64,000 nt of DNA from NCBI GenBank assembly GCA_002633005.1, contig NMRA01000361.1, positions 248,869 through 312,868 of the forward strand. The letters are read 5' to 3'. The stretch's first letter is position 1, and the number at the start of each line of letters is the position of its first letter. The notes under the pieces are model-generated. The model had not been told where the DNA came from. It saw only the letters and a program-made list of their open reading frames with translations, and searched no databases. The DNA comes from Phoronis australis (lineage: Eukaryota; Animalia; Phoronida). Below, piece by piece: positions 1-64,000 of the stretch. A program made the position numbers and the translations under genes.

Positions 1-798
1 GATCGTTATTTTTATGAACACGTTTTGACACCTCAAGAAATGGAAGAAGGAAGTACTCATCTTGTGACCAAAGTTTTTATGAATTGTTCTATCAGTGCAG
101 TACTTGGTTAAAGGATACATTCCTGTTTCGTCTAATGATAGAACTGCGTTTTTATGTACTGTAATTTTTGTACTAGACTTAGTTGAATTACACATGTAAA
201 TTTGTATCACTTGTCTTCTTTCCTAATGCATTATGAATATGCTGCAGTATTTGCATATACTGTACATGCATAAGTGGGTATTTTCGATTAAGTGTGACAA
301 AATTGTTGCAGTTCGGTTTTTCCAGTTTGCACTCTCAGCCCTTCAGATAAGTCCGGTTTCGCCTGACTTGGATGAAATCACTTGGTCTGGTTGGATCTGA
401 CTTGTACGAGTTTTAAGGTCATTGTAGTTAGTCTTCAAGTTCTTGAAAAGAAATGTTGTTCTTGCGATTTTTAAGTTCTACAAGTTATGTGTGGTTACTA
501 GAACAGCTGGTCTTGATTTAGCAACATGCAGCTCGCCCATGCAACTTCAGATTTTTGCAAGTTGAAACGAAATCAGTATGGTATTACTCCCAGGTTGCTA
601 TCAAGTTTGAAGAAGTCAAAGAATTCACCTGCAATTCACTTGTGATTTCAAGACTTCAGAATTAGCAGCACTTTTCCAAATACAGTACTTTTGGCAGGGC
701 TCTATGCTTAGCATATCAACTTGTTCAATGAACCTGTTGCTGAATGAGAAATGAGGTCACCAAAACGAGGTAACTCCTATGTGACAGTGTGATAGTTG

Positions 799-1040
799 GG
801 GACCCTTCCAAGAAACTGACTTATTGTTGACTTATGTCTAAGATTTGTCTCAACCTCCAAACTTTGAAACTTCCACATCCGGATAGTTAGTCAAACTAAT
901 GACAAAACTTAGTCAAAAACAACTCAAACTTAAGATCACTTTCTTGGAATAGACTTGAGACAAATTTAAGGTTTGCCTTAAAGTTGACTAAAATTTAAGA
1001 TTTGTCTTTTAATAGCTAAGTCAATCTTGGAACTGGGCCC
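799..1040. mobile_element. MITE with GGG..CCC termini (Harbinger-like); second copy at 47566-47817
   Basis: Imperfect TIRs gggacccttccaagaaactgactta / taagtcaatcttggaactgggccc; the interior is homologous, in inverted orientation, to 47566-47817. Confidence 0.6.
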
Positions 1041-1597
1041 TTCACAAATGATGCATACTTGCCAACTTTTAGAAATGGGGAAAACTGATTAAGTAAGGAA
1101 CTATGCCCAATGAATGTCAGCCACAATACAGCGTAAAATTAGGTATAAACCCTGTGTTCACGATGACACCGAATTTCCGTTCAGCTTCTGCCTGAGGAGG
1201 AAGCTTACAACAGGAACTTGTATGTATGCATCATGGTCTGGCCTTGCCTGTTTTTAAGGTACAGCTTGGGACTCCTGCATCTTTTGCTTCTATTAATTTT
1301 ATTCGGTGTTCGGATGTTTGGAAGTCACCACATATCTTGAAGCAACTTACTTATTTATCATTTAAAAGGATATCAAACCTGGTGTTGGCCCAGTAGCGGA
1401 TATTAAAAATGATTTTCATCCCAGTTCTCTGAAACAAAAACAAATGACAGCCCTCATAAGTTGGAAGCAAAATTTGAAAATTTCAAAATGGCTTGTTGCC
1501 TTATAAGGGGCTGAAACCAGCAACAGGAATGGTGTGCAGTCGGATACTGCCTACAGGTGTCGTTGCATCACGAGGGACTGTCGCCAGCGTAGTTTAT

Positions 1598-1757
1598 CAT
1601 GGGCGGATACAGGGTTTTGAATTAGGGGGACGAGGGCAGAGTATTAGCCAGGATTTTGGCTGTCAGACATTGGCGCTCCCGAACTGCCCAATGGAATCTT
1701 GGAGAATTTTAGGGGTTGGCATGGCCCCCTTGCCCCCTCCCTCTAAATCCGCCACTG
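1598..1757 (-). mobile_element. ~160-bp MITE family A (TIR CAGTGGCGGAT...ATCCGCCCCTG), 5-bp TSD TTTAT
   Basis: Reverse-complement match to copies at 2961-3112 and 39486-39644; flanked by tttat on both sides. Confidence 0.8.
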
Positions 1758-2131
1758 TTTATCGCCTGTGAGCAGAGGGATACAAGACCACAGATTCGTG
1801 TTGCGTCGCAAAGAGCTGCGACCAGCGAGTACATAGTGCTAAATGGACATAAGTAACTTAAACTTTAGGCGAGTTACATGGCAACTTAGGTAGAAGACCG
1901 CCCACCAAGAACCATAATATGTGTGACGGGTAGCATGATGAGCTAGTTCAATTCTGCTTTGGTCACTCAAGTGGGACGGCAATGATGCATGAGCAGGTGA
2001 CAGAACCACAGTTGGTTGAAATCACCAAAACAGGGTGTGGTATCCTTTTAATTGGTGGATTTGTATTAAGTAGCCACACAAAAGCCGAGTTCCCATTAGC
2101 GATCTGCGGGTCACCAAATCGAGCCTTGTTG

Positions 2132-2279
2132 CATAAGCGGCGCAGCACTGAAAGAAGTGGGGTGTTAAAGCCTCCTCAGCCTCCCTGTGGTGAACCGCCT
2201 ATAAATAGACCACGTGCGGTGTAGCACTGAAAAAAGTGGGGGGCTATAGCCCCCAGCCCCCTATGGTGCGCCGCCCATG
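2132..2279 (+). mobile_element. Tiny MITE family B (tandem dimer), 5-bp TSD TGTTG
   Basis: Two successive ~73-bp units similar to 5500-5572; tgttg on both sides. Confidence 0.7.
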
Positions 2280-2960
2280 TGTTGTTATGCAATTATATTT
2301 GTTTCTTGAAATTGTTGGACTAGGAGCACATCTGAGCTGGTATTTAAACTACAACAAGTAAACTGCAGTGCTGGAATTGTTCCGCAAAAATCCGATGCCC
2401 TTTGTGTAGACGCAGTACACTCGCAAAAATGCAAAATCACGCTACTATTCACGAGATAGGGCCATGCAGCATAACCATGCGATCTCACTCGATTTACGCC
2501 TGAAATTCTTGTGTAGTTGACCCAGCAGGGGCCGACCAATGCACCTTGACGCCCTGCTCGATCAGTCGAAATTTGGGGAGTCCGACATACACCCTGCAAC
2601 ATACGTTTGAATGAGGTCCTTGCCGTCGTAAAACTGGAAATAGAACGGTTCTAAAATCGCGCGGCGTCTTTCAGCTGCAGCTGAAATGAGCGCATTTCTA
2701 TCAAATGTTGAGAGCAGATTTTTTGGTATTGGTCTCTATCTACCAAACTCTGTCACTTTCCTCCACCGGGGGCCGAAATTATGTGTTCCTGTTGAGAAGA
2801 CCACTGGTGTTTGTTTTGCTTTGAGATAATTTTTTATTTTATTATTTATGTCAAAGTATACTCCACTATACGTCAGCAAGACCATCGGTAGCGGAATTCA
2901 TTGCCCTACCCAGTTAGTCACCGCCAGGTAAGGTCCGTATTTGATGCTACTGTATCGGCA

Positions 2961-3112
2961 CAGTGGCGGATTTAGAGGGGGGCCAAGGGGGCCATGCCCC
3001 ACCCCCTAAAACTCTTCCATTTGGCAATTCGGGGGTGCGTCGTCTGACGGGCAAAATCCTGGCTAATACTCTGCCCTGGCCCCCCTAAATATAAATCCTG
3101 GATCCGCCCCTG
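2961..3112 (+). mobile_element. MITE family A copy
   Basis: cagtggcggatttagaggggg...gatccgcccctg; high similarity to 39486-39644. Confidence 0.8.
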
Positions 3113-3199
3113 CCGCGGCACAACTAATTCTTAATAACTAGTGCTCCAATTCGTGAAGATAGTCTTACGAATGTGAAATGTTCCTTGGCTCAGGAATCG

Positions 3200-3671
3200 T
3201 TCTACTAACGTGCTAAAAAGTAAACCGTGCCTGAACGCGCGACGAGGAAGGCCCCCCGGCTGACATTCAGTTGAAACCGCTTGGAAGAGAAGTTACGTAA
3301 CAGGTCTCCAAATATTGGTCGCATCAGGAAAGCACCTTCCTCAAAGATACTATAAAATCTTTGCCTTCCTGGACGCATTCATGTCTTACCGTAATCACTC
3401 ATTGACGTTTCGGTGTCATGCGGCTCTTTACTCCGGACTCGTGTCTCAGTTTACGGGAAGCAGTTTGCCAATCACCCAGTCTACATGTACGTCATTTGTT
3501 GCTTCACACTACGTTGACGTTTTCCTGACCTATTTAAAAACAAATGTTTGATGACCGTAATCGCCCTATATAGCATTCCTAGTCGGGTTAATGTGTTGTG
3601 CTACAGTATAGTTGCCGTGGGTGTATTTTATCCGCGCTCTGATTGCTAGGGTCACTTACCATTTGGTTTCA
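3200..3671 (+). promoter_or_regulatory. Putative hcp promoter / 5' UTR
   Basis: CpG-richer stretch upstream of ATG 3672, with CCAATCA (~3468), TGACGT half-CRE motifs (~3403, ~3487, ~3515), a TTACGTAA palindrome (~3293), and TATA-like TATTTAAA (~3531) and TATATA (~3567). Confidence 0.35.
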
Positions 3672-6600
3672 ATGGCCTCTCGTGTGCTTTTGCGCTGGGG
3701 AGCGTCTGGATTTGTATCCACAAGCAAAATATGGCAGTCATCCAGGAGCGTGGTGGTTGGCTCTCTTATCCGGAGGCAGAATACAGACTACGCACCAGGT
3801 CTTGCGGCTTGTAATGTGGTTTTGAACCGAGGATATGCTGTTAAACCGAGACCTTCAAAGGAGTCCACACGCGAGGGTATGTGTATAAGGCTATGTAGGA
3901 CCTATCAACAAGCCTGGCTGTTTAGCAAAATATCTACAAATTATGGAATTCAAGTCAATAAAAGTACTTTTTGTGAAAGTAGAAAGCCTGTAGAATTGAT
4001 GTTTGGATTTTGATAGATCTTGGATGAATTGGCAGACTTGTTCATGTCCTTTAGTAAAATTTAAAAAAAAGGAAGGACCATCGACAGCAAAATCACGGTA
4101 TCAACAACATTGTTTTATATTGACTTGACTGAGATTAGACATGCTCTTAGTTAGAATGACTTAACGACTGGGCTGATGTGGTTATAGGCTATGTACTGTC
4201 TTATTCTGCTATATAGTACCTATCGGAAACCATGCTTTGTAAAAAGAAGGAGTAACTGAACGCCTTGTGCCTTGACACTCGCAGACTCCTATATAAACAT
4301 GCATTTCTTGACAAAGTGTTCAAAATGAAACCTCAAAAACTCTGTTACAATTTTCTAAATTACCTCTTCCATTTCGTTTATGCAACATCAGATTTTTTCA
4401 TGAAAATCGCAACAGTCTAAATTTTGATAGCCCTCACACAAAAGTGGAACATTTAAGAATAGGGTTTTGAAGAACATCGCATAATAAAGCAAAGTATCTG
4501 AGAAAGTTTCATATGAATCCGATCTCCCATCTCTGAGATATGATGGATGTTACTAATTTTGGTCAAAATTGAACTTTTTATGGGTCTGCATAGCCTTAAA
4601 CCAACTAACTGGACAATAGTACAATGTCATTATTTGTTAATTTGTATAATTTCAAACGTCAGTGGTAAATGCTATTGGTAGTCCAGTAATTGGAGTAGCA
4701 GTCCGTTTTATATCCCATAGCAACAATACAATAATTTCGTTAGAGCTCGTCAAAATCTTCATAACGCATACCAAAACTGTGTGGAGGAGGCAAGAAAAAA
4801 TTATGAAATTGAATTGTGACTTATTTCATTTTGAACACGAGCAAGTTCTTTGAACTATTTTGACGCTGGAGTGTTAACGTAGACAGGAGACTGGATAATG
4901 TCTAAATATTTCGTTCAGACCACAGTCTGCCAAATCACTATCTTGAGGTGACTGTTACGATAAAAATGTGCAATGTCATAAAGGATTACCTGGTGAAACT
5001 GATTAATGTGGTCGTTATCTTATGAATAATTTTGTGATTGTGACTTTAAAAGTCTTTCCCACGTTACGGATTTTTTCAACTTCTCCCCATCTTCAATGCA
5101 CATTGATTTTCTTCTGACACTCATGCCCTCCACTATATCTTCATGACCCTTCCGAAAAAGATCTGATCACTATTTACACACGCTATAGGGTAAAGCTATA
5201 GATTTGACACTGAGCTGTAGAATTTCAAAAAAGTTGGTCACTTTTTTGAAACTGAATGGTGTCCGCAGGAATGTAATGTATTCCTTAGCACTTGAATTTC
5301 GACTGGAACCCTATCTATGAAGTCTATCTGGCGAGGTACAGCATTTTTTTCTTTTTCATTTCGTTTTTTATTTCTTTATTTTACTTCACAAAACCTGAGT
5401 TTCTAACAGCGCAATTATTTAATCTCCAAAATCCCCCACCCACGTCAAATTTTGATGGTACGCGAATTGCCAAATTGTATACAGGAAAGATCGGTCCTAC
5501 ATGGGCGGCGCAGCACTGAAAAAGGTTGGGGGGGGGCTATAGCCCCCAGCCCCCCATGGTGCGCCGCCCATGTCCCATTGATATGCTGGGATGATTTTAG
5601 GACCGCGCCATTGTCGCGTAAAGATTTTCAGTCGTGACGCACTGTAGTTACTTAACTTGCCGGGCCAATGCACATATAAAAATTGGGTCGCAGTCACGCC
5701 TCATTTTATATCCATTGAATTCAGATAGTAACTCAAGGACAATGCAGAGCAGTCGATCAAAACTAACTTTGTCGATGACCAAAACGACAATGTTGGGGTG
5801 GTGGTAAAGCATTGTATGAAAATATACATATCTCAACTATGGATTTGTGTGTTTGGTTCCCAGGTAGCCGTTTAGACAAATCACTATTCGCCGTGCAACG
5901 TACTAAAGTAGCAGATGAAATCACACGTAAAAATGTACCCCCCCCCCCATGGGATCAAACAAGGACTGAAAATGCTAACGAGTGACATGTTACTAATTTG
6001 TCCATACGTTTGAGACCCTGTGAGTCAATTTTCGAAAAGGATCCCTGACTTAGACATGTTTCTCTTTCCTGATCTTAATATATTCAATTTCTTAGCTGGA
6101 CTAGAAGAAATGAATGGGCCTCGGGTTTTTCGTCAGGAATACTTCCAGTGTGCCGGCGGCAGAACATTTTAGGCGCCAAGCGGCAAGGCCTCAAGCTGTA
6201 ACGAACTGTCCGAGCTTCGCTTCTTATTTGAGTTAAGACCAAGTTGAGATCAGATTTGTAACGAGATGCTTGGTCTAAATTAAAAGTTTTTTTGTGACGA
6301 ACTTGCGTCCAAGTGCTCACGAAGACGAGCACTTGCCGATTTTTTTTTCTTCAGCCAATAAGGAGGTAAATTATCGATTGCTTGTGAAGTATAGAGATAT
6401 GCCAATGTACATCTTCAAATTGGAAAGTTTTATATCTTTGACTCTAGTGACGGGTAATCCACGTTGTCTTCCAGAGATGTTTTGTTTTCAATGTGAACAG
6501 ACAAAAAACCGACGAGGATGTGTCGAGATTGGTGTTTGTGGAAAGACACCAGACGTCGCTGCTCTGCAAGACCTCCTTGTGTTTGTTTTGAAAGGCATCT

Positions 6601-9600
6601 CTGTCTACGCCAATAGGCTTAGAAAGATGGGAGTTGGGATTCAACAGGAGATTGGAGAATTTACGTTTGGGGCTCTTTTCAGGTAGACCTATTCAAAATT
6701 AAGGATTATTACGCGATATTGTCTTAAAATACCCACGGGTAAATCAAATAGGAACTTACCAGCACCCACTTGCAAGGCCCAGAGGCGGATCTACAGGGGG
6801 GTTCAGGGGGTTCAAACACCCCTTTCGTGACAGGATCAAAAATAAAAACTCCAGAAAAAAGAAATCAGCAACTAAAAACCACAACAAATCTTACACGACC
6901 TTCCTTCCGCTCAGCGCTATGCGCCTCGGATTCGCTCGAATCCTAACACCTCCCCTCCATTACTGAAAACGTAGATCTGCCACTGCAAGCAATTGTTCGT
7001 TAATATGCATACTTGTCTCTATTGTCATTAAAACGCACTTCTTTGTTGTTTTGATTTTGTGTCAGTTTTACAGTCGATCTTTTAGTCCTGATTACAATTT
7101 CAGTTGATCCAAACAAATGTTATTTTGTGGAGGCTGTTAGGGCCGGTGTTTATTTTTTGTCTGAATATTCTTTCAGTACTCTCACGAATGTTAACTTCGA
7201 TCAAGATCGTTTTGTTGAATACATATCAGACGCAGTTAAATATCGAGATCAGCTCAAAGAATCATACATGCTGACATGTAGTGATGAGGGAATCCCACCG
7301 GACGTGTTCCTGCACGGACCTGCGCACTGGAAGCCTCCTGGCAATAAGTTTGACGTGCACAGCCTGGTAGAAGAAGGTATTTTTGCACGATTATGCATCA
7401 ACTTTTTTCGCTGTAACTGTAAGTGAACCTCTCGAAAACAAACTCGTGGTATAAACCTATTGAAAATAGATTTTCTAAACAGTTGTTTTAACGTAAACGT
7501 TGATCGTTCTCACAGTCCTTTCGAGTTTTAATGTCCAGACTTGAAATTAGAGTAATTCATTTACTTCAGAATTTTTTTTCTCGTAAGTATGATAGTGCAA
7601 CTCATTACAGGAAAGCAGGTGAATCTCCGTAACGAGGAACTCCAGTACGGCGAGGATGTTCACGGCGTTCGACAGATGATCATCTACGGCCTGAAAGGCA
7701 TGGCGGCTTATGGGCGCCATGCGCAACTGGTGGACGAATATGACGATTCGCTGTGTGGGTTTGTGTATGAAGTACGTTATTTCGAACACCATTCTATGGC
7801 CATTATTAGTCTTACAGGTTCATTTCCGATCGCTATATGTTTACTTAAGTTTTGGCCACAATTCTACTTCTGCATGAAGATATACCTTTCATTTTTATGC
7901 TACTAAATGTTTCACTGGATGGAAGCTCCCACCTCGTACAGAATATAAAGTCTCAATAATTGGTGCATAGCCCAGGCTGAAGAGGTCAACCTAGCACATA
8001 GTATCTGCCGAGTGAATTGGCTTTAGTTGTAGTTTGTCTATACCGCTAGTGGTGAATAAAAAAATCTTTTTGACTTGAGATCACTGCACCAGTTGAGTAC
8101 AATATTAGGCCATCACTACCACCTCCACTAATACTACTTCTGCTAAATCGTTCCAGGCACTTGACTGGCTAGCAACTGGCCCACCAAAAGAAACAAACGA
8201 TTTGGGAGCTAATCTTGCCATGGCTTTGAGGGTCGGCGAGGAAAACATTAAGGGGCTCCAGCTTCTGGACAAGGGTCACTGCACCTTATATGGAAACCCA
8301 TCACCAACTGAAGTCAACTTAACACCGGTACCTGGAAAGGTAAATGTTTTCGGTTCTACAAAAGACTTGTCAGTAGCCGATAAGCACACAGGTGCCAAGA
8401 TACTGTTTACTTCTAAAGCTGCTTTGTGAGAAATGATTAGGTTTCATAGTTTGAAGAACATTTAACAAATTTCGTTTCAGTGTTTATTGGTATCCGGACA
8501 CGACATTCATGACGTATATAACATCCTCAAGATGACAGAGGGAACTGGAATCAACGTCTACACTCACGGTGAATTGCTTCCGGTGCATGGCTATCCCAAA
8601 CTAAGAGAATTTAAGGTGAGGATAGAAGTGGCGGAGTAGAGAAGAATAGTCCCCACTCGTCTGGAACCTGGTTGCCAACCCTTTCTGTAAGAAGCTAGTC
8701 CTTTTTTCATCTGACGTGCTGTAGGCCCAGTTACGCCCTTTTAAGTTTTAAACAACTTGGTCTGACTATTGGTTCGAAATATTCAGTTCTGATGCTAACT
8801 AGGAATCATTTTTTTAGCACCTTGCAGGCCACTTCGGTGGGGCGTGGCAACTACAGCGGTTCGAGTTCCCTATGTTTCCGGGCCCTATTGTTATCACCAC
8901 CAACTGTTTAACAGAACCCATGAAGTCGTACAAGGACAGCATCTACACAGTCAATGAAACAGGTAGCCATTACACACGGTTGCTGCGTTACTTGGTGTTT
9001 ATCAGACATCGTGCCAAGTTAATGACTGTAGCCGTTATAGTTCTAGGCTTAACTATAGCGCTTGTGTTTAAATGAACACGCCATGAGCACCCCAACATTG
9101 AGAACAAGCTGGGAAGTGTGGTCATTTATTTTGTAACTAATTTAAGATGAAAATCCGAGTCGCTATGAATACTGAATATGACGACCATATTAACACTTTT
9201 CCTCAATGTCACTCTCACTCTCGTTTAATCCATCACGGCTTTGTTATTGACGTTTTTTCGCCAATTGTAGTTAACGTTCCGATCTTTTCTTTGCGGAGAT
9301 TCGATGATTTCCTGTTGGTATATTTATACGCTTAGTACTATAATTTATTTTAAGGCTGGCCTGGGGTGAAACATTTGCGTAACTTGGCAGAGGACTTTCC
9401 TCAAGTGATTGACCAGGCATTGTCAATGGAAGGGTTCACTAAGGCCCGTCAGTCTGAGCAACAAAAGACACTAACTGTGGGATTTGGTCATCATGCTATT
9501 GTCAGTAACGCCGACAAGGTAACTACTGTGTAGCTAATCTTTCCAATTTTTAAAACCATTGAAACCTTTTGTGTAAATGAGAGTAAAAAGTTCAAAGACA

Positions 9601-10207
9601 ACCCACCATCGAACTGTATATTATACTATATTATATTATATTAGTAAATACTTATCCAGTGTTGCTTTATTATCGCCTGGCGTTCTTTTCTTTATAGGTC
9701 ATAGGTGCAGTGCAATCCGGTGAACTTAGTCGCGTATTCCTCGTAGGCGGATGCGATGGTGCTGAGAACAAGCGCACATATTTCTCCAAACTCGTGGATG
9801 GGTTACCCGAGGACACTCTCATCCTCACACTAGGTTGCGCCAAGTACCGCTTCAACCGGCACGAGTTCGGGGAACTGGGGTCAACTGGACTCCCACGCCT
9901 TCTGGACGTCGGACAGTGCAACGATGCTTACGGCGCCGTTGTAGTCGCTACAGAACTTGCTAAAGCGTTCAATACTGACATCAACTCCTTACCCCTGTCG
10001 TTGAATATTTCATGGTTTGAACAAAAGGCCGTTGCAGTTTTACTGTCTTTGCTGCATTTGGGCGTCAAAAATATTCGCTTGGGTCCCGTCATGCCGGCTT
10101 TCCTCACCCCAACTGTTGTTAACATTCTACAAGACAAGTTCAATATTATGCCAACTCAAGTGAGAAACCCGAATGATGATCTGAAGGAAATGATGTCGGG
10201 AAATTAA
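3672..10207 (+). CDS. hcp: Hybrid cluster protein (prismane / hydroxylamine-NO reductase family), 9 exons, 645 aa, with predicted N-terminal mitochondrial presequence
   Basis: Exons 3672-3876, 6448-6682, 7177-7376, 7611-7771, 8157-8339, 8481-8615, 8818-8962, 9355-9518, 9698-10207. All introns GT-AG, phases consistent, 1938 nt total. Motifs: [23 protein letters not shown] (cubane Cys), [78 protein letters not shown] at ~10274 and ~10344. Exons 2-9 are near certain; linking exon 1 is inferred from phase. Confidence 0.95.
3889..4595. mobile_element. Non-autonomous TIR element (Kolobok-like, TTAA-type flanks) at the start of hcp intron 1
   Basis: ataa|ggctatgtaggacc ... ggtctgcatagcc|ttaa inverted termini. 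Confidence 0.45.
5500..5572 (+). mobile_element. Tiny 73-bp MITE family B in hcp intron 1
   Basis: TIR catgggcggcgca / tgcgccgcccatg; flanks tccta / tccca. Confidence 0.75.
6780..6985. mobile_element. MITE with TIR CAGWGGCRGATCTAC in hcp intron 2
   Basis: cagaggcggatctac ... gtagatctgccactg inverted termini. Confidence 0.6.
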
Positions 10208-10653
10208 AAGTAAGAAGTGGTCAACTTCAAAGGAACTCAAGGTTTTTCGCTGAAGAGGAACTTAGAGTTGGGAAATAAAAATGCAGTTCATTTTATTCTG
10301 TTGAATGATTTAGCTTTATTTATGTCCATTTTCTTGAATTAAGAATAAAAACCCCAATTTGATGTTCGTTTTAGTCGGTAAAACTTGGCGAGACGCAGCT
10401 TCAACTAATGAAAAGGTTAGCGTTTTAAAGATCTGTAACCAAACCACAGTTCCGACTCCGTAAGACCAACACGGCGCCAATTCCAAGCGGGAAGTCGCGA
10501 TCTCTGTAAGGTCGTAACTTCTTTTTGTTCAAGTACAAACATGTTAATCTTAGTTTCTGGTAAATATAATGTGTCAGTGGTAAAATGTTGCATTAACTAT
10601 TTAGTAGCATTCTTGTCGCGCCGTGTTGAGTAATTGCAACAACAGCGTATTGA

Positions 10654-10729
10654 CATGGGCCGCGCAGCCATTAGTGGGGGGCTATTGCCCCCCCTCCCCC
10701 AGTCCCCTATCAGGGGCGTGCCTCCCATG
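10654..10729 (+). mobile_element. Tiny MITE family B diverged copy, 5-bp TSD ATTGA
   Basis: attga|catggg...cccatg|attga, with the same G-run/C-run interior. Confidence 0.65.
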
Positions 10730-11737
10730 ATTGAATCGACCGGTTGTTGCAGTTTTGTGGAAGAGGCTTTTCCATCATTGAATGCAAAGGTTATAATTGA
10801 GAATCTTCTCGTTTACGATGTAATTATTGTTAAGTTGTATCATTGTAAATTTGATCGTCATGTAAATAAAAAGCCTATACAAACCTTAGTGTTTTAAGTC
10901 AGTATCTCAATACATGCCTTTTTCAAAAACACATTTTGGAGTCTTTTTGCAAGCATTTTCCAGCACTTACCAGGCAACAATCTCTTCACCGCGTGGAAAA
11001 ATACTTGCTAACCACAGTCGACGACGTGAACAAAGTGTGACGTCACGACCGTGGTGTAACGCAATATGTACACATGATTTCGTTGAAATGGTGGTTTTCA
11101 ACCGAGCATATTACCGACCTAAAGAAGCCATGAAGTCTATGAGATGGGAATACATGTATCTTTCCCAATAGTTCTAGATCCATTGGCATTCGAAACTGAC
11201 GAGACATATAACTGCATGGGTAAGCAGGTACACGTAGTTGATAAAAAAGTTGTTTTAACGCGACGTGGTGACGCTTCTACACACTTTTCCGAAAATGTAT
11301 ATTTTAACCGGAAACTTTTCAAATGTGCCTCGTCGTCTTGTTGTAAGCCACGTCGTTTTTAGTAGCCACCCAAACTAGTATAAAAATGAACGACTGGAAG
11401 AGTTCCGTAGACCAGTACATTCGCCGCGCTAATACATGCATGCGTGAAAAATACAGGCAGTCCATATAATTTGTGAAGTCGTATGTGAACCTACTGTGAT
11501 CCCTCATAAATAATTGCTGTTATAGAAACAAATGCCTCATTTTTGTTCAGTCTTTCAAATGAGCCCATGATAACATATGTATAGGGGCTATTGTGAAAAA
11601 ATACACCTCCCTCCTTAACAACAACTCATTTGCTAAATTATAGTTTTCTTTGTGATTCAGAATCTGATTAGGTGACTGAAATATAAGCTTATCTTATTTT
11701 CAGAAAAAATCGTTAATTTTCACTTAAAATTCCTTCT

Positions 11738-13104
11738 ATGTGGCCAGGTAAACTTAGGACATCTCAGAAGAGCGCGGGTCACAGACGAAGACGACGTCAC
11801 AAACTGGAAAGGGTGACTGAAGAATTCTTCACGGGATTTATCGATGAACGTAAAGATATAGAGGAAAGCAAGAAAAAGTTCAGAGGCAAGTCCCGTCCTT
11901 AAATGTTTTACATCCTGAATATACACAAAGACAACCTCGAAATTACCTTCCAGAGGTGATTAATTATATGCCAAAGTCATTAATAAACTTGGAATGAAAT
12001 GAATCGTTGTATCAATCAAATTCTGTTTGATTTCAGAAATCGACATCTCGTCACTGCGGGAGAAATTTCCCAAGTTCTGCGAGGTGGAAATTCTTGTGTT
12101 TAGGTCGTTGTTTCAAACATTTGACGTAAACCAAGATTGTGTTATAGATTTCAATGAATTGTAAGTATCTCTATGCTAAACTGCAAACTCGACACCTGTT
12201 ACGGTGTGTGGCTCATTTATTACGAAAATTAAAAAATGTCAGCTTTGATGCGGTTAGATTAAAAGGCACGCTTTAGCGTGACATTTGAATTTCTTGCAAA
12301 AGTGAGTAATCGATAATGACTTTAAGCGACATCTGACTCTTTTAAGGTGTCGAGTATTAGATGATCTAGGGGACCGTTCAACCAGAGCGGCTCGAAGAAC
12401 TTACTTTGACTTAGCAGACGAGGACAAGTCAGGATCGATGGATTTCGAAGAATATTTGAAGGTAACTCATTACAAATAGGTGATTTCGAACGTGGTCGAC
12501 TGGCATAGTTTTGAACTTCGCCAACCACCGTGTTGTGCTTATCAAAACCCTGATTGTAATGTAAGGCAAGGAAATTGCAAACCCTTGTCCTTGCTTATAT
12601 GAACTGAGGAAAAACACCGAGTTAGAAAACATAAAAGTAAAAACGCGTCCTTTCCCATCATCAAGGTTTTTTAACTATGCTATTCTCACCCATCGTCTTG
12701 CCTTTTGCCTCTTGTTGGTATGCGTCTGGAGCACGCGGGTACTACTGGATTGGGAAACAAGGCAGTTTTGGTTCTCCTCATATTGTAATATGTACAGTGT
12801 ATGTTTGTAGTGTGAATGCACGAAAAAACCGTAACTTCCATTCTCCCACGAAACGGTACCTACTTTGAAATTCTTTTTTAGCTGCGAAAAGAGTGTTCAG
12901 CTTGATAACTCGGCAGTGATGCTTATGAGTTCGGCAATTTTCGTAATAACCCGTTTTGTTTTCTAGTTCCTCGATCTAATACTTCATCAGCACGAGAAGC
13001 AGTTCTCTGAGCTGAGGCTAGAGTTAACTAAACGCGGCTTGGAGAAGGCAGAGCGACTACGAATGCTCAGTGTCCCAGAACAAATGCGACATGGGTTGTT
13101 CTGA
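11738..13104 (+). CDS. Small two-EF-hand calcium-binding protein (~174 aa), 4 coding exons
   Basis: Exons 11738-11885 (GC donor, AGAG|gcaagt), 12037-12160, 12347-12461, 12967-13104; 525 nt in frame. EF loops DVNQDCVIDFNE and DEDKSGSMDFEE; basic N-terminus HRRRRRHK; ends QMRHGLF*. AATAAA at ~13587 and ~13598. The start codon is less certain. Confidence 0.8.
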
Positions 13105-16100
13105 CACTAACTTATTTTTATAATTAAAATGTTTTTATATAACTTATTTATTGTTATTTGTACGCACTGTTTTGATTTACCTAGCTATAGTAGATTACGT
13201 ACGTAGTACTTTCATAGAAGTTACACTTTACAGTTTTATTCACCCTGGCAGTTGTTTCTACATCACTGTGTGTGCGAATACGTATAAACATTACGTATTG
13301 CAATTAACGTGCGTTCTAAGAGCTGTTTTTTGAGTGCCTTAGTAGAAATTTATCATTAAGACTGCAGTATATTGGCACTATTTCAACTTGTGAAGAAGAT
13401 AAACTGATGTCGCAAGGACGTAAATAGTTGAACACAGCAGTGTTACTTGGATTACAAATAAATTTTCTTATCGGTGTAAATTCGTGGTCAATTTTGTTCA
13501 AACGTAGTAATTGTTATGGCAGTAATGTAATGTTACGTCACTGGACCTGCCAATTTACAACTGCAGACGGTCATTCAGTGTGTATAAATAAACATTAAAT
13601 AAAATTTTGTGACTCTGTTTTATCCATTAGCTTGACTGACTTCAGACTTCTCTCCTAACTTTAGCGTCATCGACTATTAACTGGCAAAGCGACAACACTT
13701 GCTTGAATTCATTTTTGTCATTGGACCAAGAATCCTTGATAGCTTGACGCCGATGTTCCTATAGTCGAGCAAATATCATTACTAATATCTCCCAAAACAG
13801 CGCCCATGCCTTTACAATTGTCTACTCGATTTCACTCGATCCTCTTTCTTCACAAACGAATCGTTATAACTTCCACATTTCCGTTAAATCTAGTATGAAG
13901 AAGAATTGATGTGAATTATTGCAAATGGCAAATGTCTGAAACAATTACTTTGCTGATTGTTGTTTTTTGTGAGCTATAACAAACCAAAGCCTCACTTGGC
14001 TGCAGAAGATAACACTAGACACGCAACGTGTCTGCAAACACTTATTTAGAGACTCGCCGGAACCAGTAAAAATTCGTGGAACATATTTCGACCTACTATG
14101 ATTTACAATTCAAAACTTTACCTTTGGTAGTTGCAATGCCTGATGAAGGAGACGGTAATACGAGAGCTTTCCGCCATAAAGTGGATCCGTGTGCGTGGTC
14201 CGTTCGGAATGGTTAGCGACATTTCTTTAACCACTGCTCATTCTTGTGAAATTACTTTATTTTTAAGATATGTGCCCACCGAAAGTTCCCTCAACATCTA
14301 CACATGTGACCTTTTACTTTGGTACCAGCCAAGTGTCTCTATTGACTGGTAATTGAATGGAAAATATTTTGTATACGACCTAGGGTCAAGAGGACGCACA
14401 CGGACATTTGAAAGAGGATTGCACATTGTGGATTGATGGGAACCGTTATTTTACTCCAGATTTCTACGATTTGGTACTACGAATATTTTTGAAGGCCACA
14501 TGAATAATGTTTCATAACAAGTGTGAAGGTAGCACATTTCAAATTTCTCTCAAAACGCTTTCTGGCACAAGAACAGCCATTGAATATGGGTACTGACGGT
14601 AACAGACTGGGAGAATATATTTTTGGTCTGTATAGAGTTCAATAGCCGTCTCGCAACGAGAAAAACTTAGCCAAAATCACACAGCTCTGATTGAAAATAC
14701 ACAGCAACATCTCGCGGAATATCTTTTCAAGCGTGGTGCTTACATTAATAAACTCCACCGTGACCCTGAAGTACCTGGATATGAAACCAGCACGTCAACA
14801 AGGTCAATGGCCTTCGTCCAGAGGTCACCATGGTGCAGCAGCGCAACTTGCGCTAGGAACAAGCTAATCGAGGGCAATCGATCACGAGGACAAAAACTAA
14901 GCGAGCCGAACTAGACACTGCTGAGCCAATTAACATCACTTTATCAGGTACAGGCAGTGCAATATGCATGTATTCAAGAGGCAAAAACTGCTTCACTAGA
15001 GCAGAGATGAATTGGACCTTTTGTTCTCAGACATCTCTTACATCCTACTATTGTGCTGGCTGTGCAGAGAACTAGCTGACTGGACGATGAAGATGTGATT
15101 TGTTATACCAGCCCAACACCCTGCATTTGATGACCCACATAAAACAAAGACAAATAAGGATAAAAACTCTATTAAAACAGTATCCAAAATACATGTGCAT
15201 AATATAAAAATATGGAGTAAAACATTCATAACAAATGTGTTTGTTAGACGCAGTAGGGTAAAAGTTATAACAATTAACAAACATTAAAAAGATACTAAAC
15301 CTAATTTTGGCCTATTAACAGATATTAACCATGACTTTTGGTCCAGCTCTCTAAAACAATTTAACACTTTGTAACCCTCGTCAAGACTAAAAAATAGGGG
15401 GCAAATTTTGAAACCTCCTTACTAAGTGTACTAAAGGGGCTAGGGTGACCTACGTTTTAGGGGAGTCATACAACTGTGGGGAAAGACCACCCAACAAGAA
15501 CCATGACATCCAGTGAGTATCTGTTTTCAGCTGAATCCTGCATTTATCATTGACGTCAGACGCCAACAGAGCATTAGTTAGCAGGGGAACGAACGAGAAT
15601 TGATTGATATCACCAAAACAGGGTTTAGTATCCTTTATAAGAATGGAGGGGTTTTCTAGAACAGTGAAGTTTCAGATACGTTTACAGGAAAACCTTTGAT
15701 AGAATTGATAAGTCACTTCAGGACAGTCGATTTCAGTGTAAACTTATTGTCATTTACGACTTCGTATTGACCTTGTGTTGACTAATTAGGTTCAAAAACA
15801 CATACCTATACTGCATAAAAGTCGTCATTGAGTTTCATTATTCTTAAGGTTGGTCCTTGGCTTGAAGTCAACAGCAAACAACCTTTTACAAAACTGGTAA
15901 CGGGGGTCTCCCTGGACAAAAAATTTAAAAATGTGCAAATTGCATGTCTTGTTCTCACGTACCAGTCTTTCTTTTTGTTAATTAATGAAAACAATTACAG
16001 TTGCACATTATTTTCACTTTTTGGCCAGGTCACCATCATTTTACTGTCAAATAATAAAAAATACACCACTGTGGAACACAACTGCAATCATTTGACTTAA

Positions 16101-16339
16101 AAGCAAAAAATAGACTTTTCAAACATCGATCAACATTTCCAAGCACAGTGCAGAACCATGTTGGGATAGATGTAGGGAGACCACTAGGTAAGTTTAAGAA
16201 ATAACCTCAATGCAAGAGTTGAGATTATGTGTTCAACAAATATTTGCAGACAGTCTGGTACACGGTGTACCAGACATACATAGGCCGCTCACCTGGAACC
16301 ATTTTTATGTTTTATTAACAGTTAAACCAATCTGAGGAG

Positions 16340-16445
16340 CTAGAGAACTGACTGAAGGGTCCAGCTGTGTGCCCCAGTGGGACTCAAACCCATGACCTTG
16401 AGCAAAGGAAGTGAACACTTATCCCAAAAGGCCACACTGCCTCCT
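16340..16445 (-). mobile_element. Degenerate tRNA-derived SINE head
   Basis: On the minus strand, an A-box-like TGGCCTTTTGGG and a B-box-like GGTTTGAGTCCC at tRNA-like spacing. Confidence 0.35.
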
Positions 16446-17109
16446 CAGATGACGGGCTAACAAACTTTAAAAATTTACAAATTGAGACTTTACCACTACA
16501 TAGGTACCAATTCAATTTTCCATAAACCAGTGGTGACATTAACATGAGACTAGTGCAAGAACAACACTACAGGTTATTTAAGCAAACTGTTCCCATAACA
16601 CACACTGTGTACAACCACTTAAAACACGTAGTAAAAATATTTATTAACAGAAGGCGAATGCCAAAAATGTGTCTGAATGCATTTAGCACAATCATACAAT
16701 AATAAGAAATGAGGTAAGAATTACAGGTGATACAACGACACTAAGTCTAAACCCATAGTTATTTTTAACCAGCCATTTCACAGCTAAGAACAATGTTTCA
16801 AATGGTAGTTTTCACCAGACAATTTATAATATTGCAAATCAAGTACATCCATATTTCAGGAATCTTCCTGAACAAACAATAGAAAAGTATCACTTAGTAC
16901 TATTTGATTCCAGCTGTAGTTTGTGTGGATTACATTATATGTTATGTCACAAATGACAACAACATGAGGTCATATCATGAATATCTAATTTGGCACTGAC
17001 ATGAGGCATTTCTAGAAGTTTTACTTAAAGTTACAGTCAACAACATGATTGACTAAAATAGTAAGTAACACCCTGAAAAATCCTTCGACTGTCTTGCATA
17101 ATAGCCTAA

Positions 17110-20100
17110 TTAGGTTGTGTCTAGTCTAATCATGCGTAGTTTGTGACTGTCAGCCAATACACAGGCAGCTTCATTTGATCCTCCGCAGTAACCAGACGAA
17201 GAGAAGACTGTTAACAACTTGCCCTTCTGTTGAACCTAGTCAAATAATGTGCACTGTTAGTTTTGACACTTTCCAACGGGTGATTCAGGAAAGTGTGGAC
17301 CCTTCTTTGTTTGAGTTTGTTGTTTCAAGCTCAGTATCTCATTTTTTTCAAGACAACTTAAGCCATAAAAATTCGGTTTTGGAGCTCTAAGGTTTGAATT
17401 TGTAAGCTTAAAGAATTTGACTTAACAGACATTGCAAATGTACAAACCGATAAGAAGATATTGTACGTAATTAATACGATATAGTGGACAATAATGAATC
17501 CACCCTTGGCACTGATACTCTAACCACTGTGTTTGGGTTCCATTTCCACATTTAAACAAGAGTATGTGCATAAAAAGGCACGCTGATATCTTGCCACAAA
17601 CATCTCTCTTCCACTGCAGACAGAAACGAATCTAAGTTTGACAGAGACGAGCAGGTCATTACCTAAAATGTGATGGTACAGCCCTTCAAGATAAGGCTTA
17701 TGACAGCCACCCACCAACCATGACAAACGAATTACCACTATCCATGACTACTGCATGACCACCATCCATTAGTCACAACTAAAGATCATAGAACCCTACA
17801 AGATCAGATGGATGACCACCAGACATAAGTCATGACCAGTGAATGACTACCAAACATCAGTTATGACTTGAGACCAACTTACCTGGAACCCCACTTGTTG
17901 TACCTCATGAGCTCTAATCACGTGAGACAGACCATTTCGGGACAGAAACTTCACCAAAGCATCACAGCTGAAGAAGTAGGCCGTACCTCGTCGTGTGTTG
18001 TGAATGAATCCGTCACCGTCCTTCAAGTCTTGCTTCTGTTCTTCGGTCAATAAGTCATTACTGTAAAGGTGGAAGAATTCGAGTGCTTGTTAAAAAGTCA
18101 ATTGCAAATAAACAGGTCATTCATTACCACACTCGTCCGGGTTACCGCCCAGGGTGCTTTAATTGGGAATCTAAAAACCCAGGGGGTTGGCGGTAAGTCC
18201 AGTATAGGTGGTAACAAGCACGAGTACTGTATTACATGAACAGAATGAGAGAAAGACACAAACAAAAGTAGTTGCCTATGAGCAGATTTGACAGAATTAC
18301 AATAGCTATACACTTTGATAGATACTCCAAAGGTTTTAAAAAGATAAAAAGGTGGAATTTCTGCATAAAACAAATGTCAAACTTAAAACTGTTCACTGCA
18401 CTGTGAATTATTGATAAACGTGCAACATGGCTTAGCACTGCTTAGGAAATCAAATGAAGGCGTCCAGTGTGCAGTTTCACAGAATGAATTCCAAGGTATT
18501 AGACTCCATTTAGAAAATGGGGAAAAGAAATTCACAATAGACACAAACCTGGTTAGGGCTGTTCCAGTAAAATCTGTATGGGAGGGGGAAGGCACTTTTT
18601 TTCGCACCCACCACCCATATTTTTCACATATTTCTTCAGCCCACCATCTGTATGAAATGAAACCACCCGTAATTTTTTTGTTCTTATGGTTGACTGCACA
18701 GGTGCTTGAGTTTATCTGTTCCTCGATCACAATGGACGTAATTCAATACTAAGAAAACATATGTTTCTTATATATGGTTATTAACCATCGGGAAATTCGA
18801 GCGCCTGTGATTGACTAGTGTTATGGGCATGCCGATGGGGAGATCAGAGGGAGTGAAAAGTCGGACCTTTTTGGAAGTTGCGTTTTTATTTTAGTAGTTG
18901 ATTCTGTGCAGATTGTTTATAAAACTTACTGAAATTACCATCAAACATTTATGGCACAATGAAACAACAACGACCTGTGAATTTTTATTTTTTTGAAGAA
19001 CGACTGCCAGCCATTTTGAATTTAAATCAAACACAACCACCCCTAAATTTTTATTTTAATTGCTTTCCCCCCTCCCATACGGATTTTACTGGAACAGCCC
19101 TTAGGTAATATCCAAGAGTGTTATTTTATGGTTCTTATCAATGTATCTATAACATCTTGGCCCAAAATTCAAAAATACATTCCAGGTGCATGAAAGCACA
19201 TTCTTGACATCAACTTGACTAAGAAATACATCCGTTAAATTTGATGAAGTTGTACCACGGAACTGGAGTTATTGCGGCAGACATGAAAAGGTGAAATTGC
19301 CACGAGGGGGCACAGCATTGCGTCAAGGAAAGCTAGTCTATACTCTCTATGGCTATGTTCTTTTGCAAAACTGACTTTAAATAAATTAAATCCAAACAAA
19401 TTGAATTGAATTTTGGGGTAAAGCGGCATTGTATTGATCTGAAAATGGACCCCAGTCATGCTCCAGCAACAAGAGCACATCCATCAAATGGACCTCAGTC
19501 ATGCTCCAGCAACAAGAGCACATCCATCAAATGGACCTCAGTCATGCTCCAGCAACAAGAGCACATCCATCAAATTTCTTGCTGTTCCTTTAACTGGCAG
19601 GTAGAGCCGCATGCCAAATACAGACACCGAAATACTCAAAAATTGCTACTTGGGGGCGCACAACATAACGGAAATGTCTGAAAATTATTAGGTGACGCCC
19701 CTTTTTAATACAGACATATCTGGCTACTTTTATAAAGATCCATCAAGGTAGACGGAAAAAAAATTGCCACCGGAAGCAGTCACTGAATTTCTTTGAAAAT
19801 AGTCATCATCCATTGTTATGTTTTGAAAAAGGAACACACCTGCCCAATTTCAAGGAGATGCTGCGAATGCTGAACAACCAGACGGGGACGACTACAGTAT
19901 GCGTGGACATACATATTGTAAGAGAGTGCATATCACCTGATAAATAATAAACGGCACAACTGTATTTACTTGCAACCTCCATATTGACCATACCTGGCTG
20001 GGTCACTCCACATGATTTCCCAAGCTAGATCAGATTGTGCTTCAGGGTCCTTCAGTGGTACAGGTATATTGTCTATTGCTTCTAGCTTCCCCTCCCCATG

Positions 20101-23100
20101 GTCCGTAGAGGGTATACCACCATGAACGCAGAATATCTAATATACAAAAGAGATGACACAGCATGTAATGGACAATCGAGCAGACAGAGAAATGCAAATA
20201 CAGTCTAGCACAGAAAGAGTTTGATCTAGGTCATCACTTCATGATTTTAAGACATTTGCAAAAGGTTAAAAGTTAACGGTACATACGTGTATTTAGGCCC
20301 ATGTACCTAGTATGTATTTATTATAGGGACATAACAGAGTGCAATTAAAAAACAAAAAGACTTTCTATGCAATGCATCCCCAGCCTCTTGGGCTTATAGG
20401 TCACCTGATACAAATTAACATGCGAGTGGTTAATATACACTGAATACAGGCAGATCTTGTGGCAATCTAGTGCCTTAATCAAAAACTTGTCAAGGGCTTC
20501 TGGATAATCAAGAAACAATTCTAGAAGGGAAGATTCATTTGGTAAATCGTTCTAAAACAATTTTTCTAGGTGCAAATGAAAATAAAAAAGAACAGAAAAC
20601 ATTAAAGAGTAATATCTACTGGGAATTAGGACAACACAAAGAAACTAGGGGCTAGATTACCTTCTCATCTACAACGGCAGCAATTGGCATGACATCAAAA
20701 CAGTCGTTGACTGCCTCCCACACTTGACCTCCCAGAGTCTCACCAAACTTTAAAGTGCATTCCCTGTTGAACAACAATAAACATCAGGGAAATACAAGTA
20801 TTAACAATAATGTAGTAAATTCTCACCAGTTTCTGAAAAAAATATTGGATAATATTGACCTTTTTTATTTTCTAACATTTTGTGAATGTCCACAATTTCT
20901 CTGATGTTACTTTAAGTTATCATTTATTATGAAAAAATAAACTTTCAGTTGTCTGCCATATCATGTGTTAAATCAGTGAGACTTTGCATACATTCCCTTT
21001 CAAGCAACAATATGAGTATCTGCACACGTACAAACAAATTCAAGATCAACGTTTCCTTTTTCGTCTAAATGCATCATGATTCCTTGGCCAAGAACTAAAC
21101 TTGAAATGTTATTGATTTTTCCAGTCTCCTCAGACTTAAACTAATGAATGTAGAAGCCATCACCTCTGAAACATTATGTCTCAAGATCAGCCGACTATGT
21201 CATCATAGGAGATATAGGGTTTTAGTACCGGGAATTTCTAAAAACTGGCCCACCCAAAAGTACGGCCATGGGCGCATTTGGAGAAAATTTTCCAAAAGTA
21301 CGGCCATGGGCATATTTTTGGTAAATGTTGGCATGTTTTGAAATTACAATGGATTGTTTTCCTTGGCAAGACATATTTGGGGCTTGTGATTACACTGAAA
21401 TGACTATGATCATGTAACAAAATATTAGGTGACTTTGTTGGTAACTAACCATATAAGCACAGTATGACGGACAGTTTTAAAAACAGTTTCCGAAGATACG
21501 ACCCCCTTTTCTGAAAATATGCGTTTTGGTAAGGTCATTTTCCAAATATCCAACCATGGGCCTATTTTACAATGGTACTGTAATCATATGATAAACAATC
21601 AAGTCAAATTTGATACCACAAAATGACAAGAAACAGCATTTTAGTCAAAAAATGTACTTGTATAACCTAAATTTTGTATTTTCTTTAGAGCAATATGTAA
21701 ATCATATTATAAAACAATTATTTGCCATGGCGTATTGGTTTTTATACCCCAAATTTGTAATCACAGCCAATAGGTGGGGTTTGAAAAAGGACATAGTGAC
21801 ATCGGCAAACATCAGAAATTGTTGGTATAATAATTCATTATCGTGTACAACTAGAAAATTTTTAAATATCAACCCTTCAAGAGGCTTGCCCATTAGTAAC
21901 GATTTTATTTTAAAGAAATGGTTTTAACAATTGAGTATTCAAAATTTAAACAGCCCCCATAAGCAGACATGTTGACATGCTGTTTGAAACTGAACTATGT
22001 ACTTACTTCTCAAACTGAAACATTTGCTGCACGGACCTCAGCTCGTGGTTTCCTCGAAGGAGGTGGAATTTCTTTGGAGCCAGAATTTTTTGAGCAAACA
22101 AATATGAAATCACCTGCAAGGATTCAATGTAAACATATAAACATGTCAATTGCAGGAGTTTCTTTTATTCAGTGCGGGTGAAGAAAATGTGAGCGCACCT
22201 CTTGGGATTGTTGGTTTCATGTCTGATCTTGCTGGTGCAGCAGTCCCAAGGCATGTGTCAATATTTACAGCCATACACTTAATGCAGCATTAACCAATTG
22301 GAATCTCCGAATATTATTTCCCAACCAATCCGAATATCCAAATGTCACCCTGTTCTGCTAACCAATGAGAAACCAGATTCATCATCCTTGAACAATGCTC
22401 TCTCTCATAATACTGGATTAAAGTGTACTACACTGAATACGTGTGACATAATTCGAAGGAAATCTTGCCAGCATAAATCAGTTTCTGCAATGGTGACTTC
22501 TAAAATTCATGTCTCTATACGTGAAAAGACCGGTGACAACTTATTGCGTGTGGTTCAGCAATACTACCCTTTACTATGTACCCTCATAATACCAATACTG
22601 TGAAAGCACTACAGCAACAGTTAGTGAGAAGCTCCAATTGACTGACTACTTCACCTTACCTCCACACCATGCTCCCCTCTGTCCACATAGTCACCCAGAA
22701 ACAAGAATGAGGCAGGCGTCAGTAGAGGACCCATTCTCCACAGAACCTTCTCAAAACAGATCAGGTCACGGTAGTTGCCGTGAATATCACCTGGACAAGA
22801 AAAAATTTACTGAGCACTTGATGTAAAATAAGCAATTATCAACAAATCAACAGAAGCAGGATTATCACACAACTTAATAAGACCTCAGCAACAGGAAAGT
22901 GAGATGTTGTAAGTCAATGGAAAAGGCATCACTATTCATTTGATTTCACGTATTTGTTTGCACCTGTTGTTATTGCGTATAAATTAGAAATATAATGGTC
23001 TGCATTACTCACTGTAGAGGTGACATTCACAACATAACATGAATACAGTCAGAGTTGTAAGGTGATATTAATGACATAACGTGAATACACTGAACAGTGG

Positions 23101-26100
23101 TATCACATTGCAGTGGTGATATTCGTGACATAACATGAATTCACTTAAAGTTGTATCACATTGCTGTGGTGATATTCGTGACATAACATGAATTCACTCA
23201 AAGTTGTATCGCATTGTAGAGGTGATATTCATGCTGGTACAAAACACTTTTTTACGCAGACTTGTACAAACCGTTAATGGAGAATTTAAAACGGGAATGA
23301 ACTTTCCACACAAAAATCTAACTAACCTAGAATGTAAGTGGGTGACTTGAGTCTCAGTAAACGTGTTTCATTCTGCAGGATGAGTCGCACCTCTCGACAC
23401 AAAGACAGAAGACACTTGGCAAGTGCATTCTTATCCACAGGGCCCCAGTCAAAAGCATTCTGAAACAAAACAGTTTAAAAATCGTCTTGAAATTACCACG
23501 GTGGGAGAACCATTAAATATGCTAAGTTTCAACTGGTGTAGTGGTTACGGTGCTGGACTCAAATTATCTGTAGTTTCAGGAGTCGTGGGTTCAAATCCTG
23601 CCTCGGACAAAAAATCACACCACGAGTGCGCCACATATTTGTGCACATTCTTCTAAGAACGCGGGAACACCTGACGATGGCCGGAGAATAGATCGACCGA
23701 AACGTCGTGACAATGTAAATAGACAAGAGGTCGGTGTAAACAGACCAAGAGGTTTAACGATAGTTGTAACACGTCACCACCTCAGAGAGGTGTTAGAAAG
23801 TCATTTAGAAAATCCTGCTATGGTTCCCGTCCAACTTTTCCAACATCAAGACCTTCCAACTATTATGTAAACCAGAAGTAGCAGCTGCAGCAGTTAATCC
23901 TGAGTCTCTGACTTGAAAGACTGGAACAATGAACATGTGTAGTGAGGGAACTTGTAAAGTCCTAACTAAACACCTGTTAACTCACCTTACACTCTTTACC
24001 GTTGTCAGCCTTTAAATGTCGTTCAAAATATTTGAGCCCCGTTAACATTTCATTAGGATGAGATTTCTGGAAAGATTTGAATACTACTTGATACAATAAA
24101 TAGCATAAAATATCACCAACATTGAAATTCCCCCCAAATCCCCTGAATCTCTAAAGATCAAAACGAAGCCGTAATATGCGCCCACAGTGAAGCACAAGCA
24201 ATGTGTTTCTAGGGTTCTTATCAGTTCCATGTTAGATAAAGAGACAACAATTTGACTACAAGAGGTAGCAGCAATATTCAGAATTCACACAAATTGTTGG
24301 TACCTTACCTTTTAAAACTAACATGAAATCAAAAAGTTTAAAAAGTAAACAGTTTTCATTTGCAATAAACAAATAAAACATGCCACAAAGGGACTCAGCA
24401 CTAAGTATCTAAAAATTAACAGGTCTAGTACACTGCTTCTCATAAAGAACACTCATTAGGTTTAGCAGAAACAAAGATAGAGACACAAAATGACATAACA
24501 GGTACAGCACTTGTTTGAATCTGCTCAAATCTGGCAGCTACAAAATAGAGTGGCCACTAGGGTAGCAGTCCATTGCTGTCAAATACCTTGATAAAATCTG
24601 GATATTCTTCTTCCCAAAAAACCATAATACAGGGCCTTGTCAAGAAAAATGGCCACTAGAGGCTGCTGCAGAGATTGAATTCGCCCAAAAATCGACTGCA
24701 AACCCATGTGGCAAGTTTCATGAAATCCATCAATAGGTTCCCTAGACATCATCTGGAAATGCTCATAGTAGAGTAAAAAAATCTCGAGACCAAACTGGCC
24801 ACCACTAGAGGGTGTTGCTGCAGAGATCGAATACGTCTGACAAGTGGCAGCAGACTGCAGTCACAAACCTCTGGATGACAATATGAACCACACTACAAGA
24901 CAACCAACTTACTAACTTAGTCTATTCTGATGGTGAATTTGGCTTCCGCTGAGCTGTCAAAACAGGGAATTGTGGGTCATTTTGTCTGAATACTTTTGGC
25001 ATGTACATATACATGTACATGACTTTGTACAAAAAGGTCATACAGAATCATAAAAATGATAGAACAGAGGTGATGGCTGTGACAACCCAACATCATTATG
25101 TAGACTAAAGCAGATAAATGCTTAAGAAACCTAAAAAAGTGTTAGAGGCAGAACCCACAAATTTCCACAAACAGAACTATTTGCCCTGTTGCTGTACCTA
25201 CCAAGTTGAAGGAGTCCACAGAGGCAAACCGCTGAAATCTGTTGCGCTCTCCTTCCAACTCTTGAGCAACACTACCACTGATTGCTGCAGTACCTAAAGA
25301 AACAACCAAAGATTTTTATCAACTTGAACAACTAAGGCCACTTTGGTAACCAATGCCTCATAGATAACCGTTTATTACACACTAACAATTGCTGTGACTA
25401 GCGACAGAATGCTTTATAAGTTCGCTTTGTTGCAAACTGACACCAAGCTTGAGACAGTCAAAAATGTAAAGTGGTAAAAAACATTCATGCATGTTTATTT
25501 TTAAGAAAAAACCCAATTTTTTTTAACTCAAAACATTGCGCCCCAACCACCAAAGCGACAAAGTCTACGAGACTTGCTATGAATCACTTAGTCGCAAGAA
25601 TATCACTAAACTTGCTAAACTGACATTAAATTTCAATTACTACACATATAACAACAGGAAAATTTTACTATCATTATTCGCCATCTCATCAAAAAATAAA
25701 AGTAAGCTGACCAAAAGGTGGCACTTAACGGGGAGGAGTGTAGTGAATTAGCTGAATGTATGCAAATGTATTAGTGTCGTGAGCATGACACAATTTCTTA
25801 AATTTTTCATCTCAGGAATTTTAACTATTCAAAGCTTGCAAGAATCTGGTTGGACCCATAGAGCAGACATTATGTAGGATGTTTTGTTTGACATGACTTG
25901 TGTGTACGTTCAATCGAAATTAATACTAAAAGTGATTTAACTCGGTGGGGCTTTAAAGTAATTCAGATATGTGTGAAATATGTGGAACAAAGGAATTATT
26001 TAAAACTGATACGCGAAAAATATGAAAGTTAATACTTGAGAGGCAGCCAACTCTTTATTGCTAAGGAGAAATATTACAGGGATGCCATTTTTCTTCTCAT

Positions 26101-29100
26101 GTCAATTTTCCGTTTTGTTGTTAATGACTCGTTTGAGAAACAAAGAACAGACAATTGCTAACGTAGCTGTTAAATTTACTGTCACATATCTGTCCATGCA
26201 TCACTATTCACTCACCATGTACAGTGACACATGAATAATGAAAAGATACCAGTGACACCTTCAGTCAGTCGATGAGAACTTCCAACCATCAGTATCTTCA
26301 TTGCATGTTATAACATTCTAATGCCAATGCACTGATTCCTCACCCTTTAAGTCCCAGATGGCCATCACATCGGACAGTGTTCCAGTTCGTCGGACTTTGA
26401 CTGCATGTGTGGCAAGTTCATACTTCCAGCCAGTTCCAGTAGAGGGCGGTGTGAATGTGGGTGAAAGGAAAGACAGGTCGTCCATTTTGTTATCTGAAAA
26501 ATAGTGTTTGATGGCTGAAAACATAAATTGAAAAAATCAGTGTTGCTTTGCTATGTGTATTGTTCAAGCAGTCTGCAACCATTCTACCGAGTTGAAGAAT
26601 ATTGTGTGAAAGCGAGCAAAACTCCATGAAAGCATGTTTCACTCAAAGACAGCAACTCCTAATACATTTTGGGTGTTACAAGTTACAGACTAACCCCCAA
26701 TCAGACAACAAGAATCATTTTCCAGGTTCTAAATGACATATATCGAAACCGGATATAGTTAGACAATGTAGAAAAACAATAGCTTTCGAGTCTTAACGGA
26801 TGCGGCTCTTCATATTTTCCATGTTCTGTTATTTTGACTTACCGGCTTCAAAGTGATCAGACGTACTGAGTACCTCACTCGCTCTCATTCGCTTCAGTGG
26901 AGGAGGACTGGTCTGTAAGTGCCTGTTAATAATTCACGCGACCATCAGGTTTTAATTATTAATATTCATTTAACTAAGAATTATTGGTTGAAACGCACAT
27001 GTTCCACATTCTTGCAAAAGATTATTTTGGGAACCTGACGACAGCATCAGATACAGACAAGAGACATGCACATCGTACATTTTATTCATGGGTAATTTAA
27101 TCTCTCTTTAGACATACTTAACATTTTCGCTGACAAAACTATATGTCAAATGGCATAACATCAGATCGTGATAGGGCTAGCCAGTGTTTAAGCAAAAATT
27201 TGCACAACTTGCTGATAACTGGGAATCTAGCACGAGTACAACAGATGTCAAGCTGAGCAACCCTGCACAGCTCACCTTAGCAAATCTCTGGCAAAGACGA
27301 TAACCATTTGTGCGGACAAATAAATCAGGATCATTTTGGAATGAGAGCTAAATGACATTTCGAAAGTACAATGTATGTAAATGTATACGAGTGTCGTCAC
27401 TAAAATTCCTCCAATCATTTTGTCTTCCTTATCCTGTTCCCTAGTTCTCATGGCTCGCACATGCTCGTCCTGCTGAACCATTTTCAGTCTCTTTAGGATT
27501 TTCTTAACAAATAATAGTGAATATCTTTTGCTTCCTAATCCCAACTGCTGGCCGTAAATGTGACATTGAATTGAAAAGCATGTTTTAAATCTATTCAATC
27601 CATTGCCACTCTTTCGTAATTAAATGCAAGATCCATGGTGCAACTTACTTTTTTCTCAGAGCTCCAACACAAGAACTTGGCAGTCGAAAAAGTATTGATG
27701 TTCCCCTGAACTTGAGCTGACCCACATGAGTCAGGAAGTCTGTCACCGAAAGACTATCCTTCTTCTCATTACCAAATACTCTGTAAAGTGAATATTGAGA
27801 GTACAATGTGCATGGAAATAAAAGTATTGAACAAATTGCATACGAAAACATTGAATTTCTACTGTGTGCAGGTGTTGTTCATAGCTGTTTGAATTGTGAA
27901 TCTTGTGGTGACATAGACAAAGGCAAGTCAATAAGCCCAATAGTTCATTACATTTGCCAATTCATTTTACTGGTGGGCTCAGAGTGGTGCTCTTAACATT
28001 CTATAGTAACCAAAGTTACATGTGTTACCATTCAAATAGGTTTTAAAGTTTAAGCAGTGAGGTAAAATTATTTGGATAACTACGTAATTTTATATCAAGC
28101 ATAACCACTTTTGATACAAACAACAGTTACTGTGCTTTACTTTGCATTGTTGACAGCCTCTGTTTCAAGAGAAGCGTCATCCACAGGCAAGTTCTTCAGA
28201 ACTCTAATGTCCTTCACCAGTTCCCTGGAAACAAAGTGTTAAACTGACATCATGCAATCATTGCGAAGACGGGCGTCACTTCGCTTTTTAGGGGTAAAAC
28301 AGAAACACATCATGCCTTCAAAGTTAAAGATTAAAGTAGACACAATTTTCAAACTGCAGCTTAAAATGACCTAAATTTTACAAGAGTTTAGATCCATTTT
28401 ACGTAAACAAGCTCGGAGGCTGAAGGTTTATAGTGAACAATACCCTAGTCTGTACAACTCAGGTGACCAAATAACAAGAACCAAACGCACAACAACAAAA
28501 CAAAGAATAACACTAAGCAATCCTAACGTCTTGACCAACTTAAAAAAGAGTGCAGGTGGCCTGATGCCTTTTTTTTAATGTTTATTACGAAATCTTCAGA
28601 ATACAATGAATATACATAACCCAGAAAGCGCCAAGAGGCATTAGATCTGGGTAAAAAAATACAAAGAAGTCTATATACAATGATTATATACAAATATATA
28701 AATAAAAAAACTGATGTTAAGAATACAATGATATATGACAACGAATGAAAATAATTTATTTTCATACAGATGTCTTATTGCGGTACATCAGGCGTGTTTA
28801 GGCCACAAGGCTCTGCCCATTGCACTAATCACCTGATTGTCACTTGACTGACTTGAGCACAGCAGAGAAAATCTTGTTTCCAAGGCAGCCACAAGTGTGG
28901 GGCCAGCACCAAAGACACGCAACCAGATGAAAAGTAGATTTTGGTTACAAGAACATAGGGCACCAGGACAACCTACAACTCTGTGTGTGTCCAATTGGTA
29001 GTCATGCATCATGAAATTTGCACCTTTTCAATAAAACTGTGCCCATGTCGCAAAATGGATTCAAATTTAAATTTTGTATAAGAAATTAGAAATTTAAAGT

Positions 29101-32100
29101 TTATAATGACACTTGAGTGTTTCGCAAACACAAATAACGTACCTAAAGTCATCGAAATGTAGCAGTCCATCTGTGTGGTTGTTATAATACCTGAAGATAT
29201 ACCTACACCTGAGCTCAGCAGGTGTGCCCCCATGTTGAGTGCAGGGCTCTAACGCAGCTAAACCAAGTAATACATCTTTCCAGCTTAGCACATGACGCTG
29301 ATGGACATCGAATGATCTGAAACAAACATGACACGGAGACATTCACTCACTGACTAACCAAATATGATTATTACTTATTAAGGAAAAAACAAAAAGCATA
29401 AATTTTAAAGTATTTTTGGGAAAAACTTAAAAATGACACCGTGCATTTATTCACTTATATGGATACTGCAGTTTGAGACTCCATTCAATGCCTGTTATTC
29501 AGTGGAGAAAACTGGTTCTCAAAATGCAGTGCCTCTGCAAGTGACTATTACGCAGCATGAATAGAAAAAGGCAAAATGTTAGCGCTAACAACCAGCACCT
29601 CAGTCACGGATGACAAACAAATAATACTCACCTGAAGTATTTGTTGATACAGGAGTCACTCGCACCTTTGCTGACTAGATACTTTGTAAACACCACTTTG
29701 TTCATCATGGTACTTGGATAACAGTAATCCAAGAATTCGTTGAATAGCAGTTCCTGCTCTGGAAAATAGAGTCGGACCACATATGTGTACAACACAAAGA
29801 TATGGAACTCTGCTGAATACTATGCAAAGAGCAGAATCTGATGGAGACAATACTGATGAGACAAGTTGAGATGGGTGATGACACTGGGATTAATACAAAG
29901 TAATAACAGTTTCAAACAACCAAAAAGAAAACAATTTTGAAGTCCAATCGAATAAAATTGGCACACACAAAAGTAAGCAATCAACTTTTGATGGGGTACA
30001 TTACGGTAAAAATTCTCCAGTTTGAGACAGTAAAAAATTATTAAAGTATTTTGGTCAAGGTCGGAGCTCGTACCAAAACTTAAAAACAGGCAATATTGGC
30101 CGTCCCAAAATCAGGAATCAGGAGAAAGCTGCATTTTGCATTGAAAGCCATTTTCTATAATTTTATCTCGTCAATACAAAATGCAGTGTGAAATATTTGA
30201 GAAATATGACGAACGCCAAAATTACCCATGTCCCAATCTTCACAAGGGCTGTTCCAGCAAAATCTGTATGGGAGGGGGGGGAAGGCACTTTTATTTCATA
30301 CCCACCGCCCGTATTTTTCATTTATTTCTCCAACCCATGACCCATAATTTTTTAATTATTTTTAATAGGTTAAAATATAAAATCCAACACTTGCAAACAA
30401 ATTGCCTCCAGGAGGACCTATTAAGAACTTAGATGACTGACAGACAAGAACTAGTTGTCTTGTCCAATATTGTCAAAAACTAAAGTAGCCTGTGAGCAAT
30501 ACTTTTGGCAGCCACCAGGTGTCTCTGTTCACCATGTGTCTATAATTTCAATGAACATTTTTTTCATTTATAAGGATCTATGAATCTCAAACTGTCTCCA
30601 CGAACTCTTCTACACTTCTATGTCAAGTGAATATTGGAACTTGTTTATCTTACTCCTCATACTTTTTATTTAAAAATCATCAATTTTCTTATATGTGTTA
30701 ACACCAGTTCAGTGTTGCATAACTTTTCAATTCAATAGGACTGCAGACAAACAGTTGGCTCAAATCAAGTTGCCCATGACTTGATTAATGGCTTAGTGAA
30801 CATATTGCACTCTGTTCACTGGCAATATGGGCTTTTTTGTATTTGGATAAGTTAGGACAATTGCATTTATTTTTGAGTTTTTACCGCTGAAGTAACCAAC
30901 CTATCGACATTAACAGGTCAAAAAATACCACCCATTTTTAATGCATTACTTATTACAGGAACGACCACCCATAATTTGAGTTTTTTTCTGAAGACCACCA
31001 CCCATGAATTTTTATTTCTACTGCCGTCCCCCCCCTCCCACACGGATTTTACTGGAACAGCCCCAATCAAGAATATTCAATGTTGGCGTGAATTTCAGTG
31101 CTCCAAATTTTAGAGACAGTCCCAAAGTGAAGACTTTTATCAAATATTTCTGTATTGCATCCATGAGAACCAAAGTATGTCTTGTCCATACAAGACAAAT
31201 TGTCTGAAACAAAAGCTTTCCACATAATTTCCAGTTCCAACAAACCTGGCCTGCCAAATTTTGCTGCCTTGATAAGAAGTTCTTGAGGACTGTTAGCATT
31301 CAGTTCCCGAGATGATTCAAAGATGTCGCTAGTCAACTCAATCAGGTCAGATGTTGAGGTTATTTTCTTGCCTGCAAATAATTGTTCAAACAATTAAAAA
31401 CATATTACTATGACTACAAAATTCTAAACATACCAGCCACCAACTGCACTATTAATGATTTTTGCACCAGATCTTCAGCACCGTCTTAATAGTTCTATTC
31501 CAAGCATCAGCAAGTAACAGACAAGTACCTTAAAAGACTGTGCGTGTGACTGCAATAAACTACTTGAAACCAACTACACAGCATTATTCAGCTAGTAAAG
31601 GCTGATTTCCAGCCCCACCTGTCTGCACTACTGTGGTACTACGGCGGTGGACCGAAGAAGCTCCAAATACATGACGTGGTCATTGTACACTCAAAGCGTA
31701 GCTGGTATGATAGGCGAAGAAAGTTTTTTAACAGGTTTTAACTTTGACATAGATTGTAGCTAGAACACAGGTACTGGCAGTATGTGGAAACATTTGTTCT
31801 GGTGACTAACACTTTCTTTGGTATATACGTATGAATGTACATATGTATGTGTAAAATTATGTTTATATATACCGGTGCCTGTTAAGGTTTGGAAACAGAT
31901 ACACAAAACCAGGCAGAAACTGTGTGGAGAGTCCTGGGGTGGTCTGATGTGGTGGAAATGGAAACACTACAATACAGTTACTCTCAGGTTGGGTCTGCAG
32001 GGAGTGACCTTATTGAAATGCTTGCACTGCAGCTGTTCTCAGGATTAGCCTGCAGTTCACCTGAGGAGTCTCAGGGAGTCCTGGGGGGCTTGAAGTGTGG

Positions 32101-33712
32101 TGGAAGTGTCTGTAATTCTGGTAATGCTCAGGTTGGGCCTGAAGGCCACCTGGGTAAGGTTGGGGTCAGATACTACGGTGCTGAAAACCAGCCAGACAGG
32201 ACTCACCGTTTTCCAGGCGCTCAGCTATCTCAATAGGTTCACGACCCAGTAAAGGCTCAGTGTCCTGTATAAGCAGTTTGTTCATGTCAGCCAAAGTGAA
32301 AAACTTTGCACTGTCTGTTGGCTGAAAAGAAAGCTAATATTGAGGAACAGGATTCGCAGTAAAACACAGTCTTATCATAAGTAGTTACTATTGAATAGGA
32401 TGACAAACTGATTCTGCCAACCACTACAGATAAAAAAAGTTAACATCTGAGAAAACTTATAGTGACTCTGCTGTGTTATTTAGCTGAAATTTTCATGAAG
32501 ATTAAACCCGATTAGACCACTGATTGGTTGCTCATTTATTTAACAATGAACATTCACTGCCCTCTATTTGAAATGTCAGCTCAGCTGTTACAATAAGAGC
32601 TTCAGAGGTCAACGTACAGTTTTCTCTACACAAAAGACAATGTTGTCATCAAAAACATTTGCAGGTAAAAGGAACGTCTTTAGCACCAGCTCAGATTGCA
32701 ACTTTAACTTATCCAAGTATACCCTACCTTAAAATCTGGCACTGGTTGAGTTAAAAATATGATGTGCAAAGGTGATGTGGCAGAGGAAGTCCGGATAGTT
32801 CTCAGAACTCCATTCAAAGTAACCTTTGTCCCCAAAACCTGAGGAGCATAAAAATATTTCATGTAGTATTTTCCATTCACCATTAACAACCTGGAATATC
32901 TGAGGCTACTTCATCACTTGACAAGTTTTTCAGTGACTAAATGGCTCTGGTCAACGTCAGTTTCGACCTGCCACGTGTCAACACACCTCAGGCAAGCACC
33001 TATCAAGATCCCTCCTAAACAAAAATGTAATTATTTCAATTTAAATAGTGTTTGTCCGTGAACAAAAATAGCACCATCACCAACAAAAGTAGCCCATTTC
33101 ATTTCCCAAGTCATTCGATAAAGAGGTCAGCATTCCCCTAGTTTGTGTCAACAAAGTGCTTCTGAAGAACTAATGAAACATGAATTACACCACTAGAAGT
33201 ATTACCTATCTCACACAGAATTTTATTGAGAGTTGATTAGTTGTAGTGTTTTAGTCACGAATATATTCCAAAAACGCTCGATAAACCGGTCCTCTGGCTC
33301 TGAGTCCAAACTAATTAGTCTTTTGAAACCGCTTAGGTCAGGAGAGGTATGTAGCTTTTCACAACCAGTTCCACATACGAATGTGCCTTTTCTGAAAAAT
33401 CCCAACAAAAAATCACTTTGAGAGCCTGAAACAGTACTAAAGGCGTCAACTTCGAAGTTGAATGTCATAAAATGACTGATTGAGATTGAATGAAGAATGA
33501 AATGTCAAGACTGAGTCAAGTGACTGTTTATTATTGGTTACCTGCTGGCCTACTCGGCGGGCTGCAGCTTTAAAAGTCTCTCCATTGTCAACAAGACCAG
33601 TGGGAAACCACCATCCCGAGTCCTTGACCAGTAAGTAGCTCTTCGAGTCTTCATCGGAAATAAACAGGCTTACCGATCCCAGTGAGCCACCTGCACACTG
33701 TTTTGAAGCCAT
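17110..33712 (-). CDS. Multidomain PPP-family Ser/Thr phosphatase with N-terminal degenerate Nudix-like domain and EF-hand-like region, 19 exons, 787 aa
   Basis: Exons in transcript order: 33542-33712, 32728-32838, 32207-32321, 31246-31371, 29632-29758, 29143-29316, 28141-28224, 27649-27780, 26843-26922, 26344-26493, 25202-25293, 23986-24066, 23327-23459, 22660-22790, 22007-22113, 20661-20763, 19994-20136, 17883-18060, 17110-17235. All GT-AG, phases chain correctly, 2364 nt. PPP motifs GDIHG, GDYVDRG, RGNHE, HGG, WSDP, RAHE and FSSSGYC are present. EF-like loops [13 protein letters not shown] and [14 protein letters not shown]; Nudix-like [27 protein letters not shown]. Confidence 0.9.
18556..19100. 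mobile_element. PIF/Harbinger (Tourist-like) MITE, 3-bp TSD TTA
   Basis: tta|gggctgttccagtaaaatctgtatgggaggggg ... cccccctcccatacggattttactggaacagccc|tta; ~33-bp TIR. Confidence 0.85.
19443..19575. repeat. 43-bp tandem repeat x3
   Basis: aaatggaccYcagtcatgctccagcaacaagagcacatccatc at 19443, 19486 and 19529, with no spacers. Confidence 0.95.
23010..23233. repeat. ~51-bp minisatellite, ~4 copies
   Basis: Repeats of ggtgatattcgtgacataacatgaattcactYaaagttgtatcacattg. Confidence 0.85.
23534..23608 (+). mobile_element. tRNA-derived (Pol III promoter) head of a SINE/retrozyme-like element
   Basis: A box TGGTGTAGTGG (23534-23544) and B box GGTTCAAATCC (23588-23598) in a T-arm gtggg/cctgc. The 5' acceptor strand is missing, so this is not a functional tRNA. 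Confidence 0.6.
23666..23712 (+). ncRNA. Minimal type I hammerhead ribozyme motif (Penelope-like-element type)
   Basis: Stem I CAC / GTG; core CTGACGA (23671-23677) plus an extra T; stem II GGCCG..CGACC (one mismatch); GAAA (23699-23702); palindromic loopless helix III ACGT; predicted cleavage after GTC at 23706. Confidence 0.55.
24490..24880 (-). mobile_element. Related Helentron/HINE-like fragment (inverted) in a phosphatase intron
   Basis: ccactag.. units at ~24554, 24653 and 24802, with the caagtttcatgaaatcc signature. Confidence 0.45.
30246..31063. mobile_element. PIF/Harbinger MITE with the same TIR as 18556-19100, 3-bp TSD CAA
   Basis: caa|gggctgttccagcaaaatc ... ggattttactggaacagccc|caa. 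Confidence 0.85.
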
Positions 33713-33944
33713 TGCATTATTCTGTACAGAGTTGACCTCGATTAGCTAATGTCAATTGCGGATTTCATTGTTTCCTCAAAAATCCAACAAATACCTTTTG
33801 CATTGCTTGTTTAGCTCAAATTTAATTTTCATTATACACATTTTATTTTGTAGTGCTGTAACAAACCAGCAACTATTGTAATTCGAAACTAGTGTAAGAA
33901 AGTATAAGTAAGTTCACGTAATGAGTTTCCGTTCCCAAACGAGC
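33713..33944. promoter_or_regulatory. Bidirectional promoter between the phosphatase gene and ZNHIT3
   Basis: Divergent ATGs at 33712 (-) and 33945 (+) are separated by only 232 bp. Confidence 0.7.
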
Positions 33945-35998
33945 ATGGATGTAAAGACGTTTTCTTGCGAAGTTTGTAAACTTGCACAACACAAGTACAG
34001 ATGTCCAAAATGTCGCACTAAGTAGTAAGTGTTCTGCAAAATTGTATTTTCTAACATTATGCACTTGATTTGAGACATCCGGTGGTAAATATGCCAGAAA
34101 ATAGTCAAATGTTCAGTCTTCGGCTTCAACAGTTAATCTCAAGACATTCTCAATCTCATGTTTGTCTCACTCTCAGAGTCATGTGTCGAATAAATGGGCC
34201 TAATGGTCATGCGAGTCAAATATGTTTCTTTACAAGTGTGGTGGTGTGCTGTTGTGTTTGTACCTTCTGCTTCAACAGTGACTTTTAAAATGTATTGTAA
34301 ACAGAGTTGTATCATGTCTCTTAGTCTTTGTTTCCAAGCGCAATAATATTACTAAACAGAAATGGGTACAGTGTTCTCCCCAACATAACATTCTGACTCG
34401 GCTGGAATTGGAAAATCCATGTTCACGTTCGAAATTGCATGTCCATGCTTTGGGGACTTTATGCATAAAAGTCATGGAATAAATGTGCTGAACTGTTTCC
34501 AAGAATCCCAAAAGATCCTAATTTGTCGATTAAATGACTAATCTCCCAATACTCTAAACTCTTTGCACGTTAAGTTTTGAAACTTGATACAAGTAAGCTA
34601 AACCTGTCTCAACATAAAGACGAGTCAAAACAGATTGTGAAGAACCGTGGGTTGGATACTTGGGACAGGGCTGCAGATTGTGCATGTAGTGGGGGGTGAT
34701 GATGACAATATGGCCAGTGTAAGTTGATTGAAAATAAGTGTTGGTTGTTGGATAGACTTAGAGTTTTCCTTTATAGACATGTTTGAATGATACCAGAAAT
34801 TGCTACAGCTGCGCATAACAATTTACTGCTATTAGCAAGACCATGAATGTGCACTTCCCTTTCAGTTGTTCTGTGGTATGTTACAAGAGTCACAAGGATG
34901 TTGGCTGCTCCGAGATAATAACCAAGTGTGACAAAGCTGAACAACCTGGTAATACTCTCGGTATGTAGGCTGTTATGGCTTCTTTCATCTCGTTTACATT
35001 GAAGCTTGGAATTGACATACTTTAAATCAATTTATCCTTATCTGCTTAAGGCGCTTTGTTTCTGCATCTGCGTTACAAAAATTGAGTCAGTTTATACTCC
35101 GTAGAGTCTGTGCATGCCCAGTTTTCACTTCCTTACATTTCTTTATAAACAGTTATCATAAAATGTTGGGTAATTGGATTGTTTTGGTGTCATTTACTTA
35201 TTTTTTATTTTGCCCATATAACAGTTAGTTTATCAAAAGACCAGGTATGTATAAAATCGAAGATTATCGAACGTGAAGTCATGTGGTTAGTTTGGACAAA
35301 GATAGACACAGGGTCTAGGTATGCTCGTGTGAAAAATTACGTCAGTCCCTCATTTGAGGCGAGTCAATTGGATTACTGTGCATTCGCATGTGGTGAGATA
35401 AGTATCGGTTTAAATCTGTTCGAAACCACGTCCTCGAGCAGCTTTTACTTGAATCGATTTATAAGCTAAACCACCTCCGTTTACACTCTCTTCCTAAAGG
35501 TATTTGAACCGCAAACTGAGTTCAAATCTATTGAAAGTCTCCAATGTAAACGAGGTAGTAGTCTGTATTTGAAGAGTACTTGGAAGTTTAATTGAGTGGA
35601 ATACGAGTGAGTTGGATTATTTTATTATGAGTGTAAGCCATACCAACATTAGACACATTGTATATCCAAAACTGAAATACTGTGTGAGTGAGTAATTTTC
35701 ACTCCTGTTTATTACATATGCTTGTAATCTTTTAGAGGAAGGCGAGGTGTCGTCCGACGATGACATTGACTCTGAGGATCATGTGTCGCGTGAGAGACTT
35801 GCTATGTTGGAGAATAATGATGAACTACGGACATTGCTTGGCAACCGTCATTTACGTGATCTGTTGAGGTCACTGACAAGTGCTGAGGCGCCGTCACAAG
35901 CCATAGATAATGCCATGCAAGAACCTCTATTTGTCGAACTTGTTGATCAGTGCTTAAGAACGGTGGAACCAGAAAAATCTAGCCACCTAATGGTTTGA
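33945..35998 (+). CDS. ZNHIT3: Zinc finger HIT domain-containing protein 3 (box C/D snoRNP assembly factor), ~145 aa
   Basis: Exons 33945-34024, 34866-34960, 35736-35998. zf-HIT CEVC...KYRCPKC..KYCSVVCYKSHK; C-terminal LRTLLGNRHLRDLL...MQEPLFVELVDQCL typical of ZNHIT3/Hit1. Confidence 0.9.
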
Positions 35999-36055
35999 TA
36001 TGGCTTGCATTTGGTATGCAGCATGTGAATGTTGTCTGGCAGTTAATCCAGTGTT

Positions 36056-36543
36056 CAGGGCTTGGAATTTTCCGGGGAAACGCGGATTTCCGCTTTTTTC
36101 AAATGTTCTGTCCGCGCATTTTATTATATTTCCGCGTAAAAAAAATCTGATTTGATCTAAAATTTCTGCGGCAAATTCCTTTCTTACCGCGGCGTTGCAG
36201 ACGACGTTCCCTTCGAAAAGCGGAAGTTGCTCTTTATGTTTCGGAGGAACGTAAATTGTCAACATTGCCGGGGCATCTGGGATAGCGTGGTGGGATTTTC
36301 AATGGCGTCTCGTGTTATTGTAAACCGCGGCGACAAATACTACGGCTCTGCAGCCAAAAATGTGTGGGTTGGGAGTGGACCGACGAGCTAAAAGGACGCA
36401 GACGCATGCTACTGATGGTGGTAACGTTTTGTTGTTTTTTTTTCTTTTTTTTAGTCCTCCTGATTTTTGTCGGGCTGCGTAGCGCGCATCAGTTGGGCCT
36501 TAAAAGTTTCCGCGTTTTTTGTCATTGGTCATTCCAAGCCCTG
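36056..36543 (+). mobile_element. ~490-bp hAT-like MITE (TIR CAGGGCTTGGAAT), 6-bp TSD AGTGTT, just after the ZNHIT3 stop codon
   Basis: agtgtt|cagggcttggaat ... attccaagccctg|agtgtt; closely similar to 60390-60867. Confidence 0.9.
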
Positions 36544-37913
36544 AGTGTTGCTCTTTGGCGCCTGCAACTGGAGAGGAGTCTGGCGCGGTCACAAATGATG
36601 TTGGAATTAAAGAAGTACCACTGTATCTGTGCCATTCTTTGATTTGAAATGGGTGTAGAAAATCTGTGATAGTAGTGGTACCCATTTCTTGCGTCGAACT
36701 CGGTGAGTCAGCATGCTCTCTGTTTCAGCTCAAAAATCAGATGCACGATTGCTTACTTTTCATAATGTTTACAATTTTCTTTAATGTATAATAAAATAGG
36801 GGTAAGTTTTTGTGATGAACAGATTTTTCGACACTAAGGTAAAGATGGCCAGTGTTTCAGGTAAAGCCTGGTGCCTGTCCAACTGCTTGAAAAGGTGCTT
36901 GGGGACATTTTAGCCTCTGGTCAATTATTAGGGGCTTTTATAGTAACCTCGATACTTCTTTGGGAAGTGTCGGTCAGTATGAACGATAAACTTCAGTCTT
37001 GTTCTGAAGTTCCGATCACAACTTAACTTTGCAAGAAACGGGTGCATTAATAGCGGAGCTTCGGTGGATTATGAAAGGTTAAAGTTGCATTTTGTATGTT
37101 TAGTTGTCATGTAAAACGTAAGTCAAGCTATTAGCCAAAGAGCCAAAACCAGTAGCTGATCTGAAATGTACTCGCAGGCAGTGGTCATTTTCGTGTGACG
37201 TAACTGAGCTAGTTTTGAATGGAAGTCATTGTTCGCCATTTTCAGTCTTCAGGGTTGGCCAACCTAAATAAAATCAATGATTTTTCTGATACATCTCTTG
37301 ACCTGTTCAGCATTTGTATGTTTTTTGGTTACATAACACCAGTCTCGACTTTACGAAATTCAGCTTTAACTTTGTTGTTGTCGGACATATTGGCTCATGT
37401 TGCTGACTGTTTAAGCATGTGTTGTGGATTACGTTGCGTTCAAATATTCACAATTCTATGGCTACAGTAATTTCATTTCATTATAATTTCCTAAACATAC
37501 GTATATGTACAGTATTTCATATCTTAATGAATTTTTTACCTGCGTAATGTTTCTGCTGTGCCAGCTTTCTGTGTGCATCTACCTGTGATAACTTGGTTGT
37601 CCATTAAGTACCGCAGCCATTTCAAAGATTCATGTAACGTAGCAGTTTACATGGACGCTACTAATGTACCGTAGTTGATTTGGTTGAAAATGGCCTTTCA
37701 GCAGCCAAATTAATTTGCAATCTTGTTTACAGTTGGAGTTGTCTGTATAGACATTATCACTAGAAGAACCTTTTCAAAATATTTACCATTGGTGAAGATG
37801 TGATCGAGTCTGTCGTGTGGTTATAATAGGTTCTCATAATATCACATCCTACAGAATGGTTCATATGAGATGAGCTCGGCTCTCCTTGGTTACTTTTGGT
37901 GGGATTTGTGAAG

Positions 37914-38095
37914 CAAGGCTTGGAATTTTCTGCGGAAACGCGGATTTCCGCTTTTTTCTCTTGTTCCCTCCGCATTTTTGTTATATTTCTGCAGAAAAAA
38001 ATCGGATTTTGCTATAAAATTTCTGCGGCAAATTGGTTTCTAACTGCGGCGTTGCCAATGACTCGAAAAGCGGAAACTGCTAGTTACGTTCCAGG
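37914..38095 (+). mobile_element. 5' fragment of the same hAT-like MITE family
   Basis: caaggcttggaattttctgcggaaacgcggatttccgc... aligns to 36056 onward; no right TIR seen. Confidence 0.75.
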
Positions 38096-38233
38096 GCACC
38101 TTGCATGGCTTGCTGGTTCCCTGCGTGCCTCTAGGTAGTACGCAGTAGCACGCGCTTTATCACTGGTTGATGTAACCTCGACAGTCATTGGTTAGCTTTA
38201 CAACAAAGTGAGAAAATGGGGGATTATGAACGA

Positions 38234-39679
38234 TTTTTATGCGCCCACATATTTATATGTGGACGCATTATGCCGTCGTCTCCGGCCGTTTGTCCGGCAT
38301 TGCTGCTCTATCTCCAAAACCCTTTGACATACATTCATGAAATTTGGCACCTTTCACGGATGGGTGGCATGAGCGAACTTTCGGACGGATCTGACGACCG
38401 GTGTGCCCCCTAGGGACAATTTCATTTTTTATGTTTAACTCTATCTTCAAAGATCCTCTACGTATTTTCATAAAACTTGGCGTATATCCGTCTATTAGTC
38501 AGATGACGCTATCATCCCATTTTCGGATTGATTTGACGTAGTTTGAGCCACCTAGTGCCCATTTTTACTGTTTTGGAGTCTTTTGGTGTCCACCCCTCTA
38601 TCAACAAAACGGCTCTAAGGATGATTGTGAAAATTGGCATGTATGTTCTTACTATGAAGAGGACGGCTGATGATGATTTTCTGATGATTTCGTCTACTGT
38701 GGGACCTCCTAGTGGCAGTTTTTTTTGTTTGCTTCCATGGCTGTATCTCCTAAACCGTTTGCAGGATCTTTGCTAAATTTAGCAAGTGTATTTATATTAT
38801 GTTCACAACGAATGACAACAACTTTCTGACTACCAGTGTTCCCCTAGTGGCAATTTTAGTTTTTTAGGTTGATCTCTGTATCTTCAAAGGTCCCCAACAG
38901 ATTTTCAGAAAATTTGGAAAAAAGATGTCAGTTGGTGAGATCATGCTATCCTCGGATGGAATCGAGGTACTTTGCGACACCTAGTGGCCATTTTTCCTGT
39001 TTTCGAGTCTGTTTTTTGGCGTCCCCAGTCGATCAACCAAACCTTTCTAAGGATGATTTTGAAAATTGGCTTATATGTTCTCAGTGTGAAGAGAGCGGTT
39101 GACTATGACGAATTCGACTACTGTGGCACCTCCTAGTGGTAGTTTTGTTTTGTTTTGCGCCCATAGCTGCATCTCCTTAACACACTGCATGATCTTTATT
39201 AAATTTAGTAATTGTATTTTTAGGAAGCTAACACAGATGACGTCTTTCAGGCCCATCCATTGAACCCTGTGCCCCATAGTGGCCATTTCCTTTTTTCCGT
39301 TTTCCTTCGTTTCTCTGAAGTTTCTTGACTGATATTTATGAAATTTGGTAAATGGCTTTCTATTAAAGAAACGATGGTATTTTCCCGTTCTCAGTTGGAT
39401 TTGATGTTTTTGCGGCATCTAGTGGCTTTTTTATGAAACAAACAAAACAACCTTAGAAGCACACCGTTAGCGGTGCATTCGTAGGCAGTGGCGGATTTAG
39501 AGGGGGGCCAAGGGTCCATGGCACCCCTAAAATTCTCCCAGATTCCATTAGGCAGTTCGGAGGTGCGAAAATCTGACGGGCAAAAGCGTGGCTACTATGT
39601 TGCCCTGGCCCCCCTCCCAACTCAAAATCCTAGATCCGCCCCTGGTAGGCGCATTTCAACGCTCCGCGTTGCGCTTGTT
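38234..39679 (+). mobile_element. Helentron/HINE (DINE-1/pearl-like) non-autonomous element with an internal array of eight ~135-157-bp units
   Basis: T-rich start; 5' subterminal repeat with inverted partner (atgcgcccacata..tatgtggacgcat); short ccgtc-type microsatellite; tandem units centred on cctagtggc; 3' subTIR gtaggcgcat plus hairpin caacgc-tcc-gcgttg, ending in cttgtt. Confidence 0.7.
39486..39644 (+). mobile_element. MITE family A copy nested in the Helentron-like element, 5-bp TSD GTAGG
   Basis: gtagg|cagtggcggat...gatccgcccctg|gtagg. Confidence 0.85.
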
Positions 39680-40058
39680 ATCCTTATCACGCAAGTAGCG
39701 TAGCAGCAACTATTTCGTTTCTGCAGTAGACTAATGTTTAATAGCCGCGTGCTTGAGGCACATACATGTATAATAAACACGCCGTCATCTGGCCGATTTA
39801 ACTAGTGTGTTATTCATACTGTATGAATACAGGACAGCAACGTAAACAAAAGTCAACGGCAGTAGAAAGATGCACTCCGAAAAGGCGCAACCACGATTTT
39901 CTGGGATTTACACTTCTTGAACATGAATTTTAAGGCTCCGATTTGTCTGTACTTCAGACCACGTTTACACTTCCATCAGTCATGCCGCTGTCTGTTGAGA
40001 ATTCGAACAGCCAATCAAAAACGCCGATGTAAACAAAATTCCTGAGGAAAATTAAGCG

Positions 40059-40151
40059 ATGCCTGCGTGCTGGCTACCACCTGTCGGCACGCAGGGAAAC
40101 AGCGAGCTGGGATGGGAGCTGAACAACTTGAAAGTCAACGAGCCCATCCAG
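40059..40151 (+). other. Candidate alternative first coding exon (31 codons, phase 0), possibly of AKTIP
   Basis: ATG...CAG|gtatgc encodes MPACWLPPVGTQGNSELGWELNNLKVNEPIQ. It is preceded by a CCAAT box (~40011) and GTAAACA/GTTTACA motifs. The phase matches the AKTIP acceptor at 46053. Confidence 0.3.
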
Positions 40152-43100
40152 GTATGCAACAGTTACATCTGTTGTCGAAAATCATGATTCTATTTTTGGA
40201 GTGCGGGGATTCCTAGACACTCTTTTACATAGGAATGGAATTCTTACTGCTTACTAAGGCCATGGGCTCAGAATTTCAGAAATGCTCAATCAGTCACCTT
40301 ACAACTCCAAGCTTCTGAAAACAGGTCTGCCGGTAATAGAAGTCGGGATTTCTTGTCTTGACAAGAGTATAAATTCGGAATTTTCAGCGCTGCTGAATTT
40401 AAATTTCTCAGTTCTTCTAACTTTCAAAAATAGAAACCTCCCAGTTCTGTAATACTTTCATGTGGAGAATTTCTCGCTTACACTGGTCACCGCTCAGATT
40501 CCCTTAACCCCAGCCAACTTCTAGGATGCCTATTCAGCACGCCCTTTGCATTGATGTAGATCTGAGCTAATGAAGTGGAAAGGTAATTGCTAGCATTACT
40601 GCCTCAACAATGGTTGCTCTTAGTACCCCCAATTTGGTTTCCTCTGACATTTGCAGAGTTACAGCCTGCAACTCTGGAGAGTAGTTTTAACTTGGTACAT
40701 TATAAATATTACAAAATGACTAAAAAGGTTAACTTGTGTTTATCTTCACAAAGGGCCACTTCCCAAAGGAACGGTATGTTTCATATTGGTTTTCGTTATT
40801 AAATTTTTAATGCTTCTGCCCACTTGTTTTTTTTCACCGGGAACGGGTTGATAACTTTTTATCTAAGTTTTATACCTAAAGTAGCAAAACCGTGATAGAT
40901 TTTAATCGCCAGCAAAACTTAGTTAAGTTCATTGTGAGTCCATCCCTAAACTTTCCACATTACAGGTACACTTAATATTTCGCGTGTCATTAAAGTTTAA
41001 TTTTTATTAGAAAGCAATCATAAAATATATACAAAAGTAATCACACGTCTCTCTTGTCACAATAGCAGTGGCTTTCTGGTTCCAATAGCGATATTCAGTT
41101 GAATCTCATTGGCGGGAAATACAAAAATCACGTGACAAGTCGAAGCTTCGCGCATTCTCTCCCCGTTGTTCTATTAGATGCACTCAGTGGGCAGTGCCGA
41201 CAAACTCAGTTACGCCACGCCCACCATAGTTACCTCTTGCGCAGTCCCACTGAGCGCAAACCAAAAATGGAATTCGGTCCCCAGCATACAAACTACGTGA
41301 ATAGGTTCTTTTAAATGGAGTTCCTCATGTGGCGCCAAAGCATCACAAAGGCCTTAGGAGGAAGAGGGAAAGCTGTAATTAATTGAGCTCATTCACAGAT
41401 GACTTACAAATTCACATGAACTTTGAGCGTTATTCGTGTGTCAGATCGCTTCTGGGTCCCGCAGTTATTCACATAGCACAAATAGCCTACAACTGTATGA
41501 GGCGGGTTGAGAGGGTAGTAGTAGCTAAGAGGAAAAACGTTGGGCAAGGAAAGAAAATGATGGGCAAAGAAATTCATTCATATTGTGGAGCATTTCGGAT
41601 ATGAAAAAAGTGTTTCATGAGGATTCACTGACGGTGATAAATTTGCCTTGTACGCTTTAACTGTGGGTTGCGGTCAATCTAGTATCGCCGACTCAGATCT
41701 TGAAAAATGCGGGTTCATACATCCTTGTGATTTTTTTCAAAATGTTTTATTTTAGATTATTCGGGCCAATATTTTTAAAGAGCATAAGCAAAATTTTGGC
41801 CCAAAATAGCCCATTTTGGTGCACATAGGTAAAGTAAGTAAAGCCGTTTTAAAACGGTGCAATTGAAAGGTAGAGATAAAATGTTTACATTTTTTTTTGT
41901 AAAAATTGAACCTTTCTATCAAAAGACAGTCTTTTCACTTTTAAAGAGGTTTCCCACCTGAATTTGAGCGCAAAATGTAGTAAATTCTGTCCGTTTTTGT
42001 GTGTAACCATTTATTAAGTGCTTTGGGGGCCAATTTGTGGTATGCTGGTGATTTCAAATAATATTTTCTTGTCAGTTTTCTGTATCACCAAGAAACTAAA
42101 AAAATAAATATTGGGCTTTTTGTTTGTTTCCAACTAGCCCGGATTATGGAAGGAACGTACCATCTCTTTCTTGATTACGGGCATTCGGCAGTTGTAACTT
42201 GTGAACCTCATCAAGGTGCTTCATTATTTTTTTGCAAATATATTTCTGTGACTGTGACAATGGTGGGCATCTATAGTGTGCTGTGTGGACTTTCTGTAGC
42301 CTGCCCAAGTAAAAATTAGAAAGTAACTCCATGTTTTCAGACGCAAAATAGGGTCTGACTGTATTCTGGAGATTCCTCATGAAGTCTTCAGCGATCAATC
42401 ATTATAAATATAGACGAAAATTTTACCACTGTGAATTTTTTAGACGTACGTCGATAGATCGTTGTCTGAGGGGTGTTCACGACGGCGGTGCAACATTCGT
42501 GGTTTCAAGCCAAATGAACGAGACAAGAAAATGTTATTGTTTTTTGAACCGTGAAAAACACGAAAAACCACTGTAGACGTCAAAAATGCGAACAGAGAAA
42601 GGAATATTTGAAGAAAAATTGAAAGAACTTATAAATTATTCAGATTCCGCGAGTTTGATGACGTCTTAGCCCGCTCGGTTCGGCCCTTGCTCACGAGACC
42701 ACCAAGTAAACCTTCATGCAAAACTACAGTGCATTAAGCCGTAAAAGTTGGTTGATAACTTTCTAGAGACACGTAGAAGAGTAAAGATTTTGTTGTAGCT
42801 GCTAGGTATATGTCAAGTGAAATTAATTATTTTTCATTGACGTCAAGAATTTCGTCTGGTCCTCCTGGTAGCCAAACCGTGTCTTTTATTTGATGGCGTC
42901 ACAGGGCACTCCGTCCGGCGTGACGTCATAAAAGAAATGCATCCACACATTTATCTTTTAACCGAGTTTTTGCGGGTGCCAATTTGATATCTTGTACAAG
43001 TACGCCAATTAGTGCTAGCATACAGCAGAGGTAGAAAGAAACAAAACGGTAGACAATCATCCATAGACAAACTAGTTATTGGTTGAGTATGCTGTACTTG

Positions 43101-45633
43101 AAACTTAGGGGTACATTCCCACTTTTAGTAGAGTTTAGAGATGCATTCATTCAAAATCCCATTTACGCTGCTGAATGATCCGTAAAGGATCTGGAGCCAG
43201 GATCTAATCTTTTTACTGGAAAATGAAATTGTTTTTAACTTTTTCTGTTTTATTTTTGTGTAAACTCGAGATATAATTTCTGTTTTTCCCGGTGCTCCAG
43301 TCTGTTAGGGTTAGTTATGTCTAGTCTAAATTCGCACTTGATAAACACAAAATTTAAGCTACAAACTGTAGATTTCTAGTATAAAATGGAAATTTCGAGT
43401 TGAGACTGGGGTCATCAAGTGCAATCCAGGGTTTGACAGCCATTCACATAAGTCGCATTTATCTTGCCAGTTTCAGTTGGACACTGACTGCTAGGCAGAC
43501 TGAAATGTGAAAAATAATTTTGAATTAGATTTCAAACATGAATATTAAACCCCGGGCGCTGGTCGTGCATAGTCAATATTTCCACAAATATTCTGCTCAT
43601 GCACATTGTAGCTGAATTCACCAAACTAACGGTTTGGTGAATTAATTAAAGTACAATTTTGTTGTCTCCGATTGCCAAAAAGTACTGCTACTCTTTAGCG
43701 CCATCTATTAGATTTTTGTGAAATTGCTGTTTTCGTGCTGCCATCTATTGATGCAGCTTGTAACTAGAATTGCGTGAATCGATTTGGAGAACTTGTCAAA
43801 TAGTCAAGAAGTTATATCTGAAATTCACCCGTATATTCAGGAGTTATTCAATATTTCAATCTGCTAGCAGCTTTATCTCACCATGTGTGACATGTAGTTA
43901 CTATTAGGTAAGACTCTGTCTTATGTTTGGACCCTTTTCCACGAAGATAGGAACTGAGTGAATGTGTTGCTGTGTGTTGGCCAGTTTTCACTTTCACTGG
44001 CTTCAGTCGGGTTTTCAATTTAATTTCCCTGCCTCTGGATTTAATGAGAATCTTGGTTTTCGTTGACGTAGGATAAACCCTATTTTTATATTTTGAATGA
44101 CGGGGGTTAGTACTGCCAGTAAGTGTGACTCGGTCTGGGGATCTGACTGAAGATGTTTAAAATGTCAAAACCCAGTTCGACAAAACATGGCCGTCCGCAG
44201 TGAATTTGTTGAATATGCAATGGTGGGCGTTTAGGTGAATGTGAAGGTAAACTGAACTCGTACGGTAAAGTACACGTTATACATTTTTCCTCTGTCTGAA
44301 TGTAAATATGGCTGAACTAAATGTGACAATGATTTGATGTGTTGTTTTATTTAAAACGACACTCTAATCATATGTGCATTGTATTATAATCAGCCCCTCG
44401 ACAAAAAGCTATAGCATCAAGGCTAAGGGCTGATTAAAGATGCCTGGGGTCTGATTGAATTAAGTAACCAAACGAGATCTGTCTGTAGGCCTATTGCAGC
44501 GTAGGCACGTAACTGGTCTGTACCCTAAATAAGTATTACAGACTGGTGTAAAATTTTACCACTGATGCCTGCACCCGGCAAACTAATTTTGCGTACTTCA
44601 ATTTGGTGTGGGTTGGTGAGACAAACTGATGCCTGCGCCAGTCTGAAAGTACTGTTAGCTCCCAAATTTCTGCCAGTTGTTCATAGGTTTTTTAACGGTT
44701 ATCACAACGGAAATTGATTACATTGAGTGTGGAGTGGTGAGCAACACTCCCCCCATGTGATTAATCCATATGACCTGCATATGTGAGCACTCATTGTCAT
44801 CAATTTTGGTTCTGATAAGCGTTAAAAATTCCATAAGTCACTTCCAGTAATTTGGGAACTTAGTCTGGCTTCAGTTTGGCGCAGGTATCAGTTTGGCTCA
44901 CCAATCCACACCAAAACGAGGTGTAGCAAATCACTTTAGCACAGGCATCAGACCTAGGCTTTGTGTGAATTTAAACCAAATTTCCCTGGCTTCAAAAATA
45001 AGGTAGTAACTCTTGGTTAATCTTTCTTTGGAGTGACCCTATGAGTAAGATTGAGACACAGTTTACGAAAAAGTCTGTATAGCGTATGGCTTTAGATTTA
45101 AAACTACTGTGTGTAAAATTCAAAATATCTGCATTTAAAAATGCTCTGTTAAGTAATAAGTGAAAGTTGAAATTGTTTATGCCTTAGGGAATGCCACACC
45201 ACTTAATCCAACATATGACCATTGAGCCTGGCAAAAGTGATTCTGGTCATGAAATATCAAAGGGAAATTGTTAAGGTTATTTATCACATGCACTCCTTCT
45301 TGTGTTGTTCAAACATTTTCTTTGACATCCTTGCAAATTCTCTAGAGCAAGTTTAGAATGTGGCAAGTGACGTCTAAACACAAAGATCAAAGGAATCACG
45401 TTCGGGAAATCCCTAAAATGACATGGAATGTTTCCTTGAAGGCTTGAGAACAGCAGAATTTTTATATAGGAAAATGACGTTCTTAATTAGCTTACCCACC
45501 AGGCAGAATCACTGAACAGTGTTGTGTCAAATCCTAACGCATCAATGTACTCATCATGGTTTGCACTTAAGTCTTTGTCTTATTATTGATTTAATTTGAT
45601 TTGATTTAGCCTTGAAGATGTGGTAGAGTACCA

Positions 45634-48600
45634 ATGACTGGTTCAACGCGAGACGACAAAAATATGGAGTCGCCACCAAATCAGGTTTTTTAAGTTGTTT
45701 TTCTTGTATTTTATCTTTTGTCCAACTGGCAGTATGCTAGAAAAAAGTCATGTGGTCTTGTATGCGAGTTAGTGTACAAGAATAATGTGTCAAACACCAG
45801 GAATATTGCACGTGAGGTGGATAATGGGTTGTGTAACTTAAATGGCTTTGCACGCAGTCGTCATCTTTATTCGCTAAGCTTTCAGTTCATAGAATGTTGT
45901 ACAAGCTTTGTGTCAACTTCATCGTCAGTCAGTCATAACTTAGTTTATCTTTAGTTTTACTGACATTGACTGAGACTTTCTACAGAAAACATCTTTTGTC
46001 TATTAGCATAAATATGCCGTTGCCTTCTAGTTATTTCACATTCTTGTTTCAGAGTACAAGTGGTGATTCTAAAGGTCGGCCGGGGTCACGGGTTCTACCT
46101 CGGGCAACTGACACGCCCACTTCTGGGCGGTCACTTGACAGACAGAATAGTACACCCAAGGGAGTCATGAATTACGGACCATTCTTTTTGGAATACTCAT
46201 TGTTAGCGGAATAGTAAGTATTAAGTGTTCTGTGAATGGCCACATTCCATCATAAGGTGAACTCTGTGCTGTTTAACCGCAGTAATTCTGCTCACCTGCC
46301 TAGCAGCGCATGATGCTCCAGCTTATTATCATAGTTGTGCCATCACTACCAAGTTTTGCAGTGCACAGTCTGTTGCAATGCTGGTAACATACTTTTACCT
46401 TGGGAGTAAATGAGGCTAAGTGTTGACTCATGCAAATCATTGTTATCCAAAATCATCCACTATGAGGGTAGTTACCAAGGCATTTATTTGACTTCAGTTA
46501 TTAAGTGTTATTTTACTCTATTGTAGTAGCCAGGCTATGTGGAATTTGACTTCTGGAATTGTTCAGCGAGTTGCTACTATATTTGAGTAACAACTTTGTA
46601 AATTAAAGTAATTTAATTGTGCACCGTGTTCCTATTAGGTTTAGTAACGATTTAGTCGCCAAGTTATAGTCATAGTACTGTTATACTCATAGCACAAGTC
46701 TTAGCTATCATAATAGTGCAAGTCATAGTTATAGTCATAGTACAAATTATGGCTATAGTCATAGTTCATGTCATAGTACAAGTCATAACGCTACATTTCA
46801 GTAACCAGCTACAAAAGCAGCAGTTACCAGGTGTCTATGTCATGCCATCAGCCAACTCAGTATTATGTAAGTATTAATTCGAAGAAGTGTTAAAAACCAG
46901 CAGTTTCATGATTTCGGCATGTTGCTATACTGTTAAAATCCCTATATAATTATAGCTCATAATTTCAAACAAAGCGTACTACAACAAACAAATAATGATA
47001 TATTTTGTGATTTCTGATGGAGAAATTGTCAATGATTTGTACCTTCGAGTGACAATAATACCAGCGTATTCAGTGTTTTCTGCAATTTTCTATCATGTAA
47101 GTATTAACTATGTTTTGGGCCATTTGCTAATGGTTGGATATAACATGCCCGAATTTTGAGAACCAGTTTTCTCCACTGAATAACAGGCATCAAACTGGTT
47201 CTCAAAATACGGACACATTATATCCAACTGATGCCACCTATTCAGTATGTTGTATCAATAATGATATCAGCCATTTCAGCATGGCAATAGTCTGATATAA
47301 CGTATCTGCATTATAATCTTGAGAACAAGTTTGATGCCCGTTATTCAGTGCAGAAAACTGGTTCTCAAAATTCAGGCACGTTATATCTGACCATTACCTT
47401 TGAGTATTTACCATGCTTTGCTCTCCTGGGATCAACATGATCCATTCTGGTAAAAAAATCATAATTAACATCATGGAATTCTTTGAGAACTGTTCAAATC
47501 GATGAAATAATCATTTATTGATGAGACTCACTTAATGTTCTTAATTTGTAAAAACGAAGAGGCCTTGGACCCGTTCCAAGAAACCTGACTTAGCTCAGAC
47601 AAATCTTAAATTTGAGTCAAATTTAAGTTAAAATTTCAATTTGCTCTTAAAGTCCGTTCCAAGAAAGTGGTCTTAGGTTTGACTTAAGTTTTGACTTGAG
47701 CTTGGAATGACTAACTTACCAGATGACTTTGTAGAAGTTTCAAAGTTTGGAAGTTGAGACAAATCTAATACTTATATGTAAAAGATGAACTTAAGTCCGT
47801 TTCTTGGAAACGGACCCTTATGTTTAAAGCCTGGGTGTATTACACGTGTGTGTGGTTTGATTATGGCTATATAAACCTGGGATATTATTTCTTTCAGTAT
47901 GGCATGGAGTGTTGTTTCTTCGACAAGGCCTGTACCAAGAGGGTATCTTTCGCTTCTCACTCTTGATTCCTGACAATTACCCAGAGGGAGACTGCCCTGT
48001 GCGTACCCAGTGATAAGTTCATCATTATCATTTTGGAAGTTTTATTACGAAATTGTCATTCCGAGGGAGACAGTTGCGTTCGTGTTGAGTTTAAAAATTT
48101 GTTATTGCCAAAACTGCAATGTTCATGGCTCACCGAGTACTCTCTGCTTACTATAATCATAATTTTCACTTGTCAGAAAAAATTAACCCTAAAATGACTT
48201 TGGATTGATAAAGATACCCTAAAATTCCTTCGGAGTCATGAAGATAATTTAGCATTTAGGAAATTACTGGCATGTGGTACATGTTAGTTTTGCCCATTTA
48301 TTTCTCGTTACGTCCATTACAGTCATCCGTAGAATGTAAGACTTTTTTATTGTTGTCTACTTCAGCGTTTAGTATTCGATCCACCAGTCTTTCATCCCCT
48401 TGTTGACCCTGATTCTGGAGAACTCGATGTGAAGCGAGCCTTTACAAAGTGGAGGTGCGTAGTGTGTGTTGATGAAATTCATTTGTACCCACCAGTCTGC
48501 TTCATTATAGTATAGGGCAGGATTGGCATTGCTATGATCTCACATTTATTTGCTGTCTCACACATTTGGACTTGAACAGAAATCAGTTTGTAAGCAATCC

Positions 48601-51600
48601 AGAGGATCTACAAAATTTTTGCCTGCGATGCCTAAAATGTACATAAAAAGTTGTTAAACTGAACATAGCTCATTAGTAATTGCTCAACTTTCGTTATTTA
48701 CTCACACTGCGCCACCTGGTGGTATGATGTCATAAACAGAACACATGCACTCTGAGCCTGTCTACAGAAAGTCACAAAAGGATTACTAAATTAGCATTTT
48801 CTAACATTTGTTATCCACCAAGAATTAAGGCGCAAAGTTTTAGTTGATCAAAGATTGCAATAAATGGTTTCAGGTGCATTTCTAGTTTCTTACTTATTTT
48901 TGTCTTTCACTCGGTTTAGGAAAAATGTCCATCACATCTGGCAGGTCCTGCTTTACGCTCGACGGGTCTTCTATAAGATAGACACAAAGAATGCTCTGAA
49001 TCAGAAAGCTGCCAAATTGTAAGTATTTTCATGTTAACACTGTCACCTAGCAAAAGGAATGCGTATCATTGTGACAGAGCTCTATCCTACTGACCTATCG
49101 CAAGCTCCGCCCCCTTGCGAAAAGTCAACTATTAAACAACAAGTTTTACCTGATGACGTATTGTTTGTCGGGTAAAGTGGCGGCTTGGAAACGGAAGGTG
49201 TGTCAAGAATGCTGCGTTCTGATTGGCCAGTTAAGTCGTCACTCAAAATCTTGGCAATAGGTCAATTATCAGTGAAATAAATTTTCACAATCCGAGTGGC
49301 ATTGATGTTTGGCGTTGTTATTTGTCACTTCAATTCATCGTTGGAATGCATTGATCATTTTGTAAAATTAAAATAACTCATATGTATCTATGTGTGTATC
49401 TATGTGGGTGCATATTGCCGTCATCTCTGTCTGGCGTGCGACATCTGCTGATGTATATCCTAAACCCCTTGCAGGATCTTAATGAGGTTTGGTAGATTTG
49501 TTCTTGTGAAACTGACAACATACGACGATGAATTTCAAATTGTCCAACTAGTGATGTGCCCCCTAGTGACAATTTTATTTTTTTTCGCCTTTGCCTTTGC
49601 CTCTGTATTTAGGAGGCTCTTGAAGGATTTTCATGAAAATTGGCATATAAGTTTCTATTAAAGAGAGGACGATGTCTTCCAATTTTTGAGTGGATTTGAT
49701 ATATTGTGCACCACCTAGAGGCTCTTCTGTTCCACTTAATGGCAAATTTGTTTTTTCGCAGTTGCCCCTGTATTTTTGAAGTTTCTTGATGTCTTTTGGG
49801 GAACCCTGTATTAGAGAGATGACAATGCATATTTTGCACCATTTGATGGCCATTGTTTTGATACTAATAAACACCCCAAGTAGCATACTGTTTGTGGTGC
49901 ATCCATGGACGTATTTCAATGCTCCACATTGCTCTTGTGTAGCAGATCGTTTCCTATGACACACTTTAATTGTGATGAATGTAGCATGTTATATGGGCCC
50001 TCTATATTCAGTACTCACTCAGCACAGTGATGAACAAGACCTATTGGTCTACAGTGGTGTACATCCAAGCTCCTGTGTTAGGTCTAGTTGAAATTTAGGC
50101 TTCTGTGATCTGGTCTATGTCTGCTCCAATGTTTTGCAGGTATGAACAGGACCCAGAAATGTTCAAGAAGAAGGTGTCTGACAATGTTGCCCTGTGTAAA
50201 GACAAGATCTATGAACCTCCAAGCTCATCTGACCCTTACGCACTTAGGTTAGTGAAATACATCAGTTCTAATGGCAGATTTTGATGACTGCATTCATTTG
50301 TATTGTCGTATTGACTCAATTTAACAATAGATGTCTCTGTTAGTCCTGGATTTTGTTTGCTCTCTCAAAATAATGTATCAAACTCCACCAACTCTGCTAA
50401 TTGTCATTGTTTCACATAATATTGCCAGACATATTATTTACAGAAAGTCCAAAAAAGCTTGGGAATAGAAGCAGTTTTCAAATAAACCACCACATTTAAT
50501 TTCCTTGATTCTGTAAGAATTATTAGGTAACCTCTGTCAGTTCATTGTTAAATAACAACTATGAACAATGCGTGTAATGTGAATTCCTGTCTTGATGGTT
50601 GTCAGAGAATTAATAAACTAAAACAATAAACTATGACTGTGGTGGTTGCGCAAAAAACCCAGTAGGATTCATGAATAACTTCTCAAATTTCACTGTTTTT
50701 AAGTACTCTATTTATGCCCGTCAATGTCCACATTTGGTTAAACTTACACCCCCGGATTTTCCCTATCTTCTGGTTTAAATGACCCTCTTATGTGCCAACC
50801 TCCAGTTATTGAAGGAACTCGTATGTTTCTTTGCAATGGCCATGGCATCAATCTCTAAAGAATTTCAGTGCCCAAAATACACGCAATTTGTCGAGGTGTG
50901 ACTAATATCATTCTGTATTCTGCTGAAGTTGTGTTTCACGGTTGCATGTGACTTGACATGAATACAACTCCTTGGGCATCAACTCAATTGGTTGTTGGGT
51001 TAAATGTTTGACTTTTCATAAAATTTGAATGCTTACTGAATCAGGTTCTCAATTTAAGCACGCTGGGCTTTAATCTGGACTAACACGATAACTGTTCATT
51101 ATCATTGGCATTCTGTTTCGTCCAATGCACTCTCATCAAGACTTTGTGCTCATTTCACCAATACACTCTCGTTTCAGGTTCAGCCACTGGGACCCAACTG
51201 TACATGCAGAACAAAAAAACAAAATGCTCTCTCCAAAGGTACATGCAGGTGATTAGTTCTGTCTTGCTTCATAGTTCTCCCTATGGTCATTGTTTAACCT
51301 TCCAGGGACTGGCCTGTATAAGTTACCCCGCTATTGCTTGGTTTATGTTGTAATTTGCTGTGGTGGTGGCCTAGAATGTCCTGTTTACTTATTTCTTAGA
51401 ATGCTAATTTCTTTGGTGTTATTTAGTTTGTATTCAGAGTCCTGTACAGTACAACTGTGGTAATTAAGTCAAGTTGAAATTGACAACTTCAGACTGAATC
51501 GCATTTGCAATCTGTGGAAAATTGGAAAATACTAACTTTTCACATTTAACAATACTAAAACGCATTTAGATATTTCCATAGTGGATCTGTATGTGGCTAT

Positions 51601-53157
51601 CAGTTGTGTGTTTTATTATTTTCTGATATATATCTATTTCGGTATTTATATGTGCTTGCTCATCTTATATAAAGCTGTCACTAAGTGTCATTGGAAAAAG
51701 GACATTAATATTGATGAAGAATAACGGAGTGGCCATGTTCTGGTGAAGCTAAAAGTGCATTCACTTTACAGTTCAGGTGGGCAAGGGCGAGGGTCTGGTA
51801 GTCTCTTGTCTTACTTTACAATCAGTTTTTAGACGTCTTAACTAAAAGAAAAAGTACATCTGACCTGGCTTTTGATGAACAAGACAATCATGTAAAAAGA
51901 GTACCTAGAATAGTTTGTACTGTACATTTCTGAAGAAGGGAGAGAGTGATGCAAAAAGTGTAATTTTACATTGTAATTATACCCTTCATTGTTGACATCT
52001 ATTTGTAAACTTGTCGAACTCTAAACTCTATGAATAAACGTATTTCTCAGAACAGTAATGTAAATCTATTTCTTTTCGCAATGCAGTTAAATCTTTAGGT
52101 TCACCATTGAGACGTTACTTATATTAAGTGGAATTTGCAGACGTAAAATTAAATTTTGCTCTGGGTGATTTCTACATCTGCTACCATATTGAACCGTAAC
52201 TGCATTGGTAGTCGGAGATATTGGTTCTTTTTTTGACCCAATTCTCAGGTAGTATTCTAAAATTATTGAACATCACACTGCCAGTATAAATGAAGAAAAG
52301 TCTCGGGTTCTCTTTTACGGAGAGAGGAATTACAAACACCCAAACACCAATTTTTACAAAAAAGAATTGTCATTGATAATGCTATGAGATAGCCTAAACT
52401 GGAACCACTGAAGTTTCACATCAAGAGTAAAATTCACATAATAAGCATTTCTCAACCAATCAGAAGTACTGGGTATAGCTGTTGTCAAGCACCAGTTCTT
52501 TATTGCAATTTCCCACTGAGTTAATTGTGTTCAAATGCCAATCGACCTCCAACTCACAGATATAGATATTCACCAGACTACTAACATTCCTTGAAATGTC
52601 AATACCAATGTTACAGCTATTGACCCTACGAGATGGTGGACGTTATGAGTCACCCAGGCGATGTACTTGATGACCAAATTACAAAACTAAAACTTGTTGA
52701 AACTCGCTGTAATCTCCCAACATTGCGGAGCTGTCTGGCAGATTCCTTCAAATGTTTCGCCCTCTGCTAGTGTTGCTAGGTACAAAATTCAGTGTCCTGA
52801 ACCATGAGTTGGACTATTAAGTCCGATACCGCGGTGGGATTACCACCACGTCTGTTCAGAAAGTGATTGGATTTCACCCACCCAGCGTTTCGGACACCCC
52901 GCTCAAACCAGAAATTCATGTTCACTGTATCAGATGTCCCATGTCACAAAGGTGTTCAAACACTGCAAAACTGAACCATTGAAAATTAGATTCCAGGAGT
53001 GTTTTTTTCACAATTTTCATGATGATTGACTCGAATTGTGTGAATATTTATGTTCATGTGTTATTTTCAGAGTAAAGAGATAGAGAAGTCAAGAATAGAT
53101 GGGTTCACATGGATGTTGGGCAATAGAATCTTTGAGAAGGATAAGCTAGATTTGTGA
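45634..53157 (+). CDS. AKTIP: AKT-interacting protein (FTS/crossbronx-like, catalytically inactive ubiquitin E2 variant), ~273 aa
   Basis: Exons 45634-45684, 46053-46213, 46802-46866, 47898-47998, 48366-48454, 48920-49018, 50140-50247, 51178-51238, 53071-53157; 822 nt. Peptides [88 protein letters not shown] and DPYALRFSHWDP match AKTIP as recalled. First and last exons are less certain. A probable non-coding 5' exon lies near 44180-44247. Confidence 0.92.
46660..46790. repeat. Degenerate (GTCATA)-based microsatellite
   Basis: Repeated gtcata/gttata/gtacaa units. Confidence 0.7.
47129..47396. mobile_element. Fold-back MITE with ~75-bp inverted termini; fragment also at ~29470-29525
   Basis: aatggttggatataacatgcccgaattttgagaaccagttttctccactgaataac pairs with gttattcagtgcagaaaactggttctcaaaattcaggcacgttatatctgaccatt. 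Confidence 0.75.
49380..49950 (+). mobile_element. Related Helentron/HINE-like fragment in an AKTIP intron
   Basis: Same unit motifs (gtgccccctagtgac, ggattttcatgaaaattggcat, caccacctagagg) as 38234-39679. Confidence 0.55.
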
Positions 53158-54067
53158 TAAACAGCAGGCTGTTGTTTCGACTTATACAGAGACGGTTTTA
53201 GCTTGTGAACTTTGTTGCTGAGAAGCATGGACTAAATTGAGTGTGAAACTGCCGTGTTCATCTGGTGCCGTGAACTATTGATTTCATGAGTATGGATAGC
53301 TGGTACATGTACGGTAACGGCTCTACATTTTTGCACAAAATTAGATAATTACTTTTGTCTGGCAGTGGGGGTGAGCGAAAGAAGTAGAATGGCTGGAAAT
53401 ATCAAATGAATAGAAACTTAAAAAATCATCAGTGGCATTTTAGCTTCTCAAGCATTGTTTCAGTAATATTTTCGCAGGAAATTGCCAGGCATATAAATAG
53501 CCCGGTGCAATAGATTACGACACACTGTAGCCATAGTTTTGAATGAACAGAAAGTAAAAATACCGGCTGTTGCACCATTTTGCATTAACAGAAAGGTAAA
53601 ATATTTTTTGTTAACTAATTTTGGGTGTGCTGAAAATTAGAATGTACGAAATTGTAAAACAGTTACCGTGATATAAACGAAGCTGCAGCCTAGGAAAGGA
53701 CTCTAGTAGTGACAACTGACTGCCGATACAAGTAACAGTGTATGATCTGTTTGTTTCTTGGCCAATGGGTCTTCCATACTAATCAACATTTTCAGCAGCA
53801 TACAAAATATTTATTTAACTGCCAGGATACATTTTTGAAATTTTCTCAAATTGTCAGTGAGGACAAGAGAGGAAAGTTAATTTTTGAAAGTACTCTATAC
53901 GAGGTAGATGACATAGGTTTTGTATGCTTTTCAAAATGTAAGTAATAATGGGAGTCATCCTTGATGTAGCTTTGTTTCCACTATGCCTGTGTGCTGTTGT
54001 GTGTGTGTGGGCTATTGGATATTTAATTTAGTGTTGGTAGCTGGGATGACTGGAAGGTTCACAGATT

Positions 54068-54280
54068 GACATTGAGGATACTGTGTACAATTGTGGTAAA
54101 CAGATTGTCTAACTTGGTGTTGTATCACGTGACATTGAGAATACTGTATACTTGTGGTCAACAGATTGTCTAACTTCGTGTTGTATCACGCGACATTGAG
54201 AATACTGTATACTTGTGGTCAACAGATTGTCTAACTTCGTGTTGTATCACGTGACATTGAGAATACTGTATACTTGTGGT
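54068..54280. repeat. ~61-bp tandem repeat x3.5 downstream of the AKTIP stop codon
   Basis: gacattgagaatactgtatacttgtggtcaacagattgtctaacttcgtgttgtatcacg at 54068, 54131, 54192 and 54253. Confidence 0.95.
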
Positions 54281-55415
54281 TCATCATTGCATTTCTTGCT
54301 GTAGGCGCAGGTCACAGTATTTTTCCTCTCTCGCTACGTTACAGTGACACTTCTTGAAACAATAAGTAAATGTATTTTAAAATTGTCTGAAAACTTGTAT
54401 TTACCTCACTTGATTAACTGGTAAAACTGAACACTAACCATCACTGAATGATTATTGAACTAATGAAGTATAGCTGGGTGAGCAACGGGGGAAATTCTGT
54501 GATACGTGCCTTTAAACATGTCAAAACCATGATTAGATTGTACGGAACTAAGTCTATGTTGAGTACATCATTGTTTGTCAGTGTTCACACTTTTTTCAAA
54601 CTTGGTTACCGTGGTTACCGTGGTTAATAAGAGAAATTAGAAAAAAAAGTAAATATGCTGTATGAATTTGTCATTTATGCATTGTGTGCTTGGGTACAGT
54701 CTTCACCCTTAATTGACCTACTGGTTGCAAGACAGTAATCTTTGCATTTTTGTCGGCATGCGTGGTTTTTTAGTCAATTTGCTAGCTGAAATACTTGTGG
54801 GTTTGTCAATTAACACTGATAACGTTTACTCTTTTTGGCTTGGCTGATGCTCGTTATTTTTATCAGTTTATTTGCATAATTCTTCCGTGCAGAATTTGTA
54901 AATCATAGAAGGGAGTCGGTGTGTTCAGCATTTACTTCATAGACCAATGCTGGCATGTGTTATTTTACTTAGTTCGGGTCAGATTATCTCCACATGTTAC
55001 CACATGCGGTATTATCAGACATCAAAAGCAATGCCAAGCAGCCGTTTCTGGTTTTGGTAACTTCTGCTTCCCTTTCTCGCAAATAGTGTCTTTGCTGAAC
55101 TATTTTTAGCACAGTCACGAAATATTTTCACGTTTGGCAATTCTTTGTTAGTCGACTCATGGATGAGACTGTCTCGCCACCTGGTGACTGACTTGTTAGG
55201 CGGGGTTAAGTGTTACTATGTGTTCACTATTCAGATTTTTGTGTAAAACATATTGTGTATTGTACATTTCCTTTGCGCAAACAACAATGATGTGTGTGCT
55301 ATATTTTCTTATCTGTACACCTTACAAAACATATCTATTCATTGTATCTAACAGGTCTTGAAATGAAATTTTCCATTCAAATTAATTTTGTCTACTAAAT
55401 TTTTTTGCAATAAAT

Positions 55416-58400
55416 TCATCCATTTTGCATTGGCGACCCAATGTTGTGATTATGAATTGCATCTGCCAGTTGATTACTCAGCGTATATCGCACGCCTCTC
55501 CATGTGAAGTGGCTAGGTGGGTCAGCACCTTCGTCACCACTGCTAAACTCAAAGTGTTTGCTGAACTCGATAGCCAGGCTGGATTTAATGAGTCCAAAAC
55601 CTCCGACTTTATCAGGTGCTGGGTGGTAAATTCTACCACTCTCCGGCACCATGCACACTTGATCTGGCTGGAATGGTACGGTTAATAAATCCCCGCCGTT
55701 ATTGTGGGAGAAGAGTTCACCATCCTTTCCTTCTAACACCTGTGTGAACACTATGGGGCAGTCGTCGCACCTGATGTAGTTCATCTCTGGACCACACGGC
55801 GATATGTAGGGGAACTCGGAATAACGATCAGTGGTGTTTGCTTTTAATCTCTTGAAGAAAAATTGTAAAAATTTCTTTTCTGCAAAATAAAGCAGAAAAT
55901 ATGTCGGCATATGAAAAGGAACTGAAAATACTGTCTCGCTATATTTTGCACCATACTATTTCAATAGCTAGCTATAGATCTGTGCAATTTTATAAAGACA
56001 AACACATTATTTAAAAGGGTACTAAACCCTAATGTTAGGTGATTCCAGCCAATCCTAGTTGTGTTCCAATACAACACTGGTGTTGTAATGATAAAAGTAG
56101 TATTCAAATAAACACTAGCTCATTAACTGCACTTGATTGACTTTGTCGATTCTGCCAGGTCAAACAGCTAAGATGTCTGAGTGGTATAAGCCACAAGTCA
56201 TCATCGAGAGCCAATCGGATGTCTTGGATGGTTAACCCGCCAGAACTTGCAAAGTCAATGAAAAACAGCCATTCTATCATAAGATGTGTCATGTAGGTTT
56301 CGATGTGTAGCCTTTCCCCACAGTTGCCGTTAAATTGGCTAAAGCGTTAGTCACCCTTGGCAGGTTAGCAGACTTTGTAAGAAGTTTTGTTCCAAACTTT
56401 TGAGAGCTGACAAGGGCATTATTTTATATTTGAGACCAAAATGGCAGAGTCCTTAATATCTGCTAATGGGCAAACCCGGGTTTAGTATTTTTTAAACTAA
56501 AGAAAGTAATTTCCACAGTAACATCCCTATATTCTGAGTCGTATGTTGAAAGTGAACTATACCTTTGAAGCATGATGTAAAGTTTTTCATCTTGGCATCG
56601 TCAAGGAACAACTGAAAGATAAAATGTTGAACACAGTGAGAAACCATGGTAGTATCCAAGGAAACGCTTTGTAGAGTTCTGTAGCTGTCTCGCGGAGAGA
56701 AAAATCTAGCCAAAATCAGATGCTCTCAATGAAAATACATGTCAATATCTCGCTAAGTCTCACTTTTTAGTGAAGTCCTAGCATAACTGAACTCTGCCCT
56801 GGTGTTAGCAAGTCACTTTTGGCATTACAAATATCTCGTCAGACTATTCCAGACGGAGAGAAGCTTTTCAATTGCATCTCATCTAATGTTAAATTTCCCT
56901 GGCAGTCTTATCGAGTATCACACTTACTGATGGAGAGAAAAGGAACTAAGATCATCTGGTTGTCACTATCAGTTCTGGTTTAGCACTTTTCTATAAAACT
57001 GCAGGGTACCCTCATCAGGGTAGATAAAAGACTCTTTGCTATATCCTGTTGCGATAAAAATTCTCCAATTCGGGACAGCCTCTACAGCACTGAACACAAA
57101 TTACAAGTAAACAGGATTTGATATAAAAGTCAAGTAGAATAAAGAAACTGAGATTGCAATTAAACGATAAAAATATTAACCTGGCACTTCATTAGTTCAT
57201 ATCATCCTAATCTACTGTTGTGATCGCTCAAGGTATCAGCTTGAAATACGCAGACAAACACACATTGACAGTCACACTTCACACCCAGCCCAGAGGCAGC
57301 ACCTAGCTAAAGGCTTTTGGGAAGTCTTTGGCTTCTGCAGCCAATCCCAATTAGTTAATCGTTAAGTCACTTACAGGATTCTAGCATTACATGAACCAGC
57401 TTTTCTCTTTTGAATAACGGGCATAAAGCTGTTTTTAAATATCTGAAACCCTTGTGACTTATTGACCACTCAGATATTGGTAACATCGATTAAACAAAGG
57501 TGACCTCAGTTCGTCTACCAACCCTACTACCAGGAGCTGGCAATAACTTTTAGTGATTGAAAATATACCAAAAAGTCACTCAGTTTAATTTGCCAATAAC
57601 TTTGTCCTCAGTTCTTTTATCATTCGCTCTAGCAATTAAGTTAAATTCAATCCTATCACTGGTGCAAATTACTTGAACATGTGTTAAAAATCATCCACGA
57701 TTGACAAACATGTTTTCTTATGGCCAAGCTCACAACATTTTTAGGTCAGGTGAGTTTTAATTTGCACATTTAGGACAAAAAATGAAAGGATCGAGATAAG
57801 TGAAATTTTCAAAGTGTTTAAAATACATGTTACTGTTTTCACGCGTATTGTTTAGCATGCTTTATTTCATCAATCAAATCGGTAAAGTATTCTAATTACA
57901 GGGCCGTATTACAGTGCCTACCTTGGGCAACGGGGAGCATAAAAACACTGACAAAACTGCTATTGCCTCACTTTCGTTTTTTTGTCGTAAATATGGAACA
58001 TTATGGGTCAACTGACCAGAAAAAGATGTGTCCTTGGTTCTCAACAGACAAGTTTTAAAATGGCGTCAAAAAGTATAAAGGTTATTGACTGGTAAGTCTG
58101 AACTTGTTGAACTTTCTGGAAGTACATTTTCATTCAAAAGTTCAAAGCAACAATTCCGATAGGTAACCGAGGTAGGATTACCAACCCTTCCGCAATCGAT
58201 GAACTGTTGTCTGGTTATTATTCATGCGCACACCCAACCTTTAACATGGTGGGCTCATGTGGACCTTTTGCTGACAAAAAAGCGGGAGGACTAAAAAAAC
58301 AGGGTACAACCTTCAGAACTTTGAACTGCGTCTGCACTTTTTTCGTGGACTTTTGTCACTATGCTCGGATTTTTTGTTTCTATGAGGCGGACCTTTTTGC

Positions 58401-58716
58401 CTAATGGGGGGCGCCTTGGAGCCCCCCCAAAACCCGCCCCCCCGGGTGCGCGCATGTTATTGACTGTCACTGACTCAGCCTGGGCCACGGTTAAGCCATG
58501 CTGGCTTAACGTGGCCCAGGCTGAGTCAGTCTGCCTGTACTCAGACTAGTAATACTTTGTCTTATCTCGTCAACACACCTGTCCTTGATGATCAATGTAA
58601 TAAAAGTATTCCCTAACTTTTGGTTTTGGCGATTGTCCTTGTACATAGTGAACGAATCGTCTTTCCATGCATGGAAATACTCTGTACATTTTAGGTTTCA
58701 CCCGCACAAACATCAT
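55416..58716 (-). CDS. C8orf82: UPF0598 protein C8orf82 homologue, 216 aa, 3 exons
   Basis: Exons 58579-58716, 56563-56611, 55416-55879; 651 nt. Peptides YVQGQSPKPKVREYFYYIDHQGQ|LFLDDAKMKNFTSCFK|EKKFLQFFFKRLK..FPYISPCGPEMNYIRCDDCPIVFT..GRIYHPAP match the family; the N-terminus is basic and presequence-like. Confidence 0.9.
58469..58530. repeat. Near-perfect 62-bp palindrome (29-bp stem, 3-nt loop) in C8orf82 intron 1
   Basis: actgactcagcctgggccacggttaagcca-tgc-tggcttaacgtggcccaggctgagtcagt (one bulged base). Confidence 0.9.
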
Positions 58717-59151
58717 TTTCTCTTGTTGTTTACAGCGGAAGTTCACAAAGAACACAAACAAATTTTATTATAGAATATTTTTGCATTTCATACATAAATA
58801 TAGTCAACTATCACTTTTTATAAATATTACTAATTATTTCTTCAATAAATTTTGAAATCTAATGGTTATTCAAAATTAAATTATTTTATGTTTCCAGTCA
58901 ATTATGAATTAGCCAATCAAAATCTAATAAGTACGTTTTGTCCGTGGATCAAGCGCGAGCTTCAGCCCAGGAACTCATTCTTGCTTACTGTGTGCTGTCA
59001 AATTAAAAAATTACACGATTGGTTCATATTTCGTTGAGTCGAAATGGTCTAAGATTTTATGACCAGTTTATTCCTGTAATATTCTTATCTTTGTATATTT
59101 AGCGACTAAACTAGACGCTTGCCAAGGATCGTGAGAGGCTCAGTCTGAAAA
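58717..59151. promoter_or_regulatory. Bidirectional promoter between C8orf82 and KATNB1
   Basis: 435 bp between divergent ATGs; CCAAT boxes on both strands (agccaatca ~58911, gattgg ~59017); ETS-like GCGGAAGT at ~58735. Confidence 0.7.
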
Positions 59152-62100
59152 ATGGCGGTCCCTACAAAAAGAGCTTGGAAACTTCGTAAGTCATTGATTT
59201 ATCAAATACGTACAGAGAGATTTCCTTAATATATCAATCAATTGGAATTTAAAATTTGTCGGACATAGTAGTTCCTGATTTTAAGAACCTGTTAATTGTT
59301 ATTCAGCTTGCAGTGCAGGCCTTCACGGCTTTAGGCGTGTTGACAAGAATTCCATCCGATCATTTCCATCCCCACTTTTGTGTTTCTATTATTTTTTGCT
59401 ACTATCTGTGAGCCTGTGATGTAGGCTTTCATTGGTCAATTGAAACCATGAAAAATTTGGCCAACCAGAGCGACTCAATATAAGCGAAAGCTACTTTGCA
59501 AAACTCATGTGAGTTACTCTTGATTGACTTGACGTAATATTTTTTTGATTTGTTCTATCTTGGACAAATTGTTTTTAAGGTCACGGTTAACGTTTTACAG
59601 ATACTTTACACCACTGAGGTTTATTTAAAAAAGCTTTCATAACTGTTTTGAAATTATTAACAAGCACGTCGTAAGAATGGTGACAGGCGACTATGTGCCA
59701 ACCAGAATTACCGTAATAATTTACGTAACTCACACAAAGTAATGGTTCTCATTGCTTTTCACTGTTAGCACAATGTATTCCACCCCAGACCAGACTGTGA
59801 CAGCTTCACTTCAATTTAGTAATAATTGTGCCGATAAGCCTGCGCCAGTGCATGGGAGAATACAGGACTTCTAGGAATGAGTAAAATAAAGCCTTCATTT
59901 TACTCATAATAAAGGCATCTCTTAATCACCCTTCTACGTGCAATTGCTCTTTTGCAAATAGGCCAAAACCCAAGGTAGTAGTGGTAGACTCTGACTTCAT
60001 TAGTCTGTGCTAAGTATCCAAGTTCTTTGACTTTTTCAGAGGAGTTTGTTGCTCATTCAGCCAATGTCAATTGTCTGGCCTTCGGTCACAAGTCTGGCAG
60101 GGTGCTGGCCACGGGAGGTGAAGACAAGAAGGTCAACATGTGGGCACTGGGCAAACCTAACTGTATCATGGTAAGTGTCGCCATGGTAATATCTGCCTTG
60201 AAGAGAAATTGAGTGTGTTTTAAGTTACGATTGCAAAAAGCGTCATTTGCTTTATGTGGAACAGCATATTCAAATGTGAAAGAATTTTATGGAAATCGAT
60301 TGATTTATGCCTTTTGAACTATTTTTTGAGCTTACATTTGAATTATATCACGTTGGGGGAACTAGTACCAGTAGATGTAAAATGAAGCTCAAGGCTTGGA
60401 ATTTTCCGCGGAAACACAGATTTCCGCTTTTTTCAAATGTTCTGTCCGCGCATTTTATTATATTTCCGCGTAAAAAAAATTGGATTTGATATTAAATTTC
60501 CGTGGCAAATTCCTTTCTTACCGCGCCGTTGCCAACAAGGTTCACCTCGAAAAGCAGAAGTTGCTCTTTATGTTTCGGAGGAACGTAAATTGTCAACATT
60601 GCCGGGGCATCTGGGATAGCGTGGTGGGATTTTCAATGGCGTCTCGTGTGATTGTAAACCGCGGTGACAAATACTACGGCTCTGCAGCCAAAAATGTGTG
60701 GGGGTGGGAGTGGACAGACGAGCTAAAAAGACGCAGACGCATGCTACTGATGGTGGTAACGTTCTTTTTTTATATAGTTCTCCCAATTTTTGTCGGCGAA
60801 AGGTAGCGCGCATGTTTTGGGCCATGAAAGTTTCCGCGTTGTTTGTCATTGGTCATTCCAAGCCCTGGAAGCTATATAGTTGCTTTTGCTCTTGGGCTTG
60901 CTGTTTGTCCATAAAAGTGCACTCCATGGAACCAGTTGTGCAGCTCCAGTGCAGATATTGAGAATCTCCCAACATAGCTGATGCACTAATATGGAGAATG
61001 ATTAAAGAATTGTTTCTATGTTTCTGCAGTTGAAGCTGTTTTGATTTGAACGTAGAGTTTGGTAGCTGTTGAGCATGTGATGTATGTAGGAGAGTTGTGT
61101 GTGCAGAGTCTAAAAATCTGTCGTTTTTCTGATCCTTTCAAAAGCAATTTCAGTATTCCTAGAACACATACATATGAGAAGTTCCCAGTGAAACCAATTT
61201 TTGGTATTCATGTTTCAGAGTATTTTTTAACATTTTGGCTCCCCTTATACCAGACCTGTGTACATACATGTTCGTATGAAAATTCGACCTGCATTACTCA
61301 AGTATGCATTGACTGCAAAAGATACGGAAGTCAAAACAACTTGGGTGACCCGTGTGTTTCTGTGTTAAATGCATAATAGAAATCTTGGAGTGGAATAAGA
61401 TTTTTTTTATTTAAATTTTAAAACATATTTTTGCTTCGCAACTTTGATCTAAAATTAGTTGGAATTAGCTGCAGTGGAGTTGTTTATCAGTTGTCTTTTA
61501 TTATTTTCATTAACTACAAAATAATTGAATTACAAGGCCACTTCTATCAACATTCGTTGCCATCCTGATGAAGTCTATCATATTACCAAAACAGCTCTCA
61601 AAAACACTTTGATAAGCTTGGCATGAACATGTTTTGTGGCTATTAGCGTAGACGACTGGTACAAGTCTCGCTAACCAGTTCTGTCCCAGTGAATATATAC
61701 TGAACTGCACCTATAAACCATGACTGATCATAACCCCATGACTGACTTTTCAGAGTTTGTCTGGTCACACGAGTCCAGTGGAAGCTGTCCGGTTTGGAAA
61801 TGCTGAGGAGCTGGTTGCAGCTGGGTCAATGTCTGGTGCTCTCAAGATATGGGACTTGGAGGCTGCCAAAAGTAAGGTGTCTTGTAAACTTGTTCTCTAT
61901 GTGTTACCAGTAACATGGACATGTTGAGTGGAGGGGTTATGATTGGGATTTAGACTCGTGGTGGGAATTTTGCCAAAACCTTTTAAGTAGAATAAGAGTC
62001 TTCCTACATGTCGACATGTGGCGCCGACATGTGGCATGTAAGAAAACTAAATTGTTACTTGTACTACATCAGCATGATGATTTATAATGGCAGTTTTAAG

Positions 62101-63880
62101 TGAAATTGTTAAAATGCCTTAAATTTTATTGAATTATTCAATTAGGAACTGGTTCGATTAGCTTGCATTGAAGACTTCTCTAAAGATTGTTCAAAGACTA
62201 CTCCAAAGATCGTTCAAAGACTTCTCTGAAGAGTGCTCAAACACTTCTTCAAAGAGTGTTCAATATTTGTGACTGAGTGTGATTAAGGACAGTTTAAACT
62301 ATGCACTGTTGATTACGTAATGTCTTACATTGTTTACAGTTGTGCGCACGCTCACGGGACACAAATCAAACATACGAAGTATAGACTTTCATCCCTATGG
62401 TGATTTCTTAGCTTCCGGATCTCTAGATACAAACGTTAAGGTAAAGTAGGCTGGCTAGTCTATCTTATCACTACCACAGTCAGTACTCATATTTTGCCTC
62501 ATTGGCATTCCTTGTATTTATGACTAGTGAAAATATGTAGGGTCACTTATTTTTGGTTATTACTGGAGTCTAGATTGTAATGCTGGCATGGAGACCAGGT
62601 TTGGAAATAAAGTCCCAGTGTCTTGATTAATGTTCAATGCTGATCTTAATACTGGATATAAGTAAATGATAAAATGTAAGAAAATATGTTTTATGAATGC
62701 AGTGATGAGTTGAGACTGAGATAATTTTATTGAAGGTAATCTGTTATGTCTCCTTGCATTTTAGTTATGGGATATTCGTAGAAAAGGATGTATATTTACC
62801 TACAAGGTAAGTTTGAGATTTTGACTTGATGGGTGAATACTGAGGAGTGATGTACCATGGAACAAATACATAATGTAGTTGTATCAATAAGTGCATCTCA
62901 ATCTATCTTACTTCTCATTTGTTTTCATTGACTATGTACTCATTTTTACGGTTGTATGAGATTGCAAATACAGCTCACTAATTTGTTACTGTTATCACCT
63001 TAATTGTATTTTAGATAAATGTTAATTACAACTATTTCATTTTCTTCCACAGTTTAGTTTCAGTCGTGTGCACTATAACCTGTTGTTGCAGGGTCATACA
63101 AATGGTGTTAATTACCTCCAATTCAGCCCTGATGGTCGATGGATAGTGGCAGCGGGAGAAGACTCTACAATAAAGGTAAACCTTTTTCTACTTTGTTATT
63201 AAAATTAAAACGCAGACAAGTTCCTCAAGGGACTGCTGCAGTCTAAGCTTGTTCATCTCTTCTGGCATTGTTTGTTCTTTGGAATATGAACATATTGTTC
63301 CCTGTTCAAGTGAGCTGAATGACAGTTTTGATGGTGTAGTTCATAATATGCAAATGACCGAAAGTTTTGTCATGGGCATTTCTAAATCCAGCGTTATTGA
63401 AACCTAATCTTTTTTTGGAAGGTGTAAAATCAGAACCTTGCAGTACATGGACATTCAATACAATCGTAAAACATCCATCACGATGCAGGTTATGACTATT
63501 TTACCAAAAGGGCAACCCCTGCATGTACTAGGGGACAGCTGGAGGTCAGCTGATCAATAATTCCCTTCACTGGGCCTTTGGCTGTCCCTTACCTCCTGAC
63601 ATTGTGGACGCTGCCTTTTCTTCTGTTTAACAAAATCATCATGAACTGTATGAATTTGTACGTTGAAGTGAACTGTTTATAATCCTTGTCAGCTATGGGA
63701 CCTGACAGCAGGCAAGCAGCTGGCAGACTTAAAGGATCACACTGGACCAGTGAACTCGTGTGAGTTCCACCCTAAAGAGTTTCTGTTAGCCACTGGCAGC
63801 TCAGACAGAACCATCAAGTTCTGGGACCTTGAAACAATGACATGCGTTAGCTCCACTGATGGGGACTCTGGCGCTATCAG
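59152..63880 (+). CDS. KATNB1: Katanin p80 WD40 regulatory subunit B1 (5' partial; continues past window end)
   Basis: Exons 59152-59185, 60040-60170, 61754-61871, 62340-62440, 62765-62806, 63092-63175, 63693-63880. [24 protein letters not shown]...[75 protein letters not shown]. Confidence 0.95.
60390..60867 (+). mobile_element. Same MITE family, 6-bp TSD GAAGCT, in KATNB1 intron 2
   Basis: gaagct|caaggcttggaat ... attccaagccctg|gaagct. Confidence 0.9.
62171..62265. repeat. ~22-bp tandem repeat x4 in a KATNB1 intron
   Basis: Variants of aagacttctctaaagattgttca. Confidence 0.8.
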
Positions 63881-64000
63881 GTAAGCACGGTCTTGTCGGG
63901 TAGTTCAAGTGGCTATAAAAATTATTTTTATATTCCCACCTATGTAAATGTGGGTGTATGTTGCTGGCACCTACCAGATTTTTTGATGGATCTTCTTGAA

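What the first reader, a model, noticed from the sequence alone, without database searches (positions are those of the whole stretch)
3672..10207. Intron-rich, intact hybrid cluster protein (HCP) gene in an animal chromosome
Seen: a 9-exon gene with 8 canonical GT-AG introns, polyA signals and host MITEs in its introns, on the same contig as ZNHIT3, AKTIP and KATNB1. This argues against bacterial contamination. All cluster ligands are readable: four N-terminal Cys, H (SGHD), E (THGE), C (TNC), the persulfide Cys (GGCDG), C (GCAK), C (GQCND) and E (FEQK). Known: HCP is a [4Fe-4S] plus hybrid Fe-S-O cluster enzyme, mainly of anaerobic or facultative prokaryotes, also found in protists and algae such as Trichomonas and Chlamydomonas. 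Reported activities are NO reductase, hydroxylamine reductase, peroxidase and S-nitrosylase. It is absent from the standard animal models. Inference: a domesticated animal NO-detoxifying or hypoxia enzyme, either an old horizontal transfer or a retained ancestral gene. Similar gene models may exist in other invertebrate annotations, but I know of no functional characterisation.
Basis: partly seen in the sequence, partly recalled or inferred. Interest (0 to 1): 0.92.

Follow-up and report, generated by a model that had tools for sequence, protein, structure and literature searches.

The report
Animal hybrid cluster protein gene
An invertebrate animal's chromosome carries an intact, spliced and expressed gene for hybrid cluster protein, an iron-sulfur enzyme otherwise known from anaerobic microbes, which is predicted to enter mitochondria and likely removes nitric oxide there; related genes already sit, unstudied, in annotated worm, lamp-shell and bivalve genomes.

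Summary
Window 3672-10207 (+) is a nine-exon gene with eight GT-AG introns. Three raw RNA-seq runs of the same species and one transcriptome contig show all eight junctions at exactly my coordinates.

Exons 2-9 match the hydroxylamine reductase/HCP model end to end. All four cubane cysteines and all seven hybrid-cluster ligands align to solved Desulfovibrio HCP. Exon 1 adds a 69-residue basic leader that bacteria lack, so I predict mitochondrial import.

Of 19 listed coding differences between individuals, 18 are synonymous. Neighbouring genes are animal genes.

In trees the protein sits with 100/100 support in a clade of annotated annelid, brachiopod and bivalve proteins. It is therefore a new member of an animal HCP clade that already exists in databases, and I found no functional study of that clade.

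The origin stays open. AU tests reject neither shared descent with the HCPs of unicellular holozoans nor a separate link to bacteria.

NO or hydroxylamine reduction in hypoxic mitochondria is inferred, not shown.

The parts
3672..3876 (+). Exon 1. Start ATG plus a 69-residue basic N-terminal leader, the predicted mitochondrial presequence. It has no match to HCP profiles.
   Evidence: One search found no Pfam hit. One search counted 8 R + 3 K against 1 D + 3 E, with the first acidic residue at 39. One search shows an R53-G-Y-A motif. One search shows the 3876/6475 junction in 28, 12 and 52 reads.
6475..6682 (+). Exon 2. It holds the retained bacterial-type Met and the [4Fe-4S] cubane motif C-x2-C-x8-C-x5-C (class I spacing).
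   Evidence: One search aligns it without gaps to residues 1-53 of D. vulgaris HCP (1e1d). One search matches NF003658 positions 1-67. One search gives the cysteine spacing.
7177..7376 (+). Exon 3. N-terminal helical domain; only its first half matches the profile.
   Evidence: NF003658 positions 69-100, E 2.3e-5; junctions on both sides.
7611..7771 (+). Exon 4. N-terminal domain.
   Evidence: NF003658 positions 132-175; junctions.
8157..8339 (+). Exon 5.
   Evidence: NF003658 positions 184-231. Prismane 25.3 bits; junctions.
8481..8615 (+). Exon 6. Hybrid-cluster ligands His (SGHD) and Glu (THGE).
   Evidence: One search aligns it without gaps to D. vulgaris residues 239-281, which places them at H244 and E268.
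8818..8962 (+). Exon 7. Hybrid-cluster ligand Cys (TTNC).
   Evidence: One search aligns it to 1e2u residues 283-329 and 8cnr residues 282-326, the column of C312.
9355..9518 (+). Exon 8.
   Evidence: NF003658 positions 328-382; junctions.
9698..10207 (+). Exon 9. C-terminal domain with the persulfide Cys (GGCDG), Cys (GCAK), Cys (GQCND) and Glu (FEQK), then stop TAA at 10205-10207.
   Evidence: One search aligns it to 1e2u residues 388-552 at E 3.5e-53, which places them at C406, C434, C459 and E494. The same columns are persulphido-Cys402 and Glu490 of MtHCP (PMC10210160).
10208..10780 (+). 3' UTR. AATAAA at 10274 and 10344, with a further AATAAA at 10865. The exact poly(A) site was not determined.
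   Evidence: In one search the transcriptome contig runs to 10644. In one search X8 depth is 63 in bin 10006-10672 and 5.7 in the next bin. One search lists the signals.
5499..5573 (.). High-copy palindromic MITE-like host repeat inside intron 1.
   Evidence: 17-nt inverted ends, 94% complementary; 88% copy at 2216-2280; many reads and contigs run from it into unrelated sequence, and DNA depth is about 60 times single copy.
3390..10126 (-). Natural antisense transcript that covers the whole HCP gene. It is present in RNA runs X6 and X7 and absent in X8. Its minus-strand introns are 3528-3657 and 10127-10970, with a further exon ending at 441.
   Evidence: Searches show first-mate-on-+ reads over the HCP introns, a CT..AC joint at 3527/3658 (23 and 17 reads), and a loose end at 10127 (21 and 17 reads) that continues at 10971/10972. 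One search places the loose end at 3390 onto 412-441.

Best explanation
This is an intact nine-exon nuclear gene of an animal, transcribed and spliced exactly as modelled. It encodes a class-I-type hybrid cluster protein with all eleven cluster-binding residues, preceded by a 69-residue basic leader that is predicted to send it into mitochondria, where it likely reduces nitric oxide (to N2O) or hydroxylamine during hypoxia.

Shown: the gene structure, its expression, its strand, the family membership, conservation of the ligands, purifying selection, residence among animal genes, and membership of a well-supported clade of lophotrochozoan HCPs.

Inferred mechanism: the leader would be cleaved after import, perhaps at the R-G-Y/A site about 14 residues before the retained bacterial-type Met. 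The N-terminal [4Fe-4S] cluster would take electrons from a general low-potential donor such as a mitochondrial ferredoxin. The hybrid Fe-S-O cluster would then reduce NO or NH2OH, protecting respiratory and Fe-S enzymes in animals that regularly go anoxic.

My odds: HCP identity and animal residence 0.97, mitochondrial location 0.7, NO reduction as the main physiological activity 0.45.
For: Structure and expression. Searches give the model. One search shows all 8 junctions in 3 of 3 raw RNA runs, plus a 2334-nt transcriptome contig. In X8 almost all reads have the first mate on the - strand, as expected for + strand RNA in a stranded library.

Family. One search finds Prismane hits in exons 2, 5, 6, 7 and 9. 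In one search exons 2-9 match NF003658 collinearly over positions 1-545 of 546. The simple sum of bits is 588, against a cutoff of 367. Searches find all 11 ligand columns.

Selection. 18 of the 19 listed coding differences are synonymous, and the one replacement (Y40F) lies in the leader.

Host context. The UPF0598/DUF4505 neighbour has animal best hits: a nemertean, a brachiopod and gastropods at about 60% identity. ZNHIT3_C is present. CDS GC3 is 0.51, inside the neighbours' range of 0.40-0.54. A 6644-nt DNA contig joins exons 3-9 to the downstream gene.

Clade. Support is 100/100 with annelid, brachiopod and bivalve proteins.

Leader. 21 of the 27 animal-clade rows carry a basic extension of 55-72 residues. 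All 20 rows of the bacterial clade carry 0-2 residues. An Arg 2-3 residues before a small residue recurs near the end of the leader.

Precedent. Acanthamoeba HCP is mitochondrial by microscopy and is induced by anoxia, and bacterial HCPs are thought to reduce NO to N2O (PMC13632651, passages read).
Against: No targeting predictor and no localisation data were available. The leader argument rests on composition and a recalled cleavage motif.

No activity, cofactor or induction data exist for any animal HCP that I could find.

The electron donor of class I HCPs is unknown even in microbes (PMC10210160). No reductase gene was detected beside this gene: no such Pfam domain appeared in the 100 ORFs of 70 aa or more that I scanned, out of 139 found. 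That is a weak test for short exons.

Six of the 27 animal-clade rows have short or absent leaders. They are probably partial transcripts or truncated ORF calls, but I did not check this.

A long antisense RNA covers the gene in 2 of 3 RNA samples, and its effect on HCP output is unknown.
Confidence: 0.6

Rival explanations
1. Origin reading A. The gene descends vertically from a mitochondrial HCP of the unicellular ancestors of animals, perhaps as old as the first eukaryotes. It survives only in some hypoxia-tolerant lophotrochozoans after many losses elsewhere.
For: HCPs with basic N-terminal leaders occur in a choanoflagellate (Salpingoeca punica), a filasterean (Pigoraptor chileana) and an ichthyosporean (Amoebidium parasiticum). 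In the careful tree the 12 bacterial rows form one side (95/86) and all eukaryotes the other. An AU test does not reject Holozoa as one clade (delta lnL 8.76, p 0.139). PMC13632651 reports companion work suggesting that mitochondrial HCP may date back to LECA.
Against: The free tree does not recover Holozoa; backbone supports are 61/23 and 20/7. No gastropod, cephalopod, ecdysozoan, deuterostome or cnidarian HCP appeared among the best 120 of either search. Those groups are plentiful in the same database for the neighbouring gene. Vertical descent would therefore need many independent losses.
Confidence: 0.4
2. Origin reading B. A single ancient horizontal transfer, from a bacterium or another eukaryote, entered a stem lophotrochozoan. 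The gene then gained introns and picked up a targeting exon.
For: The ten named animal holders are all lophotrochozoans. The animal clade sits on a long stem, 0.30 changes per column. Intron 1 lies one codon before the retained bacterial-type Met, as expected if a leader exon was spliced onto a transferred ORF. The AU test does not reject animals plus bacteria as one side (delta lnL 8.95, p 0.105).
Against: No bacterial or algal sequence branches with or inside the animal clade in 115-, 79- or 38-row trees. The bacterial rows in these trees come from the best-120 listings. Leaders and the retained Met are shared with other eukaryotic HCPs. Composition is fully host-like, so any transfer would be old.
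Confidence: 0.45
3. The protein works mainly as something other than an NO reductase. Candidates are hydroxylamine reductase (detoxification or nitrogen salvage), peroxidase, or a protein S-nitrosylase used in signalling.
For: The physiological function of HCP was long unclear, and alternative functions may exist by organism or class (PMC10210160, passages). NCBIfam names the family hydroxylamine reductase. The peroxidase and S-nitrosylase activities are recalled from the literature and were not checked here.
Against: Recent bacterial work points to NO reduction (PMC10210160 abstract; PMC13632651). Nothing in the sequence separates these activities.
Confidence: 0.3
4. The gene does not belong to the animal. 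It would be bacterial contamination, a symbiont or food-alga contig, or a chimeric assembly join.
For: HCP is typical of microbes, and green-algal HCPs are the next-best named hits at 64-68% on exon 9. The DNA runs that hold the locus may be the assembly's own source, so they are not independent.
Against: Eight spliceosomal introns are removed in RNA. High-copy host repeats lie in the introns. A DNA contig bridges the gene to its downstream neighbour. A spliced minus-strand RNA links 412-441, 3390-3527, 3658-10126 and 10971 onward. Animal genes flank it. It sits at 100/100 inside the animal clade, apart from the algae.
Confidence: 0.02

Closest known systems
Class I hybrid cluster protein of Desulfovibrio vulgaris and D. 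desulfuricans (PDB 1e2u/1w9m, 1gn9) and of Methanothermococcus thermolithotrophicus (8cnr)
   Same: Full-length three-domain layout, identical cubane spacing C-x2-C-x8-C-x5-C, and all seven hybrid-cluster ligand columns.
   Different: The gene is nuclear with 8 introns. It has a 69-residue basic leader in front of the bacterial start Met. The second half of exon 3 does not match the profile. The host is an aerobic animal, not an anaerobic microbe.
Annotated lophotrochozoan proteins: 'hydroxylamine reductase-like' (Mytilus trossulus, Dreissena polymorpha, Mercenaria mercenaria), 'HCP-like protein' (Mya arenaria), and unnamed models of Owenia fusiformis, Lingula anatina, Helobdella robusta, Sinanodonta, Solemya and Mactra
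   Same: Same clade at 100/100, same length class of 595-642 aa, and the same kind of basic leader plus retained Met.
   Different: At most 59-60% identical over the full length, so this is a distant member from a lineage with no close relative in the database. None of them has a functional study that my searches could find.
Acanthamoeba castellanii mitochondrial HCP (PMC13632651)
   Same: A eukaryotic HCP with an N-terminal targeting sequence. It is the experimental precedent for a mitochondrial, anoxia-induced HCP.
   Different: It belongs to an amoebozoan protist. Its sequence was not in my trees, and its relationship to the animal clade is untested here.
Escherichia coli class II Hcp with its reductase Hcr (PDB 7de4)
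   Same: Same family. Exon 6 is most similar to this chain (E 4e-20).
   Different: [quoted passage not shown] This gene has neither.
Green-algal HCPs (Chlamydomonas and relatives)
   Same: Eukaryotic, about 640-650 aa with N-terminal extensions, and 64-68% identical on exon 9.
   Different: They form their own clade (100/98), separate from the animals.

Membership tests
Hybrid cluster protein / hydroxylamine reductase (Pfam PF03063 Prismane; NCBIfam NF003658, TIGR01703) | End-to-end match to the family profile | tested here: met
   In one search exons 2-9 hit NF003658 collinearly at positions 1-67, 69-100, 132-175, 184-231, 234-278, 279-324, 328-382 and 383-545 of 546. The simple sum of bits is 588 against a cutoff of 367. 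This is a rough sum, because the spliced protein could not be submitted whole. One search gives Prismane 201 bits for exon 9 alone.
Hybrid cluster protein | Four N-terminal cysteines for the [4Fe-4S] cubane | tested here: met
   One search aligns exon 2 without gaps to residues 1-53 of D. vulgaris HCP, covering C3, C6, C15 and C21. One search gives spacing 2, 8, 5.
Hybrid cluster protein | Seven hybrid-cluster ligands: His, Glu, Cys, persulfide Cys, Cys, Cys, Glu | tested here: met
   Searches find residues identical to the solved chains at the columns of H244, E268, C312, C406, C434, C459 and E494. The roles of the persulphido-Cys and the Glu are confirmed from PMC10210160. The roles of the other five are recalled.
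Hybrid cluster protein, class I (as against II or III) | [quoted passage not shown] | tested here: met
   Class definitions come from PMC10210160. The spacing equals that of D. vulgaris. Profile positions 1-231 are covered.
Hybrid cluster protein | Actually binds the Fe-S-O cluster and reduces NO or NH2OH | not testable with these tools
   This needs anaerobic expression, EPR and enzyme assays.
Ni,Fe carbon monoxide dehydrogenase (same Pfam family) | Match to the CODH catalytic-subunit model | tested here: not met
   In one search TIGR01702 scores 32 bits against a cutoff of 478 for exon 9. In one search the CODH chains match only at E about 2e-4.
Hcp-Hcr type two-gene system | Adjacent NAD(P)H:HCP oxidoreductase gene | tested here: not met
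   Searches found no flavin, NAD or 2Fe-2S domain in the 238 window ORFs I scanned. The test is weak, because short exons are missed.
Mitochondrial matrix proteins with a cleavable presequence | Basic, hydroxyl-rich N-terminal leader poor in acidic residues, with Arg at -2/-3 of a cleavage site | tested here: inconclusive
   Searches count 8 R + 3 K against 4 acidic residues and 13 S/T in 69 residues, and show R53-G-Y-A. The maximum helical moment is 0.46. No dedicated predictor and no localisation data were available, and the motif rule is recalled.
Animal (lophotrochozoan) HCP clade | Branches inside the clade of annotated annelid, brachiopod and bivalve HCPs | tested here: met
   SH-aLRT is 100 in the 115-row and 79-row trees. 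Support is 100/100 in the careful 38-row tree.

The most novel reading that the evidence does not exclude
Some animals (bivalves, annelids, brachiopods and this lineage) keep an ancestral anaerobic module in their mitochondria: a hybrid cluster protein inherited from pre-animal holozoans. It turns NO into N2O when the tissue goes anoxic. If so, part of the nitrous oxide released by benthic invertebrates would be made by the animals' own enzyme and not only by their gut and shell microbes.
Probability: 0.2. Interest if true: 0.8.

Novelty: new member of a known kind. Interest (0 to 1): 0.55.

Why it matters
[quoted passage not shown] Here it is a functional-looking animal gene that is expressed and under purifying selection, with a probable mitochondrial leader. 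It belongs to a clade spread over at least three lophotrochozoan phyla known for tolerating anoxia.

That gives a concrete and testable candidate for how such animals cope with NO and nitrite chemistry in anoxic mitochondria. It adds an animal data point to the current debate on whether anaerobic mitochondrial enzymes go back to early eukaryotes (PMC13632651). It also raises the checkable possibility of animal-encoded N2O production.

The value lies in the overlooked clade as a whole. This single locus is one more member of it.

Tried and rejected
1. Whole-genome search: no genome is held for this window.

2. The run index listed no RNA holder. I laid the raw RNA runs of the same species label instead, and they gave the junction evidence.

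3. Comparing intron positions with other animals: the metagenome scan with an alignment of 16 animal HCPs kept 80 loci. The table showed only long near-contiguous matches at 40-52% identity, the prokaryote type. I did not open any of them, and none looked like an animal genomic locus. The tool for fetching encoding contigs is closed.

4. Deciding the origin: AU tests rejected neither Holozoa monophyly (p 0.139) nor animals plus bacteria (p 0.105). An animals-plus-green-algae constraint was not run.

5. The careful search on the 79-row set did not finish in time, so the tree reported for it is the quick one.

6. Literature on animal HCP:
- 'hybrid cluster protein' + metazoa gave 9 papers, none on animal HCP by title.
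- The six-term search was too broad.
- 'hybrid cluster protein' + invertebrate gave 3 irrelevant papers.
- 'hydroxylamine reductase-like' gave 0.
- 'hydroxylamine reductase' + mollus gave 7, with one one-line mention in the Manila clam genome paper.
- 'hybrid cluster protein' + Cys406 gave 0.
- The FEBS J 2020 algal HCP paper, whose phylogeny may include animals, is not held.
- The MitoTOL companion paper was not found as a separate record.
- Supplements were not opened.

7. Earlier scan notes: none for this genome, and none by words on animal HCP.

8. Inverted repeats in 6700-7050 and 10600-10800: none found. Only the 5499-5573 element is shown to be MITE-like.

9. AKTIP: only a sub-threshold UQ_con hit.

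10. No structure prediction or complex prediction was run. The spliced protein cannot be submitted, and sequence identity to solved HCPs already settles the fold.
Full report
OBSERVATION

The sequence at 3672-10207 gives a nine-exon open reading frame on the + strand when spliced at canonical sites. The exons are 3672-3876, 6475-6682, 7177-7376, 7611-7771, 8157-8339, 8481-8615, 8818-8962, 9355-9518 and 9698-10207. All eight introns are GT..AG and are 141-2598 nt long. The CDS is 1911 nt, or 636 codons plus TAA.

I laid three raw RNA-seq runs carrying the same species label as the DNA holders, plus one assembled run, on the locus.
- Every one of the eight junctions is seen in every raw run, with 7 to 52 junction reads per intron per run. 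After the tool's stated shift, the coordinates equal my model.
- A 2334-nt contig of run X5 covers 3681-10644 with all introns removed.
- In run X8 nearly all reads have the first mate on the - strand, which in most stranded libraries means + strand RNA.

DNA contigs of run X1 may be the assembly's own source, so they are not independent. They cover the locus at the same depth of about 10 as its flanks. One 6644-nt contig joins exons 3-9 to the next gene without a single difference.

WHAT IT ENCODES

Pfam finds Prismane/CO dehydrogenase family hits in exons 2, 5, 6, 7 and 9. NCBIfam's equivalog model NF003658 (hydroxylamine reductase) is matched by exons 2 to 9 in order, over positions 1-545 of 546. 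Simply adding the scores gives 588 bits against a cutoff of 367. The CODH model scores only 32 bits against 478.

Exon-by-exon alignment to solved structures gives the following.
- The Met at the start of exon 2 aligns with residue 1 of Desulfovibrio vulgaris HCP.
- The four cubane cysteines fall at positions 3, 6, 15 and 21 with class I spacing.
- The columns of His244, Glu268, Cys312, Cys406, Cys434, Cys459 and Glu494 all hold the same residue.

The class definitions come from passages of PMC10210160, and the roles of the persulphido-cysteine and the glutamate come from further passages of the same paper. The roles of the other five ligands are recalled. The protein is therefore a class-I-type HCP by every sequence criterion I could test.

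THE LEADER

Exon 1 plus one codon is a 69-residue extension with no family match. It contains 8 Arg and 3 Lys against 4 acidic residues, and 13 Ser/Thr. Its first acidic residue is at position 39.

In my 79-row set, 21 of the 27 rows of the animal clade carry a comparable extension of 55-72 residues. The other six are shorter or lack it, probably because they are partial. All 20 rows of the bacterial clade have 0-2 residues before the Met.

The bacterial-type Met is kept as a fossil just after the leader in nearly all eukaryotic rows. An Arg two or three residues before a small residue recurs near the end of the leader (R-G-Y-A here). That pattern fits the processing-peptidase motif as I recall it.

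I infer import into mitochondria. No predictor or experiment was available to test this. The precedent is Acanthamoeba HCP, which is mitochondrial by microscopy and is among the proteins most induced by anoxia (PMC13632651, passages read).

IS IT THE ANIMAL'S OWN GENE, AND IS IT KEPT?

Spliceosomal introns removed in RNA exclude a bacterial origin for the DNA.

The window also holds a ZNHIT3 C-terminal domain exon, NUDIX, EF-hand, WD40 and DUF4505 exons. The DUF4505/UPF0598 exon finds animals as its best hits: the nemertean Tubulanus, the brachiopod Lingula and gastropods at about 60% identity, then arthropods, echinoderms, cnidarians and vertebrates. The organism is therefore an animal, most like spiralians, with no close relative in the database. 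I did not try to name it.

The base composition of the CDS (GC 0.49, GC3 0.51) lies within the range of the neighbouring exons (GC3 0.40-0.54). The introns, at 0.38, match the window average of 0.39.

Intron 1 holds a 75-bp element with 17-nt inverted ends. It has a second copy at 2216-2280 and very many copies in the DNA and RNA runs.

Of the 19 coding differences between the assembly and the RNA individuals that one search listed, 18 are synonymous. The one replacement is Y40F in the leader. One search did not show 108 further differences across exons and introns. This ratio is strong evidence of purifying selection.

RELATIVES

The two protein searches together returned 208 distinct HCPs (searches listed each).

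The best named hits are predicted proteins of the following animals.
- Annelids: Owenia fusiformis and Helobdella robusta.
- Brachiopod: Lingula anatina.
- Bivalves: Mytilus, Mya ('HCP-like protein'), Dreissena, Mercenaria, Mactra, Sinanodonta and Solemya.

After these come green algae and then bacteria. No gastropod, cephalopod, ecdysozoan, deuterostome or cnidarian HCP was listed, although these groups are abundant in the same database for the neighbouring gene. Only the 8000 candidates sharing the most words were scored, so this is suggestive and not proof of absence.

The second search also brought HCPs of unicellular relatives of animals: Salpingoeca punica, Pigoraptor chileana and Amoebidium parasiticum (names).

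TREES

Three trees were built.
- A quick tree of 115 rows, the window protein plus the 114 listed hits that are 500 aa or longer (six shorter ones dropped), puts the window protein in a 26-row clade with all named animals at SH-aLRT 100.
- A 79-row set, which I picked from the 208, gives the same clade of 27 rows at support 100 under the site-heterogeneous model. This is the quick tree, because the careful search did not finish.
- A careful 38-row tree (37 database rows that I chose plus the window protein) gives the animal clade 100/100, green algae 100/98 and the 12 bacterial rows one side at 95/86. The backbone among the eukaryotic lineages is unresolved, with supports of 61/23 and 20/7.

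The best full-length identity of the window protein to anything is 59-60%.

AU tests on the 38-row set do not reject Holozoa as one clade (delta lnL 8.76, p 0.139). They also do not reject animals plus bacteria as one side (delta lnL 8.95, p 0.105).

A bacterial transfer limited to this lineage is excluded. Beyond that, the choice between vertical descent with many losses and one old transfer into stem lophotrochozoans stays open. I put them at roughly 0.4 and 0.45.

HOW IT MOST LIKELY WORKS

This section is inference.

After import and cleavage, the N-terminal [4Fe-4S] cluster would receive electrons from a general low-potential donor. The donor of class I HCPs is unknown even in microbes (PMC10210160).

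The hybrid cluster would then reduce NO to N2O, or hydroxylamine to ammonia. The named holders are burrowing, intertidal or sediment animals, which from general knowledge are facultative anaerobes. That fits a role in protecting mitochondria from nitrite-derived NO during anoxia. Other activities (hydroxylamine reductase, peroxidase, S-nitrosylase) cannot be told apart from sequence.

WHAT IS KNOWN

HCP is a well-studied microbial enzyme, and its presence in protists and algae is established. [quoted passage not shown] Andersson et al. 2006 do not mention animals for this gene (PMC1484493, passages).

The only printed trace of an animal HCP that my searches found is one sentence in the Manila clam genome paper. 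[quoted passage not shown] Searches found no functional or evolutionary study of animal HCPs. The FEBS J 2020 paper on algal HCPs and the MitoTOL companion paper were not available and may bear on this claim.

VERDICT

The locus is a new and rather divergent member of an HCP clade that is already annotated in animals but essentially unstudied. I rate the interest as moderate. The surprise belongs to the clade more than to this locus, and the clade is already visible in public annotation.

IN PASSING

In two of the three RNA samples (X6 and X7) a spliced minus-strand RNA runs antisense across the entire HCP gene. It has minus-strand introns at 3528-3657 and 10127-10970, a single exon of about 6.5 kb between them, and a further exon ending at 441. 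A + strand gene at about 10.7-14 kb is active in the same two samples. Both are silent in X8. This suggests, but does not show, a bidirectional promoter near 11.0 kb.

Noticed in passing
window 412-441, 3390-3527, 3658-10126 and 10971 onward, minus strand: A spliced natural antisense RNA covers the whole HCP gene in RNA runs X6 and X7 but not X8. Its introns are 3528-3657 and 10127-10970 (GT..AG on the minus strand), and the exon between them is about 6.5 kb. In X8, where the antisense RNA is absent, sense depth over the last exon is about twice as high. Three samples are too few to call this regulation.
   Followed up: partly
window about 10700-14000, + strand: An unannotated + strand gene lies just downstream of HCP, with GT..AG introns at about 11219-11746, 12161-12346 and 12460-12964. 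It is expressed in X6 and X7 and is essentially silent in X8. None of its ORFs of 70 aa or more has a Pfam hit. It may share a bidirectional promoter near 11.0 kb with the antisense RNA.
   Followed up: partly
window 3750 and 10205: Most RNA reads lack 3 bases at 3750, an in-frame one-codon length polymorphism in the leader. Most reads also have one extra A after 10205, inside the A-run that follows the T of the stop codon, so the TAA stop is kept.
   Followed up: partly
window 5499-5573 and 2216-2280: A 75-bp palindromic MITE-like element with 17-nt inverted ends. Reads and contigs run from it into many unrelated sequences, so it is a very high-copy and transcribed host repeat.
   Followed up: partly
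window 6477-6479: The bacterial-type start Met is retained immediately after the leader, and intron 1 (phase 1) lies one codon upstream of it. The same fossil Met is present in nearly all eukaryotic HCP rows examined.
   Followed up: partly
No gene models were built for them.
   Followed up: no
proteins P0245, P0258, P0263 (database, not the window): Unicellular holozoans (Salpingoeca punica, Pigoraptor chileana, Amoebidium parasiticum) have HCPs. The Salpingoeca and Amoebidium sequences show Arg-rich N-terminal leaders of 37 and 52 residues. My motif search did not find the cubane motif in the Pigoraptor sequence, so its leader was not measured. These sequences are relevant to whether mitochondrial HCP predates animals.
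   Followed up: partly

What the first reader, a model, noticed from the sequence alone, without database searches (positions are those of the whole stretch)
3672..3876. A separate upstream exon supplies a mitochondrial-type presequence to HCP
Seen: 68 codons, [68 protein letters not shown]. They are Arg/Ser-rich with a single acidic residue in the first 63 aa. The exon ends in a phase-1 donor (G|gtatgt) that joins in frame to the phase-1 acceptor at 6448, about 10 codons before MFCFQC, where prokaryotic HCPs begin. R-G-Y|A (aa 53-56) fits the R-3 MPP/Icp55 cleavage motif. Inference: the enzyme is imported into mitochondria, where it could protect cytochrome c oxidase from NO or act in anaerobic mitochondrial metabolism. 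This would be a prokaryote-type core plus an added targeting exon.
Basis: partly seen in the sequence, partly recalled or inferred. Interest (0 to 1): 0.8.

Follow-up and report, generated by a model that had tools for sequence, protein, structure and literature searches.

The report
Animal mitochondrial hybrid cluster protein
An invertebrate gene for hybrid cluster protein, an iron-sulfur enzyme described mostly from microbes, has a real spliced first exon that encodes a likely mitochondrial import signal; worms, clams and lamp shells carry similar extensions, so these animals likely keep an old, overlooked mitochondrial enzyme that probably removes nitric oxide.

Summary
Exon 1 (3672-3876) is real. 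RNA reads from three runs (93 reads) and one contig splice it to the HCP core, but at acceptor 6475, not 6448. The product is 636 aa with a 69-aa extension, and all cluster-binding residues of a class I HCP are intact. The extension looks like a mitochondrial presequence: net +6, one acidic residue in 63, an R-3-type site. No TargetP-type predictor could be run, and localisation is untested. It is not a recently added exon on a bacterial gene. The protein lies in a well-supported animal clade (annelids, Lingula, bivalves) inside a eukaryote clade, and 22 of 27 homologues in that clade carry a similar basic extension. Mitochondrial HCP is already shown in Acanthamoeba and reported for Chlamydomonas, and this scan earlier noted HCP presequences in Naegleria and other protists. 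My paper searches found no description of mitochondrial HCP in animals. Verdict: a new (animal) member of a known kind. Mitochondrial targeting about 85%; NO-to-N2O reductase function about 50%. An antisense RNA covers the gene in 2 of 3 raw-read runs.

The parts
3672..3876 (+). Coding exon 1: 68 codons + 1 nt; predicted cleavable mitochondrial presequence (aa 1-55, net +6), R-3-type site R53-G-Y|A56, then a short charged spacer
   Evidence: Translation; reads and joint; composition. The targeting role is inferred. The transcript 5' end is not mapped; rough arithmetic depths puts coverage up to about 3550-3700.
3877..6474 (+). Intron 1 (2,598 nt, GT..AG, phase 1)
   Evidence: Joint 3876->6475 in 93 reads of X2-X4 plus an X1 contig
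6446..6447 (+).
   Evidence: Absent from the 15 of 28 joints listed; minor use not excluded
6475..6682 (+). Exon 2: start of the HCP core (Met70 at 6477) with the class I cubane motif C72-x2-C75-x8-C84-x5-C90
   Evidence: aligns from residue 1 of Desulfovibrio-type HCP chain 1e2u, E 5e-20
7177..7376 (+). Exon 3 of HCP
   Evidence: Joints; open spliced frame
7611..7771 (+). Exon 4 of HCP
8157..8339 (+). Exon 5 of HCP
8481..8615 (+). Exon 6 of HCP (H326, E350)
8818..8962 (+). Exon 7 of HCP (C394)
9355..9518 (+). Exon 8 of HCP
9698..10207 (+). Exon 9 of HCP, coding part (C486, C514, C541, E575, K577; stop at 10205-10207); the 3' UTR runs on to at least about 10,640-10,780
3334..10275 (-). Antisense RNA over the whole gene, introns included, with its own intron at 3530-3659; ends not mapped (bin limits given); likely non-coding
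   Evidence: opposite-strand depth in X2 and X3, none in the intron bins of X4; joint with CT..AC on + in 23+17 reads. Longest ATG ORF 81 aa; no Rfam match in 1-16000.

Best explanation
Exon 1 is spliced onto an intact, nine-exon class I hybrid cluster protein gene of an invertebrate and encodes a likely cleavable mitochondrial presequence, predicted to bring the enzyme into the matrix, where it probably reduces nitric oxide to nitrous oxide when oxygen is low. Shown: transcription, the 3876->6475 splice, a 636-aa open frame, all cluster-binding residues, and membership of an animal clade in which nearly all members carry a basic, acid-poor extension. Inferred: translation starts at ATG 3672; the basic amphipathic N-terminus is imported through TOM/TIM23; MPP cuts after G54 and Icp55 trims Y55, leaving A56 (581-aa mature protein); matrix Fe-S assembly loads the [4Fe-4S] and hybrid clusters; an unknown donor (ferredoxin or an NAD(P)H flavoprotein) feeds electrons. 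The targeting is likely old, shared across these animals and probably inherited from unicellular ancestors, rather than newly added here. Odds: targeting about 0.85, old shared origin of the extension about 0.85, NO reductase as main function about 0.5.
For: Splicing: 93 reads plus a contig. Frame and selection: 17 of 17 listed core substitutions against RNA reads are synonymous, while exon 1 has 1 missense, 1 synonymous change and an in-frame codon deletion. This is what a translated, sequence-tolerant leader would show. Presequence features: net +6 over aa 1-55; R4, R8 and K19 fall within 60 degrees on a helical wheel; 11-residue hydrophobic moment 0.60; no long hydrophobic segment (best 19-residue mean 0.57), no PTS2 or PTS1. 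Three out-of-frame ATGs lie between 3672 and Met70, one of them opening an ORF that overlaps Met70, which disfavours a cytosolic form by leaky scanning. Homologues: 22 of 27 animal-clade proteins have 55-72-aa extensions with net +3 to +8 in aa 1-40, without sequence similarity to exon 1 (best E 0.5). Across 23 proteins the extensions have R 12.7% vs 4.0% and D+E 3.0% vs 11.8% in the core. 7 of 19 have an R-3-type motif 12-15 residues before the core Met. Tree: animals 100/99 within a 29-row eukaryote-rich clade 97/97; the 4 named bacteria are outside it. Papers (passages): Acanthamoeba HCP is mitochondrial by microscopy and induced in hypoxia/anoxia (PMC13632651); Chlamydomonas HCP2 is mitochondrial (PMC8003979; PMC7412212); HCP is counted among anaerobe-enriched LECA mitochondrial proteins (PMC13777428); bacterial HCP is a high-affinity NO reductase (PMC10210160 Introduction).
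Against: No localisation or activity data exist for any animal HCP in what I could search, and no TargetP/MitoFates run was possible. The amphipathic helix is only moderate (18-residue moment 0.46; two glycines; V15 on the basic face). ATG 3672 has T at -3, and the X1 contig begins at 3681, so the 5' end was not shown directly. 5 of 27 animal-clade proteins have short or no extension (0-37 aa); truncation is likely but shown only indirectly for one (P0073, whose cluster mate from Ridgeia has 70 aa). The R-3 motif is absent near the core in 12 of 19 homologues. Holozoa did not come out as one clade (0% of bootstrap trees for the 3 unicellular rows; AU p 0.177, so not rejected), so a eukaryote-to-eukaryote transfer into a lophotrochozoan ancestor stays open. 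No electron donor was found: no diflavin reductase in the window. HCP function is still debated even in bacteria. The reads come from other individuals with the same species label.
Confidence: 0.7

Rival explanations
1. The protein is mitochondrial, but its main job is not NO reduction. It could be an S-nitrosylase, a hydroxylamine or peroxide reductase, or an electron sink in anaerobic mitochondrial metabolism.
For: All these activities are reported for HCPs and the physiological role is called unresolved (PMC10210160 Introduction; PMC7412212 passages). The gene is expressed at useful depth in all three raw-read runs, whose conditions I do not know.
Against: The same review calls hydroxylamine and peroxide kinetics incompatible with a physiological role and favours NO reduction. 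Nothing in the sequence departs from the canonical active site.
Confidence: 0.3
2. The gene entered an early lophotrochozoan ancestor by lateral transfer from another eukaryote (already with a presequence), rather than descending from the holozoan ancestor.
For: All 12 named animal HCPs found are annelids, a brachiopod or bivalves. Unicellular holozoans do not group with animals in the free tree. HCP has a record of lateral transfer (PMC1484493 passages).
Against: Salpingoeca, Amoebidium and Pigoraptor all have HCP with basic extensions. Holozoan monophyly is not rejected (AU p 0.177), and the backbone is unresolved. Searches listed only the best 120 hits each, so absence from other phyla is not shown.
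Confidence: 0.3
3. The main product is cytosolic or dual-located: translation from Met70 (6477) or an alternative first exon gives a core without the extension.
For: Met70 is conserved at the prokaryotic start position. ATG 3672 has a weak -3 base. Minor joints were hidden.
Against: The only listed joint into exon 2 comes from exon 1. Sense-strand depth is 0 in the intron-1 bins 6004-6270 in X2-X4. Three out-of-frame ATGs precede Met70. The extension is kept in 12 of 12 named animals.
Confidence: 0.1
4. One reading: a recently acquired bacterial HCP gene gained a new targeting exon in this lineage.
For: The core starts at the same Met as bacterial HCPs, and the extension sits on its own exon with no sequence homologue.
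Against: The core is nearer to animal (up to 60% identity) than to prokaryote-type (about 51%) proteins. It has 8 spliceosomal introns and sits in an animal clade within eukaryotes in four trees. Presequences normally diverge beyond recognition (established knowledge, recalled).
Confidence: 0.04

Closest known systems
Mitochondrial HCP of Acanthamoeba castellanii (PMC13632651, 2026; passages read)
   Same: Eukaryotic HCP placed in mitochondria; NO elimination under anoxia proposed; amoebozoan HCPs fall in the same eukaryote clade in my tree (Acanthamoeba itself was not among the rows).
   Different: There localisation is shown by microscopy and proteomics and hypoxic induction is measured; here it is an animal and localisation is only predicted.
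Chlamydomonas reinhardtii HCP1-4 (van Lis et al. 2020, seen only through PMC8003979 and PMC7412212 passages)
   Same: Class I eukaryotic HCPs with N-terminal organelle-targeting extensions; HCP2 is mitochondrial.
   Different: Three of four are predicted plastid proteins; they come from an algal duplication; about 47% identity.
Class I HCP of Desulfovibrio (PDB 1e2u, 1gn9; organism names recalled)
   Same: Same cubane motif spacing and all hybrid-cluster residues; best PDB matches for exon 2 and exon 9.
   Different: No extension; prokaryotic and cytoplasmic; no introns.
Database-annotated 'hydroxylamine reductase-like' proteins of Owenia, Lingula, Helobdella, Ridgeia, Lamellibrachia, Mytilus, Mya, Mercenaria, Dreissena, Mactra, Solemya, Sinanodonta
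   Same: Orthologue clade (100/99 for the rows); 53-60% identity for those compared; all 12 have a 57-71-aa basic extension.
   Different: Uncharacterised. The family is mentioned in passing in the Manila clam genome paper (PMC5499747) with no word on localisation in the passage read. This protein has no database match above about 60% identity.
Class II HCP with Hcr reductase (E. coli)
   Same: Same fold family; source of the NO-reductase evidence.
   Different: [quoted passage not shown]

Membership tests
Hybrid cluster protein, class I | Prismane/HCP domain over the full core | tested here: met
   Pfam PF03063 on 6 of 6 downstream exon ORFs (4 above cut-off); full-length blastp to HCPs; PDB matches
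Hybrid cluster protein, class I | N-terminal cubane motif without the 4-residue class II insertion | tested here: met
   C72-x2-C75-x8-C84-x5-C90, gap-free alignment to 1gn9/1e1d; class definition from PMC10210160
Hybrid cluster protein, class I | Full N-terminal helical domain (not the reduced class III form) | tested here: met
   Core 567 aa; the Owenia orthologue aligns end to end with 1e2u but only from residue 277 with class III 7e0l
Hybrid cluster protein, class I | Hybrid-cluster residues His, Glu, 4 Cys, Glu and the adjacent Lys (list recalled from Desulfovibrio structures; Cys/Glu equivalents named in PMC10210160 passages) | tested here: met
   H326, E350, C394, C486, C514, C541, E575, K577 present; each is 27 of 27 in the animal clade
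Hybrid cluster protein, class I | Binds [4Fe-4S] and hybrid clusters; reduces NO/hydroxylamine | not testable with these tools
   Needs purified protein, EPR and assays
Cleavable mitochondrial matrix presequence | N-terminal, in frame with the passenger in the real transcript | tested here: met
   Joint 3876->6475, 93 reads; open 636-aa frame; the 5' end above the ATG is only roughly inferred
Cleavable mitochondrial matrix presequence | Net positive, Arg/Ser-rich, few acidic residues | tested here: met
   Net +6 in aa 1-55; 1 D/E in aa 1-63
Cleavable mitochondrial matrix presequence | Amphipathic helix near the N-terminus | tested here: inconclusive
   Moment 0.60 (11-mer) and 0.46 (18-mer), within the range of the homologues; basic face R4/R8/K19, but imperfect; no calibrated threshold available
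Cleavable mitochondrial matrix presequence | MPP site, R-2/R-3 consensus (recalled) | tested here: met
   R53-G-Y-A56; a similar motif at a similar distance in 7 of 19 homologues; cleavage itself untested
Cleavable mitochondrial matrix presequence | Not a secretory signal or peroxisomal signal | tested here: met
   No long hydrophobic core, no PTS2, C-terminus not PTS1
Cleavable mitochondrial matrix presequence | Directs import and is removed | not testable with these tools
   Needs GFP fusion, import assay or N-terminomics; TargetP/MitoFates not available
Class II HCP-Hcr system | [quoted passage not shown] | tested here: not met
   No insertion; no diflavin reductase in the window by tblastn with 7 fusion N-termini, best E 0.37 (Hcr itself was not used as a query)

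The most novel reading that the evidence does not exclude
Annelids, bivalves, brachiopods and this animal keep an ancient anaerobic-type NO reductase in their mitochondria, a relic of the facultatively anaerobic ancestral organelle that other animals lost. It would shield respiration from NO in hypoxic sediments, and it would mean that some of the nitrous oxide emitted by benthic invertebrates, now credited to gut and shell microbes, is made by the animal's own mitochondria. A condition-dependent antisense RNA may damp the gene.
Probability: 0.3. Interest if true: 0.8.

Novelty: new member of a known kind. Interest (0 to 1): 0.5.

Why it matters
A 2023 paper's introduction places HCP in bacteria, archaea and 'a few unicellular eukaryotes' (PMC10210160), and a 2007 tubeworm study set its HCP cDNA aside as possible bacterial contamination (PMC2175520). 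Yet a whole animal clade has an intact gene, spliced and expressed in this animal, with a predicted mitochondrial leader. If it is a mitochondrial NO reductase, it adds an enzyme to the anaerobic mitochondrial metabolism of hypoxia-tolerant invertebrates. It would also give an animal test case for the proposal that HCP was in the LECA mitochondrion (PMC13777428), and it would question the assumption that invertebrate N2O is all microbial (PMC5640653 passages). Mussels make it directly testable. The presequence itself is ordinary.

Tried and rejected
Acceptor 6448: rejected as the main site; pyrimidine content did not separate it from 6475 (0.76 vs 0.71), but reads did. Minor use and the exact 5' end remain open. 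No whole genome is held for this window, so paralogues and an electron donor outside the window could not be sought; inside it there is one HCP locus and no diflavin reductase. The run search listed no holder on record as RNA; the raw-read runs it added by species label did carry the transcript. ESM Atlas on exon 1: no usable hit, uninformative. Pfam on exon 1: none. AlphaFold of the Owenia orthologue as a stand-in: residues 1-60 have pLDDT under 50 and the core is confident (mean 80.8, pTM 0.82). This is weak evidence, since non-homologous leaders in a 17-row alignment would score low anyway; no fold search result was obtained. Organism placement with the neighbouring C8orf82-like exon: the best named hits are a nemertean and gastropods (58-60%), with arthropods and cnidarians close behind, so 'probably lophotrochozoan' is not firm. 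Rfam 1-16000: no match. Paper searches for animal HCP found only passing mentions; allowed partial term matches, and their listed papers held no HCP term. Van Lis 2020 is not held and Hagen 2022 was not read; either may list animal homologues. Four large supplements of PMC13777428 could not be read; the 8 readable ones had no HCP term. Rows left out of trees: near-duplicate cluster members, fragments under 480 aa and rows whose cubane motif my pattern missed (Pigoraptor; included).

Full report
1. Observation. The 68 codons from ATG 3672 are as quoted, with a GT donor at 3877 in phase 1. Two in-frame acceptors lie before the HCP core, at 6448 and 6475. RNA decides between them. Three raw-read RNA runs with the same species label and one older contig set were laid on 2800-10800. 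The joint 3876->6475 appears in 28, 12 and 53 reads and in one contig. No joint to 6448 is among the 15 of 28 joints listed; the 13 hidden ones are the less supported, so minor use is not excluded. All eight introns are GT..AG and read-supported. The spliced frame is 636 aa, with the core Met at aa 70.

2. The gene is an intact class I HCP. Pfam PF03063 matches 6 of 6 downstream exon ORFs, 4 above the curated cut-off. Exons 2 and 9 match solved HCPs (E 3e-20 and 3.5e-53). The cubane motif has class I spacing (class definition from the Introduction of PMC10210160). All twelve cluster-related positions are present (the list is recalled from Desulfovibrio structures) and invariant in 27 of 27 animal-clade homologues. 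Against the RNA reads, 17 of 17 listed coding substitutions in the core are synonymous. Exon 1 shows one missense change (Y40F), one synonymous change and an in-frame deletion of one codon. The table listed only the best-supported rows (356 more hidden, many intronic), so this is a sample. It fits a conserved enzyme with a translated but sequence-tolerant leader.

3. The leader looks like a matrix presequence. It has net charge +6 over aa 1-55 and one acidic residue in 63. R4, R8 and K19 lie on one helical face; the hydrophobic moment is moderate (0.60 over 11 residues, 0.46 over 18). R53-G-Y-A56 fits the R-3 consensus (recalled). There is no signal-peptide-like hydrophobic core and no peroxisomal signal. 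Chance controls: 32 of 12,138 core 40-mers are as basic and acid-poor; 1 of 80 ATG-led 63-codon open stretches in the window meets all three criteria, and it is the exon itself, the thresholds being set from it. Three out-of-frame ATGs precede Met70, one of them opening an ORF that overlaps it, and sense depth just upstream in intron 1 is zero in bin 6004-6270, so a cytosolic form from Met70 is disfavoured. Against: ATG 3672 has T at -3, the contig starts at 3681, and the 5' end is only roughly placed upstream of the ATG (estimates 3551-3702). No targeting predictor was available.

4. The leader is not special to this gene. Two homology searches (best 120 listed each) and a cluster look-up gave HCPs from annelids (Owenia, Helobdella, Ridgeia, Lamellibrachia), Lingula and seven bivalve genera, plus unnamed transcript assemblies. 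Of the 27 proteins in the animal clade, 22 have 55-72-aa extensions with net +3 to +8 in the first 40 residues, including 12 of 12 named ones. Five have 0-37 aa and are probably truncated. The extensions share composition (R 12.7%, D+E 3.0%, against 4.0% and 11.8% in cores; 23 proteins) but not sequence (best E 0.5). 7 of 19 have an R-3-type motif 12-15 residues before the core Met. A choanoflagellate, an ichthyosporean, a filasterean, an ancyromonad and two amoebozoans have similar leaders.

5. Origin. FastTree runs on 95, 179 and 100 rows and IQ-TREE LG+G4 on 41 rows all put the window protein in one clade with the named animals (100/99). In one search that clade lies within a 29-row group (97/97) holding all named eukaryotes and none of the 4 named bacteria; 15 of its rows carry no group label. 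Holozoa is not recovered, but is not rejected either (AU p 0.177). Sampling was by similarity to animal queries and many rows are unnamed. A recent bacterial transfer with a newly added exon is therefore not supported. Vertical descent with many losses is favoured over an old eukaryote-to-eukaryote transfer, but not proven. A neighbouring gene has animal best hits, led by lophotrochozoans, so the locus is animal DNA, probably lophotrochozoan; the closest HCP is only about 60% identical.

6. Mechanism. Shown: transcription, splicing, reading frame, active-site residues, clade-wide basic leader. Inferred from established import biology: TOM/TIM23 import, MPP plus Icp55 trimming to A56, cluster loading in the matrix. 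Inferred from bacterial work (PMC10210160) and the Acanthamoeba hypothesis (PMC13632651): NO reduction to N2O under low oxygen, which would protect cytochrome c oxidase and Fe-S enzymes. The electron donor is unknown for class I. Earlier notes of this scan pointed to a diflavin reductase paired with HCP in protists. I found 7 of 7 tested ~1,200-aa representatives to be flavodoxin/FAD-HCP fusions, but no such reductase in this window (best E 0.37).

7. What is known. Mitochondrial HCP: shown by microscopy in Acanthamoeba, and reported for Chlamydomonas and Nyctotherus (PMC13632651, passages; PMC8003979 and PMC7412212, passages). HCP is listed among anaerobe-enriched LECA mitochondrial proteins (PMC13777428, passages). 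In that study Lingula and Helobdella are in the 673-species set but not the 203-species set; four large supplements were unreadable. Animal HCP: the family is named once in the Manila clam genome paper (PMC5499747, passage), and a Riftia cDNA was called possible contamination (PMC2175520, passages), although two related tubeworms have the gene on genomic contigs. Searches found no paper on mitochondrial HCP in animals. The library lacks most subscription papers, and van Lis 2020 and Hagen 2022 were not read. PMC1484493 (passages) documents the patchy, transfer-rich history in protists.

8. Antisense RNA. In X2 and X3, reads of the opposite orientation cover about 3334-10275 through all introns at roughly 7-31x, with a spliced intron at 3530-3659 (23+17 reads). 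X4 lacks them in the non-repeat intron bins. Per 1,000 million letters read, sense depth is 16, 20 and 31 and antisense 12, 9 and 0; three runs cannot show regulation. The longest ATG ORF is 81 aa, and Rfam finds nothing.

9. Verdict. Observation partly confirmed (exon real, acceptor corrected). Interpretation partly supported (presequence likely; 'added exon' framing not supported). It is a new, animal member of the known kind 'mitochondrial HCP'. Interest 0.5: the presequence is ordinary, but a clade-wide, apparently undescribed mitochondrial HCP in animals is surprising and easy to test.

Noticed in passing
window 3334-10275, - strand: Antisense RNA across the whole HCP gene in runs X2 and X3 but not X4, with its own intron (3530-3659) lying over the likely HCP promoter/5' end; HCP sense depth is lower in the runs that have it.
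   Followed up: partly
P0275, P0276, P0278, P0282, P0284, P0299, P0308, P0271, P0293, P0305: Unnamed HCP fusions: seven with flavodoxin plus FAD-binding domains, one with flavodoxin alone, one with cytochrome b5 plus FAD/NAD reductase, and one with cytochrome b5. These are candidate electron donors for eukaryotic class I HCP; some begin with presequence-like N-termini.
   Followed up: partly
P0247, P0249: Tubeworms Lamellibrachia and Ridgeia encode HCP with a leader on genomic contigs, which suggests that the Riftia plume cDNA set aside as contamination in PMC2175520 was a host gene (that cDNA was not compared here).
   Followed up: partly
P0008 (Helobdella) vs window intron 2 (6683-7176): The Helobdella model has a 12-residue insertion at the position of window intron 2, which may be a mis-called intron at a shared position; inferred from protein only.
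   Followed up: no
P0019 cluster: Mytilus species have several HCP models each, some short (221-529 aa), which suggests tandem duplicates or fragments.
   Followed up: no
window 33446-33745 (-), 35696-35998 (+), 55416-55955 (-): Neighbouring exons: NUDIX hydrolase, ZNHIT3 C-terminal domain, C8orf82/DUF4505; ordinary animal genes.
   Followed up: partly
window 2961-3112, about 4500, 5500-5572, about 6790-6960: Short interspersed GC-rich repeats with many partly matching reads and loose ends, probably small non-autonomous elements.
   Followed up: no
window 36286-36642 and 60474-60961 (+): Two ORF translations share a near-identical stretch, indicating a repeated element about 24 kb apart.
   Followed up: no
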